In this document: in pieces, positions 1 to 12,596 of the stretch
Numbering within the stretch: the stretch's first letter is position 1
How the letters are laid out: the number at the start of each line of letters is the position of its first letter
Origin: a virus
Taxonomy: Duplodnaviria; Heunggongvirae; Uroviricota; Caudoviricetes
DNA length: 12,596 nt
Reading direction: 5' to 3' (one strand)
IMG/VR virus record: IMGVR_UViG_2695420714_000002
Made by a program: the position numbers and the translations under genes
Notes under the pieces: model-generated
What the model saw: the letters and a program-made list of their open reading frames with translations, nothing else
Database searches by the model: none
What the model was told of the DNA's origin: nothing

Positions 1-44
1 GCCCGTTGACGGACTTCAGGGGAAAAACGAGTATTTTTAGTCAT
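1..44 (-). CDS. IS3-family transposase OrfA, N-terminal fragment (MTKNTRFSPEVRQR...), runs off the window
   Basis: ATG at 44..42 on the minus strand, preceded by GAGG about 9 nt upstream. The translation MTKNTRFSPEVRQR matches the N-terminus of IS629-family OrfA as I recall it. Confidence 0.7.
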   Translation of the reverse strand, partial: MTKNTRFSPEVRQR

Positions 45-98
45 CCTGTTTACCTCTTTCTCAGGAAGTTTAGTCTCCAGGATTCCCGGGGCGGTTCA
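1..98 (-). mobile_element. Left end of an IS3-family insertion sequence (IS629/IS1203/IS3411-like), partial; continues beyond the left edge of the window
   Basis: The minus strand from position 98 reads TGAACCGCCCCGGGAATCCTGGAGACTAAACTTCCTGAGAAAGAGGTAAACAGG followed by ATGACTAAAAATACTCGTTTTTCCCCTGAAGTCCGTCAACGGGC. From memory this matches the terminal inverted repeat and orfA leader of IS629-type elements, including the TG terminus typical of the IS3 family. The IS terminal TGA supplies the stop codon of the adjacent 371-aa ORF. Confidence 0.75.
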
Positions 99-1211
99 GT
101 TATATCGCTTTCCTGCTGCCTCAATGAATTTTTGTTGCCCTTTAGTCGCAGATTCATAAAGCTGTTTATCAGAAATGCCACCCAGACCATCGCTAAATGT
201 TCTGACTAAATTTTCTCGTGCTTGTTGTTGATTCAGCCGATTCTTACCGGTTCCAAAAAAAGGAACTCTTTCGCCTAATGTCTGAGCCTGACTCTGCATA
301 AAGGTTTTATCTTTCAGCATGTCACTGGTCATTAACGGCAGATTTCTTTCCGATGCAAAGTCGACAGCAGCCTTTGCTTCAGGCGACATATCACCACGAA
401 CAGCCCTCGAAACCGCACTCGCTGTATTTTCCAGCCCCTTACCAATACCACCAATGCCAGCAGAAATTACCGTTTGTAACGGATCAATATCTTCTCCACC
501 AGCCTTGCTGGTGGCTCCCTGTAGTGCTAAATCTGTAGCTGCTGATTTTCCTATGGCACCAAGCACCGTTCCAGCCCTGCCCGCTGGTGTAAACGCCAGC
601 GCATTAGCCAGAAACGAAGTCAGGTCTTGCGGTGATAAACCCGGCTTGTTCAGGGCATAATCACCTGATGGCAGAGAAACGATAGTATTCCCCTTCTCAT
701 CCTGCCTTAATGTCGCCCCCATGCCCTGAAGAATCTTTTCCTGAGACGCGTCAGAGCCGAAAAGTTGAGACCATCCAGCCTTCAGGGCATCCATGCTTAG
801 TGAGTTCAATTCTGGGGCAGAGGCGACATTTTGCAGTCTCTCCATCTCTGGAGTCATTCGGCTTTCGCCTGTTATAGCATCGCGCATCGCAGTCCCAAGA
901 CTGGCTCCCTGTTCTGCTGAACGCTCAAGCCCCTCTCTTTGCTGAGTAGCTAACTTTGCATACCCTGACGCAAGAGAATTATCAGATGATGTATGTTGAA
1001 TATTTTGAGTTGCTGATTGGGAGCGGTCTATTTCATTCGTAGATGGTAGTGGATAGGCAGCATAAAAAGCCTGCTTAGCCTGCTCTACACTTTCTCCGGC
1101 TTGCGGGGCCACGACTTCATTGAAGTATTGCTCCTGAGCCTGCACTTTTTGTTCTGGTGCTAACGCCTGATACTGTGGAGAGGCGATAACATCTTTCCAT
1201 GCTTTAGCCAT
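96..1211 (-). CDS. Putative phage ejection (DNA-transfer) protein, P22 gp16-like by synteny, C-terminally truncated by the IS insertion (371 aa)
   Basis: Complete ORF in the track, last gene of a coupled four-gene cassette; its start overlaps the stop of the upstream gene by 1 nt. Ala/Gly/Gln/Ser-rich, low-complexity composition. The stop codon is the first 3 nt of the IS end, so the natural C-terminus is missing (P22 gp16 is about 609 aa, from memory). Assignment rests on size, order and composition only. Confidence 0.45.
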   Translation of the reverse strand: MAKAWKDVIASPQYQALAPEQKVQAQEQYFNEVVAPQAGESVEQAKQAFYAAYPLPSTNEIDRSQSATQNIQHTSSDNSLASGYAKLATQQREGLERSAEQGASLGTAMRDAITGESRMTPEMERLQNVASAPELNSLSMDALKAGWSQLFGSDASQEKILQGMGATLRQDEKGNTIVSLPSGDYALNKPGLSPQDLTSFLANALAFTPAGRAGTVLGAIGKSAATDLALQGATSKAGGEDIDPLQTVISAGIGGIGKGLENTASAVSRAVRGDMSPEAKAAVDFASERNLPLMTSDMLKDKTFMQSQAQTLGERVPFFGTGKNRLNQQQARENLVRTFSDGLGGISDKQLYESATKGQQKFIEAAGKRYN

Positions 1212-2632
1212 TAATCACCCCATAGTGAAGAAAAATTACTGCTGGCTGCTGGCTGTGATACCTGCTCAGATTGCGGCAATGTCTGCGACGAAGAAGAAGT
1301 TCCTCTGTCAACTGCTGAAATAACACGCAAAGCATCATAAGCTCGACCAGAAGCAGCTTTCAGCGAATTGAACTGGTTTTCCATCTTCCGGCGCTTGGTA
1401 TCAATGGTTTTTGTGGAGTCGCCAGGCTGAGGGAAATACATTTGATAATATTTTGACATTTCAGCAGGTACGATAGCTGCCCCTGTTTCCTGACGGAGTA
1501 TTGCCATTATTGCGTCATTAGCATTAACAACGTATTGCTGCTCTGTTGGGCTGAGCGTTAAGTTAGCCAGCGTCCCATTACCCAAAGCATTATTAATGAT
1601 CGCCACTCGCTGTGGGCTAAGCTGGCCTTTCAGTGTATCCATTGAATCAAGAGCATCCCTAACTCTGTATGCAAATCCAGCAGCTTTTTTAGCCCCTTCT
1701 GGCGACTTTTCCATGATCTTTTGGGCTGTTGGCAAAGCTATTGGACGAAACCCATCTCCAGATATTGGCTGGTTTAGTTTTCCCTGCTCTTCACTTCCGT
1801 CTGTGTAGTATTTTGTGACAGTGCCATCATCGTTTTCCCTAACACTCATTAATTTTTTGGCGTTTGTATTAATTCCAGCCGCTGCCGCAAATGCCGCTGC
1901 CCCCTCTGGATCCGCCTTTAACATTTGCGCGTACTGATTGTAATTCTGCATTGCGGCTGTTGGTGCATATGCTGACGTTAACGCATTTGCTCGGCTAATA
2001 TCCTGCCCTCTCGCCTGAAGCGCCTCTCCAGCCTGATTGCTGCGGATTGTCTCTGCCAACTTGCCACGCTCAATATCCCGACCTTCCATTCGATCTTTGA
2101 TATCGAAGTACTTCTCATGACCGAGAGAAAACAGTGCCATACTACCAGCAAGCCGCTGGAATTCCTGTGGATCATTAACATGCATTTCGGCAACAGACTC
2201 AGGAGAAATTCCCAAGCGACGCATTTCATCTTCGTTATCTGCTATGAATTTTCCAAATGCCCCAGTTCCGAGCGAAGATGCGATTTGAGCACTAGTCGCA
2301 AGATGACCAATAGAATTTCTCTGGTCGTCATCAATAAAGCCCATCCCTTTCTGAACGCTTTCAAATTCTTCTGGATACTCAGAAATAAGACTGCGCATTT
2401 TGTTTCTGTCTCCAGACTCAAAAGCCCCGGCATATGCTTTCTGAAACTCTGCTTTACGCTGTTGTTGACGTGCCTGCTGATTAATCTCAGCAACGCCTCT
2501 TAGCCCCTGTAGCGCCATTAAACCTACGTTTGGCTGCTGCTGAAACTGCACAGGCTGAGGAACGGAAGAACGAGGAGCATTATCATTTTGCGGTACCATG
2601 CTAGGCAGCCCGCCAAGTTGCCATGTCGCCAT
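1211..2632 (-). CDS. Putative phage ejection (DNA-transfer) protein, P22 gp20-like (473 aa)
   Basis: 473-aa ORF. Overlaps the upstream gene stop at 2632 and the downstream gene start at 1211 by 1 nt each. Size matches P22 gp20 (about 471 aa, from memory) and it sits between gp7-like and gp16-like genes. Gln/Ala-rich, predicted helical. No similarity search was possible. Confidence 0.5.
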   Translation of the reverse strand: MATWQLGGLPSMVPQNDNAPRSSVPQPVQFQQQPNVGLMALQGLRGVAEINQQARQQQRKAEFQKAYAGAFESGDRNKMRSLISEYPEEFESVQKGMGFIDDDQRNSIGHLATSAQIASSLGTGAFGKFIADNEDEMRRLGISPESVAEMHVNDPQEFQRLAGSMALFSLGHEKYFDIKDRMEGRDIERGKLAETIRSNQAGEALQARGQDISRANALTSAYAPTAAMQNYNQYAQMLKADPEGAAAFAAAAGINTNAKKLMSVRENDDGTVTKYYTDGSEEQGKLNQPISGDGFRPIALPTAQKIMEKSPEGAKKAAGFAYRVRDALDSMDTLKGQLSPQRVAIINNALGNGTLANLTLSPTEQQYVVNANDAIMAILRQETGAAIVPAEMSKYYQMYFPQPGDSTKTIDTKRRKMENQFNSLKAASGRAYDALRVISAVDRGTSSSSQTLPQSEQVSQPAASSNFSSLWGD

Positions 2633-3309
2633 TAGAATCCAAGCCCCCCAACAAGACCAATAAGCCCACCACCAATAGCCCCGGCGACATTACCTATACC
2701 CGGAACAACGGAACCAAGTTGCGCACCCGCTAAAGCGCCTGATGCCGCCCCACCAATACCACGCGCAAGACTGGATGGCTGCTGCGCCTGACCTGCACGA
2801 ATAGCGCCAAGCCCCTGCAAGAGTTGTCCGGTATTATTGGCGTAGTTTTGCCCTGCTGTTGCCTGCCCTGATGCCGCATTCATCCCGACATTTAGCAGGT
2901 TTCCATAATTTTGCATTTGCCCACTAAGCCAATTGTTATAAAGCATGGGCGCAATGGAAGATAACTGGTTACTGGTAGCTGTTGAGCCAAGCCCCCCGGT
3001 AGCTTCTGCTGAGACAAGGTTCTGATAACGGGCCTGATCTGCCTGTGTTTTATATAAACCAGAACCAAAGAAATCATTCGCGGCTTTATTCTGCCCTTCC
3101 AGAGTCATCAGTCCTTGTAGTTGTTGTAAAGCAGGCAATCCGACTTCTGCATACGGCTTGAGATTATTCATCACCGTATTCCACTGCTCGCGCTGCAAAT
3201 CAATTGCCTGCTGCTGGGCCTTCGCCTGAGCTTTAGAGGCACCACCATCACCGCCTTTTTCGTATACGGCACGATTGAGATGTTTATGAGCTATATGGGT
3301 AATTAACAC
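2632..3309 (-). CDS. Putative phage ejection (DNA-transfer) protein, P22 gp7-like (225 aa) with glycine-zipper hydrophobic C-terminus
   Basis: 225-aa ORF; P22 gp7 is about 229 aa (from memory). The C-terminal 40 residues are GIGGAASGALAGAQLGSVVPGIGNVAGAIGGGLIGLVGGLGF, a GxxxG-rich hydrophobic segment. Overlaps the upstream gene by 7 nt. Confidence 0.5.
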   Translation of the reverse strand: MLITHIAHKHLNRAVYEKGGDGGASKAQAKAQQQAIDLQREQWNTVMNNLKPYAEVGLPALQQLQGLMTLEGQNKAANDFFGSGLYKTQADQARYQNLVSAEATGGLGSTATSNQLSSIAPMLYNNWLSGQMQNYGNLLNVGMNAASGQATAGQNYANNTGQLLQGLGAIRAGQAQQPSSLARGIGGAASGALAGAQLGSVVPGIGNVAGAIGGGLIGLVGGLGF

Positions 3310-3764
3310 TCGCTGAATTCCTTATATTGTTGCCGAGTTAACTGATAAAGCGTTACGCCGACGGGTTTACCACATCTGATATAAGCATCATCAAGGTGAC
3401 CAACACGGGTAGCGCCAAGCAAACTGATAATTGCCCGTCCGTATTTCGTTGTGTCAGGAACCATGGTAATGCTGTTAAGGAATGGTGAGTTTTCGAGAAG
3501 CCATTTGCAGAATAATCGATGCCCTTGCAGTGCATATTCACCACGGAATCCGGGGTCGTACACCGCATGGCATTCAACAATGCTATGCCAGAAGTTACGC
3601 ACTTCATGAACGCCAGCCAGCACCAATCCTTCGTAGATACCGAGATATACCGCATCAGGCTTGATGTAGTACGTGTGCCCCGGCTCAACAATATTTTCGG
3701 TATTGCCAGGCTCGTTGAGAAAGGCCTGTAATCGCACAGGGTTATCAATAAATTTTAGTTCCAT
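3303..3764 (-). CDS. Hypothetical 153-aa protein, P22 gene-14-like position upstream of the ejection-protein genes (alternative: small acetyltransferase-like protein)
   Basis: 153-aa ORF, first large gene of the cassette; translation MELKFIDNPVRLQAF...YIRCGKPVGVTLYQLTRQQYKEFSEC. Weak SD (GGATGG) upstream of the ATG at 3764. The family assignment is an inference from synteny. Confidence 0.45.
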   Translation of the reverse strand: MELKFIDNPVRLQAFLNEPGNTENIVEPGHTYYIKPDAVYLGIYEGLVLAGVHEVRNFWHSIVECHAVYDPGFRGEYALQGHRLFCKWLLENSPFLNSITMVPDTTKYGRAIISLLGATRVGHLDDAYIRCGKPVGVTLYQLTRQQYKEFSEC

Positions 3765-3780
3765 GCGATGCCATCCATTT

Positions 3781-3942
3781 TCACATACAGCCTGCCAGCG
3801 CCTTATCTATTAACCCTCGTGCAATTTCATGCAGAGTTGGCGCTACTCCAATTCCTGATTTTTTACGCTGCTCTTCCTGAATTTTCTTTATCGCTTCCAT
3901 TTGCTTCTCACTTATCAATACCGGCTTTACTGAAATAGCCAT
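3781..3942 (-). CDS. Small 53-aa protein with ribbon-helix-helix-like residue pattern (not in the ORF track, below its size cutoff)
   Basis: ATG at 3942..3940 with a strong SD (AAGGGGG) about 5 nt upstream; stop TGA at 3783..3781, 16 nt before the 153-aa gene start. Translation MAISVKPVLISEKQMEAIKKIQEEQRKKSGIGVAPTLHEIARGLIDKALAGCM shows a short beta-strand-like segment followed by two helix-like segments, as in Arc/MetJ/CopG proteins. Confidence 0.45.
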   Translation of the reverse strand: MAISVKPVLISEKQMEAIKKIQEEQRKKSGIGVAPTLHEIARGLIDKALAGCM

Positions 3943-3969
3943 AACGCCCCCTTAGAACTGTATAAAACA

Positions 3970-4010
3970 ACAGTTATTATAGTTTCACAAATCGCAATAT
4001 TCATCATCGT
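3970..4010 (-). promoter_or_regulatory. Candidate sigma70-type promoter for the 53-aa ORF and ejection-protein cassette
   Basis: Minus-strand TATAAT (plus-strand attata at about 3976-3981) lies about 30 nt upstream of the SD of the 53-aa ORF. The -35 region is weak. A 6-bp inverted repeat AACTGT-N8-ACAGTT (about 3956-3975) overlaps the predicted transcription start. Confidence 0.3.
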
Positions 4011-4037
4011 AATTGCAAAATATGAAACAGATAGCAC

Positions 4038-4070
4038 AAAAAAATGCCACCGCTCAGTAGCTGGTGGCAT
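4038..4070 (-). terminator. Rho-independent terminator closing the primase operon
   Basis: 8-bp stem ATGCCACC/GGTGGCAT (about 4044-4051 and 4063-4070) with an 11-nt loop. On the minus strand it is followed immediately by a run of 7 T (plus-strand A7 at 4038-4044). Confidence 0.5.
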
Positions 4071-4262
4071 CGTTCTGTGTGTCAGGTTTTGACAGGTTTT
4101 TTATGGACTCTAAAAACTATATTTATGGTGTCGCATTACTCTTCACGGCAGGCGCTTTTCAGTTCTGCCCTTGCTTCTGGCTCCATTGGTAATTTGATTC
4201 GCGATCAGCTATGCGGATGGTTTGCTGAACAGGTATAACAACTTCTCAGGGGCTGTTTTCTG

Positions 4263-4340
4263 AACTACGAAAATTTCGTAGTGCTCACTTTCAAAAACGT
4301 CACGCCCTTGTACACAGGATTTTACGAAAGTCTCGTAAAA
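4263..4340. promoter_or_regulatory. Two related palindromic operator-like sites sharing the half-site TACGAAA
   Basis: Site 1 at about 4263-4283: aaCTACGAAA-a-TTTCGTAGtg. Site 2 at about 4320-4340: TTTTACGAAA-g-TcTCGTAAAA. Their centres are about 57 bp apart, in the non-coding region between the primase stop and the terminator. Confidence 0.4.
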
Positions 4341-4389
4341 CACTCTCTGATGCCAGCCAGGTGTTGTGCGCATCAATTCAGTCACATTG

Positions 4390-4501
4390 TGTTGGTTCAA
4401 AATACCGTGCTGTTGGTTCAGTGTTGGTTCAATAAAAAGAATAAAATTCTTATAAAACAATACTCTTTACAAATTGAACCAACTGAACCAACTGAACCAA
4501 C
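4390..4501. repeat. Iteron cluster: three direct and three tandem inverted copies of GTTGGTTCA flanking an AT-rich spacer; putative replication origin or cis-replication region
   Basis: TGTTGGTTCA at 4390-4399, 4411-4420 and 4422-4431. TGAACCAAC, the reverse complement, in perfect tandem at 4475-4483, 4484-4492 and 4493-4501. The roughly 43-bp spacer between them (4432-4474) is strongly AT-rich. The cluster lies directly downstream of the primase gene. Confidence 0.6.
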
Positions 4502-4526
4502 GCCTTTTCTACGCACATGAAGAAGC

Positions 4527-7286
4527 TCATTCTTCAGATGAGTTGTAATCTCCTGGCTGGTAATTGAGTACATAAACGTTTATTTGTCGTCCCTGAATAC
4601 GTGGTGATTTTCTTTGGTATCCACGACCGCTGTTTGGTGGGGTTAGCATCCCGGCTTTTTTCAACACTTCAGCAAACTGTTTTGCGTTGAAACCACATGC
4701 GATCTCCTTTTCAAATGTGGCCGGGAATGTGTAGAAAATCATTGGGCTTTCGTCATGTTCTCCACGCTGACGGTATCCGGCTAAATCTTTGATGGGCAAA
4801 TCTGCCGGGCTGTATGGAAATGGTGCAAAACGGCTAAGCCCATAGGCATTAAGAAATGCCTCCGTTTGTTCAATAATCTGCTGATGTTCTTTGTTACCTG
4901 TGCCGAACTCGCGCAACCATGCGTTATAGCTGTGCTGTATCGCATCACGGCATGTCTGAGCATCCCAGCCTGTTACAACCTCGCCTAACAGCAATGCGGC
5001 CTCCAGAATGGCAAATCGCGCGGCTACACGGTGAACCTGCTCACCATAATCGGATGGGATCAGACTTCTCCATCTGCTTTCGCAGTCACGAACAGTTTTA
5101 ATTGCCTGTTGCTGGTGGTCTGCCAGCCATTTAATCCACTCACGCCCGGCTGCGCCGTGGTGATGCTGGTAAGCGTCTTTCAGTGCGTCTGCGTGCTGTT
5201 TTCCGTTCTGGTAATCGTGAAAGCGTACTGCTTTACTCAACGGAATATTCAGCAGTCGCACCAGTTGCCCGGCTTTGGTTTTTCGCCCGGAAGTAGCGAT
5301 AAATGTTTCTAAATCCATTTCTCCGGTGCTGATTGCCACTGTACGCCAGCGTTTTAGATCCCGGTTTCCACCATCTTTAGCGCCTTGCAGTTTCCCTACA
5401 CCGTTAAATAACGCATAGGCAGACTGTGAAACACTGACAGGATCAGCGCCCTGACCAACTTCATCAAGCGGCATTAGTCCGTCATTGTGGGCGGCGGCTT
5501 CATTTGCCAGCCCCAGCGCGGTTCCGTACCACGTCAGCCGCAGTAAATCAGGGTTGCCGTATAAGCTGCTCGCCACGTTTGCCGTGGTGGTCTTACCTGC
5601 GCTCGACTGCTCATAGAAATGAATGCCGAACCCGTCAGCGCCCACCAGCCCAATCAATGGCGCTGCCAGTGCTGCGCCGATCCCGGTCATCATTGAATAG
5701 TTACCAAAGGCCAGACGCGCCACGTTATCACGCCAGCTTTTCGCGCTCCCTGAGACGGTATATCCGGCTGCGGCTGAGCTTCTCCCGCTGAACAGCACAG
5801 GATTTTCAGGTGTTCCGATGATTTCCCCATCAGGCATGATGTACGCTCCGCATTGCCAGCCAGTGGCATGAGCAACACGCCACAATTCACGAGAGCCACT
5901 GCGTTGTAGCCAGTCTGCCAGTATTGCTCTGAGGCTGCTTTTGGTCGTGACATTTACCCCACCAGCTTTAAGTGTGCGCCATCCTTCACGTTCACCAATA
6001 TCAGCCAGTGGAATGGCAGCGGTTGTCGGCGTTTCAGAACCAAACGACAGCCAGCGAAGAATGAGATACTGGTCTTTATCGTCTCTGCCAGTACCGATAA
6101 CGCTTAACGGAGAACATAACCAGCTTTCGTTATTGATGATTTCTCCACTCTGGCTGTCAGCTCTCGGAGATACCCAATAAATGCCATCCTCGCGGCTTTC
6201 TATTCTTGGTTTCAGTGGGTCGGTATCCATAACCTTAAAATCGCTTCCCTCAATGGTTTGTGGCTCCTGTTTCACGCCATTACCCTGTGGTTGGTACATT
6301 GACTTATTGAACGCTTCTGTGGCGCATTTAATGCCGTGTTTTTGGTGGTAATCATTCCAGTCTGCTTTGTGATCTGTCGGGGGTAATGCCACCCATCCAG
6401 AAACAGATAAAGCTGCTTTTTCTGCTGCTATTCTCCCCGTGTTTTGTCTTCCTTCGCTGTGGTCGTTATCCGCAGCAATGATGATTTGTGCTGAAGGAAA
6501 TTTATCCCGCAGTACCTGGGCGACATATAACAGGTTCCCGGCATCAATCGCCGCCACTGTCAGCGCCTCTGGACGCATTAAATGGGCAGATAATGCCGTT
6601 GCCAGCCCTTCTGCGATTAAGATGCTCTGTGTTGTTTCTGGTGCGTTTATGGCGTGATATGCCCCCCGCTTTGCTGAACCTATCAGGAGTCTTTTTTCAC
6701 CATGTGAGGTAATAGTCTGTGCTGCTGTTACTGCGCCGGATTTATCCACCAGCGCCAGCAACAGAGATCCATCGGGCAACACGGGGAATGTAAAATCACC
6801 TACCCCTTTCGCAACCAGATAATCAGATTTGCCGTTTACAGCCTTTCTGCGCATGTCATCAAACTGACGGGAAAACGTATCCCGTCTTTGTTGTTCGTCC
6901 TTCTCTGCCCTTTTCAGGCGCTCCTGTTCGCGTCGCTGGCGCTCGGTTTCCAGTTGTTCCCGTTTCTGGCTGGTGGCTTCTGGTGTTTCCGTTGTCCGGT
7001 AATCAATACCCAGAACATCAGCGGCAAGAAGCGCCGCCTCTGTTGTGTCGCAGTTATTTACGCGTTTAATTAAATCCAGCCCATCACCAGCGCCGCACTG
7101 ATTACAGATGAAGCTACCGCGCCCGTTGTCATCGAACCGGAATCGATCTTTGCCCCCACATGCAGGGCAGGGAGCATGACGGCGCGGAGAGTCAGGGACA
7201 TTTATGTTCAGGCAGCCCAGCACATGAGGCCAGTTGTTTTCAGACGCACTGATAACCTGACGGATAAGATCAATGTTTCGCATCAC
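4527..7286 (-). CDS. Phage/plasmid-type DNA primase with zinc-binding N-terminus, TOPRIM domain and C-terminal P-loop NTPase (P4 alpha-like architecture), 919 aa
   Basis: Zinc-finger-like CPACGGKDRFRFDD...CNQCG near the N-terminus; TOPRIM-like acidic motif IIIAADNDHSEG; Walker A-like FYEQSSAGKTT. The first codon is GTG at 7286 with an ATG at 7283; a G-rich SD lies upstream. The start overlaps the upstream 123-aa gene by 17 nt. Confidence 0.85.
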   Translation of the reverse strand: MMRNIDLIRQVISASENNWPHVLGCLNINVPDSPRRHAPCPACGGKDRFRFDDNGRGSFICNQCGAGDGLDLIKRVNNCDTTEAALLAADVLGIDYRTTETPEATSQKREQLETERQRREQERLKRAEKDEQQRRDTFSRQFDDMRRKAVNGKSDYLVAKGVGDFTFPVLPDGSLLLALVDKSGAVTAAQTITSHGEKRLLIGSAKRGAYHAINAPETTQSILIAEGLATALSAHLMRPEALTVAAIDAGNLLYVAQVLRDKFPSAQIIIAADNDHSEGRQNTGRIAAEKAALSVSGWVALPPTDHKADWNDYHQKHGIKCATEAFNKSMYQPQGNGVKQEPQTIEGSDFKVMDTDPLKPRIESREDGIYWVSPRADSQSGEIINNESWLCSPLSVIGTGRDDKDQYLILRWLSFGSETPTTAAIPLADIGEREGWRTLKAGGVNVTTKSSLRAILADWLQRSGSRELWRVAHATGWQCGAYIMPDGEIIGTPENPVLFSGRSSAAAGYTVSGSAKSWRDNVARLAFGNYSMMTGIGAALAAPLIGLVGADGFGIHFYEQSSAGKTTTANVASSLYGNPDLLRLTWYGTALGLANEAAAHNDGLMPLDEVGQGADPVSVSQSAYALFNGVGKLQGAKDGGNRDLKRWRTVAISTGEMDLETFIATSGRKTKAGQLVRLLNIPLSKAVRFHDYQNGKQHADALKDAYQHHHGAAGREWIKWLADHQQQAIKTVRDCESRWRSLIPSDYGEQVHRVAARFAILEAALLLGEVVTGWDAQTCRDAIQHSYNAWLREFGTGNKEHQQIIEQTEAFLNAYGLSRFAPFPYSPADLPIKDLAGYRQRGEHDESPMIFYTFPATFEKEIACGFNAKQFAEVLKKAGMLTPPNSGRGYQRKSPRIQGRQINVYVLNYQPGDYNSSEE

Positions 7287-7641
7287 CGTACCCCACGTGG
7301 TCTATAGCGTTTGCGATATGGCTAACCAGCATCTGCCACTTGGTTATTCCGTAATCAGTCAGCATGCCATCATTGTTTAGCCACATATCAAATTCAGCGG
7401 TTGTCGCAAGTTTCCACTTATCGCCGTGGACAGTCCTCATTGCTGGGTACATGAATGCGCAAATCAGATCACAAACATCTGACGGCTTCAGAGATGTAGT
7501 AATGGTGCGTCCCTCTGGCGTCTGAATTGCCATTTTCTCTTCACTAGTAGAATGAAGGTTATGAATCCACACAGCGCCAGCAATCTTTGCCACCTGCTCT
7601 CCGATTGCGGAGCTAAGCGCCATTTCTGCATTTTCACGCAT
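7270..7641 (-). CDS. Hypothetical protein (123 aa), translationally coupled to the primase
   Basis: ATG at 7641 with SD GGGAGG 5-6 nt upstream; 8-nt overlap with the upstream gene; the 3' end overlaps the primase start. Confidence 0.6.
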   Translation of the reverse strand: MRENAEMALSSAIGEQVAKIAGAVWIHNLHSTSEEKMAIQTPEGRTITTSLKPSDVCDLICAFMYPAMRTVHGDKWKLATTAEFDMWLNNDGMLTDYGITKWQMLVSHIANAIDHVGYGDAKH

Positions 7642-7975
7642 GAGAACCTCCCGCTACAGTTGCGCCCATGTCATTAACCATGCTTTGCCATATCTCACGC
7701 CCGACGTCAGTCAATCCGTCCTTAGTGACGCAACGATCAAGAAGCTCTATCACCACGGTTTCCCACTGCGGGTAGAACACTTTCATGGCTGCCAGTGTGT
7801 AGCTATCGATCAGGCTGCGAACGCCTTTTACTCCATTGACGATTTCCACACGGACGGCCTCGCCGTCCGCATCAACCATGAAATAGTCCCCGCCGCTGGT
7901 GGAGGTAATGTGGTTATACAGTGCCGACGCATACTTATTTGCCAGCGCATTCAGTCGGAAATTTTTAGTAATCAT
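7634..7975 (-). CDS. Hypothetical protein (113 aa)
   Basis: ATG at 7975 with GGAG/GAGGA upstream; 10-nt gap after the upstream gene stop; same-strand operon context. Confidence 0.55.
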   Translation of the reverse strand: MITKNFRLNALANKYASALYNHITSTSGGDYFMVDADGEAVRVEIVNGVKGVRSLIDSYTLAAMKVFYPQWETVVIELLDRCVTKDGLTDVGREIWQSMVNDMGATVAGGSHA

Positions 7976-7985
7976 GGCTCCATCC

Positions 7986-8588
7986 TCAGTGCGTCACTGG
8001 TTCCGCTGGCATGCCGTTTTCATTCAGTTCAGCTATAAAGCTGTTGTGAAGTTCAGCAAGCGTTTCACGACCAAATGGAGTCAGTGCTCCTTGTTCCACA
8101 TCCATCATGGCTCTGTAGAAAATGATGGCGCGTTCTGTGCCAGACTCGATGCCAAAACGTTCTATCATCGCGCCCTCAATGTTGTTTGCCATAGCGAGGC
8201 GCTCTGCTACTGGATACAGCGGCATGGCGACGATGCCGTTGGAATAAACAGCCACTTCGGAAGGATTGCCAGTATCATCAATGATGCTGACAGTGCCGTT
8301 TTCCTCTCTCATTTCCAGCATGAATACTGTTGCGATCAGCCATCTCCACATAATGACGTTATGCTGTGATGTGTAATCGAAATATCCTTGGTTGCCGCCA
8401 TCGGCAATAGCGAGATGTATTGACATACCTTCATCTGGTTTATCGTCATAATCCCCGGCATCCAGACGATTTACGGCATCAATATATGAAACGGCCTCAA
8501 CGCGTTCTGTCATGCCATCGTTGCTGCGGTGTATGATGTTTACGCCGTCAGGCGTTGCTTCTGCATGGAAGGTTAAGAAATTATTCAT
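7986..8588 (-). CDS. Hypothetical protein (about 200 aa; start re-called at the internal ATG, the track ORF extends to 8693)
   Basis: The track ORF 7986..8693 overlaps the upstream gene by about 110 nt. The internal Met (MNNFLTFHAEATPDG...) at about 8588 gives the ATGAATAA-type 8-nt start/stop overlap seen at other junctions in this operon, with GAGG upstream. Confidence 0.55.
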   Translation of the reverse strand: MNNFLTFHAEATPDGVNIIHRSNDGMTERVEAVSYIDAVNRLDAGDYDDKPDEGMSIHLAIADGGNQGYFDYTSQHNVIMWRWLIATVFMLEMREENGTVSIIDDTGNPSEVAVYSNGIVAMPLYPVAERLAMANNIEGAMIERFGIESGTERAIIFYRAMMDVEQGALTPFGRETLAELHNSFIAELNENGMPAEPVTH

Positions 8589-8802
8589 GTTTCGCCTCGC
8601 CTGAATGATTCTGTAACTCATATTTGCCCAACAATTCGTCTGCTTCCTGAATAGCTTCTGGTACGCCATTGAGCAGTGACATAACCGCGCCAATCATTAA
8701 CTTGTCTCTGTTGCTGGGGCTGGCCCCTTCAAGCCAGAACCCTAAAACAGTCTGAACCTGTTCGATGCGACATTGCGCTTCAATGAGCTGGATGTTGGTC
8801 AT
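8581..8802 (-). CDS. Hypothetical protein (73 aa)
   Basis: ATG at 8802 with SD GGAGAG about 6 nt upstream; ATGA-type 4-nt overlap with the upstream gene. Confidence 0.55.
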   Translation of the reverse strand: MTNIQLIEAQCRIEQVQTVLGFWLEGASPSNRDKLMIGAVMSLLNGVPEAIQEADELLGKYELQNHSGEAKHE

Positions 8803-9062
8803 TTCGCACTCTCCGCATCGATTAAACTGATATCTATCAGAGAGGTAACTTTTTGTAGCCAGCTAGTGATTACTGTCGCCTGTTCCCCTCCCACCGATGG
8901 AAGAATCTCATTCATCACATGAACCAGACCTGTGCGCGCTCTGGTAAGCCGTTCAGTCGTGCGATCTGCAAGAGTGAATGTGTCTGGATATGGCTCTTCA
9001 CGGCTCAGCAATGATTCAATTTCCAGCTCACACGGATGACGATAAATTAAGTTGATATTCAT
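8799..9062 (-). CDS. Hypothetical protein (87 aa)
   Basis: ATG at 9062 with a G-rich SD (GGGGG) about 7 nt upstream; ATGA overlap with the upstream gene stop. Confidence 0.55.
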   Translation of the reverse strand: MNINLIYRHPCELEIESLLSREEPYPDTFTLADRTTERLTRARTGLVHVMNEILPSVGGEQATVITSWLQKVTSLIDISLIDAESAK

Positions 9063-9253
9063 TTTTCACCCCCAAGAATTACCAGCTCTGCACGAGCATC
9101 GTTAACCAAAGATGAGCACGCTTTAATCGCATCCACGACATCAGCAGCGTCCATTTCTTCAGCCGAAAGACTGACAGCAACCAGGACAGCCGCTGCTTGC
9201 TCGATTAATTGAAGTGCGGACGTAAGTCGAGGGGCATTAATTGAGTTATTCAT
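9059..9253 (-). CDS. Hypothetical protein (about 64 aa; start re-called at the internal ATG, the track ORF extends to 9310)
   Basis: Internal Met ([10 protein letters not shown]...) at 9253 with AGGGG about 7 nt upstream and an 8-nt ATGAATAA-type overlap with the stop of the upstream 72-aa gene. The longer track start would overlap that gene by about 65 nt. Confidence 0.5.
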   Translation of the reverse strand: MNNSINAPRLTSALQLIEQAAAVLVAVSLSAEEMDAADVVDAIKACSSLVNDARAELVILGGEK

Positions 9254-9464
9254 TGGTTGCCCCTGTTTTTCCAGGCATTTCGCCACCTTCCAGCAGGAAA
9301 TGAACGTCACGAACGGCGAGATCCAATATCGCGAGTAACGCCTTCAGTTTTTCGTCTCGTGAGGGAGAGTTGCTCACCAGAATGTCATTAATCACTTCTG
9401 TCAGTGTGATGATCTGGCTTGTGCGTTCGAGGGGATCCATATGCACATCGTAGGTTTTAATCAT
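9246..9464 (-). CDS. Hypothetical protein (72 aa; [13 protein letters not shown]...), annotated here as an independent gene rather than the C-terminus of the 355-aa track ORF
   Basis: ATG at 9464 preceded by SD GGAGG with a 6-nt spacer. The start overlaps the stop of the 64-aa gene as ATGATTAA. The translated sequence is helical and protein-like, unlike the 355-aa frame immediately upstream of it. Confidence 0.6.
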   Translation of the reverse strand: MIKTYDVHMDPLERTSQIITLTEVINDILVSNSPSRDEKLKALLAILDLAVRDVHFLLEGGEMPGKTGATNE

Positions 9465-10313
9465 GTGCCACCTCCATGCGGATACGACCAGCAAAAAAGC
9501 AGACGTGATCGCGCACCAGAGAACGGCGAGCATCGCGTTCAGACTCGGCAGCAATATGATGAATTTTGGCGGTAATTGTCGGGCAATCGCGGCGAACTGC
9601 GGCGATAATCCAGATAAATTGCGGTTTTTGGGTAGGGGTAGTAGCCAGCATGTGGCAGCCTCCTTGTACTGGGAATTCTTCCCACCACCGGAGCTGCGAA
9701 ACTCGCTGGTGGTGGACTGAACAGAGTTCGCAGTACCGGCGTACAAGGAAACCGGCCAGCCTTTCGGCTGCCCTGTCCAGCCCACCATAATTTTGCAAGC
9801 GACGCGGATTATAACCACATCACTGAAAAAAGTGTGAGTCTGGCTAACGGCACAAAAAAAGACGCTCGGCGCGTCATGTGTCGCCTCGTACATTTCCGGG
9901 CTGCGAAACCCGGCACCCGTTTTATGAGGTGCCTTATAACCATAAACCGTGTTGCCGCATAACGACAAGCTCTTTTTTATGGACTCCGAAAACTCACTAT
10001 TGGAAGCACCAGATGCACAATACATCGCGCTCATTTCGTTAACGTCGCGCGTGTGGACGAAGGTTTTTGTGGAGCCACTACGCGAGCAGAGAAAGCCATC
10101 TACGACCAGAAATTCTCTGGCGCAGCCGCTGACCCTCTCAACGCTAACACCATCGACCGTAATTTCTGACATAGTTAAGGCATCCGCTCCTACCACCAGC
10201 AAATGATAAACCTTGCTTGCATCTGCTGTATTAATGCCTGATTTTGCTGTCATATTGCTGGATTTTTGCGACATACCAGCCAGTGAAAATATCTTCTTCT
10301 GGGCGGTTAGCAT
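9246..10313 (-). CDS. ORF with a strong start at 10313 (355 aa in the track); probably composite: an N-terminal hypothetical protein of about 150 aa that has lost its stop, or reads through, fused in frame across the leader to the 72-aa gene
   Basis: ATG at 10313 with SD GGAGG about 7 nt upstream and an ATGCTAA-type overlap with the upstream gene stop, so a real gene starts here. The frame stays open through a hairpin-T7 element, a TATAAT, a structured leader and the 64-aa gene in another frame. Both alternative frames hit stop codons shortly after the T7 tract. Confidence 0.3.
9457..9651 (-). CDS. Hypothetical protein (64 aa; [22 protein letters not shown]...), first gene of the small-gene/primase operon
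   Basis: Internal ATG of the 113-aa track ORF 9457..9798, preceded by a perfect SD (AAGGAGG) with about a 7-nt spacer. Its stop TAA overlaps the next gene's ATG. It lies in a different frame from the 355-aa track ORF, whose translation here is compositionally odd (Trp/Pro-rich). By my base count the ATG is at 9650..9648, one nt off the frame implied by the track. Confidence 0.5.
   Translation of the reverse strand: MLATTPTQKPQFIWIIAAVRRDCPTITAKIHHIAAESERDARRSLVRDHVCFFAGRIRMEVAHD
9653..9747 (-). promoter_or_regulatory. Structured 5' leader: nested hairpins with pseudoknot potential that occlude the SD of the 64-aa gene
   Basis: Outer 8-bp stem CCTTGTAC (9661-9668) with GTACAAGG (9740-9747); the mRNA arm overlaps the AAGGAGG SD. 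Inner 10-bp GC-rich stem 9681-9690 with 9705-9714, with a 14-nt loop. Loop sequence CTGCGAA (9694-9700) is complementary to TTCGCAG (9726-9732). Confidence 0.4.
9853..9874 (-). terminator. Terminator-like GC hairpin followed by a T7 run on the minus strand (candidate attenuator or intrinsic terminator)
   Basis: Plus-strand A7 at 9853-9859 followed by GACGC-tcggc-GCGTC at 9860-9874; on the minus-strand RNA this is a hairpin followed by UUUUUUU. The stem is only 5 bp, so this is weak. A TATAAT on the minus strand (about 9812..9807) follows it. Confidence 0.3.
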
Positions 10314-10489
10314 TTGTTAACCTCCGCGAACTCCTTCATGAAACGTGCCAGCGGTTGTACGCATGGCGATTGATACCCGTCGCGATAAAACGTCACTCGG
10401 TTGTGAGACACGCTTTCGACAGTAACGAGTGCTCCGTGGGCATCTTTGTAGCGTTTTTGAGGTTGTGGTGTTCCTGTCGGCTTAAACAT
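10307..10489 (-). CDS. Hypothetical small protein (60 aa; start re-called at the internal ATG, the track ORF extends to 10576)
   Basis: Internal Met (MFKPTGTPQPQKRYKDAHG...) at 10489 with SD GGAGG 6 nt upstream and an 8-nt overlap with the antirepressor stop (ATGTTTAA). The longer track start lies inside the antirepressor gene. Confidence 0.55.
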   Translation of the reverse strand: MFKPTGTPQPQKRYKDAHGALVTVESVSHNRVTFYRDGYQSPCVQPLARFMKEFAEVNKC

Positions 10490-11315
10490 GGACCGCCTCC
10501 AGACGCTTAGCGAGCCAGCGTTGCGACAGGCGGGTGAGTTCTCCTTTGCGCTGCTCATATTCCATGCCCATATCAATTAACGTGATATTGGTGCTTTCGA
10601 GATATGAGAGGTGCTCAAGCTGTTCTGCGTTCATATGGTCGCGAGGTTCGCCAGAATAGCCATTTATCCGCGCCCACTGCTTAGCAGTTAGCCCACCAAG
10701 AACGATACGAGAAATCATATTGCTCTCGTTTGTGTAGTGGTGTTGCTGCGTCGTTTTACCCATCTCGGCACGGGCCATATTCAGCGCATCGCACATTGGC
10801 TTAAAGTTGTTTGCGGCACTGATACGGGCTTTTAGCTGGCGACGATAGCGGGCGGCGATTTCAGGCACGCTACGCTGTAATTCTTCCTCGCACTGGATGA
10901 AATAACGGCGGATAGCGCGACCCTGATCATTGCGTTCGATCATTGCCAGTTCTTTCGCCATTCCGACACTTAACAGATAGTCTTTGCCGGGCCTGCCAGA
11001 CTGCTTAATCTTGCTGTAAGCCGCGCCATTCGGGCTTTTCCCCAAATTTGGGGAAATTGTTTTATGGACTGAGTAATCGCGCCCAATGGTGAAGTCATAC
11101 TCAGAGATGCGATCAGTGATCCATGTAGAGAAGTCTTTTCCCACGCCCAACGCTTTGTGTAACGCTTTTGCGCTAACAATATTGGTTTCACGCCCACCGA
11201 TATGACCAGGAATAACCGGGACAATTGCGGCAAATTCATTACCGTTAATTGTGCCCAGAAAGGCGTTCGGATGAGGGGCGGCCTCAGAAATTAATCTGCT
11301 TTTTTCGATGTTCAT
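10482..11315 (-). CDS. Phage antirepressor-like protein, AntA/AntB family (277 aa)
   Basis: Segments such as VSAKALHKALGVGKDFSTWITDRISEYDFTIGRDY and DYLLSVGMAKELAMIERNDQGRAIRRYFIQCEEEL match conserved AntA-type antirepressor motifs as I recall them. SD GGAGAC 8 nt upstream of the ATG at 11315. Confidence 0.6.
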   Translation of the reverse strand: MNIEKSRLISEAAPHPNAFLGTINGNEFAAIVPVIPGHIGGRETNIVSAKALHKALGVGKDFSTWITDRISEYDFTIGRDYSVHKTISPNLGKSPNGAAYSKIKQSGRPGKDYLLSVGMAKELAMIERNDQGRAIRRYFIQCEEELQRSVPEIAARYRRQLKARISAANNFKPMCDALNMARAEMGKTTQQHHYTNESNMISRIVLGGLTAKQWARINGYSGEPRDHMNAEQLEHLSYLESTNITLIDMGMEYEQRKGELTRLSQRWLAKRLEAVHV

Positions 11316-11327
11316 TTTCAGTCTCCG

Positions 11328-11759
11328 TTAGGCGGCGTTAAACGCGTCCGGGTAGAGTTTCAGAATGTCGGCAATTTCCTGCTGAGAAAGTCCGTTGTGA
11401 TCATTTATGTTCGCAAGATGGTTAACATGAGTGATCACTTTCAGAACATCACCACGGCAGGAGAAACGGTAGCGAAGGTGTGCTCCGATACCATCAGGAT
11501 TCTTTTCGTCGATACGCTCCAGAGTGATCCCAAGCTGGCGTTCTAACTCTGTTGCATAGTTACGACCAGAAGACAGACGGCAGTAGCGAAGAATGTCGTT
11601 TTCTGTCCATCCCTCTATACCAGTACGCAGCATATAGACTCGGGCGCGATGCTTTTTTGGTGTGCGCTTTGGTGCTTGAAGGGATTTTGTCAGGGGCGTA
11701 ACATCAGATACGCGAATATCTGAATTAGCCGCCTGTAATGGGCGGTTTTTCTTTTCCAT
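11328..11759 (-). CDS. Hypothetical protein (143 aa), translationally coupled to the AlpA-like gene
   Basis: ATG at 11759 overlaps the AlpA-like gene stop by 1 nt. Basic N-terminus (PKRTPKKHRAR). No recognisable catalytic motif. Confidence 0.55.
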   Translation of the reverse strand: MEKKNRPLQAANSDIRVSDVTPLTKSLQAPKRTPKKHRARVYMLRTGIEGWTENDILRYCRLSSGRNYATELERQLGITLERIDEKNPDGIGAHLRYRFSCRGDVLKVITHVNHLANINDHNGLSQQEIADILKLYPDAFNAA

Positions 11760-11962
11760 CAGGCCACCTTCCCGCGGCGTTCTGCCAGCCAGTTGTGAAT
11801 CTCAACCGCATCAAACGCAGTTATTTTTTCTCCCAGCTTTACCGGACGTGGTAGTGAACCGTTTCTTACTTTACGGTCGATGGTGGATACACTAACGCCC
11901 AGCAATTCAGCCAGGCGGAAGCGTCTGATATAGCCTTTTGTAGGAATAGTGTCGGTGTTCAT
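11759..11962 (-). CDS. alpA: AlpA-family (prophage CP4-57-type, excisionase-like) helix-turn-helix transcriptional regulator (67 aa)
   Basis: 67 aa. RFRLAELLGVSVSTIDRKVRNGSLPRPVKLGEKITAFDAVEIHNWLAER fits the AlpA pattern of an HTH followed by a conserved Pro/Lys segment and a C-terminal Trp-containing helix. First gene of the operon. Confidence 0.7.
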   Translation of the reverse strand: MNTDTIPTKGYIRRFRLAELLGVSVSTIDRKVRNGSLPRPVKLGEKITAFDAVEIHNWLAERRGKVA

Positions 11963-11963
11963 G

Positions 11964-12011
11964 CTTCCCGTAACCTCTTAGCGATAGTTGTTGCTTCGTT
12001 ACGGGAGGAAG
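11964..12011 (-). promoter_or_regulatory. 5' UTR stem-loop that sequesters the AlpA-like gene ribosome-binding site
   Basis: CTTCCCGTAAC (11964-11974) pairs with GTTACGGGAGGAAG (11998-12011): 9 bp, a 2-nt bulge and about 2 more bp. The 3' arm on the mRNA (GTTACGGGAAG) ends 1 nt before the ATG. Confidence 0.35.
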
Positions 12012-12030
12012 TATCTGTACATATATGAAC

Positions 12031-12061
12031 AATAAAAAGGCACAGTAATGATACTGTGCCT
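12031..12061 (-). terminator. Rho-independent terminator downstream of the 134-aa gene
   Basis: 10-bp stem AGGCACAGTA/TACTGTGCCT (12038-12047 and 12052-12061) with a 4-nt loop. On the minus strand it is followed by TTTTTATTGTT (plus-strand aataaaaa at 12031-12038). It sits about 15 nt after the stop at 12077. Confidence 0.6.
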
Positions 12062-12076
12062 GAATAGTTAGCTACT

Positions 12077-12481
12077 CTACCCCTTACCGTTGGCGGCAGC
12101 ACGTAAGTGTCTCAAAATCACATCTTCATTTGTGATTGCTAACGGTGGAATTTCGTCTTTATGAGCCACTATGCAATCCCGCCACTTCTCAGGGCTTATT
12201 TCTTTCTTTTTGCCACGGCATTCATCAGGATACTTTGACAAAAGATATATTGCTGATTTGAAAAGTTTTTCCCTGTTTTCAGCATGTCTCTCGGCATTAT
12301 GGTTGCTATTTTTTATTTCAGGTATTAGTTCCTGTTCTACCGCCATTTCGTATCGTTTTTTGCTCTTAGCTGCGTCAAAACTTCCATTAACCTTTGCGTC
12401 GTGAAGATATTCTAAATCAGCCTTTGTTATATAAATGTTTTTATCTGACAGGCTACTCAGGTGAATCTGGGAACTTTGCAT
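12077..12481 (-). CDS. Hypothetical protein (134 aa), AT-rich stand-alone accessory gene between the presumed integration end and the AlpA-like gene
   Basis: ORF with visibly lower GC than its neighbours (AAA/AAT/ATA-rich codons). Charged, Lys/Glu-rich product with no recognisable motif. Has its own terminator; the RBS is weak. Confidence 0.5.
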   Translation of the reverse strand: MQSSQIHLSSLSDKNIYITKADLEYLHDAKVNGSFDAAKSKKRYEMAVEQELIPEIKNSNHNAERHAENREKLFKSAIYLLSKYPDECRGKKKEISPEKWRDCIVAHKDEIPPLAITNEDVILRHLRAAANGKG

Positions 12482-12533
12482 TTTGAATGTAAGCGTGCAG
12501 CAAGAACCGTATTGACGGGGATGTGTTATTCAG

Positions 12534-12596
12534 TCGGCAGTGCTACGCGCCAGGGGAGCAGTTCGCCGACCCGGTTTATCGGCCAGTCGGCTATGA
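12534..12596 (-). CDS. Possible 3' end of a minus-strand gene running in from beyond the right edge (for example an integrase); identity unknown
   Basis: Two minus-strand frames are open from the window edge to stops at about 12531-12536 (for example ...IADWPINRVGELLPWRVALPTE*). GC-rich, unlike the adjacent AT-rich gene. No start is visible in the window. Confidence 0.2.

What the first reader, a model, noticed from the sequence alone, without database searches (positions are those of the whole stretch)
1..1211. IS629-like insertion truncates the last ejection-protein gene
The IS terminal sequence TGAACCGCCCCGGG... begins exactly at the stop of the 371-aa ORF (96-98), and the IS orfA start MTKNTRFSPEVRQR follows on the same strand. 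The gp16-like gene is therefore cut short (371 aa against about 609 aa expected from P22, from memory). This marks the virion cassette as probably defective. Because IS629-type elements are characteristic of Shigella and E. coli O157 lineages, it also hints at the host background.
Basis: partly seen in the sequence, partly recalled or inferred. Interest (0 to 1): 0.4.

Follow-up and report, generated by a model that had tools for sequence, protein, structure and literature searches.

The report
IS629 cuts a satellite's ejection-protein gene
A common jumping gene (IS629) has landed in the middle of a phage-type DNA-injection gene and cut off its back half, but the gene belongs to a known kind of phage-parasitising island (EcCIMP1-like PICI) rather than to a P22-like prophage, so this is an ordinary insertion knockout.

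Summary
Window 1-98 (minus strand) is 100% identical to the left end of IS629: the terminal inverted repeat, the leader and the first 14 orfA codons (MTKNTRFSPEVRQR). The first three IS bases, TGA (98-96), are the stop codon of ORF 96-1211(-).

That ORF is truncated. It is 100% identical to residues 1-371 of an intact 701-aa orthologue, not about 609 aa. The insertion lies exactly between codons 371 and 372.

A sister E. coli assembly from the same project shows the other junction: IS629 right end, then AAC, then codon 372 onward. This fits a simple insertion with a 3-bp target duplication and a retained 3' half.

There is no virion cassette. The gp14/gp7/gp20/gp16-like genes sit directly after a Zn-ribbon/TOPRIM/DUF927 primase. 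The island is 99% identical over 9.3 kb to EcCIMP1, a published phage-inducible chromosomal island mobilised by the P22-like phage Kapi1.

The window is a whole draft contig and ends in an IS at both sides (an IS66-family end at 12489-12596).

The host hint is weak. The depositor labels the organism E. coli, and IS629-like ends occur in 65% of complete E. coli genomes.

Verdict: real, ordinary, low interest.

The parts
1..98 (-). Left end of IS629 (IS3 family): the 25-nt terminal inverted repeat at 98-74, the leader, and the first 14 codons of orfA at 44-3. The rest of the element lies beyond the contig end.
   Evidence: 98/98 identical to the annotated IS629 in LC567824.1. The reference copy has 25-nt inverted repeats. 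The orfA translation matches.
96..98 (-). Stop codon TGA supplied by the first three bases of the IS. It follows codon 371 directly, so no IS-encoded residues are added.
99..101 (-). AAC (codon 371), the target triplet duplicated by the insertion. This is the left copy of the 3-bp target-site duplication.
   Evidence: The left junction in the window is ...TATAAC|TGAACC. The right junction in sister assembly CYAC01000008.1 is GGCGGTTCA|AAC|CGCATAATT. The uninterrupted D8 sequence is ...TATAAC CGCATAATT.
96..1211 (-). Truncated gp16-type ejection ('DNA transfer'/'injection') protein gene: codons 1-371 of 701.
   Evidence: 100% identical to residues 1-371 of WP_001536419.1 from E. coli D8, which is 701 aa. 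phrog_770 'DNA transfer protein' covers positions 3-319 of 668 for the truncated protein and 4-667 of 668 for the intact one. The intact protein aligns end to end with Sf6 gp13 at 32% identity.
1211..2632 (-). gp20-type ejection protein gene (473 aa).
   Evidence: Pfam Inj_translocase, E=1.6e-58. 47% identity to the N-terminus of Sf6 gp12.
2632..3309 (-). gp7-type ejection protein gene (225 aa).
   Evidence: Pfam P22_gp7, E=1.9e-72. 54% identity to Sf6 gp11 and 57% to Kapi1_056.
3303..3764 (-). gp14-type gene (DUF2824, 153 aa), the first gene of the ejection module.
   Evidence: Pfam DUF2824, E=6e-61. 83% identity to Kapi1_055, which occupies the P22 gene-14 position. 23% identity to Sf6 gp10, annotated as 'similar to P22 gene 14'.
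4527..7286 (-). Primase/replicase of the island (Zn-ribbon, TOPRIM and DUF927 domains; 919 aa). It lies directly upstream of the ejection module, where a P22-like phage would have its tail needle gene.
   Evidence: Pfam hits. The gene order is the same in D8, A30 and EcCIMP1.
12489..12596 (.). Terminal 108 bp of an IS66-family element. It forms the other end of the contig and interrupts a hypothetical ORF that lies between alpA and the integrase gene in relatives.
   Evidence: 100% identical to the IS66-family end in strain ARS-C301. The uninterrupted A30 sequence diverges after window 12488.

Best explanation
A copy of IS629 (IS3 family, 1310 bp) transposed into the last gene of the four-gene P22-type ejection-protein module (gp14-, gp7-, gp20- and gp16-like) of an EcCIMP1-like phage-inducible chromosomal island in an E. 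coli strain. It inserted between codons 371 (AAC) and 372 (CGC) of the 701-codon gp16-like gene and duplicated AAC. Because the element begins with TGA, translation stops at once.

The product keeps the N-terminal 53% of the protein. It loses the C-terminal 330 residues, which include the protein's only strongly hydrophobic stretch (about residues 614-655). I infer that this is a loss-of-function allele of the island's own inner-membrane ejection protein. No polar effect is expected, because this is the last gene of the operon and the next gene is on the other strand.

The same island copy also carries an IS66-family insertion near its integrase end, so this copy is accumulating IS damage. The window stops inside both IS elements only because short-read assemblies break at repeats.

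Shown: the identity of the IS, the exact insertion point, the truncation, the island type, and the right junction with target duplication in a sister assembly. Inferred: that the IS is complete, that the truncated protein is non-functional, and any effect on transfer of the island.
For: IS identity and boundary.

Truncation at 371 of 701 with 100% identity.

Right junction, IS629 right end + AAC + CGCATAATTGACGCTATGGGG, followed by the 325-aa remainder ORF, the 129-aa ORF, alpA_1 and perC, in CYAC01000008.1.

Other IS629 copies also make 3-4-bp duplications: CCAG is annotated in LC567824.1, and CAC can be read in JL05.

Island identity:
- The gene order int / alpA / antA / DUF4222 / ash / primase / DUF2824 / gp7 / gp20 / gp16 / alpA_1 / perC sits between yicC and dinD in D8 and A30.
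- EcCIMP1 has the same order.
- The window is 98.98% identical to EcCIMP1 over 9308 nt.
- EcCIMP1 was shown experimentally to excise and to be transduced by the Lederbergvirus Kapi1 (PMC11773190; Kapi1 taxonomy).

Lost part:
- The only 19-residue window with Kyte-Doolittle hydropathy above 1.6 lies at residues 614-655.
- C-terminal predicted transmembrane helices are reported in all gp16-like homologues tabulated in PMC8954989.
- The C-terminal regions of P22 gp16 and gp20 carry the SieA-escape mutations (PMC10461980).

The intact form is the norm. 298 of about 334 complete genomes carrying this allele have the exact in-frame sequence at the one known frameshift site, and the 90% cluster has 2417 members, of which 13 of the 15 listed are 701 aa.
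Against: The interior of the IS and the right junction are not in the window. The right junction comes from a sister assembly of the same WGS project (CYAC versus CYAJ), with different protein accession ranges, so it is not proven to be the same isolate.

No functional data exist for any PICI-encoded ejection protein. The EcCIMP1 authors only suggest a packaging role.

For P22 gp16, residues 476-609 are dispensable for membrane association in vitro (Perez et al., as cited in PMC10461980), so a C-terminal loss is not automatically a null. Here, however, 47% of the protein is gone.

The helper phage brings its own gp16, so transfer of the island may be unaffected.

Pfam PF26808 (Phage_P22_gp16) gave no hit at E<=0.01 in my scan. 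Assignment to the gp16 family rests on PHROG, tblastn and synteny.
Confidence: 0.88

Rival explanations
1. One reading: the window is the virion (ejection) cassette of a P22-like prophage, which the IS insertion has made defective.
For: The four genes have P22-type families and the P22 order gp14-gp7-gp20-gp16. Patches of 84-96% DNA identity to Sf6- and HK620-like phages exist at the gp20/gp16 boundary.
Against: A primase, not a tail needle gene, lies directly upstream. No portal, coat, terminase, gp4, gp10, needle, tailspike or lysis genes occur anywhere in the about 19-kb element in complete genomes. In 18 of 22 related loci from other species the cassette does follow portal/gp4/gp10/needle genes, which shows what a real prophage looks like; this window instead matches the 2 loci where a primase precedes the cassette. 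The 99% identity to the experimentally defined PICI EcCIMP1 also argues against a prophage.
Confidence: 0.03
2. The IS629 junction marks an IS-mediated deletion or rearrangement rather than a simple insertion. In that case the 3' half of the gene and the perC end of the island are lost or relocated in this isolate.
For: The window ends inside the IS, so the other side is unseen. The exact 325-aa remainder protein carries protein accessions from other assemblies than the 371-aa protein does. The island has a second IS hit.
Against: A right junction at the very same nucleotide, with the expected AAC duplication and an intact downstream island, exists in assemblies of the same project. An independent insertion at the same base is improbable.
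Confidence: 0.06
3. The gene tolerates being split. The N-terminal 371 residues, and possibly a separately translated C-terminal 325-aa piece starting at Met377, remain functional, so the insertion is close to neutral.
For: A frameshift allele (T7 to T6, at window 247-253) yields 325 + 325-aa ORFs split at nearly the same place in other strains. PHROGs holds separate families for the two halves, phrog_29864 on residues 65-411 and phrog_29117 on residues 377-701. E-proteins are highly mosaic and interchangeable among P22-like phages (PMC10461980).
Against: The split allele is rare: 4 exact T6 against 298 exact T7 among complete genomes. No obvious ribosome-binding site precedes Met377. After the insertion, 1.3 kb of IS separates the halves, and no promoter for the 3' part has been demonstrated. 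Nonsense mutations that remove only 33-66 C-terminal residues of P22 gp20 are lethal to virion function.
Confidence: 0.08
4. Assembly artefact: a chimeric contig end that joins IS reads to the gene by error.
For: The junction lies 98 bp from a contig end in a short-read draft.
Against: The same junction occurs in two NCBI contigs and in a Logan contig of ERR134524. A contig of SRR20002435 breaks at the same base. The reciprocal junction with a target duplication is also seen.
Confidence: 0.01

Closest known systems
IS629 (IS3 family; isoforms IS1203 and IS3411 recalled from memory), as annotated in Stx2a phage Stx2_499, LC567824.1
   Same: 98 of 98 bases are identical from the first base of the element. 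The 25-nt terminal repeat starts TGAACCGCCCCGGG in both. The OrfA start is the same. Both make a short target duplication (3 bp here, 4 bp annotated there). The right end seen in the sister contig is 149 of 150 identical by eye.
   Different: Only the insertion site differs. The interior (orfB, frameshift site) is not visible in the window.
EcCIMP1, the phage-inducible chromosomal island of E. coli MP1 (Pick, Stadel and Raivio, ISME J 2025, PMC11773190)
   Same: The gene order is the same. Identity is 98.98% over window 2472-11769, covering alpA, antA, DUF4222, ash, the small ORFs, the primase, and the gp14- and gp7-like genes. Both have the ejection-type genes directly after the primase.
   Different: The last two genes are different mosaic alleles. 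The gp20-like protein is 48% identical, over the N-terminus only. EcCIMP1's last gene encodes a 906-aa protein with a lytic transglycosylase domain and has no blastp match to the 701-aa type here. Relatives of this window sit between yicC and dinD, whereas EcCIMP1 sits in tRNA-Thr between proA and yagU. This copy carries IS629 and IS66-family insertions.
P22 gp16 / Sf6 gp13 / HK620 gp16, the inner-membrane ejection (pilot) protein of P22-like podoviruses
   Same: It holds the last position in a gp14-gp7-gp20-gp16 operon. The intact orthologue aligns end to end with Sf6 gp13 (32% identity, residues 1-700 against 1-662) and with ST64T gp16. It makes a full-length phrog_770 match. It has a C-terminal hydrophobic segment.
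   Different: It is encoded by a satellite island, not a phage. It is 701 aa, against 609 for P22. It has no Pfam hit above threshold in my scan. The copy in the window lacks everything beyond the equivalent of about residue 340 of Sf6 gp13.
IS629 insertional inactivation in E. coli O157:H7 (for example the O-rough strains mentioned in the abstract of PMC3271280)
   Same: The same element produces a simple gene knockout by insertion.
   Different: The target gene and, as far as can be told, the host lineage differ.

Membership tests
IS629 (IS3 family) | Terminal inverted repeat beginning TGAACCGCCCCGGG at the element boundary | tested here: met
   Window 98-74(-) equals the left repeat of the annotated IS629. 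Homology to uninterrupted islands stops exactly at base 99.
IS629 (IS3 family) | orfA reading frame starting MTKNTRFSPEVRQR about 54 bp inside the left end | tested here: met
   Only 14 codons lie in the window.
IS629 (IS3 family) | orfB with a DDE transposase domain, the programmed -1 frameshift, and a 1310-bp length | not testable with these tools
   These lie beyond the contig end. Draft assemblies break inside the repeat.
IS629 (IS3 family) | 3-4-bp target-site duplication flanking the element | tested here: met
   AAC is present at the left junction in the window and at the right junction in sister assembly CYAC01000008.1. Caveat: the right junction is not proven to come from the same isolate.
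P22 gp16-type ejection protein | End-to-end sequence similarity to gp16 homologues of P22-like phages | tested here: met
   The intact orthologue matches phrog_770 at positions 4-667 of 668, E=3e-161. tblastn covers residues 1-700 against Sf6 and ST64T at 32% identity. The window's product covers only the first half.
P22 gp16-type ejection protein | Pfam PF26808 (Phage_P22_gp16) above threshold | tested here: inconclusive
   My hmmscan gave no hit at E<=0.01. Precomputed hits are marked 'weak' or 'faint'.
P22 gp16-type ejection protein | Synteny: the last gene of a gp14-gp7-gp20-gp16 block | tested here: met
P22 gp16-type ejection protein | Packaged in the virion and required for DNA delivery | not testable with these tools
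   This needs particle proteomics and genetics.
EcCIMP1-like PICI (phage-inducible chromosomal island) | An alpA regulator, a primase/replicase with an adjacent iteron-type origin, and no capsid, tail or lysis genes | tested here: met
   An AlpA-like HTH ORF lies at 11759-11962, matching phrog_66. The primase is confirmed by Pfam. GGTTCAGTT x3, an AT-rich spacer and TGAACCAAC x3 lie just 3' of the primase. No structural genes occur in the window or in complete relatives.
EcCIMP1-like PICI (phage-inducible chromosomal island) | An integrase and flanking att repeats | tested here: inconclusive
   The integrase is outside the window, beyond the IS66-family end. It is present in D8, A30 and MP1. 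I did not examine att sites.
EcCIMP1-like PICI (phage-inducible chromosomal island) | Helper-dependent excision and transfer | not testable with these tools
   This was shown for EcCIMP1 with Kapi1 (PMC11773190), not for this variant.
P22-like prophage (Lederbergvirus) | Portal, scaffold, coat, gp4, gp10 and needle genes upstream of gene 14, and a tailspike downstream of gene 16 | tested here: not met
   A primase lies upstream. alpA_1 and perC lie downstream in relatives. Contrast Sf6 and Kapi1 and the 18 phage-type loci.

The most novel reading that the evidence does not exclude
EcCIMP1-type satellites keep a complete P22-type ejection set (gp14-, gp7-, gp20- and gp16-like) as their only virion-related genes. 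The gp20/gp16 alleles are swapped mosaically between islands. Under this reading the satellite loads its own ejection proteins into helper-built capsids to control how its DNA enters the next cell, for example to bypass SieA-type exclusion, which targets the gp16/gp20 C-termini. Alternatively, it expresses them from the chromosome to interfere with incoming helper DNA. The IS629 allele would then be a natural knockout of that function. The published description only calls these genes 'DNA transfer/DUF2824, possibly packaging'.
Probability: 0.3. Interest if true: 0.55.

Novelty: already known. Interest (0 to 1): 0.17.

Why it matters
As stated, the finding matters little. It is one more IS629 knockout, private to a few closely related E. 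coli isolates; the exact 371-aa product was seen on only four contigs.

Its practical value is as a correction. Windows like this should be annotated as an EcCIMP1-like PICI, not as a defective P22-like prophage. The 'contig ends in an IS' pattern is an assembly boundary.

The side value is that it draws attention to a satellite family that carries a full ejection-protein module. That module is conserved from Escherichia to Leclercia, with the primase 68% and the gp14/gp7-like proteins 82-84% identical. The role of these proteins has not been tested, and this allele could serve as a natural mutant.

Tried and rejected
- An exact-pattern scan of genome contigs for the left junction found nothing. 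That collection holds one genome per species, so this says little.
- NCBIfam gave no hit for any of the four cassette proteins.
- Pfam gave none for the gp16-like protein.
- The PDB sequence search found no relative.
It worked only after listing of cluster members returned an id for it.
- I first read strain JL05 (H1) as an independent IS insertion in the same gene. That was wrong. Its IS629-like copy (96% identical, duplication CAC) sits in the neighbouring 129-aa ORF, and its gp16-like ORF is a full 701 aa despite PGAP's 'partial' flag.
- I considered recurrent decay or phase variation at the T7 run, because a 325-aa fragment cluster has 273 members. I rejected this: only 4 complete genomes carry T6 against 298 with T7.
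- pN/pS between island copies was below 1 but rests on too few differences to be informative.
- A 2026 bioRxiv paper on the P22 translocation channel was listed but could not be read.

Full report
**1. What is in the sequence**

All genes of the window run on the minus strand. Read on that strand, the ORF at 1211-96 ends ...GGA AAG CGA TAT AAC TGA. The TGA is the start of TGAACCGCCCCGGGAATCCTGGAGACTAAACTTCCTGAGAAAGAGGTAAACAGG ATG ACT AAA AAT ACT CGT..., which runs to the end of the window. Window 44-3 translates to MTKNTRFSPEVRQR.

**2. Is it IS629?**

Window 1-98(-) is 98/98 identical to many Stx-phage records, with E=2e-44. In Stx2a phage Stx2_499 (LC567824.1) the match starts at the first base of a feature annotated 'insertion sequence: IS3 family IS629'. 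That feature is 1310 bp, with a 4-bp target duplication and OrfA and OrfB annotated. The reference copy has 25-nt terminal inverted repeats, and its OrfA begins with the same 14 residues.

Uninterrupted E. coli relatives match the window from exactly base 99, at 100% identity over 99-1300. So the IS begins at base 98, and its first three bases are the stop codon of the ORF.

**3. Is the gene truncated?**

Yes. The orthologue in E. coli D8 (WP_001536419.1) is 701 aa, and the 371-aa product is 100% identical to its residues 1-371. The D8 DNA reads ...CGA TAT AAC CGC ATA ATT GAC..., so the insertion lies exactly between codons 371 and 372.

Relatives range from 609 aa (P22) and 665 aa (Sf6) to 722 aa (HK620), per PMC8954989. 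The correct yardstick for this allele is 701 aa.

The intact protein matches phrog_770 'DNA transfer protein' over positions 4-667 of 668. The truncated one covers only positions 3-319 of 668. The intact protein aligns end to end with Sf6 gp13 at 32% identity. The truncated one reaches only residue 340 of 665.

The only strongly hydrophobic stretch of the protein, about residues 614-655, lies in the lost part. C-terminal predicted transmembrane helices are reported in all gp16-like homologues tabulated in PMC8954989.

**4. The other side of the insertion**

The window is essentially a whole draft contig. The exact 371-aa protein occurs on a 12,596-bp and a 12,592-bp NCBI contig (accessions CTT39904.1 and CTT49472.1; GCA_001285225.1) and on Logan contigs of ERR134524 and SRR20002435. 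The rest of the IS therefore cannot be seen here.

I predicted a right junction of the form IS629 right end + (T)AAC + CGCATAATT. The 325-aa remainder ORF (Met377 to the end) exists as an annotated protein in assemblies of the same project (CTS10366.1, CTS26173.1). One of its contigs, CYAC01000008.1 (185 kb), begins inside the IS629 3' end. It reads ...CCAGGAAACCCGGGGCGGTTCA AAC CGCATAATTGACGCTATGGGGG..., followed by the rest of the gene, the 129-aa ORF, alpA_1 and perC.

That is the reciprocal junction at the same nucleotide, with a 3-bp duplication (AAC). I take this as strong evidence for a simple insertion with the 3' half retained. The caveat is that it was seen in a sister assembly, not demonstrably in the same isolate.

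**5. What the surrounding element is**

The element is not a P22-like prophage. Upstream of the gp14-like gene lies a 919-aa Zn-ribbon/TOPRIM/DUF927 primase. Further upstream come small ORFs, an Ash-family gene, DUF4222, AntA and an AlpA-like HTH.

In complete genomes such as D8 and A30, the element is about 19 kb and sits between yicC and dinD. It has an integrase at one end and alpA_1/perC at the other, and no capsid, portal, terminase, tail or lysis genes.

The same architecture is EcCIMP1 of E. coli MP1. That island is published as a PICI that excises only when the helper Kapi1 is present and is transduced by it (PMC11773190). Kapi1 is a Lederbergvirus with the usual needle-gp14-gp7-gp20-gp16 order.

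The window is 98.98% identical to EcCIMP1 over 9308 nt, at window 2472-11769. About 195 of 5426 complete E. coli genomes hold at least 80% of the window at roughly 97-99% identity.

The cassette proteins are recognisable ejection-module proteins:
- DUF2824, 83% identical to Kapi1_055, which sits at the gene-14 position.
- P22_gp7, E=1.9e-72.
- Inj_translocase (gp20), E=1.6e-58.
- The gp16-like protein described above.

The gp20/gp16 pair is a different mosaic allele from EcCIMP1's. This agrees with the known hypervariability of these two genes in P22-like phages (PMC10461980).

Among species-representative genomes, 18 loci with a related gp7 show the normal phage context. Two show the primase context, in Escherichia sp. 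and in Leclercia adecarboxylata, where the primase is 68% identical. The satellite-borne cassette is therefore an established lineage, not a one-off remnant.

**6. Consequence (inferred)**

The island's own gp16-like protein loses 47% of its length, including its hydrophobic C-terminal segment. I consider it a null allele.

For P22, residues 476-609 of gp16 are dispensable for membrane binding in vitro. However, SieA-escape changes map to the C-terminal regions of gp16 and gp20, and short C-terminal truncations of gp20 are lethal to virion function.

Whether the loss matters to the island is unknown. No function has been shown for PICI-encoded ejection proteins, and the helper supplies its own. 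There should be no polarity, since the gene is the last of its operon.

The same copy also has an IS66-family element inserted at 12489, in the ORF between alpA and the integrase gene. This copy is being degraded by IS activity.

**7. The host hint**

The depositor's organism for the exact protein is Escherichia coli. IS629-like ends occur in 3553 of 5426 complete E. coli genomes, mostly at 95-99% identity. The exact isoform (>=99%) is found in only 198 records, including EHEC O145. The IS gives at most a weak lineage hint. Shigella could not be examined, because the annotated collection holds E. coli only.

**8. Verdict**

Both the element and the island family are already described, and the event is ordinary.

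The only reading with some novelty is that these satellites maintain and exchange their own ejection-protein sets for a purpose. This allele would be a natural knockout for testing that.

Noticed in passing
window 12489-12596: The right end of the window is the terminal 108 bp of an IS66-family element, 100% identical to the copy in strain ARS-C301. It is inserted in a hypothetical ORF that lies between alpA and the integrase gene in relatives. The contig is therefore bounded by IS ends on both sides.
   Followed up: yes
window 9705-9792(-) and 9855-9932(-): Rfam matches above gathering score to C4 antisense RNA (81 bits) and to isrK Hfq-binding RNA (69 bits). Both lie inside the ORF annotated 'ash family protein' (9246-10313). 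This suggests a P1/P4-type RNA immunity region and hints that the long 'ash' ORF may be over-called.
   Followed up: no
window about 4400-4500 (intergenic 3943-4526): Just 3' of the primase gene lie GGTTCAGTT x3, an AT-rich spacer and TGAACCAAC x3, an iteron-like arrangement that probably marks the island's replication origin. A 65-nt piece (4445-4508) has an inverted second copy next to perC in relatives (L007 10844-10908).
   Followed up: partly
window 247-253 (A7 on the + strand, T7 in the gene): Other strains carry a 1-nt deletion in this homopolymer that splits the gp16-like gene into 325 + 325-aa ORFs. It is rare among complete genomes (4 exact T6 against 298 exact T7). The 90% cluster of the 325-aa C-terminal piece has 273 members, but most of those listed are partial or contig-edge fragments, and some split calls may be homopolymer sequencing errors.
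   Followed up: yes
window 96-2632, compared with L008 12598-16634: The gp20- and gp16-like genes are swapped as mosaic modules between otherwise 99%-identical islands. EcCIMP1's last gene encodes a 906-aa protein with a lytic transglycosylase domain and has no blastp match to the 701-aa type here.
   Followed up: partly
L002 (E. coli JL05) 4205-6310 and L030 (ARS-C301) 8783-10598: PGAP flags the gp16-like gene as 'incomplete, missing C-terminus'. In JL05 the ORF is a full 701 aa, so the pseudogene flag looks like an annotation artefact. I did not check the ARS-C301 ORF.
   Followed up: partly
L034 (Leclercia adecarboxylata) 3795-11241: A diverged island (primase 68% identical) keeps the gp14/gp7/gp20-like genes downstream of the primase, with about 3 kb of unexamined DNA between them.
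   Followed up: no

What the first reader, a model, noticed from the sequence alone, without database searches (positions are those of the whole stretch)
96..7286. A primase/regulatory module sits directly upstream of a P22-like ejection-protein cassette, with no head or packaging genes between them
In P22-like phages the genes 14-7-20-16 follow the head genes and lie more than 15 kb from the replication genes. Here the cassette (by size 153/225/473 aa, order and composition) starts only about 760 bp after the primase stop, separated by an iteron region, a terminator and a promoter. Two explanations fit: (a) a deletion-derived defective prophage, consistent with the IS629-like truncation of the last gene; or (b) a satellite-like element that carries its own ejection proteins. 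The cassette assignment itself comes from synteny and size, not from a similarity search.
Basis: inference. Interest (0 to 1): 0.6.

Follow-up and report, generated by a model that had tools for sequence, protein, structure and literature searches.

The report
Phage satellite carrying P22-type ejection genes
This stretch is part of a known kind of E. coli phage satellite (an EcCIMP1-like island that rides P22-like phages). It carries its own copies of the phage proteins that drill a DNA channel into the next cell; in this strain an insertion sequence has cut the last of those genes.

Summary
Genes 3303-3764, 2632-3309, 1211-2632 and 96-1211 (all on the minus strand) are true homologues of P22 gp14, gp7, gp20 and gp16. 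They start 762 nt after the stop of a Zn-ribbon/Toprim/DUF927 primase. An iteron origin, a terminator, a conserved promoter region and a 53-aa gene lie between them. No head, packaging, tail or lysis gene is present. An IS3-family element cuts gp16 at codon 371 of 701.

This is not a deletion remnant of a prophage. Window 2472-11769 is 98.97% identical to EcCIMP1, a published island that is induced and transduced by the P22-like phage Kapi1 (Pick et al. 2025). The primase-cassette junction occurs in 239 of 5,426 complete E. coli genomes, at two or more integration sites, and also in Leclercia and Pectobacterium. The cassette genes are intact there and under purifying selection (dN/dS about 0.05-0.08).

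The published paper noted "DNA transfer/DUF2824-like" genes and guessed a packaging role. I infer that they are loaded into helper capsids and give transducing particles a satellite-specified ejection channel. The satellite gp20/gp16 pair is only about 25% identical to the helper's own. The backbone resembles P4 (C4/CI-type RNA, alpha-like primase, iterons).

Verdict: a new member of a known kind, of moderate interest.

The parts
1..98 (-). Terminal 98 nt of an IS3-family insertion sequence (IS629-like inverted repeat TGAACCGCCCCGGG...). It abuts codon 371 of the gp16 homologue and supplies the stop codon.
   Evidence: 100% identical to ends annotated 'IS3 family transposase' in many E. coli genomes. 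All relatives begin to match at window 99. No complete genome shares the junction. The IS629 name rests on my own recollection of the inverted-repeat sequence.
96..1211 (-). gp16-type ejection (DNA transfer) protein. Only the N-terminal 371 of 701 aa remain, so it is a truncated pseudogene.
   Evidence: phrog_770 E 1e-57 and phrog_29864 E 5e-133. 99.5% identical to residues 1-371 of the 701-aa protein of strain A30. 35% identical to Sf6 gp13.
1211..2632 (-). gp20-type ejection protein (periplasmic conduit), 473 aa, intact.
   Evidence: Pfam Inj_translocase 198 bits; phrog_917 E 1e-111. The best match in sequenced phages is APSE at 53%.
2632..3309 (-). gp7-type ejection protein, 225 aa, intact.
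   Evidence: Pfam P22_gp7 244 bits. 57% identical to Kapi1 gp7 and 56% to P22 gp7. dN/dS 0.05-0.08 between satellite copies.
3303..3764 (-). gp14-type protein (DUF2824; 'head morphogenesis' or virion infectivity factor in P22-like phages), 153 aa.
   Evidence: Pfam DUF2824 205 bits; phrog_651. 83% aa and 81% nt identity to the helper-type phage Kapi1.
3781..3942 (-). Conserved 53-aa first gene of the operon, with a strand-helix-helix pattern. Possibly a ribbon-helix-helix regulator (tentative).
   Evidence: Homologues of 43-100% identity sit just upstream of the variable module in about half of 157 related loci. The AF2 model shows an extended N-terminus plus two helices, pLDDT 78. No Pfam or Foldseek match.
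3965..4030 (-). Conserved promoter/operator region: TATAAT at 3976-3981, inverted repeat ATTGCAA.../...TTGCGAT at 3982-3998 and 4012-4028, and a poor -35 box.
   Evidence: An alignment of 13 divergent family members conserves the -10 box and flanking repeats. Inverted repeat I5. No consensus sigma-70 site in the scan.
4038..4070 (-). Intrinsic terminator that ends the primase operon (ATGCCACC...GGTGGCAT followed by T7).
   Evidence: Terminator scan and sequence. The start/end given are read from the sequence; the scan's own coordinates are 4061-4046 and 4051-4030. The hairpin is conserved in close relatives.
4389..4501 (.). Origin-like iteron cluster: three direct and three inverted TGAACCAAC repeats around an AT-rich spacer, immediately 3' of the primase gene.
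   Evidence: Six exact copies against 0.07 expected. Intact relatives have a second, inverted cluster upstream of perC.
4527..7286 (-). Primase/replication protein, 919 aa (Zn-ribbon, Toprim, DUF927).
   Evidence: Pfam and phrog_1139, E 6e-178. Relatives occur across the Enterobacterales.
7270..9310 (-). Six small early ORFs of unknown function (123, 113, about 200-235, 73, 87 and about 64-83 aa), conserved with EcCIMP1.
   Evidence: ORF list. phrog_37628 and phrog_1515, both of unknown function. RefSeq annotation of relatives.
9457..9651 (-). Icd-like small ORF (64 aa).
   Evidence: The tail of the 113-aa ORF 9457-9798 in the ORF list has the same 64-residue sequence as the EcCIMP1 CDS annotated 'host cell division inhibitor Icd-like'. 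A first attempt at 9467-9661, by simple offset, was out of frame.
9705..9792 (-). C4/CI-type antisense immunity RNA.
   Evidence: Rfam RF01695, 81 bits against a gathering score of 45, full length.
9855..9932 (-). isrK-type Hfq-binding small RNA.
   Evidence: Rfam RF01394, 69 bits against a gathering score of 50, full length.
10307..11315 (-). AntA/AntB antirepressor-family protein (10482-11315) and DUF4222 protein (10307-10576).
   Evidence: Pfam AntA 77 bits; DUF4222 85 bits.
11328..11962 (-). AlpA-family HTH regulator (11759-11962) and a 143-aa unknown protein (11328-11759). AlpA is the master activator in EcCIMP1.
   Evidence: [quoted passage not shown] Window identity to EcCIMP1 ends at 11769, so this alpA is a different allele.
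12077..12596 (-). 3' part of a 321-aa hypothetical gene that lies between alpA and the integrase in intact copies. The window ends inside it.
   Evidence: Annotation of the closest relatives at the yicC/dinD site. No PADLOC match for the 321-aa relative and no Pfam match for the 134-aa window ORF.

Best explanation
The window is the interior of an EcCIMP1-type phage-inducible chromosomal island, that is, a satellite of P22-like podoviruses. The whole element is about 18 kb and sits between yicC and dinD.

Shown by homology or by published experiment on a 99%-identical relative:
- When a P22-like helper such as Kapi1 is induced, AlpA switches the island on and its integrase excises it.
- The helper transduces the island.

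Inferred from the anatomy:
- The Zn-ribbon/Toprim/DUF927 primase replicates the island from the iteron origin just 3' of its gene.
- A C4/CI-type antisense RNA, isrK and an Icd-like gene form a P4/P1-style immunity region upstream.
- After a terminator, a separately regulated promoter drives a late operon: the 53-aa protein, then gp14, gp7, gp20 and gp16.

Inferred mechanism for the cassette:
- The four proteins are made in the helper-infected cell and incorporated into the helper's procapsids, as foreign E-protein sets are in P22 hybrids.
- Particles carrying about two headful-packaged copies of the 18-20 kb island then eject a satellite-specified gp7/gp20/gp16 channel into the next cell.
- The satellite's gp20/gp16 pair is of a different sequence type from the helper's. 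This would make delivery independent of the helper's own channel proteins, and might evade SieA-type exclusion, which targets exactly gp20 and gp16.

In this strain an IS3-family insertion has cut gp16. A pair without gp16 is non-functional in P22, so this copy's cassette is probably dead.

Confidence by part: identity as an EcCIMP1-like satellite about 0.9; cassette proteins being virion-loaded ejection proteins that serve satellite transfer about 0.5; the SieA-bypass rationale about 0.25.
For: Identity:
- Window 2472-11769 is 98.97% identical to EcCIMP1.
- EcCIMP1 excises only with Kapi1, needs alpA and int, and is transduced by Kapi1 while a chromosomal marker is not (PMC11773190).
- Intact copies have an integrase, AlpA and a 23-bp att-like direct repeat, measure 18.3-20 kb, and have no structural or lysis genes other than the cassette.

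The junction is selected rather than accidental:
- It is present in 239 of 5,426 complete E. coli genomes.
- It occurs at two integration sites, yicC/dinD and tRNA-Thr/proA.
- It occurs in Leclercia, and in fused form in Pectobacterium.
- All cassette ORFs there are intact. dN/dS is 0.065 for gp14, 0.05-0.08 for gp7, 0.067 for gp20 and 0.084 for gp16, close to the primase value of 0.076.

Cassette identity.

Plausibility of loading into helper capsids:
- P22 hybrids incorporate and use the E-protein sets of Sf6, L, CUS-3 and HK620.
- gp16 and gp20 must be a matched pair, whereas gp7 can be swapped alone.
- SieA escape mutations map to gp16 and gp20 (PMC10883804).

Matching patterns in the satellites:
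- Satellite gp20 and gp16 co-vary as two types.
- A variant island keeps only gp20 and gp16.
- EcCIMP1 gp20 and gp16 are only 26% and 24% identical to its helper's. Its gp16 is 48-50% identical to HK620 gp16.

Origin: six exact iterons next to the primase gene.
Immunity RNAs.
Size: at 18.3-20 kb the island is about half the 39.4-kb helper genome.
Against: - No experiment shows satellite E proteins in particles.
- The helper already makes its own set, so the need for a second set is unexplained.
- EcCIMP1 transfer is inefficient, about 5e3 particles per ml (PMC11773190).
- Kapi1 has no annotated sieA, so the bypass idea has no support in the one tested pair.
- EcCIMP1 instead increases superinfection immunity of lysogens by an unknown gene, which fits a defensive role equally well.
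- No pac-site mimic or terminase gene was found, so the packaging step is unknown.
- dS is saturated, so the dN/dS values are rough.
- The window copy itself lacks half of gp16. Everything beyond it (second iteron cluster, perC, attR) is out of view.
Confidence: 0.6

Rival explanations
1. The cassette is a defence or interference device. Satellite ejection proteins would poison the helper's or a superinfecting phage's DNA-delivery channel, either made in the cell or co-assembled into helper virions. This would give the host superinfection immunity or cut helper spread.
For: EcCIMP1 adds to superinfection immunity of Kapi1 lysogens, and the responsible gene is unknown (PMC11773190). Mismatched gp16/gp20 combinations assemble into P22 virions but give non-infectious particles (PMC10883804). 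The satellite pair is very unlike the helper's, so mixed loading could be dominant-negative.
Against: Kapi1 titres from induced lysogens are unchanged by EcCIMP1. The operon lies behind a terminator and a non-consensus, probably activator-dependent promoter in the usual late or morphogenesis slot. All four proteins are kept full-length under purifying selection comparable to the primase, including gp14 and gp7, which are close to the helper's. No PADLOC match for the 53-aa protein, the one cassette-operon product scanned.
Confidence: 0.15
2. The genes form a packaging or capsid-assembly module, as the EcCIMP1 paper suggested. They would redirect helper packaging towards satellite DNA rather than acting in DNA ejection.
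For: They occupy the position downstream of the primase where other Gram-negative PICIs keep packaging genes (PMC11773190). Sister islands with the same primase carry an Sf6-type small terminase in this region. gp14 is annotated 'head morphogenesis'.
Against: The homologues are the P22 E proteins, and virions lacking an E protein fail at DNA delivery into the cell rather than at an earlier step (PMC10883804). That such particles still assemble and package DNA is my own knowledge. No terminase, HNH, Ppi/Rpp-like or capsid-size gene was detected in cassette-bearing islands. No pac-like similarity to the helper terS region beyond chance.
Confidence: 0.1
3. A defective P22-like prophage in which a deletion fused replication genes to the ejection genes, or a misassembly.
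For: This copy is IS-disrupted. Short stretches are 92-96% identical to P22-like phages, for example the Sf6 gene 12/13 junction at window 1043-1242.
Against: The same junction occurs in 239 complete (closed) genomes and in other genera. The element has its own integrase and att repeats. The replication module is a P4/PICI-type primase, not a P22-type O/P or gene 18/12 system. There are no remnants of any other P22 gene. A 99%-identical relative is mobile.
Confidence: 0.03

Closest known systems
EcCIMP1, the phage-inducible chromosomal island of E. coli MP1 (Pick, Stadel & Raivio, ISME J 2025; PMC11773190; GenBank OR778291)
   Same: 98.97% nucleotide identity over window 2472-11769. The gene order is the same: AlpA, 143-aa ORF, AntA/B, DUF4222, 'ash'/Icd region, small ORFs, primase, 53-aa ORF, DUF2824, gp7, gp20, gp16. 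Both have the iteron origin.
   Different: The window's element sits at yicC/dinD rather than tRNA-Thr/proA. The integrase at that site is only distantly related to EcCIMP1's, as judged indirectly: the Kapi1 integrase matches the EcCIMP1 integrase at 49% but the yicC-site integrase at 25%. The window also has a different alpA allele. Its gp20 is 48% identical to EcCIMP1's over the N-terminal part only, and its gp16 type is unrelated: 701 aa, against 906 aa with an SLT domain. Its gp16 is cut by an IS. The paper calls these genes 'DNA transfer/DUF2824-like, maybe packaging' and does not identify the complete 14-7-20-16 cassette.
Ejection-protein operon 14-7-20-16 of P22-like phages (P22, Sf6, HK620, Kapi1)
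   Same: The same four families in the same order with overlapping reading frames. Mosaic variation of gp20 and gp16 is as described for the phages (PMC10883804).
   Different: In the phages the operon follows the head and tail-needle genes inside the late operon, about 16 kb from the replication genes. Here it has its own promoter and a 53-aa leader gene, 762 nt after a primase, in an element without a capsid. The satellite gp20 and gp16 alleles have no close match in sequenced phages: at best 53% to APSE and 66% to phage N7.
Satellite phage P4
   Same: Integrase, an alpha-like primase, a C4/CI-class antisense immunity RNA upstream of the primase, two separated iteron clusters reminiscent of ori and crr, and a small late operon aimed at the helper's virion. 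The P4 features are cited from my own knowledge.
   Different: No sid, psu or delta homologues were detected. The helper type is a P22-like podovirus, not P2. The late operon encodes ejection proteins rather than capsid-size and transactivation functions. The primase is of the DUF927 type here; a sister island has the DUF5906 type.
Classical Gram-negative PICIs (EcCICFT073, EcCIEDL933) and capsid-forming PICIs
   Same: The int-alpA-primase layout, PerC-family gene, size class and helper dependence (PMC11773190).
   Different: Those islands carry packaging-redirection genes (Rpp/Ppi, TerS) or capsid genes. This lineage instead carries virion DNA-delivery proteins in that slot.

Membership tests
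P22-type ejection-protein cassette (gp14/gp7/gp20/gp16) | Each protein matches the family profile above the curated threshold. | tested here: met
   DUF2824 205 bits against 25; P22_gp7 244 against 28; Inj_translocase 198 against 29.7. The gp16 part matches phrog_770 at E 1e-57 and is 35% identical to Sf6 gp13.
P22-type ejection-protein cassette (gp14/gp7/gp20/gp16) | Co-oriented gene order 14-7-20-16 as one tight operon. | tested here: met
   Coordinates 3764>3303, 3309>2632, 2632>1211 and 1211>96, with overlapping stop and start codons.
P22-type ejection-protein cassette (gp14/gp7/gp20/gp16) | A complete gp16, which is required for DNA delivery in P22. | tested here: not met
   Only residues 1-371 of 701 remain and an IS3-family end follows. 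The gene is intact in relatives.
P22-type ejection-protein cassette (gp14/gp7/gp20/gp16) | The proteins are packaged in virions and ejected on infection. | not testable with these tools
   This needs particle proteomics or genetics. Foreign sets do assemble into P22 (PMC10883804).
EcCIMP1-like PICI (phage satellite) | Near-identity and synteny with the experimentally validated element. | tested here: met
   98.97% over 9,308 bp with the same gene order.
EcCIMP1-like PICI (phage satellite) | An integrase at one end and flanking att direct repeats. | tested here: met
   These are outside the window. In the closest intact copies a tyrosine integrase lies next to yicC, and the 23-bp repeat ATTATGTACACC(TC/CT)TATGTACACG bounds an 18.3-kb element.
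EcCIMP1-like PICI (phage satellite) | An AlpA-family regulator, plus a primase or replication protein with an adjacent origin. | tested here: met
   Phage_AlpA 34 bits against 21. Primase domains. Six iterons 3' of the primase gene.
EcCIMP1-like PICI (phage satellite) | No phage structural or lysis genes. | tested here: inconclusive
   No terminase, portal, scaffold, coat, tail or lysis genes were found. However, the ejection proteins are themselves virion components, so the usual criterion is met only in part.
EcCIMP1-like PICI (phage satellite) | Helper-dependent excision, replication and transfer. | not testable with these tools
   Shown for EcCIMP1 with Kapi1 (PMC11773190), not for this allele. 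This copy is IS-disrupted.
P4-like satellite | The sid/psu/delta late genes and a P2-type helper. | tested here: not met
   Pfam and PHROGs scans of the main window ORFs listed in the parts returned no Sid, Psu or Delta family. The late operon encodes ejection proteins.
P4-like satellite | A CI/C4-class immunity RNA and an alpha-type primase with iteron ori/crr. | tested here: met
   RF01695 81 bits. Primase. Two iteron clusters in intact copies.
Defective P22-like prophage | Remnants of other P22-like modules (head, tail, lysis, immunity, O/P-type replication). | tested here: not met
   tblastn with 25 Kapi1 and P22 proteins gave hits only to the integrase and excisionase-like genes of relatives.

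The most novel reading that the evidence does not exclude
This primase lineage of enterobacterial satellites keeps a swappable 'DNA-delivery slot' behind a conserved small gene and promoter. In some members the slot holds P22-type gp14/7/20/16, or only the matched gp20+gp16 pair. In others it holds SLT 'lytic tail' or internal-virion proteins, baseplate hub and spike proteins, or a small terminase. The satellites would use these proteins to re-arm hijacked virions with their own cell-envelope penetration apparatus. This could make entry independent of the helper's alleles and let the island enter cells protected by SieA-type injection blocks, that is, the helper lysogens in which a satellite can later be mobilised. 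That would be a satellite strategy distinct from capsid-size redirection, packaging redirection or capsid formation.
Probability: 0.25. Interest if true: 0.7.

Novelty: new member of a known kind. Interest (0 to 1): 0.4.

Why it matters
Phage satellites are known to steal capsids, redirect packaging or build their own heads. None has been shown to bring its own DNA-ejection machinery.

The EcCIMP1 family is common, present in about 4% of complete E. coli genomes. It keeps a complete P22-type ejectosome operon, under selection, that differs in type from its helper's. If these proteins are loaded into particles, satellites can change how and into whom hijacked virions inject DNA. That would affect the transfer of virulence regulators such as PerC, and it would offer natural experiments on gp20/gp16 compatibility and on SieA-type exclusion.

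For genome annotation there are three practical points:
- Such loci are satellites, not 'incomplete prophages'.
- The 'hypothetical' 225-aa gene is gp7.
- The long 'ash family' ORF overlies two small RNAs.

Tried and rejected
- Pac-site or terS mimicry. blastn and k-mer comparison of EcCIMP1, the A30 element and the window with Kapi1 gave only the gp14/gp7 homology. The one other hit was a 17/18-nt match, present twice in EcCIMP1, to Kapi1 terS (E 2.3). That is not significant.
- Hidden packaging or structural genes. tblastn with Kapi1 and P22 structural, lysis and SieA proteins, and Pfam/PHROGs scans of the ORFs distal to gp16, found nothing relevant.
- Defence-system content. PADLOC on ten proteins gave only a weak hit of the AntA/B protein to candidate PDC-S22.
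- Fold of the 53-aa protein. The single-sequence AF2 model is helix-loop-helix with an extended N-terminus, but Foldseek against the PDB was uninformative. The ribbon-helix-helix idea therefore stays tentative.
- Consensus sigma-70 promoter before the cassette. None was found by the scan. The promoter claim rests only on conservation.
- Source strain. No complete E. coli genome has the IS/gp16 junction.
- Literature. Full-text searches for satellites or PICIs with ejection or injection proteins found only the EcCIMP1 paper's brief remark.
- P22 gp14 function. I could not retrieve a primary statement, only truncated annotation notes ('absence ... results in reduced particle ...').
- Co-occurrence of the island with P22-like prophages in the same genomes could not be computed with these tools. 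The paper reports 2 of 21.

Full report
**Observation**

Every substantial ORF in the window is on the minus strand.
- 3303-3764 is a DUF2824/gp14-family protein.
- 2632-3309 is a P22_gp7 protein.
- 1211-2632 carries the gp20 Inj_translocase domain.
- 96-1211 matches PHROG 'DNA transfer protein' families, that is, gp16.

BLASTP against real phages gives the following:

| Protein | Best identities |
|---|---|
| gp14 | 83% Kapi1, 23% P22 |
| gp7 | 57% Kapi1, 56% P22 |
| gp20 (N-terminal part) | 47% Sf6, 38% P22 |
| gp16 (N-terminal part) | 35% Sf6 |

The primase at 4527-7286 has Zn-ribbon, Toprim and DUF927 domains. The 762 nt between it and gp14 contain:
- six exact TGAACCAAC iterons, three direct and three inverted around an AT-rich spacer, against 0.07 expected;
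- an intrinsic terminator, read from the sequence at about 4038-4070;
- a TATAAT at 3976-3981, also read from the sequence;
- a 53-aa ORF at 3781-3942.

The consensus scan finds no sigma-70 promoter. However, the -10 box and flanking repeats are conserved in 13 divergent relatives.

Window 1-98 is the end of an IS3-family element. It cuts gp16 after codon 371 of 701.

No terminase, portal, scaffold, coat, tail, lysis or SieA homologue exists in the window or in complete relatives.

**What it is**

Megablast against 5,426 complete E. coli genomes finds at least 80% of the window in 186 genomes at 97-99% identity. Every match starts at base 99.

In strains A30 and ARS-C301 the element lies between yicC and dinD. 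It has a tyrosine integrase at one end and a PerC-family gene at the other. A 23-bp imperfect direct repeat bounds 18.3 kb.

A literature search led to EcCIMP1 (PMC11773190), a 19,963-bp island at tRNA-Thr/proA in E. coli MP1. EcCIMP1:
- excises and circularises only when the P22-like prophage Kapi1 is present;
- needs its integrase and alpA;
- is transduced by Kapi1, whereas a chromosomal marker is not.

Window 2472-11769 is 98.97% identical to EcCIMP1. The window is therefore the interior of an EcCIMP1-like satellite with a different integration module and different gp20/gp16 alleles.

**Is the junction an accident?**

No. Several results argue against it:
- A 2-kb probe across the primase/gp14/gp7 junction is at least 80% covered in 239 genomes.
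- A scan of one genome per species, and of IMG/VR, with the primase found the full cassette next to a related primase in Leclercia adecarboxylata and in further contigs. In Pectobacterium, gp20-like and gp16-like parts are fused in one 1,425-aa protein.
- E. coli ST167 and ETEC H10407 carry a variant with only gp20 and gp16. H10407 also has a different primase type, DUF5906.
- All cassette ORFs in these copies are intact.
- Between E. coli and Leclercia copies, dN/dS is 0.065 for gp14, 0.05-0.08 for gp7, 0.067 for gp20 and 0.084 for gp16. The primase value is 0.076. dS is saturated, so these are rough values, but they are clearly far below 1.
- The IS/gp16 junction of the window occurs in no complete genome, so the truncation is a private, late event.

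**Backbone**

Rfam finds a full-length C4 antisense RNA (81 bits) and an isrK RNA (69 bits) at 9705-9932. Both lie inside the ORF that RefSeq calls 'ash family protein'. An Icd-like ORF follows.

Intact copies carry a second, inverted iteron cluster upstream of perC.

Together with the alpha-like primase, this resembles P4 in immunity and replication. No sid, psu or delta genes were detected.

**How the cassette probably works**

Leavitt et al. (PMC10883804) established four relevant points:
- P22 accepts and uses whole foreign E-protein sets.
- gp16 and gp20 must be a matched pair, while gp7 can be exchanged alone.
- The prophage exclusion protein SieA blocks injection by acting on gp16 and gp20.
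- The HK620 set partly escapes SieA.

The satellites mirror this logic:
- Their gp20 and gp16 co-vary as two types.
- The minimal variant keeps exactly this pair.
- EcCIMP1's gp20 and gp16 are only 26% and 24% identical to those of its own helper. Its gp14 and gp7 are 83% and 57% identical to the helper's.
- EcCIMP1's gp16 is 48-50% identical to HK620 gp16.
- The window-type alleles have no close match in sequenced phages, although short segments have been exchanged with them.

I therefore infer that the late operon supplies a satellite-specified ejection channel, which is loaded into helper procapsids and used when the island is delivered. Independence from helper alleles, and possibly evasion of injection blocks, would be the selective reason. 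The island's size, about half the helper genome, fits headful packaging of about two copies without capsid remodelling.

None of this has been shown experimentally.

Rival readings:
- Interference or superinfection immunity. EcCIMP1 does raise immunity of lysogens.
- A packaging role.
- A deletion remnant. This one is effectively excluded.

**Wider pattern seen in passing**

In sister islands with the same primase and the same small leader gene, the slot holds other virion penetration proteins. These include SLT 'lytic tail' or internal-virion proteins, a baseplate hub and a Gp138-like spike, sometimes together with an Sf6-type small terminase. This suggests a helper-specific, swappable DNA-delivery and packaging module.

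**Verdict**

The satellite reading is right and the deletion reading is wrong.

The element belongs to a family described in 2025, so it is a new member of a known kind. What remains open, and moderately interesting, is why a satellite maintains a full ejectosome operon of a type different from its helper's.

Noticed in passing
window 9705-9792 and 9855-9932 (minus strand), inside ORF 9246-10313: Full-length Rfam matches to C4 antisense RNA (81 bits) and isrK (69 bits) lie exactly under the Pfam Phage_ASH domain of the 355-aa 'ash family protein' ORF. That ORF is probably an over-call of an RNA-based immunity region of the P4 CI / P1 C4 type. An Icd-like ORF follows at 9457-9651.
   Followed up: partly
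L001 8789-8909 and L002 12736-12856 (intact relatives; beyond the window's IS end): A second cluster of six TGAACCAAC iterons lies upstream of perC, inverted relative to the one next to the primase and about 7.5 kb away. The pair brackets the ejection cassette and is reminiscent of P4 ori and crr.
   Followed up: partly
L124 15065-19081; L009 14298-16085; L019 17927-22256: Sister islands with the same primase and the same small leader gene carry other proteins in the cassette's position: SLT-domain 'lytic tail' or internal-virion proteins, a baseplate-hub-like protein and a Gp138_N spike-like protein. L124 also carries an Sf6-type small terminase that is 66% identical to Kapi1 TerS.
   Followed up: partly
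L006 7400-10971 (E. coli ST167); L007 7526-10971 (ETEC H10407): A variant island at tRNA-Thr/proA keeps only gp20 and gp16, with no gp14 or gp7. In H10407 gp20 has an internal stop and the primase is replaced by a DUF5906 protein.
   Followed up: partly
L038 15130-19407 (Pectobacterium sp. B1J-3): A single 1,425-aa ORF combines gp20-like and gp16-like parts (phrog_2534 and phrog_770) downstream of a related primase.
   Followed up: no
L002 (EcCIMP1) 15481-19517 compared with L003 (Kapi1) and L167 (HK620): EcCIMP1's gp16 is 48-50% identical over about 737 aa to HK620 gp16, the type linked to partial SieA escape. It is only 24% identical to the gp16 of its own helper, Kapi1.
   Followed up: partly
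EcCIMP1 positions 1650-1667 and 3404-3421 (L002 12358-12375 and 14112-14129): Two copies of a 17/18-nt match to a site inside the Kapi1 small-terminase gene (18875-18892). The match is statistically weak (E 2.3), but the duplication makes it a candidate pac-like site worth testing.
   Followed up: no
window 3965-4030: The promoter/operator region upstream of the 53-aa gene is conserved across 13 divergent islands. Conserved features are the TATAAT box, TTGCAAT/ATTKCR repeats and an inverted repeat at 3982-3998/4012-4028. The -35 box is poor, which suggests activator control.
   Followed up: partly
window 10482-11315: The AntA/AntB antirepressor-family protein has a weak match (E 4e-11) to the PADLOC candidate defence family PDC-S22.
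   Followed up: no
L010 (record titled Chryseobacterium sp. 18061, contig NODE_4): A 79%-identical copy of this enterobacterial primase sits in a genome labelled Chryseobacterium. This probably reflects contamination or mislabelling of that assembly.
   Followed up: no
window 1043-1242 and 1041-2089: Short segments at the gp20/gp16 junction are 96% identical to Sf6 and about 92% identical to several E. coli P22-like phages. The rest of the genes is far more divergent. This indicates recent mosaic exchange between satellite and phage cassettes.
   Followed up: partly

What the first reader, a model, noticed from the sequence alone, without database searches (positions are those of the whole stretch)
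4390..4501. Iteron-type origin candidate directly downstream of the primase gene
Six copies of the 9-mer GTTGGTTCA: three direct copies (4390-4431, spaced 21 and 11 bp) and three perfect tandem inverted copies (4475-4501), flanking a roughly 43-bp AT-rich segment that could act as a DNA-unwinding element. Such an arrangement is far beyond chance in 12.6 kb. It is typical of iteron-bound origins; in P4 the ori and crr regions carry direct and inverted octamer iterons bound by the primase C-terminal domain. The adjacent primase is the most likely binder.
Basis: partly seen in the sequence, partly recalled or inferred. Interest (0 to 1): 0.6.

Follow-up and report, generated by a model that had tools for sequence, protein, structure and literature searches.

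The report
Replication origin of a phage satellite
The repeats are real and are almost certainly the replication origin of a phage-parasitic island (a PICI-type satellite) in E. coli, recognised by the tail end of the neighbouring primase-helicase; this layout is already known for such islands, so it is a new example, not a new kind of thing.

Summary
There are six exact GTTGGTTCA copies: direct at 4391, 4412 and 4423, and tandem inverted at 4475-4501. They flank a 43-bp spacer of 14% GC, and the cluster ends 25 bp after the primase stop codon.

The window is part of a ~19-kb E. coli island at yicC-dinD with the layout of a Gram-negative PICI satellite: int, alpA, Bro zone, pri, ori, late genes, perC.

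In 56 of 58 related primase loci across Enterobacterales the same architecture follows the stop codon: 2-7 tandem 9-mers, a ~43-bp AT-rich spacer, then inverted copies at 11/21-bp pitch. The 9-mer falls into at least 8 sequence classes. Each class goes with a different short motif in the primase C-terminus (QRKSPR[IV] for GTTGGTTCA, QGRVRE for GTTGTCTCA).

The helicase and C-terminal domain are homologous in sequence and predicted fold to SaPIbov1 Rep and Cch, whose winged-helix tail is reported to bind iterons placed in the same way.

The closest match is the SaPI/PICI origin; P4 is a looser analogue. Binding and replication remain untested.

Extra finding: an inverted second copy of the module lies 7.5 kb away, outside the window, next to perC.

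Novelty: new member of a known kind.

The parts
4475..4501 (-). Primase-proximal iteron set: three perfect tandem copies of GTTGGTTCA as read on the primase-coding (-) strand, starting 25 bp after the stop codon
   Evidence: The equivalent tandem set (2-7 copies) is present 20-30 bp (46 bp in L045) after the stop codon in 56 of 58 homologous loci. L005 has 4 copies and L065 has 7.
4432..4474 (.). AT-rich spacer, 43 bp at 14% GC; candidate DNA-unwinding (melting) region
   Evidence: Spacer length (about 42-55 bp) and low GC (10-25% in the lowest 40-bp window) are kept in nearly all related loci. Part of it (TTATAAAACAATAC) is also conserved in sequence.
4391..4431 (+). Distal iteron set: three copies of GTTGGTTCA in the opposite orientation, start-to-start 21 and 11 bp (about two and one helical turns)
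   Evidence: The 11/21-bp pitch is conserved in every iteron class. DNA homology with diverged relatives begins exactly at 4390 (H67/H68).
4527..7283 (-). pri-rep gene, 918 aa from the ATG at 7283 (the ORF list gives a GTG at 7286). It has a zinc ribbon, a TOPRIM primase, a DUF927 helicase and a C-terminal winged-helix-like domain. It is the inferred iteron binder and self-loading helicase.
4593..4613 (-). Codons for residues 892-898 (numbered from the GTG; RKSPRI), the segment of the predicted wing that covaries with iteron class; inferred specificity determinant
   Evidence: In the last 330 aa, the only columns that fully separate class A (39 sequences) from class B (6 sequences) are 840, 892-895, 897 and 911. 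QRKSPR[IV] is invariant in all class-A proteins; other classes carry other motifs.
11759..11962 (-). alpA-type regulator; with pri it marks the element as a Gram-negative PICI-type satellite (int lies just outside the window)
   Evidence: PF05930, E 2e-8. Island annotation in L001. Layout compared with the published PICIs EcCICFT073 and EcCIRM13514 and with PMC10111431.

Best explanation
The repeat cluster at 4391-4501 is the vegetative replication origin of a PICI-type phage satellite integrated between yicC and dinD.

Proposed mechanism. After induction, the unidirectional alpA...pri operon produces the 918-aa Pri-Rep protein. Its C-terminal winged-helix-like domain recognises the 9-11-bp iterons. 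The contact is probably made through the wing segment around residues 892-898 (RKSPRI). Two iteron sets point toward each other across a 43-bp, 14% GC spacer. They position helicase oligomers on either side, the spacer melts, and the DUF927 helicase loads itself without DnaA or a loader. The protein's own TOPRIM domain lays down primers for the host polymerase.

Shown here: the repeats, their conservation, the concerted change of all copies together with a protein motif, the homology to SaPI Rep/Cch, and the predicted fold.

Inferred: binding, melting, self-loading and origin activity.
For: (1) Exact six-copy cluster far beyond chance.

(2) Of 58 primase homologues from many Enterobacterales genera, 56 carry the same layout after the stop codon: tandem 9-mers, a ~43-bp AT-rich spacer, then inverted 9-mers at 11/21-bp pitch.

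(3) Among 41 class-A loci, iteron positions are 96% conserved, against 70% for the rest of the module and 48% for the flanks.

(4) There are at least 8 iteron classes: GTTGGTTCA, GTTGTCTCA, GTCGGTTCA, ACGGGTTAC, GGTCGGGTA, GTGGGTTAT, ACTTATCCC and GGTCGGTTT. In each locus all 6-12 copies share the class. Each class goes with its own C-terminal motif or motifs.

(5) Class B, D and F proteins are 87-94% identical to class-A proteins in the core (residues 595-830). In residues 880-905 they are only 24-76% identical (24-32% for D and F). Specificity therefore changes locally.

(6) Residues 403-814 match SaPIbov1 Rep in sequence (8tch, E 1e-11). The modelled C-terminus matches Cch, SaPIbov1 Rep and a DNA-bound wHTH.

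(7) Published work. SaPI origins lie immediately downstream of rep. They have iterons on both sides of an AT-rich centre, with at least two on each side pointing in opposite directions, and are bound by the Rep C-terminal WHD without ATP (PMC9371898). Gram-negative PICIs have the same origin organisation, and the EcCICFT073 pri-ori segment drove plasmid maintenance (PMC6092414).

(8) The island has the PICI gene order and sits in a published PICI attachment region.

(9) No DnaA box lies nearby, consistent with a self-loading initiator.
Against: There is no binding, footprinting or replication assay for this Pri-Rep family; all support is comparative.

The covarying protein segment is encoded only ~90 bp from the iterons. 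Part of the association could therefore reflect co-transfer by recombination and not functional matching. However, the intervening codons and the 25-bp linker stay similar between classes A and B while all 6-12 iteron copies change together.

The mapping is not a simple code. Class C iterons occur with three different motifs: RKTPRI, RKTLRI and RKSLRI.

Two homologues (L054, L061) have no iteron cluster within 3 kb.

The model of the C-terminal fragment has only moderate overall confidence (pLDDT 76, pTM 0.55), although the last ~70 residues exceed 90.

The published, tested E. coli PICI origin (EcCICFT073) belongs to an unrelated primase family.
Confidence: 0.85

Rival explanations
1. The repeats are operator sites for transcriptional control, by Pri-Rep or another protein, of the genes downstream of the origin (late genes, ssb, perC). 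They would not be, or not only be, a replication origin.
For: The second module in the same island ends 37 bp upstream of the perC start codon. In loci with the 12-iteron version, the distal tandem set is always followed by a conserved promoter-like TTTTGCTTATATATA and then a gene start.
Against: In the window's own cluster the tandem set abuts the 3' end of pri, not a gene start. The other side is followed by ~450 bp with no annotated gene. The simple sigma-70 scan found no promoter in 3700-4700 or around the perC module. The AT-rich centre flanked by opposed iterons directly after rep is the published origin layout. The two roles are not exclusive.
Confidence: 0.2
2. The inverted repeats act as a nucleic-acid hairpin: an RNA stem that terminates or stabilises the pri transcript, or a single-strand DNA hairpin.
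For: The region folds into a long hairpin as RNA (-50.4 kcal/mol, z -5.5) and as ssDNA (-28 kcal/mol, z -6.4).
Against: No U-tract follows the stem. Terminator-like hairpins with T-runs lie further downstream on the same strand, at 4030-4061. Copy numbers on the two sides are unbalanced in relatives (2-7 tandem copies against 3). Extended origins contain further direct copies with no partner. Across 41 loci the sequence itself is conserved, not just the pairing. The 11/21-bp pitch and the protein covariation point to recognition of duplex DNA.
Confidence: 0.05
3. The cluster is a packaging (pac/cos), partition (centromere-like) or recombination site and not an origin.
For: Iterated short repeats also occur in plasmid centromeres and in terminase small-subunit binding sites. 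The left edge of the cluster coincides with a homology breakpoint.
Against: There are no par genes or terminase genes in the island. The repeats track the primase gene across genera regardless of the neighbouring cargo. The covarying protein is the primase-helicase.
Confidence: 0.03

Closest known systems
SaPI replication origins (SaPIbov1, SaPI1, SaPI5) with Rep / PriRep initiators
   Different: The host is Gram-negative. The iterons are 9-11 bp, not 5-6 bp, and have unrelated sequences. The proximal set is a strict head-to-tail tandem array at 9-bp pitch. The primase is a TOPRIM/zinc-ribbon type resembling P4 alpha. Function has not been tested.
Gram-negative PICI origins, e.g. EcCICFT073 pri-rep-ori (Fillol-Salom et al. 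2018, PMC6092414)
   Same: Same element type and gene order: int, alpA, Bro-zone genes, DUF4222, pri, ori, (ssb) perC, late genes. The origin follows pri, with iterons flanking an AT-rich stretch. A published PICI occupies the same yicC-dinD site.
   Different: The EcCICFT073 primase (D5_N/DUF5906/Pox_D5, 584 aa) is unrelated to the window's TOPRIM-DUF927 protein, and its iterons differ (CTGTCTACC-like). None of six published E. coli PICIs checked carries the DUF927 type. Here the late genes are P22-type ejection genes, and the origin module is duplicated.
Satellite phage P4 ori and crr with the alpha protein
   Same: The primase-helicase-origin-binding functions sit in one polypeptide. The N-terminal primase region is 33% identical over residues 8-362. 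In P4, short repeats in direct and inverted orientation lie immediately after the alpha stop codon (crr, 4291-4590), with a second cluster kilobases away (ori, 9086-9809). The window's island likewise has two clusters 7.5 kb apart. P4-type C4/isrK immunity RNAs are present.
   Different: The repeat is a different sequence and length (P4: 8-mer 'type 1' repeats). P4 crr is a duplicated 120-bp unit. The helicase and C-terminal parts do not align with alpha, and the P4 origin-binding domain was not among the top structural matches. Whether both clusters are needed here is unknown.
Iteron plasmid origins (RepA/pi/TrfA type; PMC4980987)
   Same: Both have multiple short repeats bound by the element's own initiator next to an AT-rich unwinding element.
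   Different: Those origins use 17-22-bp direct repeats, DnaA boxes and a non-helicase WH-WH Rep that needs DnaA, DnaB and DnaC. Here the repeats are 9 bp in opposed sets, no DnaA box is nearby, and the initiator is itself a helicase-primase.

Membership tests
SaPI/PICI-type replication origin | Located immediately 3' of the rep or pri-rep gene | tested here: met
   The cluster ends 25 bp after the stop codon. The same position is seen in 56 of 58 homologous loci.
SaPI/PICI-type replication origin | [quoted passage not shown] | tested here: met
   Three plus three copies in opposite orientation around a 43-bp, 14% GC spacer. The definition is taken from PMC9371898 and PMC6092414.
SaPI/PICI-type replication origin | The cognate initiator is a Rep-type self-loading helicase with a C-terminal winged-helix DNA-binding domain | tested here: met
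SaPI/PICI-type replication origin | The initiator binds its own iterons specifically, and the rep-ori segment replicates autonomously | not testable with these tools
   Indirect support only: iteron class covaries with the C-terminal motif.
Gram-negative PICI (element) | int, alpA and pri are present, transcription is unidirectional, and the origin lies downstream of pri | tested here: met
   int and all island genes from int through the ejection genes are on one strand in L001. alpA is PF05930. For pri and the origin, see the rows above. Criteria are from PMC6092414 and PMC10111431.
Gram-negative PICI (element) | Helper-phage-dependent induction, packaging and transfer | not testable with these tools
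   The island has no capsid, tail or terminase genes; the only virion genes are P22-type ejection genes. At least 120 IMG/VR contigs carry the tandem iteron, but that does not show packaging.
P4 ori/crr system | Alpha-type protein throughout (primase, helicase, C-terminal origin-binding domain) | tested here: not met
   Only residues 8-362 align with P4 alpha. The helicase and CTD belong to the DUF927 / SaPI Rep lineage.
P4 ori/crr system | P4 type-1 octamer repeats in both ori and crr | tested here: not met
   The repeat here is a different 9-mer. P4 repeat positions were read from the record.
P4 ori/crr system | Two separated cis-acting repeat regions, both required for replication | tested here: inconclusive
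   Two six-copy modules lie 7.5 kb apart in the island (L001 13180-13300 and 20692-20802). Whether both are required is untested. Many relatives have a single contiguous 12-iteron region instead.
Classical iteron plasmid origin | 17-22-bp direct repeats plus DnaA boxes and a non-helicase Rep | tested here: not met
   The repeats are 9-mers in opposed sets. There is no DnaA box within the region. The initiator carries helicase and primase domains.

The most novel reading that the evidence does not exclude
The origin may be a swappable specificity cassette and a recombination hot spot. The last ~40 codons of pri plus the iterons would move together, creating at least 8 mutually incompatible replicon types. 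In this island a block of P22-type ejection genes would have been captured inside an ancestral 12-iteron origin. That would leave two inverted half-origins 7.5 kb apart, which now work as a P4-like ori/crr pair. The perC-proximal half would also put the virulence-linked regulator PerC under Pri-Rep control.
Probability: 0.2. Interest if true: 0.55.

Novelty: new member of a known kind. Interest (0 to 1): 0.35.

Why it matters
It assigns a concrete origin and a candidate recognition motif to a Pri-Rep family. That family is present in about 7% of complete E. coli genomes (356-405 of 5426) and across Enterobacterales, and no origin for it turned up in the papers I searched.

The natural series of at least 8 iteron/motif pairs on an otherwise 85-95% identical scaffold is a ready-made system for studying how winged-helix initiators read DNA. 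It could also predict incompatibility between co-resident satellites.

The practical uses are modest: better annotation of satellites, and a compact Pri-ori cassette for vectors.

It does not change the current picture of how PICIs replicate.

Tried and rejected
- Chance or low complexity: rejected by shuffles and by the Poisson estimate.
- Coding sequence: the ORFs overlapping the repeats (4281-4520 +, 4209-4460 -, 4418-4573 -) are not annotated in RefSeq. The region evolves as repeats plus spacer, so these ORFs were not pursued.
- Intrinsic terminator: there is no T-run after the hairpin, and the terminator scan placed candidates elsewhere.
- DnaA-dependent origin: no DnaA box nearby.
- Known RNA family: the Rfam gathering-threshold search found nothing at 4390-4501.
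- Phage relatives: megablast of 3700-7400 against the phage collection gave one irrelevant 39-bp hit.
- Literature search for the 9-mer itself returned only noise. A search for the P4 octamer returned nothing useful, so the P4 GenBank annotation was used instead. A search for PDB code 8TCH found no paper.
- Sequence search of the C-terminal 279 aa against the PDB found nothing. Only fold comparison linked it to Cch and SaPI Rep.
- The published att core for the yicC-dinD PICI (GAGCAGATTCAA) is absent from L001, so the island boundaries were not defined.
- The search for homologous proteins returned mostly fragments. They served as the alignment for the structure model but not for context analysis.

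Full report
**1. Observation**

The window holds exactly six perfect copies of GTTGGTTCA, all between 4391 and 4501.
- Three are on the + strand, starting at 4391, 4412 and 4423.
- Three are on the - strand, as an uninterrupted tandem array at 4475-4501.

The 43 bp between the two sets (4432-4474) are 14% G+C, against 48.5% for the window. From base composition, about 0.1 exact copies are expected in the whole window. The chance of five further copies within 112 bp is about 4e-18. No shuffle reached the observed count.

**2. Context**

The repeats begin 25 bp after the stop codon (4527-4529) of a 918-aa protein on the - strand. The protein has a primase zinc ribbon, a TOPRIM domain and a DUF927 helicase domain.

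The window is 99.9% identical to a chromosomal island found in several hundred complete E. coli genomes. In strain D8 the island lies between dinD and yicC. Reading along the coding strand, it contains:
- an integrase;
- an AlpA-type regulator;
- AntA, DUF4222 and Ash genes (the 'Bro zone'), with Rfam C4 and isrK RNAs inside the Ash gene;
- small ORFs;
- the primase;
- the repeats;
- P22-type ejection genes (gp14, gp7, gp20 and a gp16-position gene);
- a perC-family gene.

This is the published gene order of Gram-negative phage-inducible chromosomal islands (PMC6092414; PMC10111431). A published PICI, EcCIRM13514, occupies the same yicC-dinD site with a different primase.

**3. Comparative test of the repeats**

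A scan of one genome per species returned 77 loci encoding relatives of the primase. I located the stop codon in 58 of them and examined the following 450 bp.

Fifty-six carry the same layout:
- 20-30 bp after the stop (46 bp in L045), 2-7 head-to-tail 9-mers;
- an AT-rich spacer of about 43 bp;
- the same 9-mer in the opposite orientation, at start-to-start distances of 11 and 21 bp.

Many loci extend this to about 12 copies over 300 bp, ending in a second tandem set that points back toward the first. Two loci (L054, L061) have no such cluster within 3 kb.

Among 41 loci that use GTTGGTTCA, drawn from many genera, iteron positions are 96% conserved. The rest of the module is 70% conserved and the flanks 48%. 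An E. coli strain has four tandem copies where the window has three.

**4. Concerted change and the binder**

The 9-mer is not always the same. At least eight classes occur: GTTGGTTCA, GTTGTCTCA, GTCGGTTCA, ACGGGTTAC, GGTCGGGTA, GTGGGTTAT, ACTTATCCC and GGTCGGTTT. Within a locus all 6-12 copies share the class.

The class tracks a short motif about 25 residues from the primase C-terminus.
- All 39 class-A proteins read QRKSPR[IV].
- All six class-B proteins read QGRV-RE.
- Classes D and F, whose iterons share a GGGTTA core, read K(K/R)KAL(K/R)(K/R).
- Class G reads QIRTPRLKH.

In the last 330 residues, the only alignment columns that fully separate class A from class B are 840, 892-895, 897 and 911, numbered from the GTG at 7286.

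Class B, D and F proteins are 87-94% identical to class-A proteins across residues 595-830. That is inside the spread among class-A proteins themselves (median 82%). In residues 880-905 they fall to 24-76%. Specificity therefore changes locally on a conserved scaffold.

One caveat applies. The motif is encoded about 90 bp from the iterons, so co-transfer by recombination contributes to the association. Against that, the simultaneous change of every iteron copy, with the intervening codons and linker staying similar between classes A and B, is hard to explain without selection for a match.

**5. What the protein is**

Residues 403-814 match the SaPIbov1 replication initiator (8tch, E 1e-11) and the SCCmec helicase Cch (5dgk) in sequence.

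I built an AlphaFold model of residues 641-919 from a 33-sequence alignment. Mean pLDDT is 76, and above 90 for the last ~70 ordered residues. The model has a helical bundle followed by a strand-helix-helix-hairpin unit. Its best structural matches are:

The covarying motif falls in the hairpin after the second helix, i.e. in the wing. The N-terminal 360 residues resemble the primase part of P4 alpha (33% identity), but the rest does not.

**6. Comparison with what is known**

SaPIs. The origin lies immediately downstream of rep and has 6-12 short iterons split around an AT-rich centre. At least two iterons on each side point in opposite directions. Rep binds them through its C-terminal winged helix without ATP and loads itself. 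In SaPI5 the primase and Rep are fused (PMC9371898).

Gram-negative PICIs. Fillol-Salom et al. report the same origin organisation and showed that the EcCICFT073 pri-ori segment supports plasmid maintenance (PMC6092414). I read that origin in CFT073. It has CTGTCTACC-type repeats around an AT-rich stretch after an unrelated D5_N-type primase. Six published E. coli PICIs that I checked carry D5_N-type or RepA-type initiators, none the TOPRIM-DUF927 type. DUF927 primases have been noted in satellite surveys.

P4. Its record annotates crr, with direct and inverted 8-mers, directly after the alpha stop codon, and ori 4.5 kb away.

Classical iteron plasmids. These differ in repeat length, orientation, DnaA boxes and initiator type. 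No DnaA box is near the cluster.

**7. Rival explanations**

The opposed repeats can fold into a long hairpin as RNA or ssDNA. Five points argue against a hairpin role:
- no U-tract follows the stem;
- terminator-like hairpins lie further downstream on the same strand, at 4030-4061;
- copy numbers on the two sides are unbalanced in relatives;
- unpaired direct copies exist in the extended origins;
- the sequence itself is conserved, not just the pairing.

An operator role is plausible as an additional function. It would apply to the distal tandem sets, which always precede a conserved TTTTGCTTATATATA and a gene start. It is less likely for the window's cluster, which abuts the 3' end of pri.

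Packaging, partition and attachment roles have no supporting genes and do not explain the link to the primase.

**8. Beyond the window**

The same island holds a second module of six exact GTTGGTTCA copies at L001 13180-13300. That is 7.5 kb from the first, about 3 kb beyond the window's left end, and ends 37 bp upstream of perC.

It is an inverted copy of the first module, with an identical AT-rich core and tandem set but 21/21-bp spacing where the first has 21/11. Relatives without the ejection-gene block have one contiguous 12-iteron origin between pri and ssb-perC. DNA homology with diverged relatives starts exactly at 4390. This suggests that the late-gene block sits inside a formerly contiguous origin. 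I did not test whether the two halves cooperate as P4 ori and crr do.

**9. Verdict**

The primase is the likely binder, through its C-terminal winged-helix wing.

The feature is a member of the known SaPI/PICI origin type, attached to a Pri-Rep family whose origin I did not find described in the papers searched. Interest is moderate to low for the origin itself. It is somewhat higher for the natural iteron/motif series and the split, duplicated origin.

Noticed in passing
L001 13180-13300 (about 3 kb beyond the window's left end; same island): A second module of six exact GTTGGTTCA copies: three tandem, a 43-bp AT-rich spacer, then three inverted at 21/21 bp. It is an inverted copy of the window's module and ends 37 bp upstream of the perC start codon. 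The same perC-proximal module is found in other E. coli islands (L003, L004).
   Followed up: partly
window 96-3764 (- strand): P22-type ejection genes: gp14 (DUF2824), gp7, gp20 (Inj_translocase) and a gp16-position gene that runs past the window's left end. The island has no capsid, tail or terminase genes. This is an unusual 'late zone' cargo for a satellite and hints at a P22-like helper.
   Followed up: no
window 9705-9792 and 9855-9932 (- strand), inside the Ash-family gene 9246-10313: Rfam C4 antisense RNA (81 bits) and isrK (69 bits). These are the P4 CI / seqA-type immunity RNA pair, embedded in a Bro-network gene as described for P4 and some PICIs.
   Followed up: no
L002 2800-2860; L025, L046, L050, L057, L060, L067 about 300-340 bp after the primase stop; L001 13150-13180: The distal tandem iteron set is always followed within ~5-10 bp by a conserved TTTTGCTTATATATA-like element and then a gene start (ssb or perC). 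This may be a promoter under Pri-Rep control. The simple sigma-70 scan did not call it.
   Followed up: partly
window 4502-4526 and the equivalent 20-30 bp (46 bp in L045) in L019, L045, L046, L050: The short linker between the stop codon and the first iteron carries a conserved, partly palindromic TTCTCACATGTGAGAAAA-like motif in many loci (CTTCATGTGCGTAGAAAAGG in the window). Its role is unknown.
   Followed up: no
L005 720-755; L065 (after the primase stop): The tandem iteron copy number varies between close relatives: 4 copies in E. coli 2014C-3057 and 7 in an Erwinia MAG, against 3 in the window.
   Followed up: partly
L054 and L061 (Yokenella regensburgei; Serratia sp.): These two primase homologues have no iteron cluster within 3 kb on either side. 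L061's C-terminal motif resembles class C. The origin may have been lost or relocated.
   Followed up: partly
L037 3001-6866 (Yersinia pekkanenii): The match to the primase spans ~3.9 kb where ~2.76 kb is expected, and a protein from this contig is named an HNH endonuclease domain protein (P0116). This suggests a ~1.1-kb insertion, possibly a homing element, within the primase gene.
   Followed up: no
window 3943-4390: About 450 bp between the origin and the next annotated gene has no annotated feature. It contains terminator-like hairpins on the - strand (4030-4061) and a palindromic TACGAAAATTTCGTA / TACGAAAGTCTCGTA pair (4266-4280, 4323-4337).
   Followed up: no

Follow-up and report, generated by a model that had tools for sequence, protein, structure and literature searches.

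Eight small genes behind a C4-type antisense RNA: the probable immunity-controlled early operon of a P4/PICI-type phage satellite

The eight small open reading frames (ORFs; g1 to g8) on the minus strand of the window, as we call the whole stretch of 12,596 nucleotides analysed, are in our assessment real genes which, together with the primase gene that follows them, probably make up, in an integrated phage satellite of the P4/PICI type, an early (replication) operon under immunity control. As part of the same assessment, the first gene, g1, is of the known Icd/Kil cell-division-inhibitor type and, by analogy with P4 and P1, would be switched off by a C4-type antisense RNA encoded just upstream. 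The features on which this reading is based are as follows, in the order of transcription.

9246-10313, minus strand: 355-aa eta-like frame, RefSeq "ash family protein"
9855-9932, minus strand: isrK-type RNA (Rfam RF01394, 69 bits against a gathering score of 50)
9705-9792, minus strand: C4 / P4-CI-type antisense immunity RNA (Rfam RF01695, 81 bits against a gathering score of 45)
9694-9700, minus strand: a2 target, exact complement of C4 nt 60-66
9659-9669, minus strand: b2 target (9669-9661, GUACAAGGA), overlapping the g1 Shine-Dalgarno (SD) sequence AAGGAGG (9665-9659)
9457-9651, minus strand: g1, Icd/Kil-family, 64 aa (NCBIfam NF033153, E 3.7e-20)
9246-9464, minus strand: g2, 72 aa, no known family, start overlapping the g1 stop (ATGATTAA)
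9059-9253, minus strand: g3, 64 aa, no known family
8799-9062, minus strand: g4, 87 aa, variable cassette
8581-8802, minus strand: g5, 73 aa (phrog_20558, E 2.9e-9, function unknown)
7986-8588, minus strand: g6, 200 aa (phrog_1515, E 5.5e-47, function unknown)
7634-7975, minus strand: g7, 113 aa, narrow primase-proximal family (phrog_37628, E 8e-49, function unknown)
7270-7641, minus strand: g8, 123 aa, overlapping the primase start
4527-7283, minus strand: primase/helicase with TOPRIM and DUF927, final gene of the coupled chain

The coordinates and lengths of g1 to g8 agree with a preliminary description of this DNA, and all eight ORFs have ATG starts and no internal stops. That description had regarded them as tightly coupled, real genes that belong to a satellite's early operon, with the antirepressor module on one side and the primase on the other, and both statements were borne out. 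The junctions from g1 to g6 are overlaps of 8, 8, 4, 4 and 8 nt, g6 and g7 are separated by a gap of 10 nt, g7 and g8 overlap by 8 nt and g8 overlaps the primase gene by 14 nt (ATG at 7283) or 17 nt (GTG at 7286). The chain reaches from alpA to the primase, with each gene close behind the previous one, mostly through start/stop overlaps of 1-14 nt, and with two short gaps, 12 nt before ant and the 10 nt before g7; at the g6-g7 junction coupling is by proximity only. An SD-like motif precedes all eight starts, the strongest being those of g1, g2 (GGAGGTGG), g7 (GAGGATGGAG) and g8 (GGGAGG), with weaker ones at g3 and g4. A promoter scan revealed no convincing promoter and gave fewer matches than shuffled sequence. 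The N-terminal 360 aa of the primase share 34% identity with P4 alpha, and an iteron region lies at 4389-4501.

The block was covered to at least 80% in 255 of 5426 complete E. coli genomes. Among the E. coli copies, whose loci share ancestry so that the counts are not independent events, substitutions at codon positions 1/2/3 fell mostly at third positions in g2 (4/7/26), g3 (6/1/17), g5 (0/0/5) and g6 (37/29/106), and the pooled pN/pS of these third-position-biased genes was 0 to 0.28 (0.13 for g2, 0.14 for g3). No such bias was seen in g4 (21/18/23, pN/pS 0.63), and substitutions in g7 and g8 were too few to judge. In other Enterobacterales genera g4, g5, g6 and g7 are kept as ORFs with 30-65% protein identity in 12-33 loci (g5 in 19, g7 in 21 and g6, the most widespread member of the block, in 33), whereas g2, g3 and g8 were seldom seen beyond E. 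coli (4, 2 and 2 loci). Third-position bias and cross-genus ORFs thus speak for conservation as coding sequence. A recurrent layout was found in about 50 loci, namely alpA, Bro-type genes, a long icd frame, small genes, g6, g7 and primase, with junctions of -4 and -8 nt being the commonest. Gene content is mosaic in the interval from icd to g6, where no fewer than a dozen families of small proteins are exchanged from locus to locus.

Two RNA genes, isrK and C4, which the preliminary description had missed, lie directly upstream of g1 on the same strand, and they explain the tight coupling of the genes. A covariance model built for this analysis scored the C4 RNA at 91.6 bits and also detected the P4 CI RNA, and the isrK-C4 pair is present in P4 itself and in relatives too. 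Matches to isrK have been equated with P4 seqA (PMC10111431), and the isrK element represents the upstream copy (a1/b1, P4 seqA-like) of the C4 target: its segment 9907-9901 (UUCGCAG) is exactly complementary to C4 nt 60-66 and its segment 9891-9884 (GUACGAGG), as read from the sequence, pairs with the C4 loop with one G-U. The 3' end of isrK carries a terminator-like site, a hairpin with a T-run (9875-9861). Furthermore, each of the two single-stranded segments of C4 is exactly complementary to a site in the interval from C4 to g1. The a2 site is a 7-nt exact match found at the same offset in 29 of 29 loci, and b2 (9669-9661) is an exact 9-nt complement of C4 loop nt 44-52. Pairing of loop and target co-varies across the family, P4 included, and does so in 29 of 29 related loci with many different loop sequences; each cognate target is an exact complement of 8-11 nt abutting GGAGGCTGCC-N-ATG, while non-cognate pairs of loop and target match over a mean of 3.8 nt. 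In addition, E. coli harbours two isrK-C4 alleles (71.6% identity) between near-identical flanks, as expected for an immunity determinant.

Both RNA genes are crossed by the 355-aa frame, whose C-terminal end is g2, a relation likewise overlooked before. With a GGAGG of its own, the frame begins inside the DUF4222 gene, 7 nt from the end of that gene and thus over its stop, spans isrK, C4 and, in a different frame, g1, and ends at the g2 stop; RefSeq annotates it in place of g1 and g2. Pfam Phage_ASH matches its residues 124-232, which correspond to 9944-9618, i.e. the RNA region, and substitutions in its N-terminal part are spread over the three codon positions without bias (51/42/55). In 34 of 34 loci, C4 nevertheless lies within a stretch of 564-1314 nt that is free of stop codons. 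The frame looks like the P4 eta-type read-through frame, whose mechanism has been described with kil, CI, seqA and eta-alpA coupling (PMC10111431). In contrast to P4 eta/kil, it is out of frame with g1, which it bypasses, and terminates with g2, so that g1 is not necessarily produced during read-through.

The preliminary description had found no recognisable motif in any of the eight products. This holds for g2 to g8, for which no characterised homologue was found in Pfam, NCBIfam, PADLOC, PDB or BFVD, but not for g1, the first gene translated after C4, which is Icd-like and shares 44% identity (E 4e-11) with a 65-aa ORF of P4 at 8365-8168. None of the homology and structure searches assigned the proteins to ordinary characterised housekeeping functions of phages. 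We take the 65-aa P4 ORF to be kil; it coincides with the coordinates of the P4 Rho-dependent terminator timm (X51522 8365-8209; PMC3177188). The g1 gene is the most C-rich and G-poor segment of the operon with the highest C/G ratio (1.30), and membership of the family points to division inhibition or killing as its likely role.

The closest known arrangement is the left operon of P4 (vis/alpA, eta/kil with embedded seqA and CI RNA, epsilon, orf151, cnr, alpha). Both share the order of an AlpA-type gene, a long frame containing isrK/seqA and C4/CI, an Icd/Kil gene of 64-65 aa, small coupled genes and the primase, as well as the geometry of loop-to-SD complementarity and 8-nt gene junctions. 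In the window, unlike in P4, Bro/Ant and DUF4222 genes separate alpA from the long frame, this frame is in phase with the next gene g2 and not with kil, seven unrelated small genes replace epsilon, orf151 and cnr, and the C-terminal part of the primase is of the DUF927 type. The P4 genes psu, sid and delta are not annotated in the element L001, which is 99.2% identical to that of the window, and none is evident among the window ORFs; the cargo consists of P22-type ejection-protein genes and the packaging signal is P22 pac-like, not P2 cos. In the immI region of P1/P7 (c4 antisense RNA, icd, ant), the C4 RNA is processed from the transcript it controls and has a target on either side, of which the downstream one extends over the ribosome-binding site of icd, and later genes are translationally coupled to icd. 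The likeness to the window lies in the Rfam families C4 and c4-a1b1, the mechanism being that of P1. In P1 it is the antirepressor gene ant that is coupled to icd, while in the window the antirepressor is encoded upstream and its place in the coupled chain is taken by seven small ORFs and the primase. Gram-negative PICIs are organised in four zones: integration (int, AlpA), Bro and immunity RNAs (C4 and isrK models), replication (primase, origin) and late (late genes captured from the helper) (PMC10111431). The window element matches this organisation, except that its late zone holds P22-like DNA-ejection proteins where PICIs have capsid or packaging genes. The available text of that paper does not single out the small-gene block between immunity RNAs and primase (PMC10111431).

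With P4 and P1 as models, the C4 RNA would block translation of g1 in the repressed state, and Rho, whose involvement is known from P4/P1 only, would then terminate transcription on the untranslated, C-rich g1 RNA, so that g2 to g8 and the primase would stay silent. Upon induction, the transcript from the upstream AlpA operon would be translated without interruption: ribosomes would move from DUF4222 into the 355-aa frame and across isrK, C4 and g1 to the g2 stop. Such read-through translation would prevent termination, and ribosomes would be handed gene by gene down to the primase.

What the genes behind g1 are selected for can be read in several ways. They might be effectors of host takeover, anti-defence or helper manipulation, for instance inactivators of a helper repressor like P4 epsilon or inhibitors of host immunity, with the shuffling of cassettes reflecting an arms race; as a general account of the block we find this doubtful. 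It would fit the mosaic interval between icd and g6, the relaxed or diversifying change of g4 within E. coli, the affinities of g5, which by hhalign resembles other families of the array (F28 82%, F26 38%, F10 24%) and is apparently a member of the loose small-protein group populating it in relatives, the presence of the P4 helper-derepression gene epsilon at the corresponding position, and the occurrence of g6 homologues in accessory early-left regions of temperate phages. However, no similarity to P4 epsilon, ORF151 or any characterised family was detected, and the element already has a separate AntA/AntB antirepressor, encoded upstream of the block. Rather unlikely in our view is a block from icd to primase that serves chiefly in phage-triggered cell death or superinfection exclusion, where a protein of the infecting phage activates the operon and Icd with the small proteins arrests the infected cell; such a system would not conflict with the regulatory model, from which it differs in what the genes are selected for. 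It draws on the ECOR61 prophage, in which suppressors of phage-triggered cell death map to three genes, one of them Icd-like and the others the two small ones behind it, insertions in these three abolish the phenotype, and six linked genes including the primase, in the same order as in the window, are all required to reconstitute the effect (10.1101/2023.04.06.535777). The likeness is one of architecture and gene order; the genes following icd differ slightly in size (61 and 63 aa there, 72 and 64 aa here), and six genes compare with nine, counting the primase. Moreover, none of the eight proteins matched a PADLOC family, the reconstituted effect was described as muted (10.1101/2023.04.06.535777), and the ECOR61 data would equally fit plain induction of a satellite with a toxic Icd/Kil.

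It is also somewhat unlikely that g6, g7 and g8 are together accessory factors of the replication module, functional analogues of Cnr that have the primase/helicase or the origin as binding partner and govern copy number or timing, with g2-g5 as unrelated passengers. P4 cnr precedes alpha and controls copy number (PMC8628076); similarly, nothing, or only g7 or g8, parts g6 from the primase in the gene chains compared, g8 overlaps the primase start, a g7 homologue adjoins a different type of primase, that of the P4 family, in two loci (L006, L007), and a single natural g6-g7 fusion protein exists (P0383). The g6 family aligns with Cnr (DUF5375, PF17345) over 56 columns with the pattern IEG..YG..G...A...LS..G (hhalign 59%, P 9e-5; weak), the C-terminal helices of g6 corresponding to Cnr residues 42-98, and weak DUF5375 matches to the same stretch occur in two of eight g6 homologues. 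Pfam, on the other hand, gave no DUF5375 signal in g6 or 48 close homologues, and g6 is twice as long as Cnr, with an extra beta-rich N-terminal part in its confident AlphaFold2 model (pLDDT 89.2, pTM 0.84), a fold that found no structural match in PDB or BFVD. Homologues of g6 also reside in early-left operons or regions of phiP27, Stx phages and Klebsiella phages, where no primase is adjacent. By profile comparison g7 and g8 resemble neither Cnr nor g6, and both are dispensable, since L005 and L089, elements that are otherwise near-identical and carry the same primase, lack the two together. We consider it very unlikely that the eight include ORFs that are not genes in their own right, g2 being only the read-through tail and g4 or g8 decaying or recently arisen functionless ORFs. 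The long frame is the sole RefSeq annotation over g2, and in all four loci with g2 homologues by tblastn (L010, L023, L039, L052), as in the window, the frame crossing C4 ends about 450 nt past C4 and not at the icd stop; g4 lacks third-position bias within E. coli, and g3 and g8 are rare. Against this, g2 has its own ATG over the g1 stop, its own SD motif and strong third-position bias, g4 is kept as an 87-aa ORF with 47-60% identity in 12 loci of other genera, and g8 is kept at 54% identity in Leclercia.

Within the satellite operon that we favour, g6-g8 form a primase-proximal set. The g7 family is narrow, with only 50 cluster representatives among 1.84 billion proteins, and g8, found only in E. 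coli elements and the Leclercia locus L039, is probably a diverged tandem paralogue of g7 (hhalign probability 65%, P 6e-5). By its weak resemblance to Cnr, g6 may modulate replication in the manner of that protein. The genes g3-g5 are exchangeable accessory cassettes, g3 and g5 being weakly linked by profile (hhalign probability 19%), and a role of these three in helper or host interaction is a guess. While the regulatory reading of the operon is well supported, the roles in host takeover, anti-defence or helper manipulation that the preliminary description had envisaged are plausible candidate functions of the remaining genes.

The preliminary description had reported a block of eight small, tightly coupled genes, here called g1 to g8 in order of transcription, and both the reading frames and their coupling hold on re-examination. 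All eight lie on the minus strand, start with ATG and run without internal stops.

9651-9457, minus strand, g1, 64 aa
9464-9246, minus strand, g2, 72 aa
9253-9059, minus strand, g3, 64 aa
9062-8799, minus strand, g4, 87 aa
8802-8581, minus strand, g5, 73 aa
8588-7986, minus strand, g6, 200 aa
7975-7634, minus strand, g7, 113 aa
7641-7270, minus strand, g8, 123 aa

Successive genes from g1 to g6 overlap by 8, 8, 4, 4 and 8 nt, g6 and g7 are separated by a 10-nt gap, g7 and g8 overlap by 8 nt, and g8 overlaps the primase start by 14 nt (ATG at 7283) or 17 nt (GTG at 7286). A purine-rich motif precedes each of the eight starts; those of g1, g2, g7 and g8 are strong, those of g3 and g4 less so. 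From alpA (11962) to the primase every gene lies close to its neighbour, mostly with overlaps of 1-14 nt; ant is preceded by a gap of 12 nt and g7 by one of 10 nt. With a 3.2-kb query spanning the block, 255 of the 5426 complete E. coli genomes searched reached a coverage of at least 80%. In a comparison of seven E. coli copies, an excess of third-position substitutions was observed (positions 1/2/3) for g2 (4/7/26), g3 (6/1/17), g5 (0/0/5) and g6 (37/29/106), with pooled pN/pS values of 0 to 0.28 like those of the flanking antirepressor and primase genes; these counts are not independent events, because the copies share ancestry. The exception was g4 (21/18/23, pN/pS 0.63), and g7 and g8 varied too little among these copies for codon-position bias to be judged. 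Conservation across relatives was likewise found: tblastn on 77 loci from other Enterobacterales encoding a related primase detected g6 in 33 loci, g1 in 27, g7 in 21, g5 in 19, g4 in 12, g2 in 4, and g3 and g8 in 2 each, with protein identities of 30-65%. Third-position bias and cross-genus conservation therefore confirm the eight open reading frames, and the eight-gene finding is real.

The regulation of this block is accounted for by two RNA genes that the preliminary description had overlooked. They lie directly upstream on the same strand and are recognised by Rfam models.

9932-9855, minus strand, isrK RNA (Rfam, 69 bits), the upstream target copy (a1/b1, seqA type)
9792-9705, minus strand, C4 antisense RNA of the P4 CI type (Rfam RF01695, 81.1 bits against a gathering score of 45), directly upstream of g1

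The same pair was detected in satellite phage P4, whose C4 match is the CI immunity RNA, and, according to PMC10111431, the C4 and isrK models pick up P4 CI and the CI target seqA in PICIs of Gram-negative bacteria. In the window, loop nucleotides 44-52 of C4 (UCCUUGUAC) form an exact 9-nt complement of 9669-9661, overlapping the AAGGAGG of g1 (ATG at 9651), and the single-stranded nucleotides 60-66 are exactly complementary both to 9700-9694 (7 nt) and to isrK positions 9907-9901 (a1). The b1 site at 9891-9884, as read from the sequence, pairs with the C4 loop with one G-U. A covariance model built from seven C4 sequences revealed 36 copies in related loci, and 29 loci with many different loops, P4 included, were compared, pairing being scored by counts of exact complements. 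In 29/29 loci the loop had an exact 8-11 nt complement about 35 nt downstream, abutting the GGAGGCTGCC-N-ATG of an icd-like ORF, compared with an average complement of 3.8 nt for non-cognate pairs of loci with different loops. In these loci a second C4 segment had its exact 7-nt complement about 4 nt downstream of C4, with a further upstream copy of that complement at a variable distance, often about 115 nt. This covariation of loop and target is the strongest single result of the analysis and, on comparative grounds, shows g1 to be the predicted gene under translational control of the C4 RNA. Moreover, the isrK-C4 stretch (9652-9932) occurs in E. coli as two alleles whose pairwise alignment has only 71.6% identity and 16 gap positions, whereas the flanks on either side reach 95-100% identity (in comparison with loci L002, L087, L088 and L089); loop and target change together between the alleles (TCGAATGGA in the second). 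Divergent alleles between near-identical flanks are the pattern expected of an immunity-specificity determinant, and the stretch looks like an immunity-type swap.

The identity of g1 agrees with such control. The earlier statement that none of the products carries a recognisable motif is wrong for g1, which matches the NCBIfam Icd-like host cell division inhibitor family (NF033153, 71.7 bits against a cut-off of 25, E 3.7e-20) and, judged by its family, would act in division inhibition or killing. A 65-aa ORF of P4 (8365-8168) is 44% identical to g1 (E 4e-11). We take this ORF to be kil, in keeping with what is known of P4 and with the account of Kil given in PMC10111431. It coincides with the P4 Rho-dependent terminator timm, located at X51522 8365-8209 (PMC3177188). 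In addition, g1 is the most C-rich and G-poor segment of the operon (C/G 1.30, the other genes having 0.73-1.02), a composition that a Rho entry site should show, and we infer that Rho-dependent termination may occur in untranslated g1. A promoter scan of the region returned fewer sites than shuffled sequence, and therefore no promoter was assigned.

In most copies, RefSeq annotates a single long frame, the 355-aa "ash family protein", in place of g1 and g2.

10313-9246, minus strand, 355-aa frame with its own GGAGG, overlapping the stop of the DUF4222 gene by 7 nt and ending at the g2 stop codon

The frame crosses isrK and C4 and passes g1 in another reading frame. Its Pfam Phage_ASH match (PF10554; residues 124-232, window 9944-9618) is the translation of the isrK/C4 region, and its N-terminal third has no codon-position bias (51/42/55). 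PF10554 serves as the P4 epsilon marker in PMC8628076, whereas P4 epsilon itself matches PF25738. In 34/34 loci one frame was stop-free for 564-1314 nt across C4, the other two being usually interrupted, and this frame shared its stop either with icd, in the manner of P4 eta, or with the gene after icd, which is the case in the window. In P4 a constitutive promoter lies inside eta and its transcripts end early through CI/seqA interactions, Kil is made only upon occasional read-through, and full-length Eta is produced from an upstream late promoter with translation coupled to the alpA homologue (PMC10111431). The long frame of the window, with its stop-free span across C4, fits a mechanism of the P4 eta type. 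The RefSeq call masks the Icd-like g1, g2 and both RNAs in most genomes.

Compared with the C4/CI-controlled icd/kil operons of P1 immI and of P4 immunity, the window thus contains the C4/CI RNA upstream on the same strand, its complementarity to the ribosome-binding site of the first ORF, the second upstream target copy (a1/b1, seqA) and a first ORF of the Icd/Kil family (g1). An eta-type frame coupled to an upstream gene across the RNA region is also present, although it ends with g2 and not with icd. The regulation of the block is now explained by a well-known mechanism.

The genes downstream of g1 are organised as an exchangeable array. In about 50 loci, co-oriented gene chains upstream of the primase follow the layout alpA, a 143-aa gene, a Bro-type gene, often a DUF4222 gene, the long icd frame, variable small genes, g6, g7 and primase, with junctions of -4 and -8 nt predominating. 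From icd to g6 the gene content is mosaic, with g4, g5 and no fewer than 10 further small families coming and going. In these chains g6 either adjoins the primase or is separated from it by g7 or g8 only. Profile comparison by hhalign gave 82% for g5 with F28, 83% for F26 with F28, 38% for g5 with F26, 24% for g5 with F10 and 19% for g3 with g5 (F10, F26 and F28 being other small-protein families of the arrays), which weakly suggests that several of these families are related to one another.

The most widespread member of the block, g6, also has homologues in early-left operons of temperate phages (phiP27, Stx phages, Klebsiella phages, phi467). A first structural model, built from 48 sequences at 62-90% identity, reached a pLDDT of 54 and was unusable. 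AlphaFold2 on a diverse alignment yielded three short beta-hairpin elements and six helices with a pLDDT of 89.2 and a pTM of 0.84, the pLDDT having risen to 89 because a second search seeded with distant homologues added diversity. The predicted fold is confident and without a known relative; a profile search of PDB sequences with g6 returned only a designed repeat protein (E 0.0016). P4 copy number is controlled by Cnr (PMC8628076), the DUF5375 protein (PF17345). No Pfam match to DUF5375 was found for g6 or its 48 close homologues, and two of eight distant homologues gave faint matches (E 0.03-0.07). Family profiles of g6 and Cnr aligned over 56 columns with a shared IEG..YG..G...A...LS..G (hhalign probability 59%, P 9e-5); a scan of viral contigs for Cnr relatives retrieved almost only identical copies, useless for a profile. 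We regard a possible relation of g6 to Cnr as a lead and not as a result. In Enterobacter adelaidei (L011:8489-9654) two g6-like genes of 187 aa (27% identity to g6) and 200 aa (60%) stand in tandem, so the g6 family duplicates within the array.

The genes g7 and g8 are probably diverged tandem paralogues, as the g7 family profile aligns with g8 (hhalign 65%, P 6e-5); neither is related to g6 or Cnr in the same kind of comparison. Both are jointly absent from otherwise near-identical E. coli elements, and in two other elements the gene next to a P4-family primase is a homologue of g7. Among 1.84 billion proteins the small g7 family has just 50 cluster representatives. It includes P0383 (336 aa), in which a g6-like and a g7-like protein are naturally fused; in a second composite, P0404 (190 aa), the zinc-ribbon N-terminus of a primase is joined to a g7-like domain. 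Either could reflect functional linkage or a frameshift or assembly error. When PDB sequences were searched with g8, poly-ubiquitin chains were returned at E 6.6e-6, with about 6 bits per unit, and mono-ubiquitin at E 0.07-0.6. The poly-ubiquitin value arises because the scores of the repeats are summed; with this repeat artefact taken away, the database match falls short of significance. Residues 37-101 of g8 (window 7339-7533) contain the ubiquitin-like motifs GRTITTSLKPSD and LNNDGMLTDYGITK, both kept in a Leclercia homologue, and a Smith-Waterman comparison with ubiquitin, a target picked after the fact, gave z 6.8. The ubiquitin-like beta-grasp resemblance of g8 may serve as a weak lead.

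Searches of Pfam, NCBIfam, PHROGs and PADLOC with all eight proteins returned a named function for g1 only, while g5, g6 and g7 fell into PHROGs of unknown function, and no search run assigned a role to any of g2-g8. Two product names in circulation look like propagated annotation errors: "nicotinic acetylcholine receptor subunit beta" for the g4 product (8799-9062) in some RefSeq records and "2-polyprenylphenol hydrolase/hydroxylase" for g6 homologues of Klebsiella phages. P4 epsilon and ORF151 have no similarity to any protein of the window.

A role of the array in defence was weighed against this background. The closest experimental evidence comes from the prophage-encoded cell-death system of strain ECOR61, in which small genes at the equivalent position are genetically required for phage-triggered cell death and all six linked genes, the primase included, are needed to rebuild the effect (10.1101/2023.04.06.535777); its architecture matches that of the present block. 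None of the eight proteins matched the anti-phage defence models of PADLOC-DB v2 below E 0.009. On a joint reading, the g2-g5 array and its relatives, together with g6-g8, would form the specificity part of an Icd-dependent, phage-triggered growth arrest of the ECOR61 kind; the satellite would serve for defence as well, exchange of cassettes changing its triggers, and g6 would found a new fold linking trigger sensing to the primase. We consider this combination improbable.

The composition of the whole element can be read from a 99.2% identical copy in E. coli 214-4.

Gene order of the E. coli 214-4 element
Positions 1-6: integrase; hypothetical gene; AlpA-type regulator; 143-aa gene; AntA/AntB antirepressor; DUF4222 gene
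Positions 7-9: long frame; six hypothetical genes (g3-g8); TOPRIM/DUF927 primase
Positions 10-14: 53-aa gene; DUF2824 protein; 225-aa protein; "Phage DNA ejection protein"; lytic transglycosylase

In the window the last group corresponds to a late zone downstream of the primase.

96-3942, minus strand, late zone: 53-aa gene, DUF2824 gene, 225-aa gene, 473-aa "phage DNA ejection protein" gene, and a 371-aa ORF at the left end of the window

In the complete E. coli element L001 a 906-aa lytic transglycosylase follows the ejection-protein gene. The late-zone proteins presumably resemble gp14, gp7, gp20 and gp16 of P22, and a satellite carrying the ejection proteins of its helper is unusual. By gene content, all four zones of Gram-negative PICIs are present, namely inward-facing int and AlpA, a Bro zone that holds the immunity RNAs, a zone for the primase, and a late zone of helper late genes (PMC10111431). 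The definition of P4-like satellites requires psu, delta and sid at one location, along with alpA, Ash/epsilon, alpha and an integrase (PMC8628076). AlpA, a Phage_ASH match, an alpha-related primase and an integrase are present here, but no psu, sid or delta is among the annotated genes of the complete, 99.2% identical L001, and the element thus falls outside the P4-like satellites, strictly defined.

The features of the window that were least expected, a pac-like segment and iterons, lie just outside the small-gene block. On the plus strand, a stretch of 107 nt (10059-10165) matches the small-terminase gene (gene 3) of P22-like phages at 85-92% identity. The stretch runs antisense to the 355-aa frame, inside its unconstrained N-terminal part. 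The similarity ends abruptly, and its start coincides exactly with the left edge of the 22-bp pac site annotated in P22 (window 10059-10080, 16/22 identical). It is probably a captured packaging signal for P22-like helpers. Pac-like 22-mers in other family members numbered five with at most 4 mismatches, versus about 0.1 expected by chance in our own estimate. Relatives of the 22-mer were seen at L068:9257, L006:8163 (minus strand), L011:6980, L039:21747-22290 and L017:7950 and 8010, often upstream of isrK; the Leclercia locus L039 carries ejection-protein genes and several pac-like copies downstream of them. Taken together, the pac-like segment and the ejection-protein genes suggest packaging of the element by P22-like helpers. 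Immediately downstream of the primase gene (4389-4501), three direct GTTGGTTCA and three inverted copies (TGAACCAAC) flank an A+T-rich spacer, an arrangement that looks like an iteron-type replication origin.

For routine annotation, the "ash family protein" is to be corrected, as it conceals two small genes, the first of the Icd/Kil type, and two RNA genes. The small proteins g2-g8 are legitimate but ordinary targets of further study; as seven uncharacterised proteins, including g6 and the exchangeable small proteins, they are well defined for work on satellite replication control, helper manipulation and the killing of infected cells. About 5% of complete E. coli genomes carry the element family in near-identical form, and many genera of Enterobacterales carry it as a mosaic. 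RNA immunity of the P4/P1 type, with an antisense block of icd/kil translation and polarity via coupled genes, probably governs this whole family of integrated elements.

Follow-up and report, generated by a model that had tools for sequence, protein, structure and literature searches.

A 355-codon open reading frame (ORF) on the minus strand of a 12,596-nt stretch of DNA (the window) is real and conserved, and it is probably the counterpart of the P4 eta frame, where, by analogy with P4, translation of the ORF rather than its product would override the RNA-immunity termination of the island. As part of the same joint best explanation, selection has probably acted on the unbroken frame and not on its amino-acid sequence. 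The P4 eta principle itself is known; on sequence comparison, what differs in this clade is the +1 phasing of the ORF over the kil gene and the presence of a small-terminase (terS)/pac relic in its N-terminal part. The comparison would extend to PICI-type islands the principle that translation, and not a product, gates read-through of an RNA module, and suggests that the continuity of a frame can be selected without amino-acid constraint.

Island context and feature map

The gene order of the island is int, alpA, orf143, antA, DUF4222, the ORF locus, other genes and a TOPRIM/DUF927 primase, with Pfam matches to AntA, DUF4222 and Toprim/DUF927, and DUF4222 is the last gene of an alpA-orf143-antA-DUF4222 operon (Table 1). 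Gram-negative PICIs are site-specifically integrated elements of ~10–15 kb with the layout int, alpA, a regulatory or “Bro” zone, primase/replication genes and a late zone (PMC6092414, PMC10111431). The window's gene order fits this organisation, as judged from gene content and from the PGAP annotation of a 99.4% identical locus (L001), whose island adjoins yicC in the PGAP table. On these grounds the window is classed as part of a PICI-type, putative phage satellite island. The segment occurs in ~9% of complete E. coli genomes, and roughly 480 E. coli copies are known. Its PGAP annotation varies between a 355-aa “ash family protein”, a pseudogene accompanied by an Icd-like gene, and a version with a packaging pseudogene on the opposite strand. 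The account given below resolves this annotation puzzle, which affects hundreds of genomes.

Table 1. Features of the ORF locus and its surroundings (coordinates are those of the window).
Feature	Position	Strand	Basis or detail
DUF4222 protein gene, 60 aa	10307..10489	-	Pfam PF13973; PGAP of L001; sequence
Long-ORF start: Shine-Dalgarno GGAGG 10325-10321, ATG 10313-10311	10311..10325	-	Sequence
Eta-like (“ash family”) read-through ORF	9246..10313	-	355 codons, ATG start
Lederbergvirus (P22/IME10-type) small-terminase relic	10052..10170	+	Megablast matches to terS genes (P22, IME10 and others), 85-92% identical
Putative internal constitutive promoter, P4 PLE equivalent	9939..9968	-	Hexamer conservation and geometry
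isrK / P4 seqA-type RNA	9855..9932	-	Rfam RF01394, 69 bits vs gathering score 50
TATAAT hexamer	9808..9813	-	Sequence
C4 / P4 CI-type antisense immunity RNA	9705..9792	-	Rfam RF01695, 81 bits vs gathering score 45
seqC/a2b2-type target GUACAAGGA (9669-9661) and kil Shine-Dalgarno	9659..9669	-	Complementarity to C4 loop 2
kil / icd-like gene, 64 aa	9457..9651	-	NCBIfam NF033153, 71.7 bits (cut-off 25)
72-aa gene, P4 epsilon position	9246..9464	-	Own Shine-Dalgarno GGAGG

The RNA module within the frame

The first RNA element crossed by the ORF is an isrK/seqA-type RNA comprising two 5′ hairpins and a terminator hairpin by folding and terminator scan, the latter (GACGCGCCGAGCGTC, 9875-9861) being followed by a T-run. 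This T7 occupies 9860-9854 (U7 in the RNA), reaching one base beyond the end of the Rfam match; an earlier note on this DNA had placed it at 9853-9859, one base off. Its position identifies it as the U-tail of the isrK/seqA-type terminator. Upstream, a -35 hexamer (TTGTCG, 9968-9963), a spacer of 18 nt and a -10 hexamer (TATGGT, 9944-9939) lead to a start near 9932. With 8 of 12 consensus positions this is a weak match, below threshold and so not reported by the consensus scanner; every locus group nonetheless has a TA(T/C)(A/G)GT hexamer at -12 to -7 relative to the start of isrK, with the geometry of the -10 element annotated in P4, and from this we infer an internal constitutive promoter at 9968-9939. 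The TATAAT farther downstream (9813-9808) was considered as a promoter for C4 and rejected, since the scanner found no -35 element and one E. coli relative (L005) has lost the hexamer through an in-frame 38+1-nt deletion while retaining isrK, C4 and the ORF; it is probably dispensable.

The second element, which the earlier note had seen as a structured leader, is by family match and covariation a C4/CI-type antisense RNA. Across 32 sequences, paired cells make up 99.8%, compensatory changes occur in 15 of 27 pairs, and none of 500 shuffles equalled this. Its loop 2 (UCCUUGUAC, 9749-9741) is perfectly complementary over 9 nt to a target overlapping the kil/icd-like Shine-Dalgarno sequence (AAGGAGG, 9665-9659), and loop and target vary together, with 23 distinct target strings among 45 loci at a fixed position. 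A further C4-complementary site within isrK (GUACGAGG, 9891-9884; an 8-nt match including one G-U pair) also covaries with the C4 loop between alleles. The isrK and C4 pair was found in 39 of 40 scanned loci encoding Kil relatives and also in P4, where the RNAs matching isrK and C4 are seqA and CI (PMC3632133).

The target is followed by a 64-aa gene whose protein is 39% identical to P4 Kil on alignment. Its codon-position entropies (0.29/0.23/0.85) reveal a variable third position, and it is classed by homology as a P4 Kil homologue (Icd-like), a predicted small cell-division inhibitor. Taken together, the elements from 9968 to 9457 match a P4-type RNA immunity module. The kil gene lies in frame +2 relative to the long ORF and hence is not its in-frame C-terminus. 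The distance from C4 to the kil ATG is 141 nt in this clade versus 142 nt in P4, the spacer between Shine-Dalgarno sequence and ATG being 1 nt shorter, and as a result the ORF runs in kil's +1 frame and terminates at the stop codon of the gene that follows. The kil/icd-like gene deserves annotation even where the long ORF masks it. The start of the 72-aa gene that comes next overlaps the kil stop (ATGATTAA); it has a ~50% identical homologue in another locus (L015), and its candidacy as a homologue of P4 epsilon was dropped when a similarity search against that protein found none.

The long frame and its start

Translation of 10313..9246 on the minus strand gives 355 codons without a stop. The real gene start at 10313 proposed in the earlier note is borne out by the GGAGG 7 nt upstream and by an ATGCTAA overlap that joins the ATG to the DUF4222 stop (TAA, 10309-10307); the E. 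coli relatives share this start context. Codons 1–127 lie 5′ of the RNA module, codons 128–221 correspond to isrK, spacer, C4 and target, codons ~221–285 traverse kil in its +1 frame, and codons 284–355 are the in-frame 72-aa gene. All the features that the earlier note had the frame crossing (the hairpin with its T7 run, the TATAAT, the leader and the 64-aa gene in another frame) were located, and its final junction with the 72-aa gene is confirmed by the shared frame of 9464-9246.

Over 10313-9652 the ORF frame contains no stop and the remaining two frames contain 8 and 12. For the 282 codons before the 72-aa gene, a first-order Markov model gives a mean of 10.9 stops per frame and a probability of ~2-5e-5 for none, and the openness of the frame in the window thus exceeds chance. 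Part of it comes free of cost, since C4 and the 53-nt spacer between C4 and icd contain no stop triplet in any frame of the window. Moreover, kil's +1 frame is free of stops in 75% of the loci in which it is not constrained in that way; the continuation of the ORF over kil and on into the 72-aa gene could accordingly be an unselected by-product.

A rival explanation is an accidental ORF or annotation artefact, that is, structured, G+C-rich RNA genes and an antisense coding relic that are merely poor in stops, with the ORF either never translated or translated without consequence and the “Ash family protein” an artefact of translated RNA. The stop-free stretch of C4 and spacer is expected under this explanation, as are the terS relic, read here antisense and codon-aligned, in a frame that often stays open, and the three different PGAP annotations of the same DNA. 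The small probability of an uninterrupted frame in the window speaks against it, and we consider it unlikely, mainly in view of the comparison of related loci that follows.

Conservation of the frame across related loci

In 44/45 and 25/26 loci (69 of 71 in all), no stop interrupts the ORF frame from the isrK start up to the kil ATG, and over that stretch neither of the other two frames is free of stops in any locus. The 71 loci share ancestry, and the figure of 69/71 accordingly overstates the number of independent tests. Sounder evidence comes from eight length classes and from six unrelated N-termini. Each distance from isrK to C4 (101, 125, 128, 140, 143, 146, 176 and 185 nt) equals 2 mod 3, for which chance would account with a probability of ~(1/3)^7 if the classes were independent. 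In the six unrelated N-terminal sequences, the frame is open for 201–453 nt back toward the stop of the preceding gene, and the first ATG lies at the end of that gene or up to ~32 nt inside it, whichever gene it is; the coupling to the stop of the upstream gene is present in all locus types. An accidental ORF would account poorly for the phase of eight spacer classes, for the interruption of the other two frames over those RNAs in every locus, or for the start codons at the preceding gene in six unrelated upstream sequences.

The T7 tract

The earlier note had ascribed the long frame to a frameshift pseudogene at the T7 homopolymer, to a slippage-prone site or to a sequencing error. A run that frameshifted a shorter real gene, a phase-variable site and a run-length error in the window can be weighed together, and their combined chance is very slight. 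In the other two frames, stops do follow the run closely (9846/9822 and 9811), as the note had observed, and protein clusters from Logan/ENA assemblies contain T5, T6 and T8 versions that end 155–210 aa from the start, as well as A-run variants. Exact queries of complete E. coli genomes, by contrast, returned T7 in 130 of 130 genomes with this allele and no copies of T6 or T8, which makes T7 the consensus state and tells against slippage and sequencing error alike. T7 is also found in 43 of 45 related loci from many genera and in P4, the run forms the tail of the isrK terminator, and the phase of the ORF is conserved on both sides of it. As to a pseudogene, all E. coli relatives examined retain the full-length frame (355, 355, 355, 355 and 395 aa, plus 342 aa in L005, where the deletion amounts to a net 39 nt in frame), which, together with the 69/71 loci, is the opposite of decay. 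A small gene stopping before isrK was also considered and rejected, the only relatives ending there being homopolymer-length variants from Logan/ENA assemblies. Explanations by the T7 run are thus largely refuted already. Of the earlier interpretation, the coupled start and the doubt about a conventional 355-aa protein have held; all three proposed causes have fallen.

Protein-level constraint and family matches

The product of the frame does not behave as a conventional protein, in agreement with what the earlier note had suspected. Codon-position entropy is flat in the N-terminal part, isrK, the spacer, C4 and the segment before the kil ATG, with a protein-type pattern only in kil. The earlier note had associated a true 355-aa protein with conservation at the codon level and a 64-aa frame that is not conserved; the long ORF proved to be conserved, but so did the 64-aa frame, and protein-type codon constraint is absent from the ORF. 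This absence of periodicity is shared with the prediction for an accidental ORF, as is the restriction of Pfam and PHROG similarity to the RNA-coding part.

The Pfam family Phage_ASH (PF10554) matches aa 124–232 with 99.8 bits, exactly from isrK through the target. PHROG 6928, the P4 eta family, aligns with P4 eta along its entire length and is split in the window, its positions 31–149 matching aa 106–233 of the long ORF (99.1 bits) and positions 138–194 the icd-like gene. In P4, the “put. ash gene” (X02534) overlaps CI and matches Phage_ASH too. As the models cover the isrK and C4 stretch, their conservation would mostly mirror RNA constraints. The name of the Phage_ASH family then carries no information on protein function, and matches of this type should not be taken as evidence of a regulator protein.

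A genuine multi-domain protein (an “Ash” or Bro-network regulator) whose sequence is what counts and whose overlap with the RNA genes is incidental appears improbable on this evidence. Related PHROG families are called transcriptional regulators or repressors, Phage_ASH is listed among the Bro-network Pfam families (PMC10111431), the full-length ORF is conserved in E. coli, and the first 49 codons have a somewhat low dN/dS in frame 0 (~0.36, from 13 changes). Over the window's N-terminal part as a whole, dN/dS does not single out the ORF frame, and the changes are too few to decide. Against a genuine protein, the N-terminal 127 aa matched nothing in Pfam, PHROGs or NCBIfam and had no distant homologues, their only relatives being from E. 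coli and Salmonella at an identity of at least 65%; codons 50–87 are the reverse complement of terS codons; compensatory RNA changes between alleles rewrite the peptide; and the N-terminal parts are unrelated between locus types.

Proposed mechanism and comparison with known systems

The reading that we prefer, an eta-like frame whose translation matters, can be laid out as follows. The internal promoter would produce an isrK/seqA-type RNA ending at the hairpin and U7, and transcripts reading through would give the C4/CI-type antisense RNA, whose loop is predicted to pair both around the Shine-Dalgarno sequence of the kil/icd-like gene and at the isrK-internal site. By a mechanism borrowed from P4 and P1, this pairing would keep kil and the downstream replication genes off. 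Because the ORF starts 5′ of the internal promoter, only transcripts of the alpA operon can yield its translation, and these would be made upon induction of the island by a helper phage. On such transcripts, translation of the ORF would be coupled to that of DUF4222, and the ribosomes would traverse isrK, the terminator, C4 and the target, preventing both RNA structures and termination, such that induced transcription would ignore the island's own immunity. If ribosomes act in this way, selection falls on an unbroken frame and not on amino acids. In the E. coli clade, the ORF would cross kil without making Kil and end at the stop of the next gene.

A close parallel is the immunity region of P4, which has the same order of elements (seqA, cI encoding the CI RNA, seqC) and the same Rfam families, a Kil homologue directly after the target, isrK and C4 read in the eta phase, the T7 tail, the same promoter geometry and a long ORF that begins 5′ of the internal promoter (a putative one in the window) and shows coupling to the gene before it. 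In P4 the frame starts out upstream of PLE and continues unbroken through seqA, the T7 and CI into kil; one ATG yields exactly 197 codons, and its start is coupled to orf88 through ATGA. According to the account given in PMC10111431, which cites Forti et al. 1999, P4 eta is coupled to an upstream alpA homologue, is translatable from the late promoter only, and prevents termination by its translation. The two systems differ as follows: kil is the in-frame C-terminus of eta in P4, whereas the window ORF runs in kil's +1 frame and ends with the next gene; the part before isrK has ~23–43 codons in P4 and 127, with the terS relic, in the window; an alpA homologue precedes eta, while DUF4222 precedes the ORF; and the window ORF is carried by a PICI-type island rather than by a P4-like satellite.

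The immI region of P1 and P7 (c4, icd, ant) is likewise similar, in that a small Icd-like gene, to which downstream genes are coupled, has a ribosome-binding site complementary to loops of a C4-family RNA, and allele-specific loop/target pairs form the immunity specificities; the Rfam c4-a1b1 target family also matches the isrK 5′ region in relatives. It differs in that ant follows icd there, whereas the window has no antirepressor gene after icd and carries antA upstream. Control in P1 is described as translational; P4 uses termination. In Salmonella, the Gifsy-1 locus IsrK-orf45-anrP resembles the window in having an isrK-family RNA whose intrinsic terminator is leaky and, after it, a short ORF with the next gene coupled to it; the authors of that study regard IsrK as a structural homologue of P4 seqA (PMC4825925). 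There, however, IsrK activates translation in trans, and neither a C4-kil arrangement nor a spanning ORF is described for that locus.

A more general proposal can be put forward tentatively: the Ash/Eta frame of isrK-C4 modules might be a pure ribosome track, re-phased past Kil in this clade and holding a helper pac in its N-terminal part. If true, satellites and perhaps lambdoid prophages would override RNA immunity through a translation gate, with ribosomes protecting the upstream transcripts; protein families such as Phage_ASH and several PHROG “regulators” would only reflect RNA genes; the re-phased track would avoid producing a toxic Kil moiety in the E. coli PICI clade; and the N-terminal stretch would have a part in induction as well as in headful packaging by a helper resembling P22.

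The terminase relic in the N-terminal part

By translation and alignment, the terS relic is antisense to the long ORF and codon-aligned with it, and begins at a pac-equivalent 22-mer (10059-10080), as placed by the P22 pac feature. An 85-aa ORF on the plus strand (9949-10206) was considered as a TerS fragment and rejected, since it does not lie in the terS-sense frame, which is itself interrupted. If functional, the relic would point to P22-like phages as helpers of the island family. In one related locus (L003), PGAP calls it a “DNA-packaging protein” pseudogene.

A long open frame across the T7 run

The long ORF of the window is open well beyond what chance would allow, with no stop ahead of the 64-aa gene against 8 and 12 in the remaining two frames; a first-order Markov simulation gave 10.9 expected stops and a probability of about 2-5e-5 that this frame would contain none. 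The open frame that the earlier note had described, with its start at 10313, was correct. Its ATG shares the overlap ATGCTAA with the stop of the upstream gene, a DUF4222 gene by Pfam. Beyond the TATAAT, the frame crosses a structured region and then the 64-aa gene (9651-9457), which lies in another frame, and it ends in frame with the 72-aa gene (9464-9246).

Features of the long ORF and its RNA module, in window coordinates
Feature	Position	Strand	Remark
Long ORF, single, 355 codons	10313..9246	-	Translates without a stop
SD of the long ORF, GGAGG	10325-10321	-	7 nt ahead of the ATG
terS relic (P22-like small terminase), about 115 nt	10052-10170	+ (sense)	Antisense to the long ORF; 85-92% identity
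Inferred internal promoter	-35 TTGTCG 9968-9963; -10 TATGGT 9944-9939	-	Geometry as PLE
isrK RNA	9932-9855	-	Rfam, 69 bits
Hairpin crossed by the long ORF	9875-9861	-	T7 run directly after
T7 run	9860-9854	-	Terminator tail of isrK
TATAAT crossed by the long ORF	9813-9808	-	
C4 antisense RNA	9792-9705	-	Rfam, 81 bits
C4 loop 2, UCCUUGUAC	9749-9741	-	

The T7 tract is indeed present, albeit one base away from where it had been placed, and it had been read as the mark of a frameshift pseudogene, a slippage-prone site or a sequencing error. Versions with T5, T6 or T8, together with length variants of two A-runs (about 9975 and about 9922), do occur in Logan/ENA protein clusters (P0001, P0002, P0003, P0010, P0012, P0019 and P0020), where they cut the long ORF at 155-210 aa; complete E. 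coli genomes contain none of them. Homopolymer errors or rare mutants are the best explanation, with the former probable, and true slip-strand variants may also be included. Complete E. coli genomes, searched for exact matches, gave the T7 version in 130 cases and a T6 or T8 version in none, so that the T7 of the window is the normal state and the three readings fall; the run is likewise T7 in 43 of 45 comparison loci.

Identity with P4 eta and kil

The element is of a known kind, namely the eta/kil and seqA-CI-seqC arrangement of phage P4. The product of the 64-aa gene is Icd-like (NCBIfam NF033153, 71.7 bits) and homologous to P4 Kil, while residues 124-232 of the long ORF, the stretch encoding isrK, spacer, C4 and target, match the Pfam family Phage_ASH. 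A tblastn search with this stretch led to Lin's 1984 P4 record and its "put. ash gene (aa 1-137)", which overlaps the CI RNA and matches the same family. The open eta frame of P4 reaches from a point upstream of the PLE -10 across seqA, a T7 run, CI and target, and runs in frame into kil; from one ATG it measures exactly 197 codons, which we take to be the size of the eta gene. PHROG 6928 covers P4 eta end to end (295 bits), and in the window it is split, with positions 31-149 in the long ORF and 138-194 in the icd-like gene. Previous work described P4 Kil as a shortened form of Eta, whose translation prevents termination (PMC10111431, section 20), and had already noted CI and seqA homologues within the "Bro-zone" genes of Gram-negative phage-inducible chromosomal islands (PICIs; PMC10111431).

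The isrK and C4 families match P4 (X02534) at the seqA and CI RNA positions, an equivalence drawn by Barquist et al. (PMC3632133) and Hershko-Shalev et al. (PMC4825925). Among 32 C4 sequences from our own locus collection, 99.8% of cells were paired, compensatory double changes occurred at 15 of 27 pairs, and none of 500 shuffles equalled this pairing and covariation. Loop 2 of C4 has a perfect complement, GUACAAGGA, at 9669-9661, overlapping the SD of the 64-aa gene, and can also pair, with one G-U, with GUACGAGG inside isrK (9891-9884). Sequence evidence demonstrates the RNA module and its complementary sites, the homology with P4 eta and kil, and the coupling to the upstream operon.

Sequence divergence among the E. 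coli islands is centred on the RNA module, where C4 loop, downstream target and isrK site vary jointly (GTACAAGGA, TCTGAAGGA, TCGAATGGA, CAATCAAGGA, ACACAAAGGA). At least five loop/target types occur among 8 E. coli loci, and 23 distinct target strings, fixed in position, among the 45 loci. These covarying sets are immunity-specificity alleles, like those of P1/P7 c4 and P4 CI. Compared over window positions 9930-9660, five E. coli islands (L002, L004, L005, L006 and L007) are mosaic, with near-identical flanks around an isrK 3′ half, spacer, C4 and target that differ by up to about 35%, with loop and target changes matched; such segments look like exchangeable immunity-specificity cassettes.

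A conserved frame without a conserved peptide

Selection on the frame was assessed in 66 loci with Kil/Icd-like relatives, taken as one genome per species and chosen blind to the frame under test, in which isrK and C4 were placed by Rfam or, in the hold-out set, by nhmmer. From the isrK start to the kil ATG, no stop interrupts the eta frame in 44 of 45 loci or in 25 of the 26 from the hold-out set, while both other frames carry at least one stop each in every locus. Eight isrK-to-C4 distances occur (101, 125, 128, 140, 143, 146, 176 and 185 nt), all of them 2 modulo 3. Different locus types have unrelated sequences upstream of isrK, and the frame nevertheless stays open for 201-453 nt and reaches the preceding gene, be it alpA-like (overlap ATGA, in P4-like loci), DUF4222 or a gene of 176 or 295 codons; its first ATG lies at, or no more than about 32 nt inside, that gene's end. 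The E. coli island L005 (NZ_CP162987) has lost 1 nt in the terminator loop (equivalent to 9867) and 38 nt, TATAAT included, at the equivalent of about 9830-9793; since the two deletions add up to 39 nt, its long ORF remains in frame (342 aa), and both RNAs are intact despite them.

The peptide tells a different story. Variability by codon position is flat in the 75 nt ahead of isrK (0.77/0.75/0.69), in isrK (0.43/0.33/0.31), in the spacer (0.66/0.81/0.86), in C4 (0.46/0.34/0.47) and in the stretch ahead of the kil ATG (0.55/0.61/0.46), whereas kil, taken for comparison, has a coding signature (0.29/0.23/0.85). For the N-terminal 127 codons of the window, dN/dS did not single out the frame of the long ORF; their product had only close E. 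coli/Salmonella copies among 5.8 billion proteins and matched no family model in Pfam, NCBIfam or PHROGs. Frame continuity is conserved and the peptide is not, as expected if translation itself is the function, and in sequence terms the comparison demonstrates that the unbroken phase is under selection and that the peptide is not constrained.

Of the 71 loci, all but two keep the frame; in L036 (Phytobacter diazotrophicus) and in L063 (Serratia sp. L9) it is broken by a phase change and two stops, and these two may be decaying elements or assembly errors. Enterobacterial-type kil loci also turned up in assemblies of unrelated phyla, one with isrK and C4 (Vagococcus sp. WN89Y, L018) and one cut by a contig end, where neither RNA was detected (a Ferruginibacter MAG, L047); both are likely contamination.

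Variants of the P4 arrangement

Unlike its P4 counterpart, the long ORF of the window differs in phase from kil, is fused to the gene that follows, and has a long N-terminal extension that holds a terS/pac relic. In P4 and most loci, kil and the long ORF share one frame and the C4 start lies 139, 142 or 145 nt from the kil ATG, whereas the window and its E. coli relatives, together with L006 and a MAG of Symbiopectobacterium (L015), have a distance of 141 nt, with GGAGGCTGCCAC-ATG in place of GGAGGCTGCCGCT-ATG or GGAGGCTGCCATC-ATG. At 141 nt the long ORF reads the +1 frame of kil and continues to the stop of the following gene, which shares its frame because of the ATGATTAA overlap with kil. 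Considering that 75% of the loci under no such demand have no stop in the kil +1 frame, the extension may be a free consequence of the 1-nt change rather than selected. With it, the read-through ORF would, on induction, no longer yield a polypeptide that contains Kil.

The terS relic matches P22, IME10 and other P22-like phages, and the long-ORF codons over it are exact reverse complements of terS codons. Homology begins where P22 has its pac site (positions 4-25 of record AF527608); the 22-mer there is GAAGGTTTTTGTGGAGCCACTA in the window (10059-10080), GAAGGTTTTTCTGACGTCACAT in IME10 and GAAGATTTATCTGAAGTCGTTA in P22. Island alleles L007 and L011 are nearer to the IME10 terS sequence, and allele comparison found no relic in L006. 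The relic is plausibly a pac mimic, a candidate for headful packaging of the island by a P22-like helper.

Just ahead of the inferred -35, all PICI-type loci, L012-L015 included, share a conserved stretch, in the window GAGTTTTCGGAGTCCATAAAAAAGAG (9997-9972, translated "EFSESIKK"), and L012-L014 carry sense-oriented "EGFSD(I/V)TT"-like repeats upstream of isrK, similar to the pac region of terS. Possible identities are an UP element, a binding site for a protein, or repeats of the pac kind.

Proposed mechanism, island context and annotation

By analogy with P4, the inferred internal promoter would keep the RNA module expressed in the resting island, where C4 would block kil and the downstream replication genes. 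Transcripts of the alpA operon induced by a helper would carry ribosomes through the long ORF, allowing escape from the isrK terminator and from C4-dependent termination.

A 99.4% identical copy (L001) adjoins yicC in E. coli strain 214-4. Its genes, by PGAP and Pfam, are an integrase, a hypothetical gene, an HTH/AlpA-type regulator, a 143-aa gene, antA, DUF4222 and the long ORF, followed by several small genes, a TOPRIM/DUF927 primase and late genes, a layout known from Gram-negative PICIs (PMC6092414, PMC10111431). A query of 1.6 kb was covered to at least 80% by segments in 479 of the 5426 complete E. coli genomes.

PGAP labels the same DNA inconsistently, as a 355-aa "ash family protein" (L001, L004, L007), as an "ash" pseudogene plus an "Icd-like" gene (L002, L005, L006), or as a 303-aa "ash" protein with a "DNA-packaging protein" pseudogene on the opposite strand (L003). 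The chief value of the present analysis is to explain this recurrent annotation problem and to provide comparative evidence for a conserved frame rather than a protein. The 87-aa product of 8799-9062 (-), equivalent to L004 2139-2402, appears in NZ_LR898874 under the PGAP name "nicotinic acetylcholine receptor subunit beta", which is plainly wrong for a small protein of such an island.

Lambdoid and other prophages (phage records of Stx phages, phiP27, SfV, 933W-like phages and phiKO2) likewise have ORFs that contain the isrK-C4 stretch, with annotations such as antirepressor, Rha or "transcriptional regulator" (PHROGs 995, 821 and 3960), so the read-through-ORF arrangement may be general beyond satellites.

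Follow-up and report, generated by a model that had tools for sequence, protein, structure and literature searches.

The minus strand of the viral contig analysed here (IMGVR_UViG_2695420714_000002, Caudoviricetes; its 12,596 nt are hereafter the window) encodes an IsrK/seqA-like RNA followed by a C4/CI-type antisense RNA, and this region is very probably a P4-type RNA immunity module within an EcCIMP1-like phage-inducible island of E. coli. The system itself is not new: it is the IsrK/seqA plus C4/CI antisense RNA immunity module of phages and satellites, an object of study since the 1990s. An earlier note, built on three mutually complementary repeats, had guessed at an immunity region of the P4 CI or P1 c4 type, and the guess was right. 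An Rfam search for such RNAs, run as the note had proposed, returned both families on the minus strand: C4 at 81.1 bits (gathering score 45; full length, model positions 1-87 of 87) and isrK at 69 bits (gathering score 50; full length, model positions 1-77 of 77). The AntA-type antirepressor and the primase that were said to flank the region do so (Table 1).

Table 1. Features of the RNA module and of its neighbouring genes in the 12,596-nt window.
Feature	Position	Strand	Basis or remark
Primase (Zn ribbon, Toprim, DUF927)	4527-7286	minus	Pfam; distal gene of the controlled operon
355-aa 'Ash' ORF, P4 Eta analogue	9246-10313	minus	Pfam Phage_ASH; PGAP 'ash family protein'
64-aa Icd / P4 Kil-like gene	9457-9651	minus	ATG 9649-9651; first gene of the operon ending with the primase
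a2, GUACAAGGAGG	9659-9669	minus	contains the Shine-Dalgarno AAGGAGG (9659-9665) of the icd-like gene
Alternative hairpin	9682-9715	minus	CCACCACC (9708-9715) pairs with GGUGGUGG (9682-9689); b2 in the loop
X2, CCGGAGCTGCGAAAC	9688-9702		core is b2
b2, UUCGCAG	9694-9700	minus	core of X2; P4 seqC-like; leader of the icd-like gene; 100% paired with b'
C4/CI-type antisense RNA	9705-9792	minus	Rfam RF01695
Y, GTTCGCAGTACCGG	9726-9739		inverted copy; core is b'
b', CUGCGAA	9727-9733	minus	core of Y; single-stranded junction of C4; pairs with b1 and b2
a', UUUCCUUGUAC	9741-9751	minus	C4 hairpin-2 loop; pairs with a1 and a2; in the 9-nt inverted repeat
IsrK intrinsic terminator	9854-9875	minus	stem 9861-9875 GACGC-GCCGA-GCGUC; T-run 9854-9860 (U7)
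IsrK/seqA-like RNA	9855-9932	minus	Rfam RF01394
a1, GUACGAGG	9884-9891	minus	just 3' of X1; complementary to the C4 hairpin-2 loop, with one G.U
X1, CCGGGCTGCGAAAC	9896-9909		core is b1
b1, UUCGCAG	9901-9907	minus	core of X1; loop of hairpin B, the second isrK hairpin; complementary to b'
Putative -10, TATGGT	9939-9944	minus	candidate constitutive promoter before isrK; putative equivalent of P4 PLE
AntA	10482-11315		Pfam; upstream of the RNA module

The C4 RNA is made of a closing stem (9771-9786 with 9711-9726), hairpin 1 (9757-9770) and hairpin 2 (9735-9756). All three helices are paired in 100% of the 51 distinct homologous regions that form our comparison set, with 13 covarying pairs (compensatory in 7, 5 and 1). 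What had been described as a 10-bp GC hairpin exists, but it is really hairpin 1 of C4, with 5 bp and a GAAA loop. The closing stem has conserved an acceptor-like (tRNA-like) form, and the RNA ends in a nearly invariant 3' ACCA tail (9707-9710). The isrK match comprises, in order, hairpin A (9913-9932), hairpin B (9897-9912), a single-stranded stretch and an intrinsic terminator, and its helices are 99.7-100% paired in the 51 sequences. This terminator, already suspected as a hairpin followed by seven U residues, was found independently by a terminator scan and is nearly invariant in the 51 sequences.

The three repeats reported earlier are all present, each one nucleotide further along than had been stated. 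A repeat search recovers the direct repeat as 9693-9705 / 9900-9912 (92%) and the inverted repeat as 9688-9700 / 9727-9739 (85%). Two further inverted repeats did not figure in the earlier note: a perfect 9-nt repeat that joins the Shine-Dalgarno region to the C4 loop (9661-9669 / 9741-9749), and CCACCACC/GGTGGTGG at 9682-9689 / 9708-9715. Taken alone, the 7-nt core is not significant across the window (5 matches vs 2.3 expected; 17 of 200 shuffles reach 5), so the case that the repeats are not due to chance rests on covariation.

This covariation, which had been put forward as the test of the X1/Y/X2 complementarity, is found in the 51 regions, with compensatory pairs in each pairing. Y is paired with X1 and with X2 in 100% of cells: b1:b' (alignment columns 216-222) shows both-sided changes in 6 of 7 pairs, and b':b2 compensatory changes in 6 of 7. 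A second complementarity, overlooked earlier, is as conserved as X/Y. It joins the hairpin-2 loop of C4, CCUUGUAC, to two sites: GUACAAGGAGG, which spans the Shine-Dalgarno sequence, and GUACGAGG, 3' of X1; a1:a' is 99% paired (alignment columns 201-208; compensatory in 7 of 8 pairs) and the 8-bp core of a':a2 is 98-100% paired, with 7 compensatory pairs. All four long-range pairings covary. Slid controls for the long-range pairs are 36-47% paired, and not one of 500 shuffles attains the structure tested as a whole, local helices and long-range pairs included.

The homologues fall into many specificity types. There are 16 variants of a' and 9 of b', occurring in 23 combinations, and both targets match in nearly every sequence. 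Cognate duplexes have energies of -31.3 and -26.4 kcal/mol vs -16.1 and -12.6 kcal/mol for non-cognate ones; the upstream duplexes are about 5 kcal/mol weaker, and a1 is often one G.U weaker than a2. Such free reassortment of the two recognition segments suggests a two-key immunity code. A P2-like phage has only the b segment (the b key) in common with the island, which may allow mobile elements some partial cross-talk. A helper phage of matching specificity, as a partner in cross-talk, was considered and set aside: just 6 viral contigs contain the exact a'+b' 28-mer, each of them with the same island type, and among phage records none carries the exact C4 recognition 41-mer.

Downstream of the RNAs, the first gene of the operon matches NCBIfam phage_ICD_like (71.7 bits), its product is 44% identical to P4 Kil (E 4e-11), and its first ~90 nt are C-rich and G-poor (C/G about 2). 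In its leader, the 8-bp stem proposed to occlude the Shine-Dalgarno site (GCAGCUCC / GGAG-G-CUGC) does fold in this sequence, but the helix is not conserved (85% paired vs 84% in shuffles; central pair broken in 43 of 51) and we rejected it. The alternative hairpin, in which CCACCACC combines the tail with the 3' strand of the C4 closing stem, is 99.5% paired, with compensatory changes in 4 of 8 pairs.

At the other end of the module, the putative -10 TATGGT lies 6-7 nt ahead of the point where the Rfam isrK match begins, with a possible -35 TTGTCG 18 nt upstream of it. Its positions T1, A2, T3 and T6 are invariant in the 51 sequences and in P4; in a consensus promoter scan TATGGT stays below threshold, which neither candidate promoter reaches. 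The second candidate, the TATAAT pointed out earlier, is indeed present on the minus strand (9808-9813), in the loop of a hairpin between the terminator and C4. We do not claim it as a second promoter because the support for this hairpin is only moderate (74% paired vs 62%; the stretch aligns poorly and is missing from the homologues L002, L037 and L077) and the consensus scan makes no call.

The closest known counterpart is satellite P4, laid out as PLE - seqA - CI RNA/seqB - seqC - kil, nested in eta and followed by the alpha primase. P4 seqA is IsrK and P4 CI is C4 (PMC3632133); how eta and kil work has been summarised, and C4/isrK matches in Gram-negative PICIs reported, elsewhere (PMC10111431). 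P4 itself scores 74.9 bits for C4 and 60.8 bits for isrK, in the same order and orientation as here, and the two regions align collinearly, including the a and b sites on both sides. In P4, too, an alternative hairpin (CUAUCGCC/GGCGAUAG) occupies the same place, a Kil/Icd-like gene comes first downstream, a Phage_ASH ORF covers the RNAs and a primase ends the operon. The differences are that (i), the isrK-to-C4 spacer is 107 nt in P4 vs 62 nt here; (ii), the recognition segments of P4 are a' CCUGUGAA and b' UUCUCAC, vs a' CCUUGUAC and b' CUGCGAA here; (iii), the primase is 33% identical to P4 alpha over the N-terminal 359 aa, only this N-terminal half being common, and its C-terminal part here is DUF927 and (iv), kil is nested in frame with eta, whereas the Ash ORF here is out of frame with icd and fused to the next gene.

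The immI operon of P1/P7 consists of the c4 antisense RNA, icd and ant, with a1/b1 and a2/b2 target sites; in P1 ant comes directly after icd, to which its translation is coupled. Its RNA belongs to the same Rfam C4 family and has bipartite recognition, with targets on both sides, the downstream one over the icd ribosome-binding site; our a and b labels are given by analogy with P1. In the P1-like phage D6, isrK and C4 lie directly before icd and ant. The gene controlled in P1 is the antirepressor, whereas here AntA is upstream of the module, small ORFs and then the primase are downstream, in place of the antirepressor of P1 immI, and the controlled operon carries replication functions. Rfam's model for the a1/b1 region of P1 scores below threshold here (22.5 bits vs 46.7). 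The third counterpart is the IsrK - orf45 (STnc1160) - AnrP region of Salmonella Gifsy-1, with the same isrK family and its own terminator. There IsrK acts in trans, the conserved downstream sequence gives a processed RNA of ~80 nt complementary to IsrK, the system drives the antirepressor and prophage induction, and the downstream element has been read as the translated orf45, not as C4 (PMC4825925). In our element, by contrast, an Icd-like ORF lies downstream and the cargo consists of a primase operon. The isrK-C4 tandem also occurs in the lambdoid phages Stx1a and SfV.

Rho-dependent termination and RNase P processing are known from P4 and P1. By homology with these systems, the module may work as follows: (i), a constitutive promoter just upstream of 9932 would drive minus-strand transcription, most transcripts ending at the terminator (9854-9875) to give an IsrK/seqA-like RNA of ~78 nt; (ii), read-through transcripts would contain the C4/CI RNA (9705-9792), probably excised by RNase P and 3' processing, RNase P excision being thought probable because of the tRNA-like closing stem and the ACCA tail; (iii), a' and b' (Y), presumably acting in trans, would jointly pair with b2 (X2) and a2 and so cover the icd/kil-like Shine-Dalgarno site; (iv), blocked translation would expose the C-rich RNA and cause premature, probably Rho-dependent, termination, so that neither the small genes nor the primase would be expressed from the integrated island and, (v) a' and b' would also pair with b1 (X1) and a1 of IsrK, either in cis, where, as in P4, pairing within the nascent transcript would help to terminate it and to establish immunity, or in trans, IsrK then being a decoy that, as in Gifsy-1, sets the leader free.

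The role of the upstream seqA/IsrK site is unsettled in the literature, for P4 and Gifsy-1 alike (PMC3632133, PMC4825925), and the 23 natural specificity variants form a clean set with which to probe it. The main job of X1/a1 may be that of its Gifsy-1 counterpart, with IsrK a decoy and activator in trans and the module an inducible ON switch rather than a repressing device. We regard this as a real possibility while leaning against it. The isrK match is full length with its own terminator, IsrK supplied in trans raises translation of the downstream ORF >100-fold in Gifsy-1 (PMC4825925), and the weaker upstream duplexes, with their additional G.U, fit a titratable decoy; against it, the seqA site of P4 was reported to be essential for establishing immunity, that is, for repression (PMC3632133). 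The P4-type and Gifsy-1-type roles of this site are not mutually exclusive.

It is improbable that the region is a purely cis-acting attenuator, in which Y would pick X1 or X2, and thereby terminator or antiterminator, with no stable RNA acting in trans. In the minimum free energy fold of the 305-nt read-through RNA the seqA-like segment is indeed paired in cis with a'/b', and the helix 9708-9715 / 9682-9689 both competes with the C4 closing stem and covaries. However, the tRNA-like closing stem and the nearly invariant ACCA tail are maintained, the homologues in P4, P1 and Gifsy-1 give a stable, processed and trans-acting RNA (PMC4825925, PMC3632133), and the combinatorial specificity types are those expected of a trans-acting immunity factor.

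The region had been treated as the leader of the small-gene/primase operon. It is an RNA leader, but probably not a solely untranslated one: it lies inside the 355-aa Ash ORF. The ATG of this ORF overlaps the stop of the DUF4222 gene; the frame then runs through isrK, C4 and the targets, passes over icd in the +1 frame. It stops 211 nt past the icd stop codon, where it shares the reading frame of the 72-aa gene that follows (9246-9464). Its residues 124-232 (window 9618-9944) match Phage_ASH, the same match being given by the eta-frame ORF of P4; the N-terminal 123 aa and the 72-aa gene after icd have no Pfam or NCBIfam match. In 50 of the 51 homologues no stop interrupts the Ash frame, which indels of 39, 42 and 12 nt leave intact. 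The icd ATG is offset from the Ash frame by 2 (modulo 3) and is therefore not nested as in P4; Ash is in frame with icd, as in P4, in about 20 homologues, and about two thirds cross icd in the +1 frame. The alternative frame over icd is open in 39 of 39 homologues where Ash uses it vs 6 of 20 otherwise, counts that are not independent since the sequences are related.

In the P4-type module, transcripts from the alpA-antA-DUF4222 operon upstream would have Ash/Eta translated straight across the region. By analogy with P4 Eta, this translation would block RNA pairing and termination and would thus allow immunity-insensitive expression; the P4 mechanism may not transfer in detail since Ash is out of frame with icd here. 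As far as we could find, such an out-of-frame 'read-through shield' variant of P4 eta/kil has apparently not been described before. It is tempting to speculate that the Ash frame is kept for uninterrupted ribosome transit and not for its protein sequence, in combination with a two-key immunity code, a joint reading that we advance tentatively and consider rather unlikely as a whole.

The open Ash frame also raises the opposite reading, that the repeats reflect repeated peptide motifs under coding constraint and not RNA pairing. Pfam does model the region as a protein family, and X1 and X2 have similar translations (GFRSP and EFRSS). However, coding constraint fails for an inverted Y that changes together with both direct copies, for G.U-tolerant substitutions and for the C4 helices, and the amino acids over the a and b sites vary freely while pairing is kept; we give it hardly any credence. 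The suggestion that the functional RNA is instead a plus-strand transcript antisense to the leader is just as implausible: folding both strands, as had been proposed, shows that the plus strand too folds better than shuffles (-109.3 kcal/mol, z -3.3), but less well than the minus strand (-132.8 kcal/mol, z -5.4), while the conserved minus-strand G.U pairs (10-30 sequences per closing-stem pair) would become C.A, and the C4 and isrK Rfam matches are on the minus strand only.

Judged from its genes, the element fits an EcCIMP1-like phage-inducible chromosomal island (PICI) of E. coli. EcCIMP1, which resides in E. coli MP1 and is mobilised by Kapi1, a P22-like phage, has the same gene set (integrase, AlpA, PerC, antirepressor, 'Ash family protein', DNA primase, DUF2824 and DNA-transfer proteins), and the paper that describes it makes no mention of an RNA regulator or an icd-like gene (PMC11773190). 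PerC, AntA, DUF4222 and P22-like DNA-transfer genes are present in our element. In the annotation of the closest genome there is no sid, psu or delta, so that it does not qualify as a P4-like satellite. EcCIMP1 lies between proA and yagU, whereas in the complete genome closest to our element the island adjoins yicC.

The module is the likely switch for the replication genes of EcCIMP1-type islands, and its value lies in annotation and in work on this island family; as a discovery it counts for little. PGAP calls the entire region 'ash family protein', so that the icd/kil-like gene and the two RNA genes are missing from its annotation. A census of P4-like satellites took the Pfam family PF10554 as its 'epsilon' marker; what the family in fact matches is this RNA region in translation. 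Of 5426 E. coli genomes, 130 contain the exact C4 recognition 41-mer, all but one of them as a single copy; carriers include the mouse-derived strain NGF1 as well as ABU 83972 and 214-4. Among the matches listed, the 41-mer always falls under a CDS called 'ash family protein' or 'Icd-like protein'.

The triad region belongs to a known immunity system, of which it is a textbook case; since any Rfam scan would flag it, it must be regarded as already known. Both the C4 antisense RNA (RF01695, 81.1 bits against a curated threshold of 45) and isrK (RF01394, 69 bits against 50) are found here, ahead of a 64-aa gene that matches the NCBIfam model 'host cell division inhibitor Icd-like' (71.7 bits; icd hereafter). 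In phage P4 (NC_001609), Rfam places C4 at 8420-8507 and isrK at 8615-8692, in the order seen in the window, and the two RNA regions are collinear on alignment. The likeness to the P4 CI and P1 c4 RNAs proposed in the earlier note is borne out. IsrK and C4 have been described as structural homologues of the P4 seqA and CI RNAs (PMC3632133), and the Rfam profiles of both also match Gram-negative PICIs (PMC10111431).

A repeat search recovered both the direct pair X1/X2 and the inverted pairing with Y; all three copies announced by the earlier note are in the sequence, each displaced by one base from where it had put them. In isrK, X1 makes up the loop of hairpin two; Y falls within the unpaired junction of C4, on the 3' side of hairpin 2, and X2 lies between C4 and the Shine-Dalgarno sequence (SD) of icd. 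The terminator-like element that had been pointed out is also present, and the search returned two further inverted repeats that had escaped notice. The 7-nt core of the repeats shows no excess by itself across the window (5 matches against 2.3 expected), so that its significance must rest on the comparison of homologues.

Features of the RNA region and of the overlapping genes (window coordinates)
Feature	Sequence	Position	Strand	Remarks
Ash ORF, 355 aa		10313 to 9246	minus	PGAP 'ash family protein'
Likely -10	TATGGT	9939-9944		
isrK		9855-9932	minus	RF01394
X1	CCGGGCTGCGAAAC	9896-9909		core, b1
a1	GUACGAGG	9884-9891		in isrK; alignment columns 57-64
Terminator-like stem		9861-9875		followed by T7
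C4		9705-9792	minus	RF01695
a'	CCUUGUAC	9741-9748		loop of C4 hairpin 2
Y	GTTCGCAGTACCGG	9726-9739		core, b'
X2	CCGGAGCTGCGAAAC	9688-9702		core, b2
a2	GUACAAGG(AGG)	9659-9669		across icd SD; 9662-9669 = alignment columns 284-291
Alternative helix	CCACCACC with GGUGGUGG	9708-9715 with 9682-9689		3' strand of C4 closing stem; X2 in hairpin loop
Further inverted repeat	TCCTTGTAC/GTACAAGGA	9661-9669 / 9741-9749		
Further inverted repeat	CCACCACC/GGTGGTGG	9682-9689 / 9708-9715		
Direct repeat, 9 nt, exact	TGGTTATAA	9934-9942 and 9809-9817	minus	
SD of icd	AAGGAGG	9659-9665	minus	
icd, 64 aa		9651 to 9457	minus	
72-aa gene		9246-9464		SD GGAGG; ATG overlaps icd stop

Homologues were sought in viral contigs with the Icd-like protein, rather than the RNA, as query. 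In almost all of the 80 loci obtained, a stretch of about 305 nt ahead of icd is homologous; across this RNA region, identity to the window can be as low as about 72% even where Icd is 100% identical. The window and 50 further distinct sequences were aligned, and the structures to be tested were fixed before scoring. The X1/Y/X2 complementarity is kept and covaries across these 51 sequences: b1:b' and b':b2 are each paired in 100% of cells, with changes on both sides in 6 of 7 pairs. A second complementarity, missed in the earlier note, links the loop of C4 hairpin 2 to two further targets: a1:a' is 99% paired (both-sided changes in 7 of 8 pairs) and a':a2 98-100% paired in its 8-bp core (7 both-sided pairs). 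Pairing is complete (100%) in the three helices internal to C4, where 13 pairs covary. In 500 column shuffles the values observed for the whole tested structure were never reached, and sliding the partner by 1-3 columns lowered pairing to 36-47%. As the segments run b1-a1 ... a'-b' ... b2-a2 along the RNA, both interactions are antiparallel and nested. The helix that C4's closing strand can form around X2 covaries as well (99.5% paired, compensatory changes in 4 of 8 pairs) and has an equivalent in P4.

Among these sequences, 16 variants of a' and 9 of b' occur in 23 combinations, and both targets match in nearly every sequence. Predicted energies of cognate duplexes are -31.3 +/- 2.0 (downstream) and -26.4 +/- 1.5 kcal/mol (upstream), against -16.1 and -12.6 kcal/mol for pairs with neither segment in common. 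The upstream duplexes are thus about 5 kcal/mol weaker, and a1 often differs from a2 by one transition that keeps pairing as G.U (GUACGAGG vs GUACAAGG; GUUGUCGG vs GUUAUCGG). These combinatorial specificity types may merit a short follow-up.

The functional strand is the minus strand. An antisense RNA from the plus strand had been considered on grounds of stability but, when both strands were folded, the minus strand proved the more stable (-132.8 kcal/mol, z -5.4, vs -109.3 kcal/mol, z -3.3); G.U pairs of the minus strand at many conserved positions and the a1/a2 transitions likewise rule out the plus-strand RNA.

A P4-type mechanism is the best-supported reading. A putative constitutive promoter, whose likely -10 is invariant at T1, A2, T3 and T6 in the alignment, would yield mainly a terminated IsrK/seqA-like RNA and some read-through precursor, from which C4 would be cut out. 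C4-type RNAs of P1 and P4 are processed by RNase P, and the acceptor-like stem and ACCA tail of C4 are consistent with such processing. Its a' and b' would then pair with a2 and b2, covering the SD of the icd/kil-like gene, and the untranslated C-rich RNA would be terminated, presumably by Rho, leaving the primase operon off. Over 9560-9680 of the minus strand, a stretch that takes in the first ~90 nt of icd, C makes up 35% and G 17% (C/G ~2), as expected of a Rho utilisation site. Pairing with a1/b1 may either assist repression in cis, as in P4, or allow free IsrK to titrate C4, as in Gifsy-1 (PMC4825925). The sequences themselves establish the family membership, the structure, the covarying pairings between RNAs, the collinearity with P4 and the conserved ORF; processing, action in trans, the part played by Rho and shielding by translation are inferred. 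Of the two TGGTTATAA copies, one lies just upstream of isrK and the other some 20 nt ahead of C4; the latter includes the TATAAT singled out in the earlier note, a candidate second promoter, and falls in the loop of a hairpin with weak support.

The RNA region is more than intergenic, as the Ash ORF traverses it. The Pfam Phage_ASH match (PF10554; residues 124-232, window 9618-9944) takes in precisely isrK and C4 together with the target sites and the start of icd. The P4 eta/kil-frame ORF (8168-8812), the historical 'cI', which is the translated seqA-CI-seqC region, matches it too, with an Icd-like match at its C-terminus. The eta gene of P4 begins ahead of the constitutive internal promoter, whose transcripts are terminated via CI/seqA interactions; Kil is a truncated product, and translation of full-length Eta from the upstream late promoter prevents termination (PMC10111431). 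Upstream-initiated transcripts with Ash translated through the region would similarly evade control. The window's DUF4222 gene, upstream of Ash, has its stop codon overlapped by the Ash ATG, an arrangement that resembles the eta-to-alpA translational coupling of P4. The Ash frame is stop-free in 50 of the 51 aligned sequences, with 1-8 stops in each of the other two frames, and the indels observed (39, 42 and 12 nt) leave it intact. About 20 elements share the P4 arrangement, with Ash and icd in one frame; in about 30, including the window, the two are out of frame, and there Ash still traverses icd and stops with the next gene. Wherever Ash uses it, the +1 frame over icd (9457-9651; loci L002-L081) is open (39 of 39 distinct icd sequences, window included); of the 20 sequences in which Ash and icd share a frame, 14 have one or more stops there and only 6 have none. 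The counts come from related sequences rather than independent events. Judged from these sequences, the overlapping frame seems to be held open only where used; this out-of-frame Ash/Eta variant and its selectively open frame may also merit a short follow-up.

The overlap has consequences for annotation. Because PGAP (NZ_CP025840) calls the Ash ORF (9246-10313), icd, the 72-aa gene and both RNA genes are left out, hidden under an 'ash family protein'. A census of P4-like satellites used PF10554 as epsilon marker (PMC8628076); the P4 epsilon protein (7888-8175) matches PF25738, not PF10554, which fits the eta frame. This too may merit follow-up.

Among complete genomes, E. coli 214-4 comes closest (99.6% identity over 1 kb); in it the element adjoins yicC and reads integrase, AlpA-type HTH, AntA, DUF4222, Ash (holding isrK, C4 and icd), small ORFs, Toprim/DUF927 primase, DUF2824, DNA ejection proteins and PerC. 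The same set of genes makes up EcCIMP1, a PICI that the P22-like phage Kapi1 mobilises; window 96-3764, downstream of the primase, encodes P22-type DNA ejection/transfer homologues and a DUF2824 protein in what is otherwise a PICI, matching EcCIMP1 and its P22-like helper. The isrK-C4 module is widespread: the tandem stands ahead of icd and ant in D6, a P1-like phage, is contained in Ant/'immunity region' ORFs of SfV and of an Stx1a phage, and precedes replication genes in a P2-like phage. In the latter (vB_EcoM-569R5, Peduoviridae, ON470599, 2501-2760, upstream of replication gene A), the b segment is that of the window (CUGCGAA/UUCGCAG) and 34 nt are identical to the isrK 5' half; the a segment is unlike the window's (a2 target CUACACAAGG). 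Conceivably, the island and such phages recognise one another in part. Of 5426 complete E. coli genomes, 1110 carry the 1-kb region with 80-100% identity, and the window's exact C4 recognition 41-mer is present in 130 E. coli genomes, NGF1 and ABU 83972 among them, as a single copy in all but one.

What the first reader, a model, noticed from the sequence alone, without database searches (positions are those of the whole stretch)
12077..12481. AT-rich stand-alone cargo gene with its own terminator upstream of the AlpA-like gene
The 134-aa ORF has clearly lower GC than the rest of the window, a different codon flavour, and is bracketed by a strong terminator (12031-12061) on one side and GC-rich sequence on the other. 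That is the signature of a horizontally acquired moron in a variable slot. Int-proximal slots in P4-like and related elements are documented hotspots for anti-phage or accessory genes. The product is charged and helical, with no recognisable motif.
Basis: partly seen in the sequence, partly recalled or inferred. Interest (0 to 1): 0.5.

Follow-up and report, generated by a model that had tools for sequence, protein, structure and literature searches.

The report
IS-truncated remnant of satellite slot gene
The 134-codon reading frame is not a complete gene: it is the tail end of a 321-codon gene of a phage-satellite island, cut off by an insertion sequence, and the parent gene belongs to an uncharacterised, fast-diversifying family that always sits between the island's integrase and its AlpA regulator.

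Summary
The measured observations hold. The ORF at 12077-12481 (- strand) has 39.8% GC against 48.5% for the window. A strong terminator hairpin lies 15 nt after its stop codon. An AlpA-family gene follows.

The ORF is not a stand-alone gene. Its DNA is 100% identical to the last 134 codons of a 321-codon gene found intact in 75 complete E. coli genomes. At 12489 the homology gives way to the end of an IS66-family element (ISEc22-like). The "GC-rich sequence on the other side" is that IS. The remnant has lost its promoter region, ribosome-binding site, N-terminal domain and most of its middle domain, so it is most probably dead.

The parent family matches no Pfam, NCBIfam, PADLOC or PDB entry. 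It is confined to Enterobacterales satellites and directly follows the integrase gene in all 21 loci read; alpA follows directly in 19. It is always AT-rich. It has a MerR/Xis-like fold at the N-terminus, a hypervariable acidic middle and a strongly conserved helical C-terminus.

E. coli islands with near-identical int and alpA carry at least six different genes in this slot, so the "variable slot" idea is right. An anti-phage role is unproven. The closest precedent is the iolg/icg gene class of Vibrio PICMI satellites. Function remains unknown.

The parts
12077..12488 (-). 3' remnant of a 966-nt int-contiguous satellite gene. It comprises the last 134 codons (from internal Met188), two further codons (F186-K187) and one more retained base, and ends at the IS junction. 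It encodes the end of the variable middle, the linker and the conserved C-terminal helical domain.
   Evidence: 100% DNA identity to L001:6378-6789 (E. coli B4103-1, WP_001555743.1, 321 aa). The in-frame stop 16 codons upstream lies inside the IS, so there is no fusion ORF.
12489..12596 (.). Terminal 108 nt of an IS66-family (ISEc22-like) insertion sequence, starting with GTAAGCG. The transposase reading frame ends 48 nt before the remnant's ATG and points the same way.
   Evidence: Homology to the intact allele stops at 12488. The segment matches 4606 places in 2109 E. coli genomes annotated 'IS66-like element ISEc22 family transposase'. GC is 58%. Translation.
12028..12061 (-). Intrinsic terminator of the slot gene: a 10-bp stem, a 4-nt loop and a T-tract. 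It insulates alpA from int/slot-gene transcription.
   Evidence: Energy -16.5 kcal/mol, z = -6.1. Five of the other seven alleles examined show a strong hairpin of different sequence at the same position.
11759..11962 (-). alpA, the AlpA-family regulator/excisionase. It is the first gene of the satellite's inducible operon and the right-hand conserved flank of the variable slot.
   Evidence: PF05930 E = 2.2e-8; phrog_66. 72-96% identical in most related loci, 37% in L006.
11967..12005 (-). Conserved inverted repeat CCCGTAAC-N23-GTTACGGG enclosing the alpA Shine-Dalgarno sequence. It marks the point where homology between slot alleles resumes.
   Evidence: RNA fold -15.4 kcal/mol, z = -3.2.

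Best explanation
Shown:
- The ORF is a pseudogene fragment. An IS66-family element inserted into codon 186/187 of a 321-codon gene.
- What remains in the window is the last 134 codons plus the gene's own terminator. The upstream control region, ribosome-binding site, N-terminal domain and most of the middle domain are missing.
- The insertion is recent: there are no mismatches to the intact allele.
- The host element is a degraded PICI/P4-type phage satellite (alpA, antA, DUF4222, C4/isrK RNAs, TOPRIM-DUF927 primase, P22-type ejection-protein genes). An IS3-family element cuts its other end.
- The parent gene belongs to an uncharacterised family restricted to such satellites in Enterobacterales.
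- The gene lies directly after int on the same strand, probably co-transcribed with it, and is followed by its own terminator and then alpA.
- The protein has three modules: a MerR/Xis-like winged-helix fold (about residues 20-58) whose 'recognition' helix is acidic; a hypervariable, strongly acidic beta-rich middle; and a 75-residue helical C-terminal domain under strong purifying selection.
- Alleles are swapped as cassettes between otherwise near-identical islands.

Inferred (about 0.4-0.45):
- The intact protein is a non-enzymatic binding or adaptor protein made constitutively with Int in the quiescent island.
- Its variable middle recognises a phage-specific (helper) partner. Its conserved ends couple that recognition to the satellite's excision and activation machinery.
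- That would make it the enterobacterial counterpart of the iolg/icg genes of Vibrio PICMI satellites, one of which is needed for excision.
- In this window the function is lost.
For: Truncation:
- Searches show the identity and the extended frame. One search identifies the IS. One search shows a stop in the IS and no fusion. One search finds no promoter-like site. One search places the promoter-like sites of the intact gene upstream of the junction.

Element type:
- (AlpA, AntA, DUF4222, Toprim_3+DUF927). (int next to yicC, ejection proteins, PerC). (C4 81 bits, isrK 69 bits). (EcCIMP1 has the same module set and a P22-like helper). (IS3 end).

Family restriction and synteny:
- 48 clusters at 90% identity, none with a Pfam domain.
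- Only 33 clusters among 1.84 billion representatives, with the matched stretch at the C-terminus in all full-length members.
- The gene directly follows int in all 21 loci read. alpA directly follows it in 19. The loci lie in at least four chromosomal neighbourhoods, and one is a circular 21.8-kb Klebsiella replicon.

Composition:
- Family genes are 35-40% GC with GC3 about 30%. Flanking int and alpA are 49-55% GC.

Architecture:
- Mean pairwise identity by domain: N 48%, middle 30%, linker 28%, C 75%. Helix-2 net charge has median -2. The middle has median net charge -18.
- C-domain pN is 0.06-0.17 with pS 0.64-0.89.

Cassette exchange:
-.

Other slot families:
- The 293-aa family shares the N-domain weakly (hhalign E = 2.8e-4) and is also int-contiguous in Providencia and Neptunomonas.

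Precedent:
- In PICMIs the gene between int and alpA (iolg/icg) falls into 13 families of unknown function, and iolg is needed for PICMI115 excision.
Against: - No experiment or homology assigns any function.
- The same Int (99% identical) and the identical AlpA protein are paired with unrelated slot proteins (321, 281 and 216 aa). This is awkward for a cofactor that must contact Int or AlpA specifically.
- In PICMI115 the iolg deletion was complemented only with int+iolg together, so that precedent is itself soft.
- Persistent AT-richness, cassette turnover and a private terminator are also what defence or exclusion cargo looks like.
- EcCIMP1 confers unexplained superinfection immunity.
- EcCIMP1 carries only a small ORF, roughly a tenth the size of UvrB, in this slot, so a large slot gene is not universal in AlpA-type PICIs.
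- In EcCICFT073, helper phages induce an alpA reporter in strains C600 and 594, which are not described as carrying the island.
- Homology to PICMI iolg proteins was not tested.
Confidence: 0.7

Rival explanations
1. The parent gene is anti-phage or superinfection-exclusion cargo in a satellite hotspot. The protein is expressed from the quiescent island. Its variable domain senses an infecting phage and it blocks infection directly or through a host partner. The window copy is an inactivated allele.
For: - AT-rich relative to all neighbours in every element.
- Alleles are exchanged between near-identical backbones, with breakpoints at the flanks.
- The gene has its own terminator.
- It is expressed in the same direction as int.
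- P4-like satellites and PICIs are documented to carry defence genes at int-proximal positions.
- The related island EcCIMP1 gives unexplained superinfection immunity with no known defence system detected.
Against: - The only PADLOC hit is one marginal match (PDC-S31, E = 0.002, 15.5 bits) for one allele, and none for 13 other slot or family proteins.
- No enzymatic or membrane domain was found; maximum hydropathy is 0.89.
- The slot always holds exactly one gene of 216-380 aa and never a recognised or multi-gene system.
- The families were never found outside this slot in about 25 contexts.
- True P2/P4 hotspots vary in gene number and share systems with other mobile elements.
Confidence: 0.3
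2. The parent gene is the satellite's master repressor, a Stl-like protein. The N-terminal winged helix binds an operator in the cassette-specific 30-70 nt between its terminator and the alpA leader. The variable middle binds a helper-phage protein that lifts repression.
For: - It lies next to int and is polymorphic, as Stl is.
- It has a MerR/Xis-like fold.
- The exchanged cassette includes the DNA just upstream of the alpA leader. Short repeats or near-palindromes occur there in some alleles.
- A repressor for Gram-negative PICIs is unknown, and the helper signal that turns on alpA is unidentified.
Against: - The helix equivalent to the recognition helix is acidic (median charge -2, invariant Asp41) with no conserved basic residues.
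- The gene is co-directional with alpA and separated from it by a terminator, not divergent.
- The element has a P1/P4-type RNA immunity module (C4 and isrK).
- An unrelated 216-aa protein occupies the slot in islands with the same int.
- In EcCICFT073 the alpA reporter is helper-inducible on a plasmid in strains C600 and 594, which are not described as carrying the island.
- The IS knockout in this window has evidently been tolerated.
Confidence: 0.08
3. The 134-aa ORF is an intact, independently expressed small gene. Alternatively, the remnant is still made as a free C-terminal domain by read-through from the IS transposase gene, and retains or gains activity.
For: - The ORF is open, starts with ATG and keeps its terminator.
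- The IS66 transposase frame is co-oriented and ends 48 nt upstream, so read-through transcription is possible.
- The fragment contains the whole conserved C-domain. That domain is confidently modelled within the full-length protein (pLDDT about 87-94); the fragment folded alone reaches only pLDDT 72.
Against: - Identity to the interior of a 321-codon gene is complete.
- Met188 is not conserved.
- There is no Shine-Dalgarno sequence or promoter-like site.
- No family member in 1.84 billion representatives is a natural C-domain-only protein. The few short hits look like contig-end or partial fragments (P0049, P0050 and P0068).
- The junction was not found in any of 5426 complete E. coli genomes, so it is a private, recent event.
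Confidence: 0.04

Closest known systems
iolg / icg genes (integrase-overlapping or integrase-contiguous genes) of Vibrionaceae PICMI satellites (Nat Commun 2024, PMC10803314)
   Same: - A single gene wedged between int and alpA on the same strand.
- Many unrelated families occupy the same position (13 in PICMIs; at least 3-6 here).
- All are of unknown function.
- Proposed to be expressed constitutively with int.
- One E. coli slot family (216 aa) even overlaps int by 4 nt.
   Different: - Different host clade and satellite type.
- The allele in this window is separated from int by 95 nt.
- No sequence comparison with PICMI iolg proteins was possible.
- The excision requirement was shown only for PICMI115, and only by int+iolg complementation.
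Int-proximal defence hotspot of P4-like satellites and accessory regions of PICIs (Rousset et al. 2022; de Sousa et al. 2023)
   Same: - A variable interval flanked by conserved core genes next to int.
- Cassette exchange between near-identical backbones.
- AT-rich content.
   Different: - Here occupancy is always one gene of similar size.
- No recognised defence system was ever seen.
- The families are slot-specific.
- The P4 hotspot lies between int and psu, not between int and alpA.
SaPI Stl / Gram-positive PICI Rpr master repressors
   Same: - Adjacent to int and highly polymorphic.
- About 250-320 aa, with an N-terminal helix-turn-helix-type fold plus a variable partner-binding part.
   Different: - Stl is divergent from the operon it represses and has a basic XRE-type HTH.
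- This family is co-directional, terminator-insulated and has an acidic 'recognition' helix.
- The element also carries C4-type RNA immunity.
YfjH of cryptic prophage CP4-57 (intA-yfjH-alpA in E. coli K-12)
   Same: A roughly 318-aa, AT-rich (36.8% GC) ORFan occupying the int-alpA interval of the element that gave AlpA its name.
   Different: - Opposite strand, divergent from alpA.
- No detectable homology (hhalign probability 0.2%).
EcCIMP1 (E. coli PICI mobilised by the P22-like phage Kapi1; ISME J 2025, PMC11773190)
   Same: The same kind of island: int, a slot ORF, alpA, antirepressor, ash, primase, DUF2824 and DNA-transfer/ejection proteins shared with the helper, and PerC.
   Different: - EcCIMP1_002 in the slot is a small ORF, about a tenth the size of UvrB, mis-annotated as UvrB-like, and is not this family.
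- Different integration site (proA/yagU).

Membership tests
Self-contained moron (promoter + intact ORF + terminator) | Intact ORF with its own translation start | tested here: not met
   The ORF starts at internal Met188 of a 321-codon gene. There is no SD, and the upstream sequence is an IS end.
Self-contained moron (promoter + intact ORF + terminator) | Own promoter | tested here: not met
   No sigma-70-like site in 11600-12596. In the intact locus none lies between int and the gene.
Self-contained moron (promoter + intact ORF + terminator) | Own terminator and deviant base composition | tested here: met
Known anti-phage defence systems (PADLOC-DB 2.0) | Significant match to a defence-protein HMM | tested here: not met
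   The fragment gives no hit. The full-length protein gives only PDC-S31 at E = 0.002 (15.5 bits). Thirteen other family or slot proteins give nothing.
MerR / excisionase (HTH_17, AlpA) winged-helix DNA-binding proteins | Sequence match to Pfam HTH_17, MerR or Phage_AlpA | tested here: not met
   No such hit at E <= 1 for five family members.
MerR / excisionase (HTH_17, AlpA) winged-helix DNA-binding proteins | Winged-helix fold of the MerR/Xis type | tested here: met
MerR / excisionase (HTH_17, AlpA) winged-helix DNA-binding proteins | Basic or polar recognition helix suited to DNA contact | tested here: not met
PICMI-type iolg/icg (int-contiguous satellite gene) | Single gene between int and alpA, same strand, contiguous with or overlapping int | tested here: met
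   Met in intact relatives. The gene directly follows int in all 21 loci, with gaps from about 130 nt down to 18 nt. The 216-aa slot family overlaps int by 4 nt.
PICMI-type iolg/icg (int-contiguous satellite gene) | Position filled by multiple unrelated families | tested here: met
PICMI-type iolg/icg (int-contiguous satellite gene) | Required for helper-induced excision | not testable with these tools
   Needs genetics. Shown only for PICMI115.
PICMI-type iolg/icg (int-contiguous satellite gene) | Sequence or fold homology to PICMI iolg proteins | not tested
SaPI Stl-like master repressor | Divergently transcribed from the operon it represses, with a DNA-binding HTH | tested here: not met
   The gene is co-directional with alpA and separated from it by a terminator. 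Helix 2 is acidic.
IS66-family insertion sequence (ISEc22-like), for 12489-12596 | Multi-copy element annotated as IS66-family, with a terminal repeat beginning GTAAGCG | tested here: met
   4606 places in 2109 genomes, annotated as IS66-like ISEc22 family transposase. The terminus is read. That the GTAAGCG motif is typical of IS66 ends is from my own knowledge.
IS66-family insertion sequence (ISEc22-like), for 12489-12596 | 8-bp target-site duplication at both ends | not testable with these tools
   The other IS end lies outside the window.
PICI / P4-type phage satellite, for the host element | int + alpA + primase core without phage capsid, tail or lysis genes | tested here: inconclusive
   alpA and a TOPRIM-DUF927 primase are in the window. 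int is present in intact relatives but not in the window. P22-type ejection-protein genes are present. Helper dependence is not testable here.

The most novel reading that the evidence does not exclude
The polymorphic, satellite-only genes wedged between int and alpA (this family, the 293-aa family that shares its N-domain, and the PICMI iolg/icg genes) may form one functional class. On this reading they are the helper-phage recognition module of AlpA-type satellites in Gram-negative bacteria. The variable acidic middle would bind a helper-specific protein. The conserved ends would license excision and activation. That would explain helper specificity, for which no sensor is known.
Probability: 0.25. 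Interest if true: 0.7.

Novelty: new member of a known kind. Interest (0 to 1): 0.33.

Why it matters
The window copy is an ordinary IS-killed pseudogene. It matters mainly as a caution: a tidy ATG-to-stop ORF with a terminator can be the stump of a larger gene.

The parent family is more interesting. It is an unannotated family with no Pfam domain, locked to the int-alpA junction of enterobacterial phage satellites. It diversifies by cassette exchange while its 75-residue C-terminal domain stays under strong purifying selection.

How Gram-negative PICI-type satellites recognise their helper phages is an open question. So is what the gene between int and alpA does. This family offers a concrete set of natural alleles in near-isogenic E. 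coli islands with which to test that.

Tried and rejected
- **Direct annotation.** Pfam, PHROGs and PADLOC scans of the 134-aa fragment found nothing. Pfam, NCBIfam and PADLOC scans of the full-length protein and relatives gave only chance-level hits: DUF6137 at E = 0.021 and PDC-S31 at E = 0.002 for one allele. PHROGs gave phrog_7144 (unknown function, E = 4.9e-15) for the Salmonella allele and weak phrog_13283 for the N-termini. This shows only that the family has been seen in 'phage' records.
- **PDB by sequence.** The family profile found nothing at E <= 10.
- **BFVD viral structures.** Nothing at E <= 0.001. The afdb50 library was not available.
- **YfjH (CP4-57 int-yfjH-alpA).** Considered as a homologue and rejected (hhalign probability 0.2%, opposite strand).
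- **Conserved internal start at Met188.** An Esc/SieB-style short isoform was rejected because Met188 is not conserved and has no SD.
- **Fusion of the remnant to an IS reading frame.** Rejected because of an in-frame stop 16 codons upstream.
- **C-terminal conservation as a recombination or DNA-level artefact.** Rejected because synonymous sites are saturated while pN is 0.06-0.17.
- **The 216-aa slot family as a cryptic relative.** No signal.
- **Phage collection tblastn with the fragment.** No match.
- **Genome-contig scan.** It returned only 5 loci. Context sampling therefore relied on exact-protein look-ups.
Full report
**1. What is at the coordinates**

A 134-codon ORF (ATG at 12481, stop at 12077-12079, - strand) is present. 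Its GC content is 39.8%, against 48.5% for the window. Among all 405-bp windows (mean 48.7%, sd 3.7%) only 1.2% are as low, and the only other region this low is about 3637-4790. GC3 is 37.0%, against 38.7-57.9% for the other main ORFs tabulated, apart from a 53-aa ORF that ties at 37.0%.

A terminator-like hairpin (10-bp stem, then TTTTTATTGTT) lies at 12038-12061 on the - strand, 15 nt after the stop codon. It folds at -16.5 kcal/mol with z = -6.1, and none of 200 shuffles folds as well. The next gene downstream (11759-11962) is AlpA-family (PF05930, E = 2.2e-8).

**2. The ORF is a stump, not a gene**

Megablast of 11700-12596 against 5426 complete E. coli genomes found 75 genomes that match 11700 to about 12488-12491 at 99.5-100% identity, and then stop. 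In one of them (B4103-1, locus L001) the annotated gene at this place is 966 nt (WP_001555743.1, 321 aa). It lies between a tyrosine integrase and the alpA homologue.

Translation shows that the window ORF is residues 188-321 of that protein (...DLYKFK|MQSSQIHL...). A base-by-base alignment is identical up to window position 12488 and unrelated beyond it. From 12489 the window reads GTAAGCGTGCAGCAAG.... This 108-nt stretch matches 4606 places in 2109 genomes, under features annotated 'IS66-like element ISEc22 family transposase', and is 58% GC.

Further points about the remnant:
- An in-frame stop lies 16 codons upstream, inside the IS, so there is no fusion protein.
- The ATG has no Shine-Dalgarno sequence.
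- No promoter-like site is found in 11600-12596.
- The two weak promoter-like sites inside the intact gene lie upstream of the junction and are gone.
- Met188 is not conserved in homologues.
- The IS/gene junction occurs in none of the 5426 genomes, and the remnant has no mismatch to the intact allele. The insertion is therefore recent and private.
- The IS transposase frame is co-oriented and ends 48 nt upstream, so read-through transcription cannot be excluded. Nothing suggests translation.

**3. The host element**

On the - strand the window reads: [IS66 end], remnant, alpA, a 143-aa gene (annotated 'PM1773 family' in some genomes), antA antirepressor, DUF4222, several small ORFs, a 919-aa Zn-ribbon/TOPRIM/DUF927 primase, DUF2824, three P22-type DNA-ejection protein genes, [IS3-family end at 1-98].

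Rfam finds a C4 antisense RNA (9705-9792, 81 bits) and isrK (9855-9932, 69 bits) on the same strand. This is the RNA-immunity module known from P1 immI and P4.

In intact relatives the island sits between yicC and dinD, with int at the yicC end and a PerC-family gene at the other. This gene set matches the published PICI EcCIMP1, which is mobilised by the P22-like phage Kapi1 and shares DUF2824 and DNA-transfer proteins with its helper. The window is therefore a satellite remnant clipped by insertion sequences at both ends.

**4. The parent gene family**

- A search of 5.8 billion clustered proteins with the 321-aa protein found 48 clusters. All come from Enterobacterales, are mostly 280-365 aa (a few shorter, possibly partial), and have no Pfam domain or informative name.
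- An exhaustive phmmer of the 134-aa fragment against 1.84 billion representatives found only 33 clusters at E <= 0.001. The matched stretch is at the C-terminus in all full-length members.
- Pfam, NCBIfam, PADLOC and a PDB sequence-profile search gave nothing credible.
- Alignment shows three parts. The N-terminal ~40 residues have 48% mean pairwise identity. The middle and linker have 28-30% and variable length. The last 75 residues (ERHAxNREKLFKSAIxLLSKYPDECRG..KEISPEKWRDCI..H..EIPPL.ITNEDVILKHLRSA) have 75%.
- For in-register pairs the C-domain shows pN 0.06-0.17 with pS 0.64-0.89. The conservation is therefore protein-level purifying selection, not recent DNA exchange.
- An AlphaFold2 model (pLDDT 77) predicts a beta-alpha-alpha-beta unit at residues 25-57, a beta-rich middle, and a confident helical C-domain (residues 246-317, pLDDT about 87-94).
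- The helix that would be the recognition helix is acidic (median net charge -2, invariant Asp41). The middle is strongly acidic (median -18). I read the N-domain as more likely a protein-binding module than a DNA reader. This is inference.
- No transmembrane segment or enzymatic motif is evident.

**5. Position and composition are family traits**

In every locus examined the family member directly follows an integrase gene on the same strand, and in 19 of 21 loci an AlpA-family gene directly follows it. The loci are:
- five species from the GTDB scan;
- E. coli, Salmonella and Klebsiella contigs;
- a 21.8-kb circular Klebsiella 'plasmid' that looks like an excised satellite;
- six remote members down to 28-35% identity.

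The loci lie next to yicC, der, asd, a DUF3413 sulfatase gene and elsewhere. The integrases range from 92% down to 27% identity to the E. coli one.

The gene is always AT-rich: 35-40% GC and GC3 about 30%, while the flanking int and alpA are 49-55% GC. The low GC is therefore not a sign of a recent one-off acquisition by this island.

**6. The slot is variable, but in an unusual way**

A 3.07-kb query spanning the 143-aa gene, alpA, the slot gene and int matched 685 E. coli genomes. 75 matched throughout. In an evenly spaced sample of the ranking, 18 of 60 rows matched both flanks but not the middle, with nearly the same total span. Fetching nine of these showed slot genes of 316, 281, 293 (two alleles 61% identical to each other), 216 (overlapping int by 4 nt) and 307 aa. 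All are AT-rich (36-43% GC) and all are annotated hypothetical.

Homology to the reference breaks in one of two places on the left: 12 nt before the int stop, or at the slot start codon. On the right it resumes in one of three places: inside the slot C-domain, 43 nt before the alpA ATG, or just inside alpA. One strain has an AlpA protein identical to the reference and a 99.3% identical int, yet carries a 281-aa slot protein that is only distantly related.

Several alleles share the N-domain motif. The 293-aa family shares it weakly (hhalign E = 2.8e-4, probability 41%), and the 216-aa family not at all. These other families are also always int-contiguous, in Providencia, Neptunomonas and Buttiauxella.

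But the slot always contains exactly one gene of 216-380 aa. It never contains a recognised or multi-gene defence system, and it was never empty in the sample. Its families were not seen anywhere else.

**7. What it most likely is and does**

Shown: the window ORF is a non-functional 3' remnant of an int-contiguous satellite gene.

For the intact gene, the nearest documented precedent is the iolg/icg class of Vibrio PICMI satellites. [quoted passage not shown] In PICMI115 it is needed, together with int and alpA, for helper-induced excision.

I take the following together: strict linkage to int and alpA, single-gene occupancy, binding-type domains without catalytic motifs, and a hypervariable acidic centre between conserved ends. 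On that basis I favour (about 0.4-0.45) a non-enzymatic adaptor. It would be made with Int in the quiescent island, recognise a phage-specific partner and feed into excision and activation.

The main rival (about 0.3) is a single-protein exclusion or defence function. AT-richness, cassette turnover and the private terminator fit that equally well. EcCIMP1 has unexplained superinfection immunity. The pairing of one Int/AlpA with unrelated slot proteins is awkward for a specific cofactor.

A Stl-like repressor role is less likely (about 0.08). The gene is co-directional with alpA and insulated from it by a terminator. Its 'recognition' helix is acidic. The element has C4-type RNA immunity. In EcCICFT073 the helper induces an alpA reporter in strains C600 and 594, which are not described as carrying the island.

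**8. Novelty and verdict**

Int-proximal accessory slots in satellites are documented. An IS-disrupted copy is ordinary. The family itself is unannotated and uncharacterised, and is a reasonable experimental handle on an open question: what the int-alpA gene does, and how helpers are recognised. The finding as stated (a stand-alone AT-rich moron) is only partly right.

Interest is 0.33. The most novel reading still open is that these genes form the helper-recognition module of AlpA-type satellites. I give that reading probability 0.25 and interest 0.7 if true.

Noticed in passing
window 9705-9792 (-) and 9855-9932 (-): Rfam finds a C4 antisense RNA (RF01695, 81 bits) and isrK (RF01394, 69 bits). 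This is a P1-immI/P4-CI-type RNA immunity module inside the satellite. Blastn shows distant similarity to the c4-icd-ant regions of P1-like phages and Stx phages. The 355-aa ORF listed at 9246-10313 overlaps both RNAs and is probably spurious.
   Followed up: partly
window 1-98: The left end of the window is the end of an IS3-family element present in 3553 of 5426 E. coli genomes. It truncates the P22-gp16-like injection-protein gene. The satellite remnant is thus bracketed by two different insertion sequences, and its integrase is not in the window.
   Followed up: partly
window 11967-12005 (-): A conserved inverted repeat CCCGTAAC-N23-GTTACGGG encloses the alpA Shine-Dalgarno sequence (RNA fold -15.4 kcal/mol, z = -3.2). 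The GTAAC...GTTAC core is kept in all eight slot alleles compared. It could be an AlpA autoregulation site or a translational hairpin. No sigma-70-like promoter was found between the terminator and alpA.
   Followed up: partly
window 96-3764 (-): Downstream of the primase the satellite carries a DUF2824 gene and three P22-type DNA-ejection protein genes (gp7/gp20/gp16-like). This is the module that EcCIMP1 shares with its helper Kapi1. It is unusual cargo for a satellite and may relate to helper matching or superinfection immunity.
   Followed up: no
L021 (CP031371.2, Klebsiella pneumoniae 'plasmid' pKpvST101_4, 21.8 kb): A circular 21.8-kb record typed as a non-mobilizable plasmid has the order slot-family gene, alpA, antirepressor, DUF4222. 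It looks like an excised satellite assembled as a replicon.
   Followed up: no
L018:951-2072 and L019, L022, L024: In some E. coli islands the slot holds an unrelated 216-aa gene that overlaps int by 4 nt. It is followed by a 470-nt, 34% GC non-coding spacer before alpA, which is much longer than the ~110-nt spacer of the other alleles.
   Followed up: partly
P0001 residues 253-312 (window 12104-12283, -): The conserved C-domain contains invariant Cys275 and near-invariant Cys290, His253, His294 and His312. These could form a metal site. Model coordinates could not be inspected.
   Followed up: no
window 10482-11315 (-): The C-terminal half of the AntA-family antirepressor matches the PADLOC candidate defence family PDC-S22 (E = 4.3e-11, residues 165-266).
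   Followed up: no
window 7270-10313 versus L001: The window has about 3 kb of extra genes and RNAs between DUF4222 and the primase that are absent in strain B4103-1, where DUF4222 abuts the primase. The islands are mosaic at more than one place.
   Followed up: no
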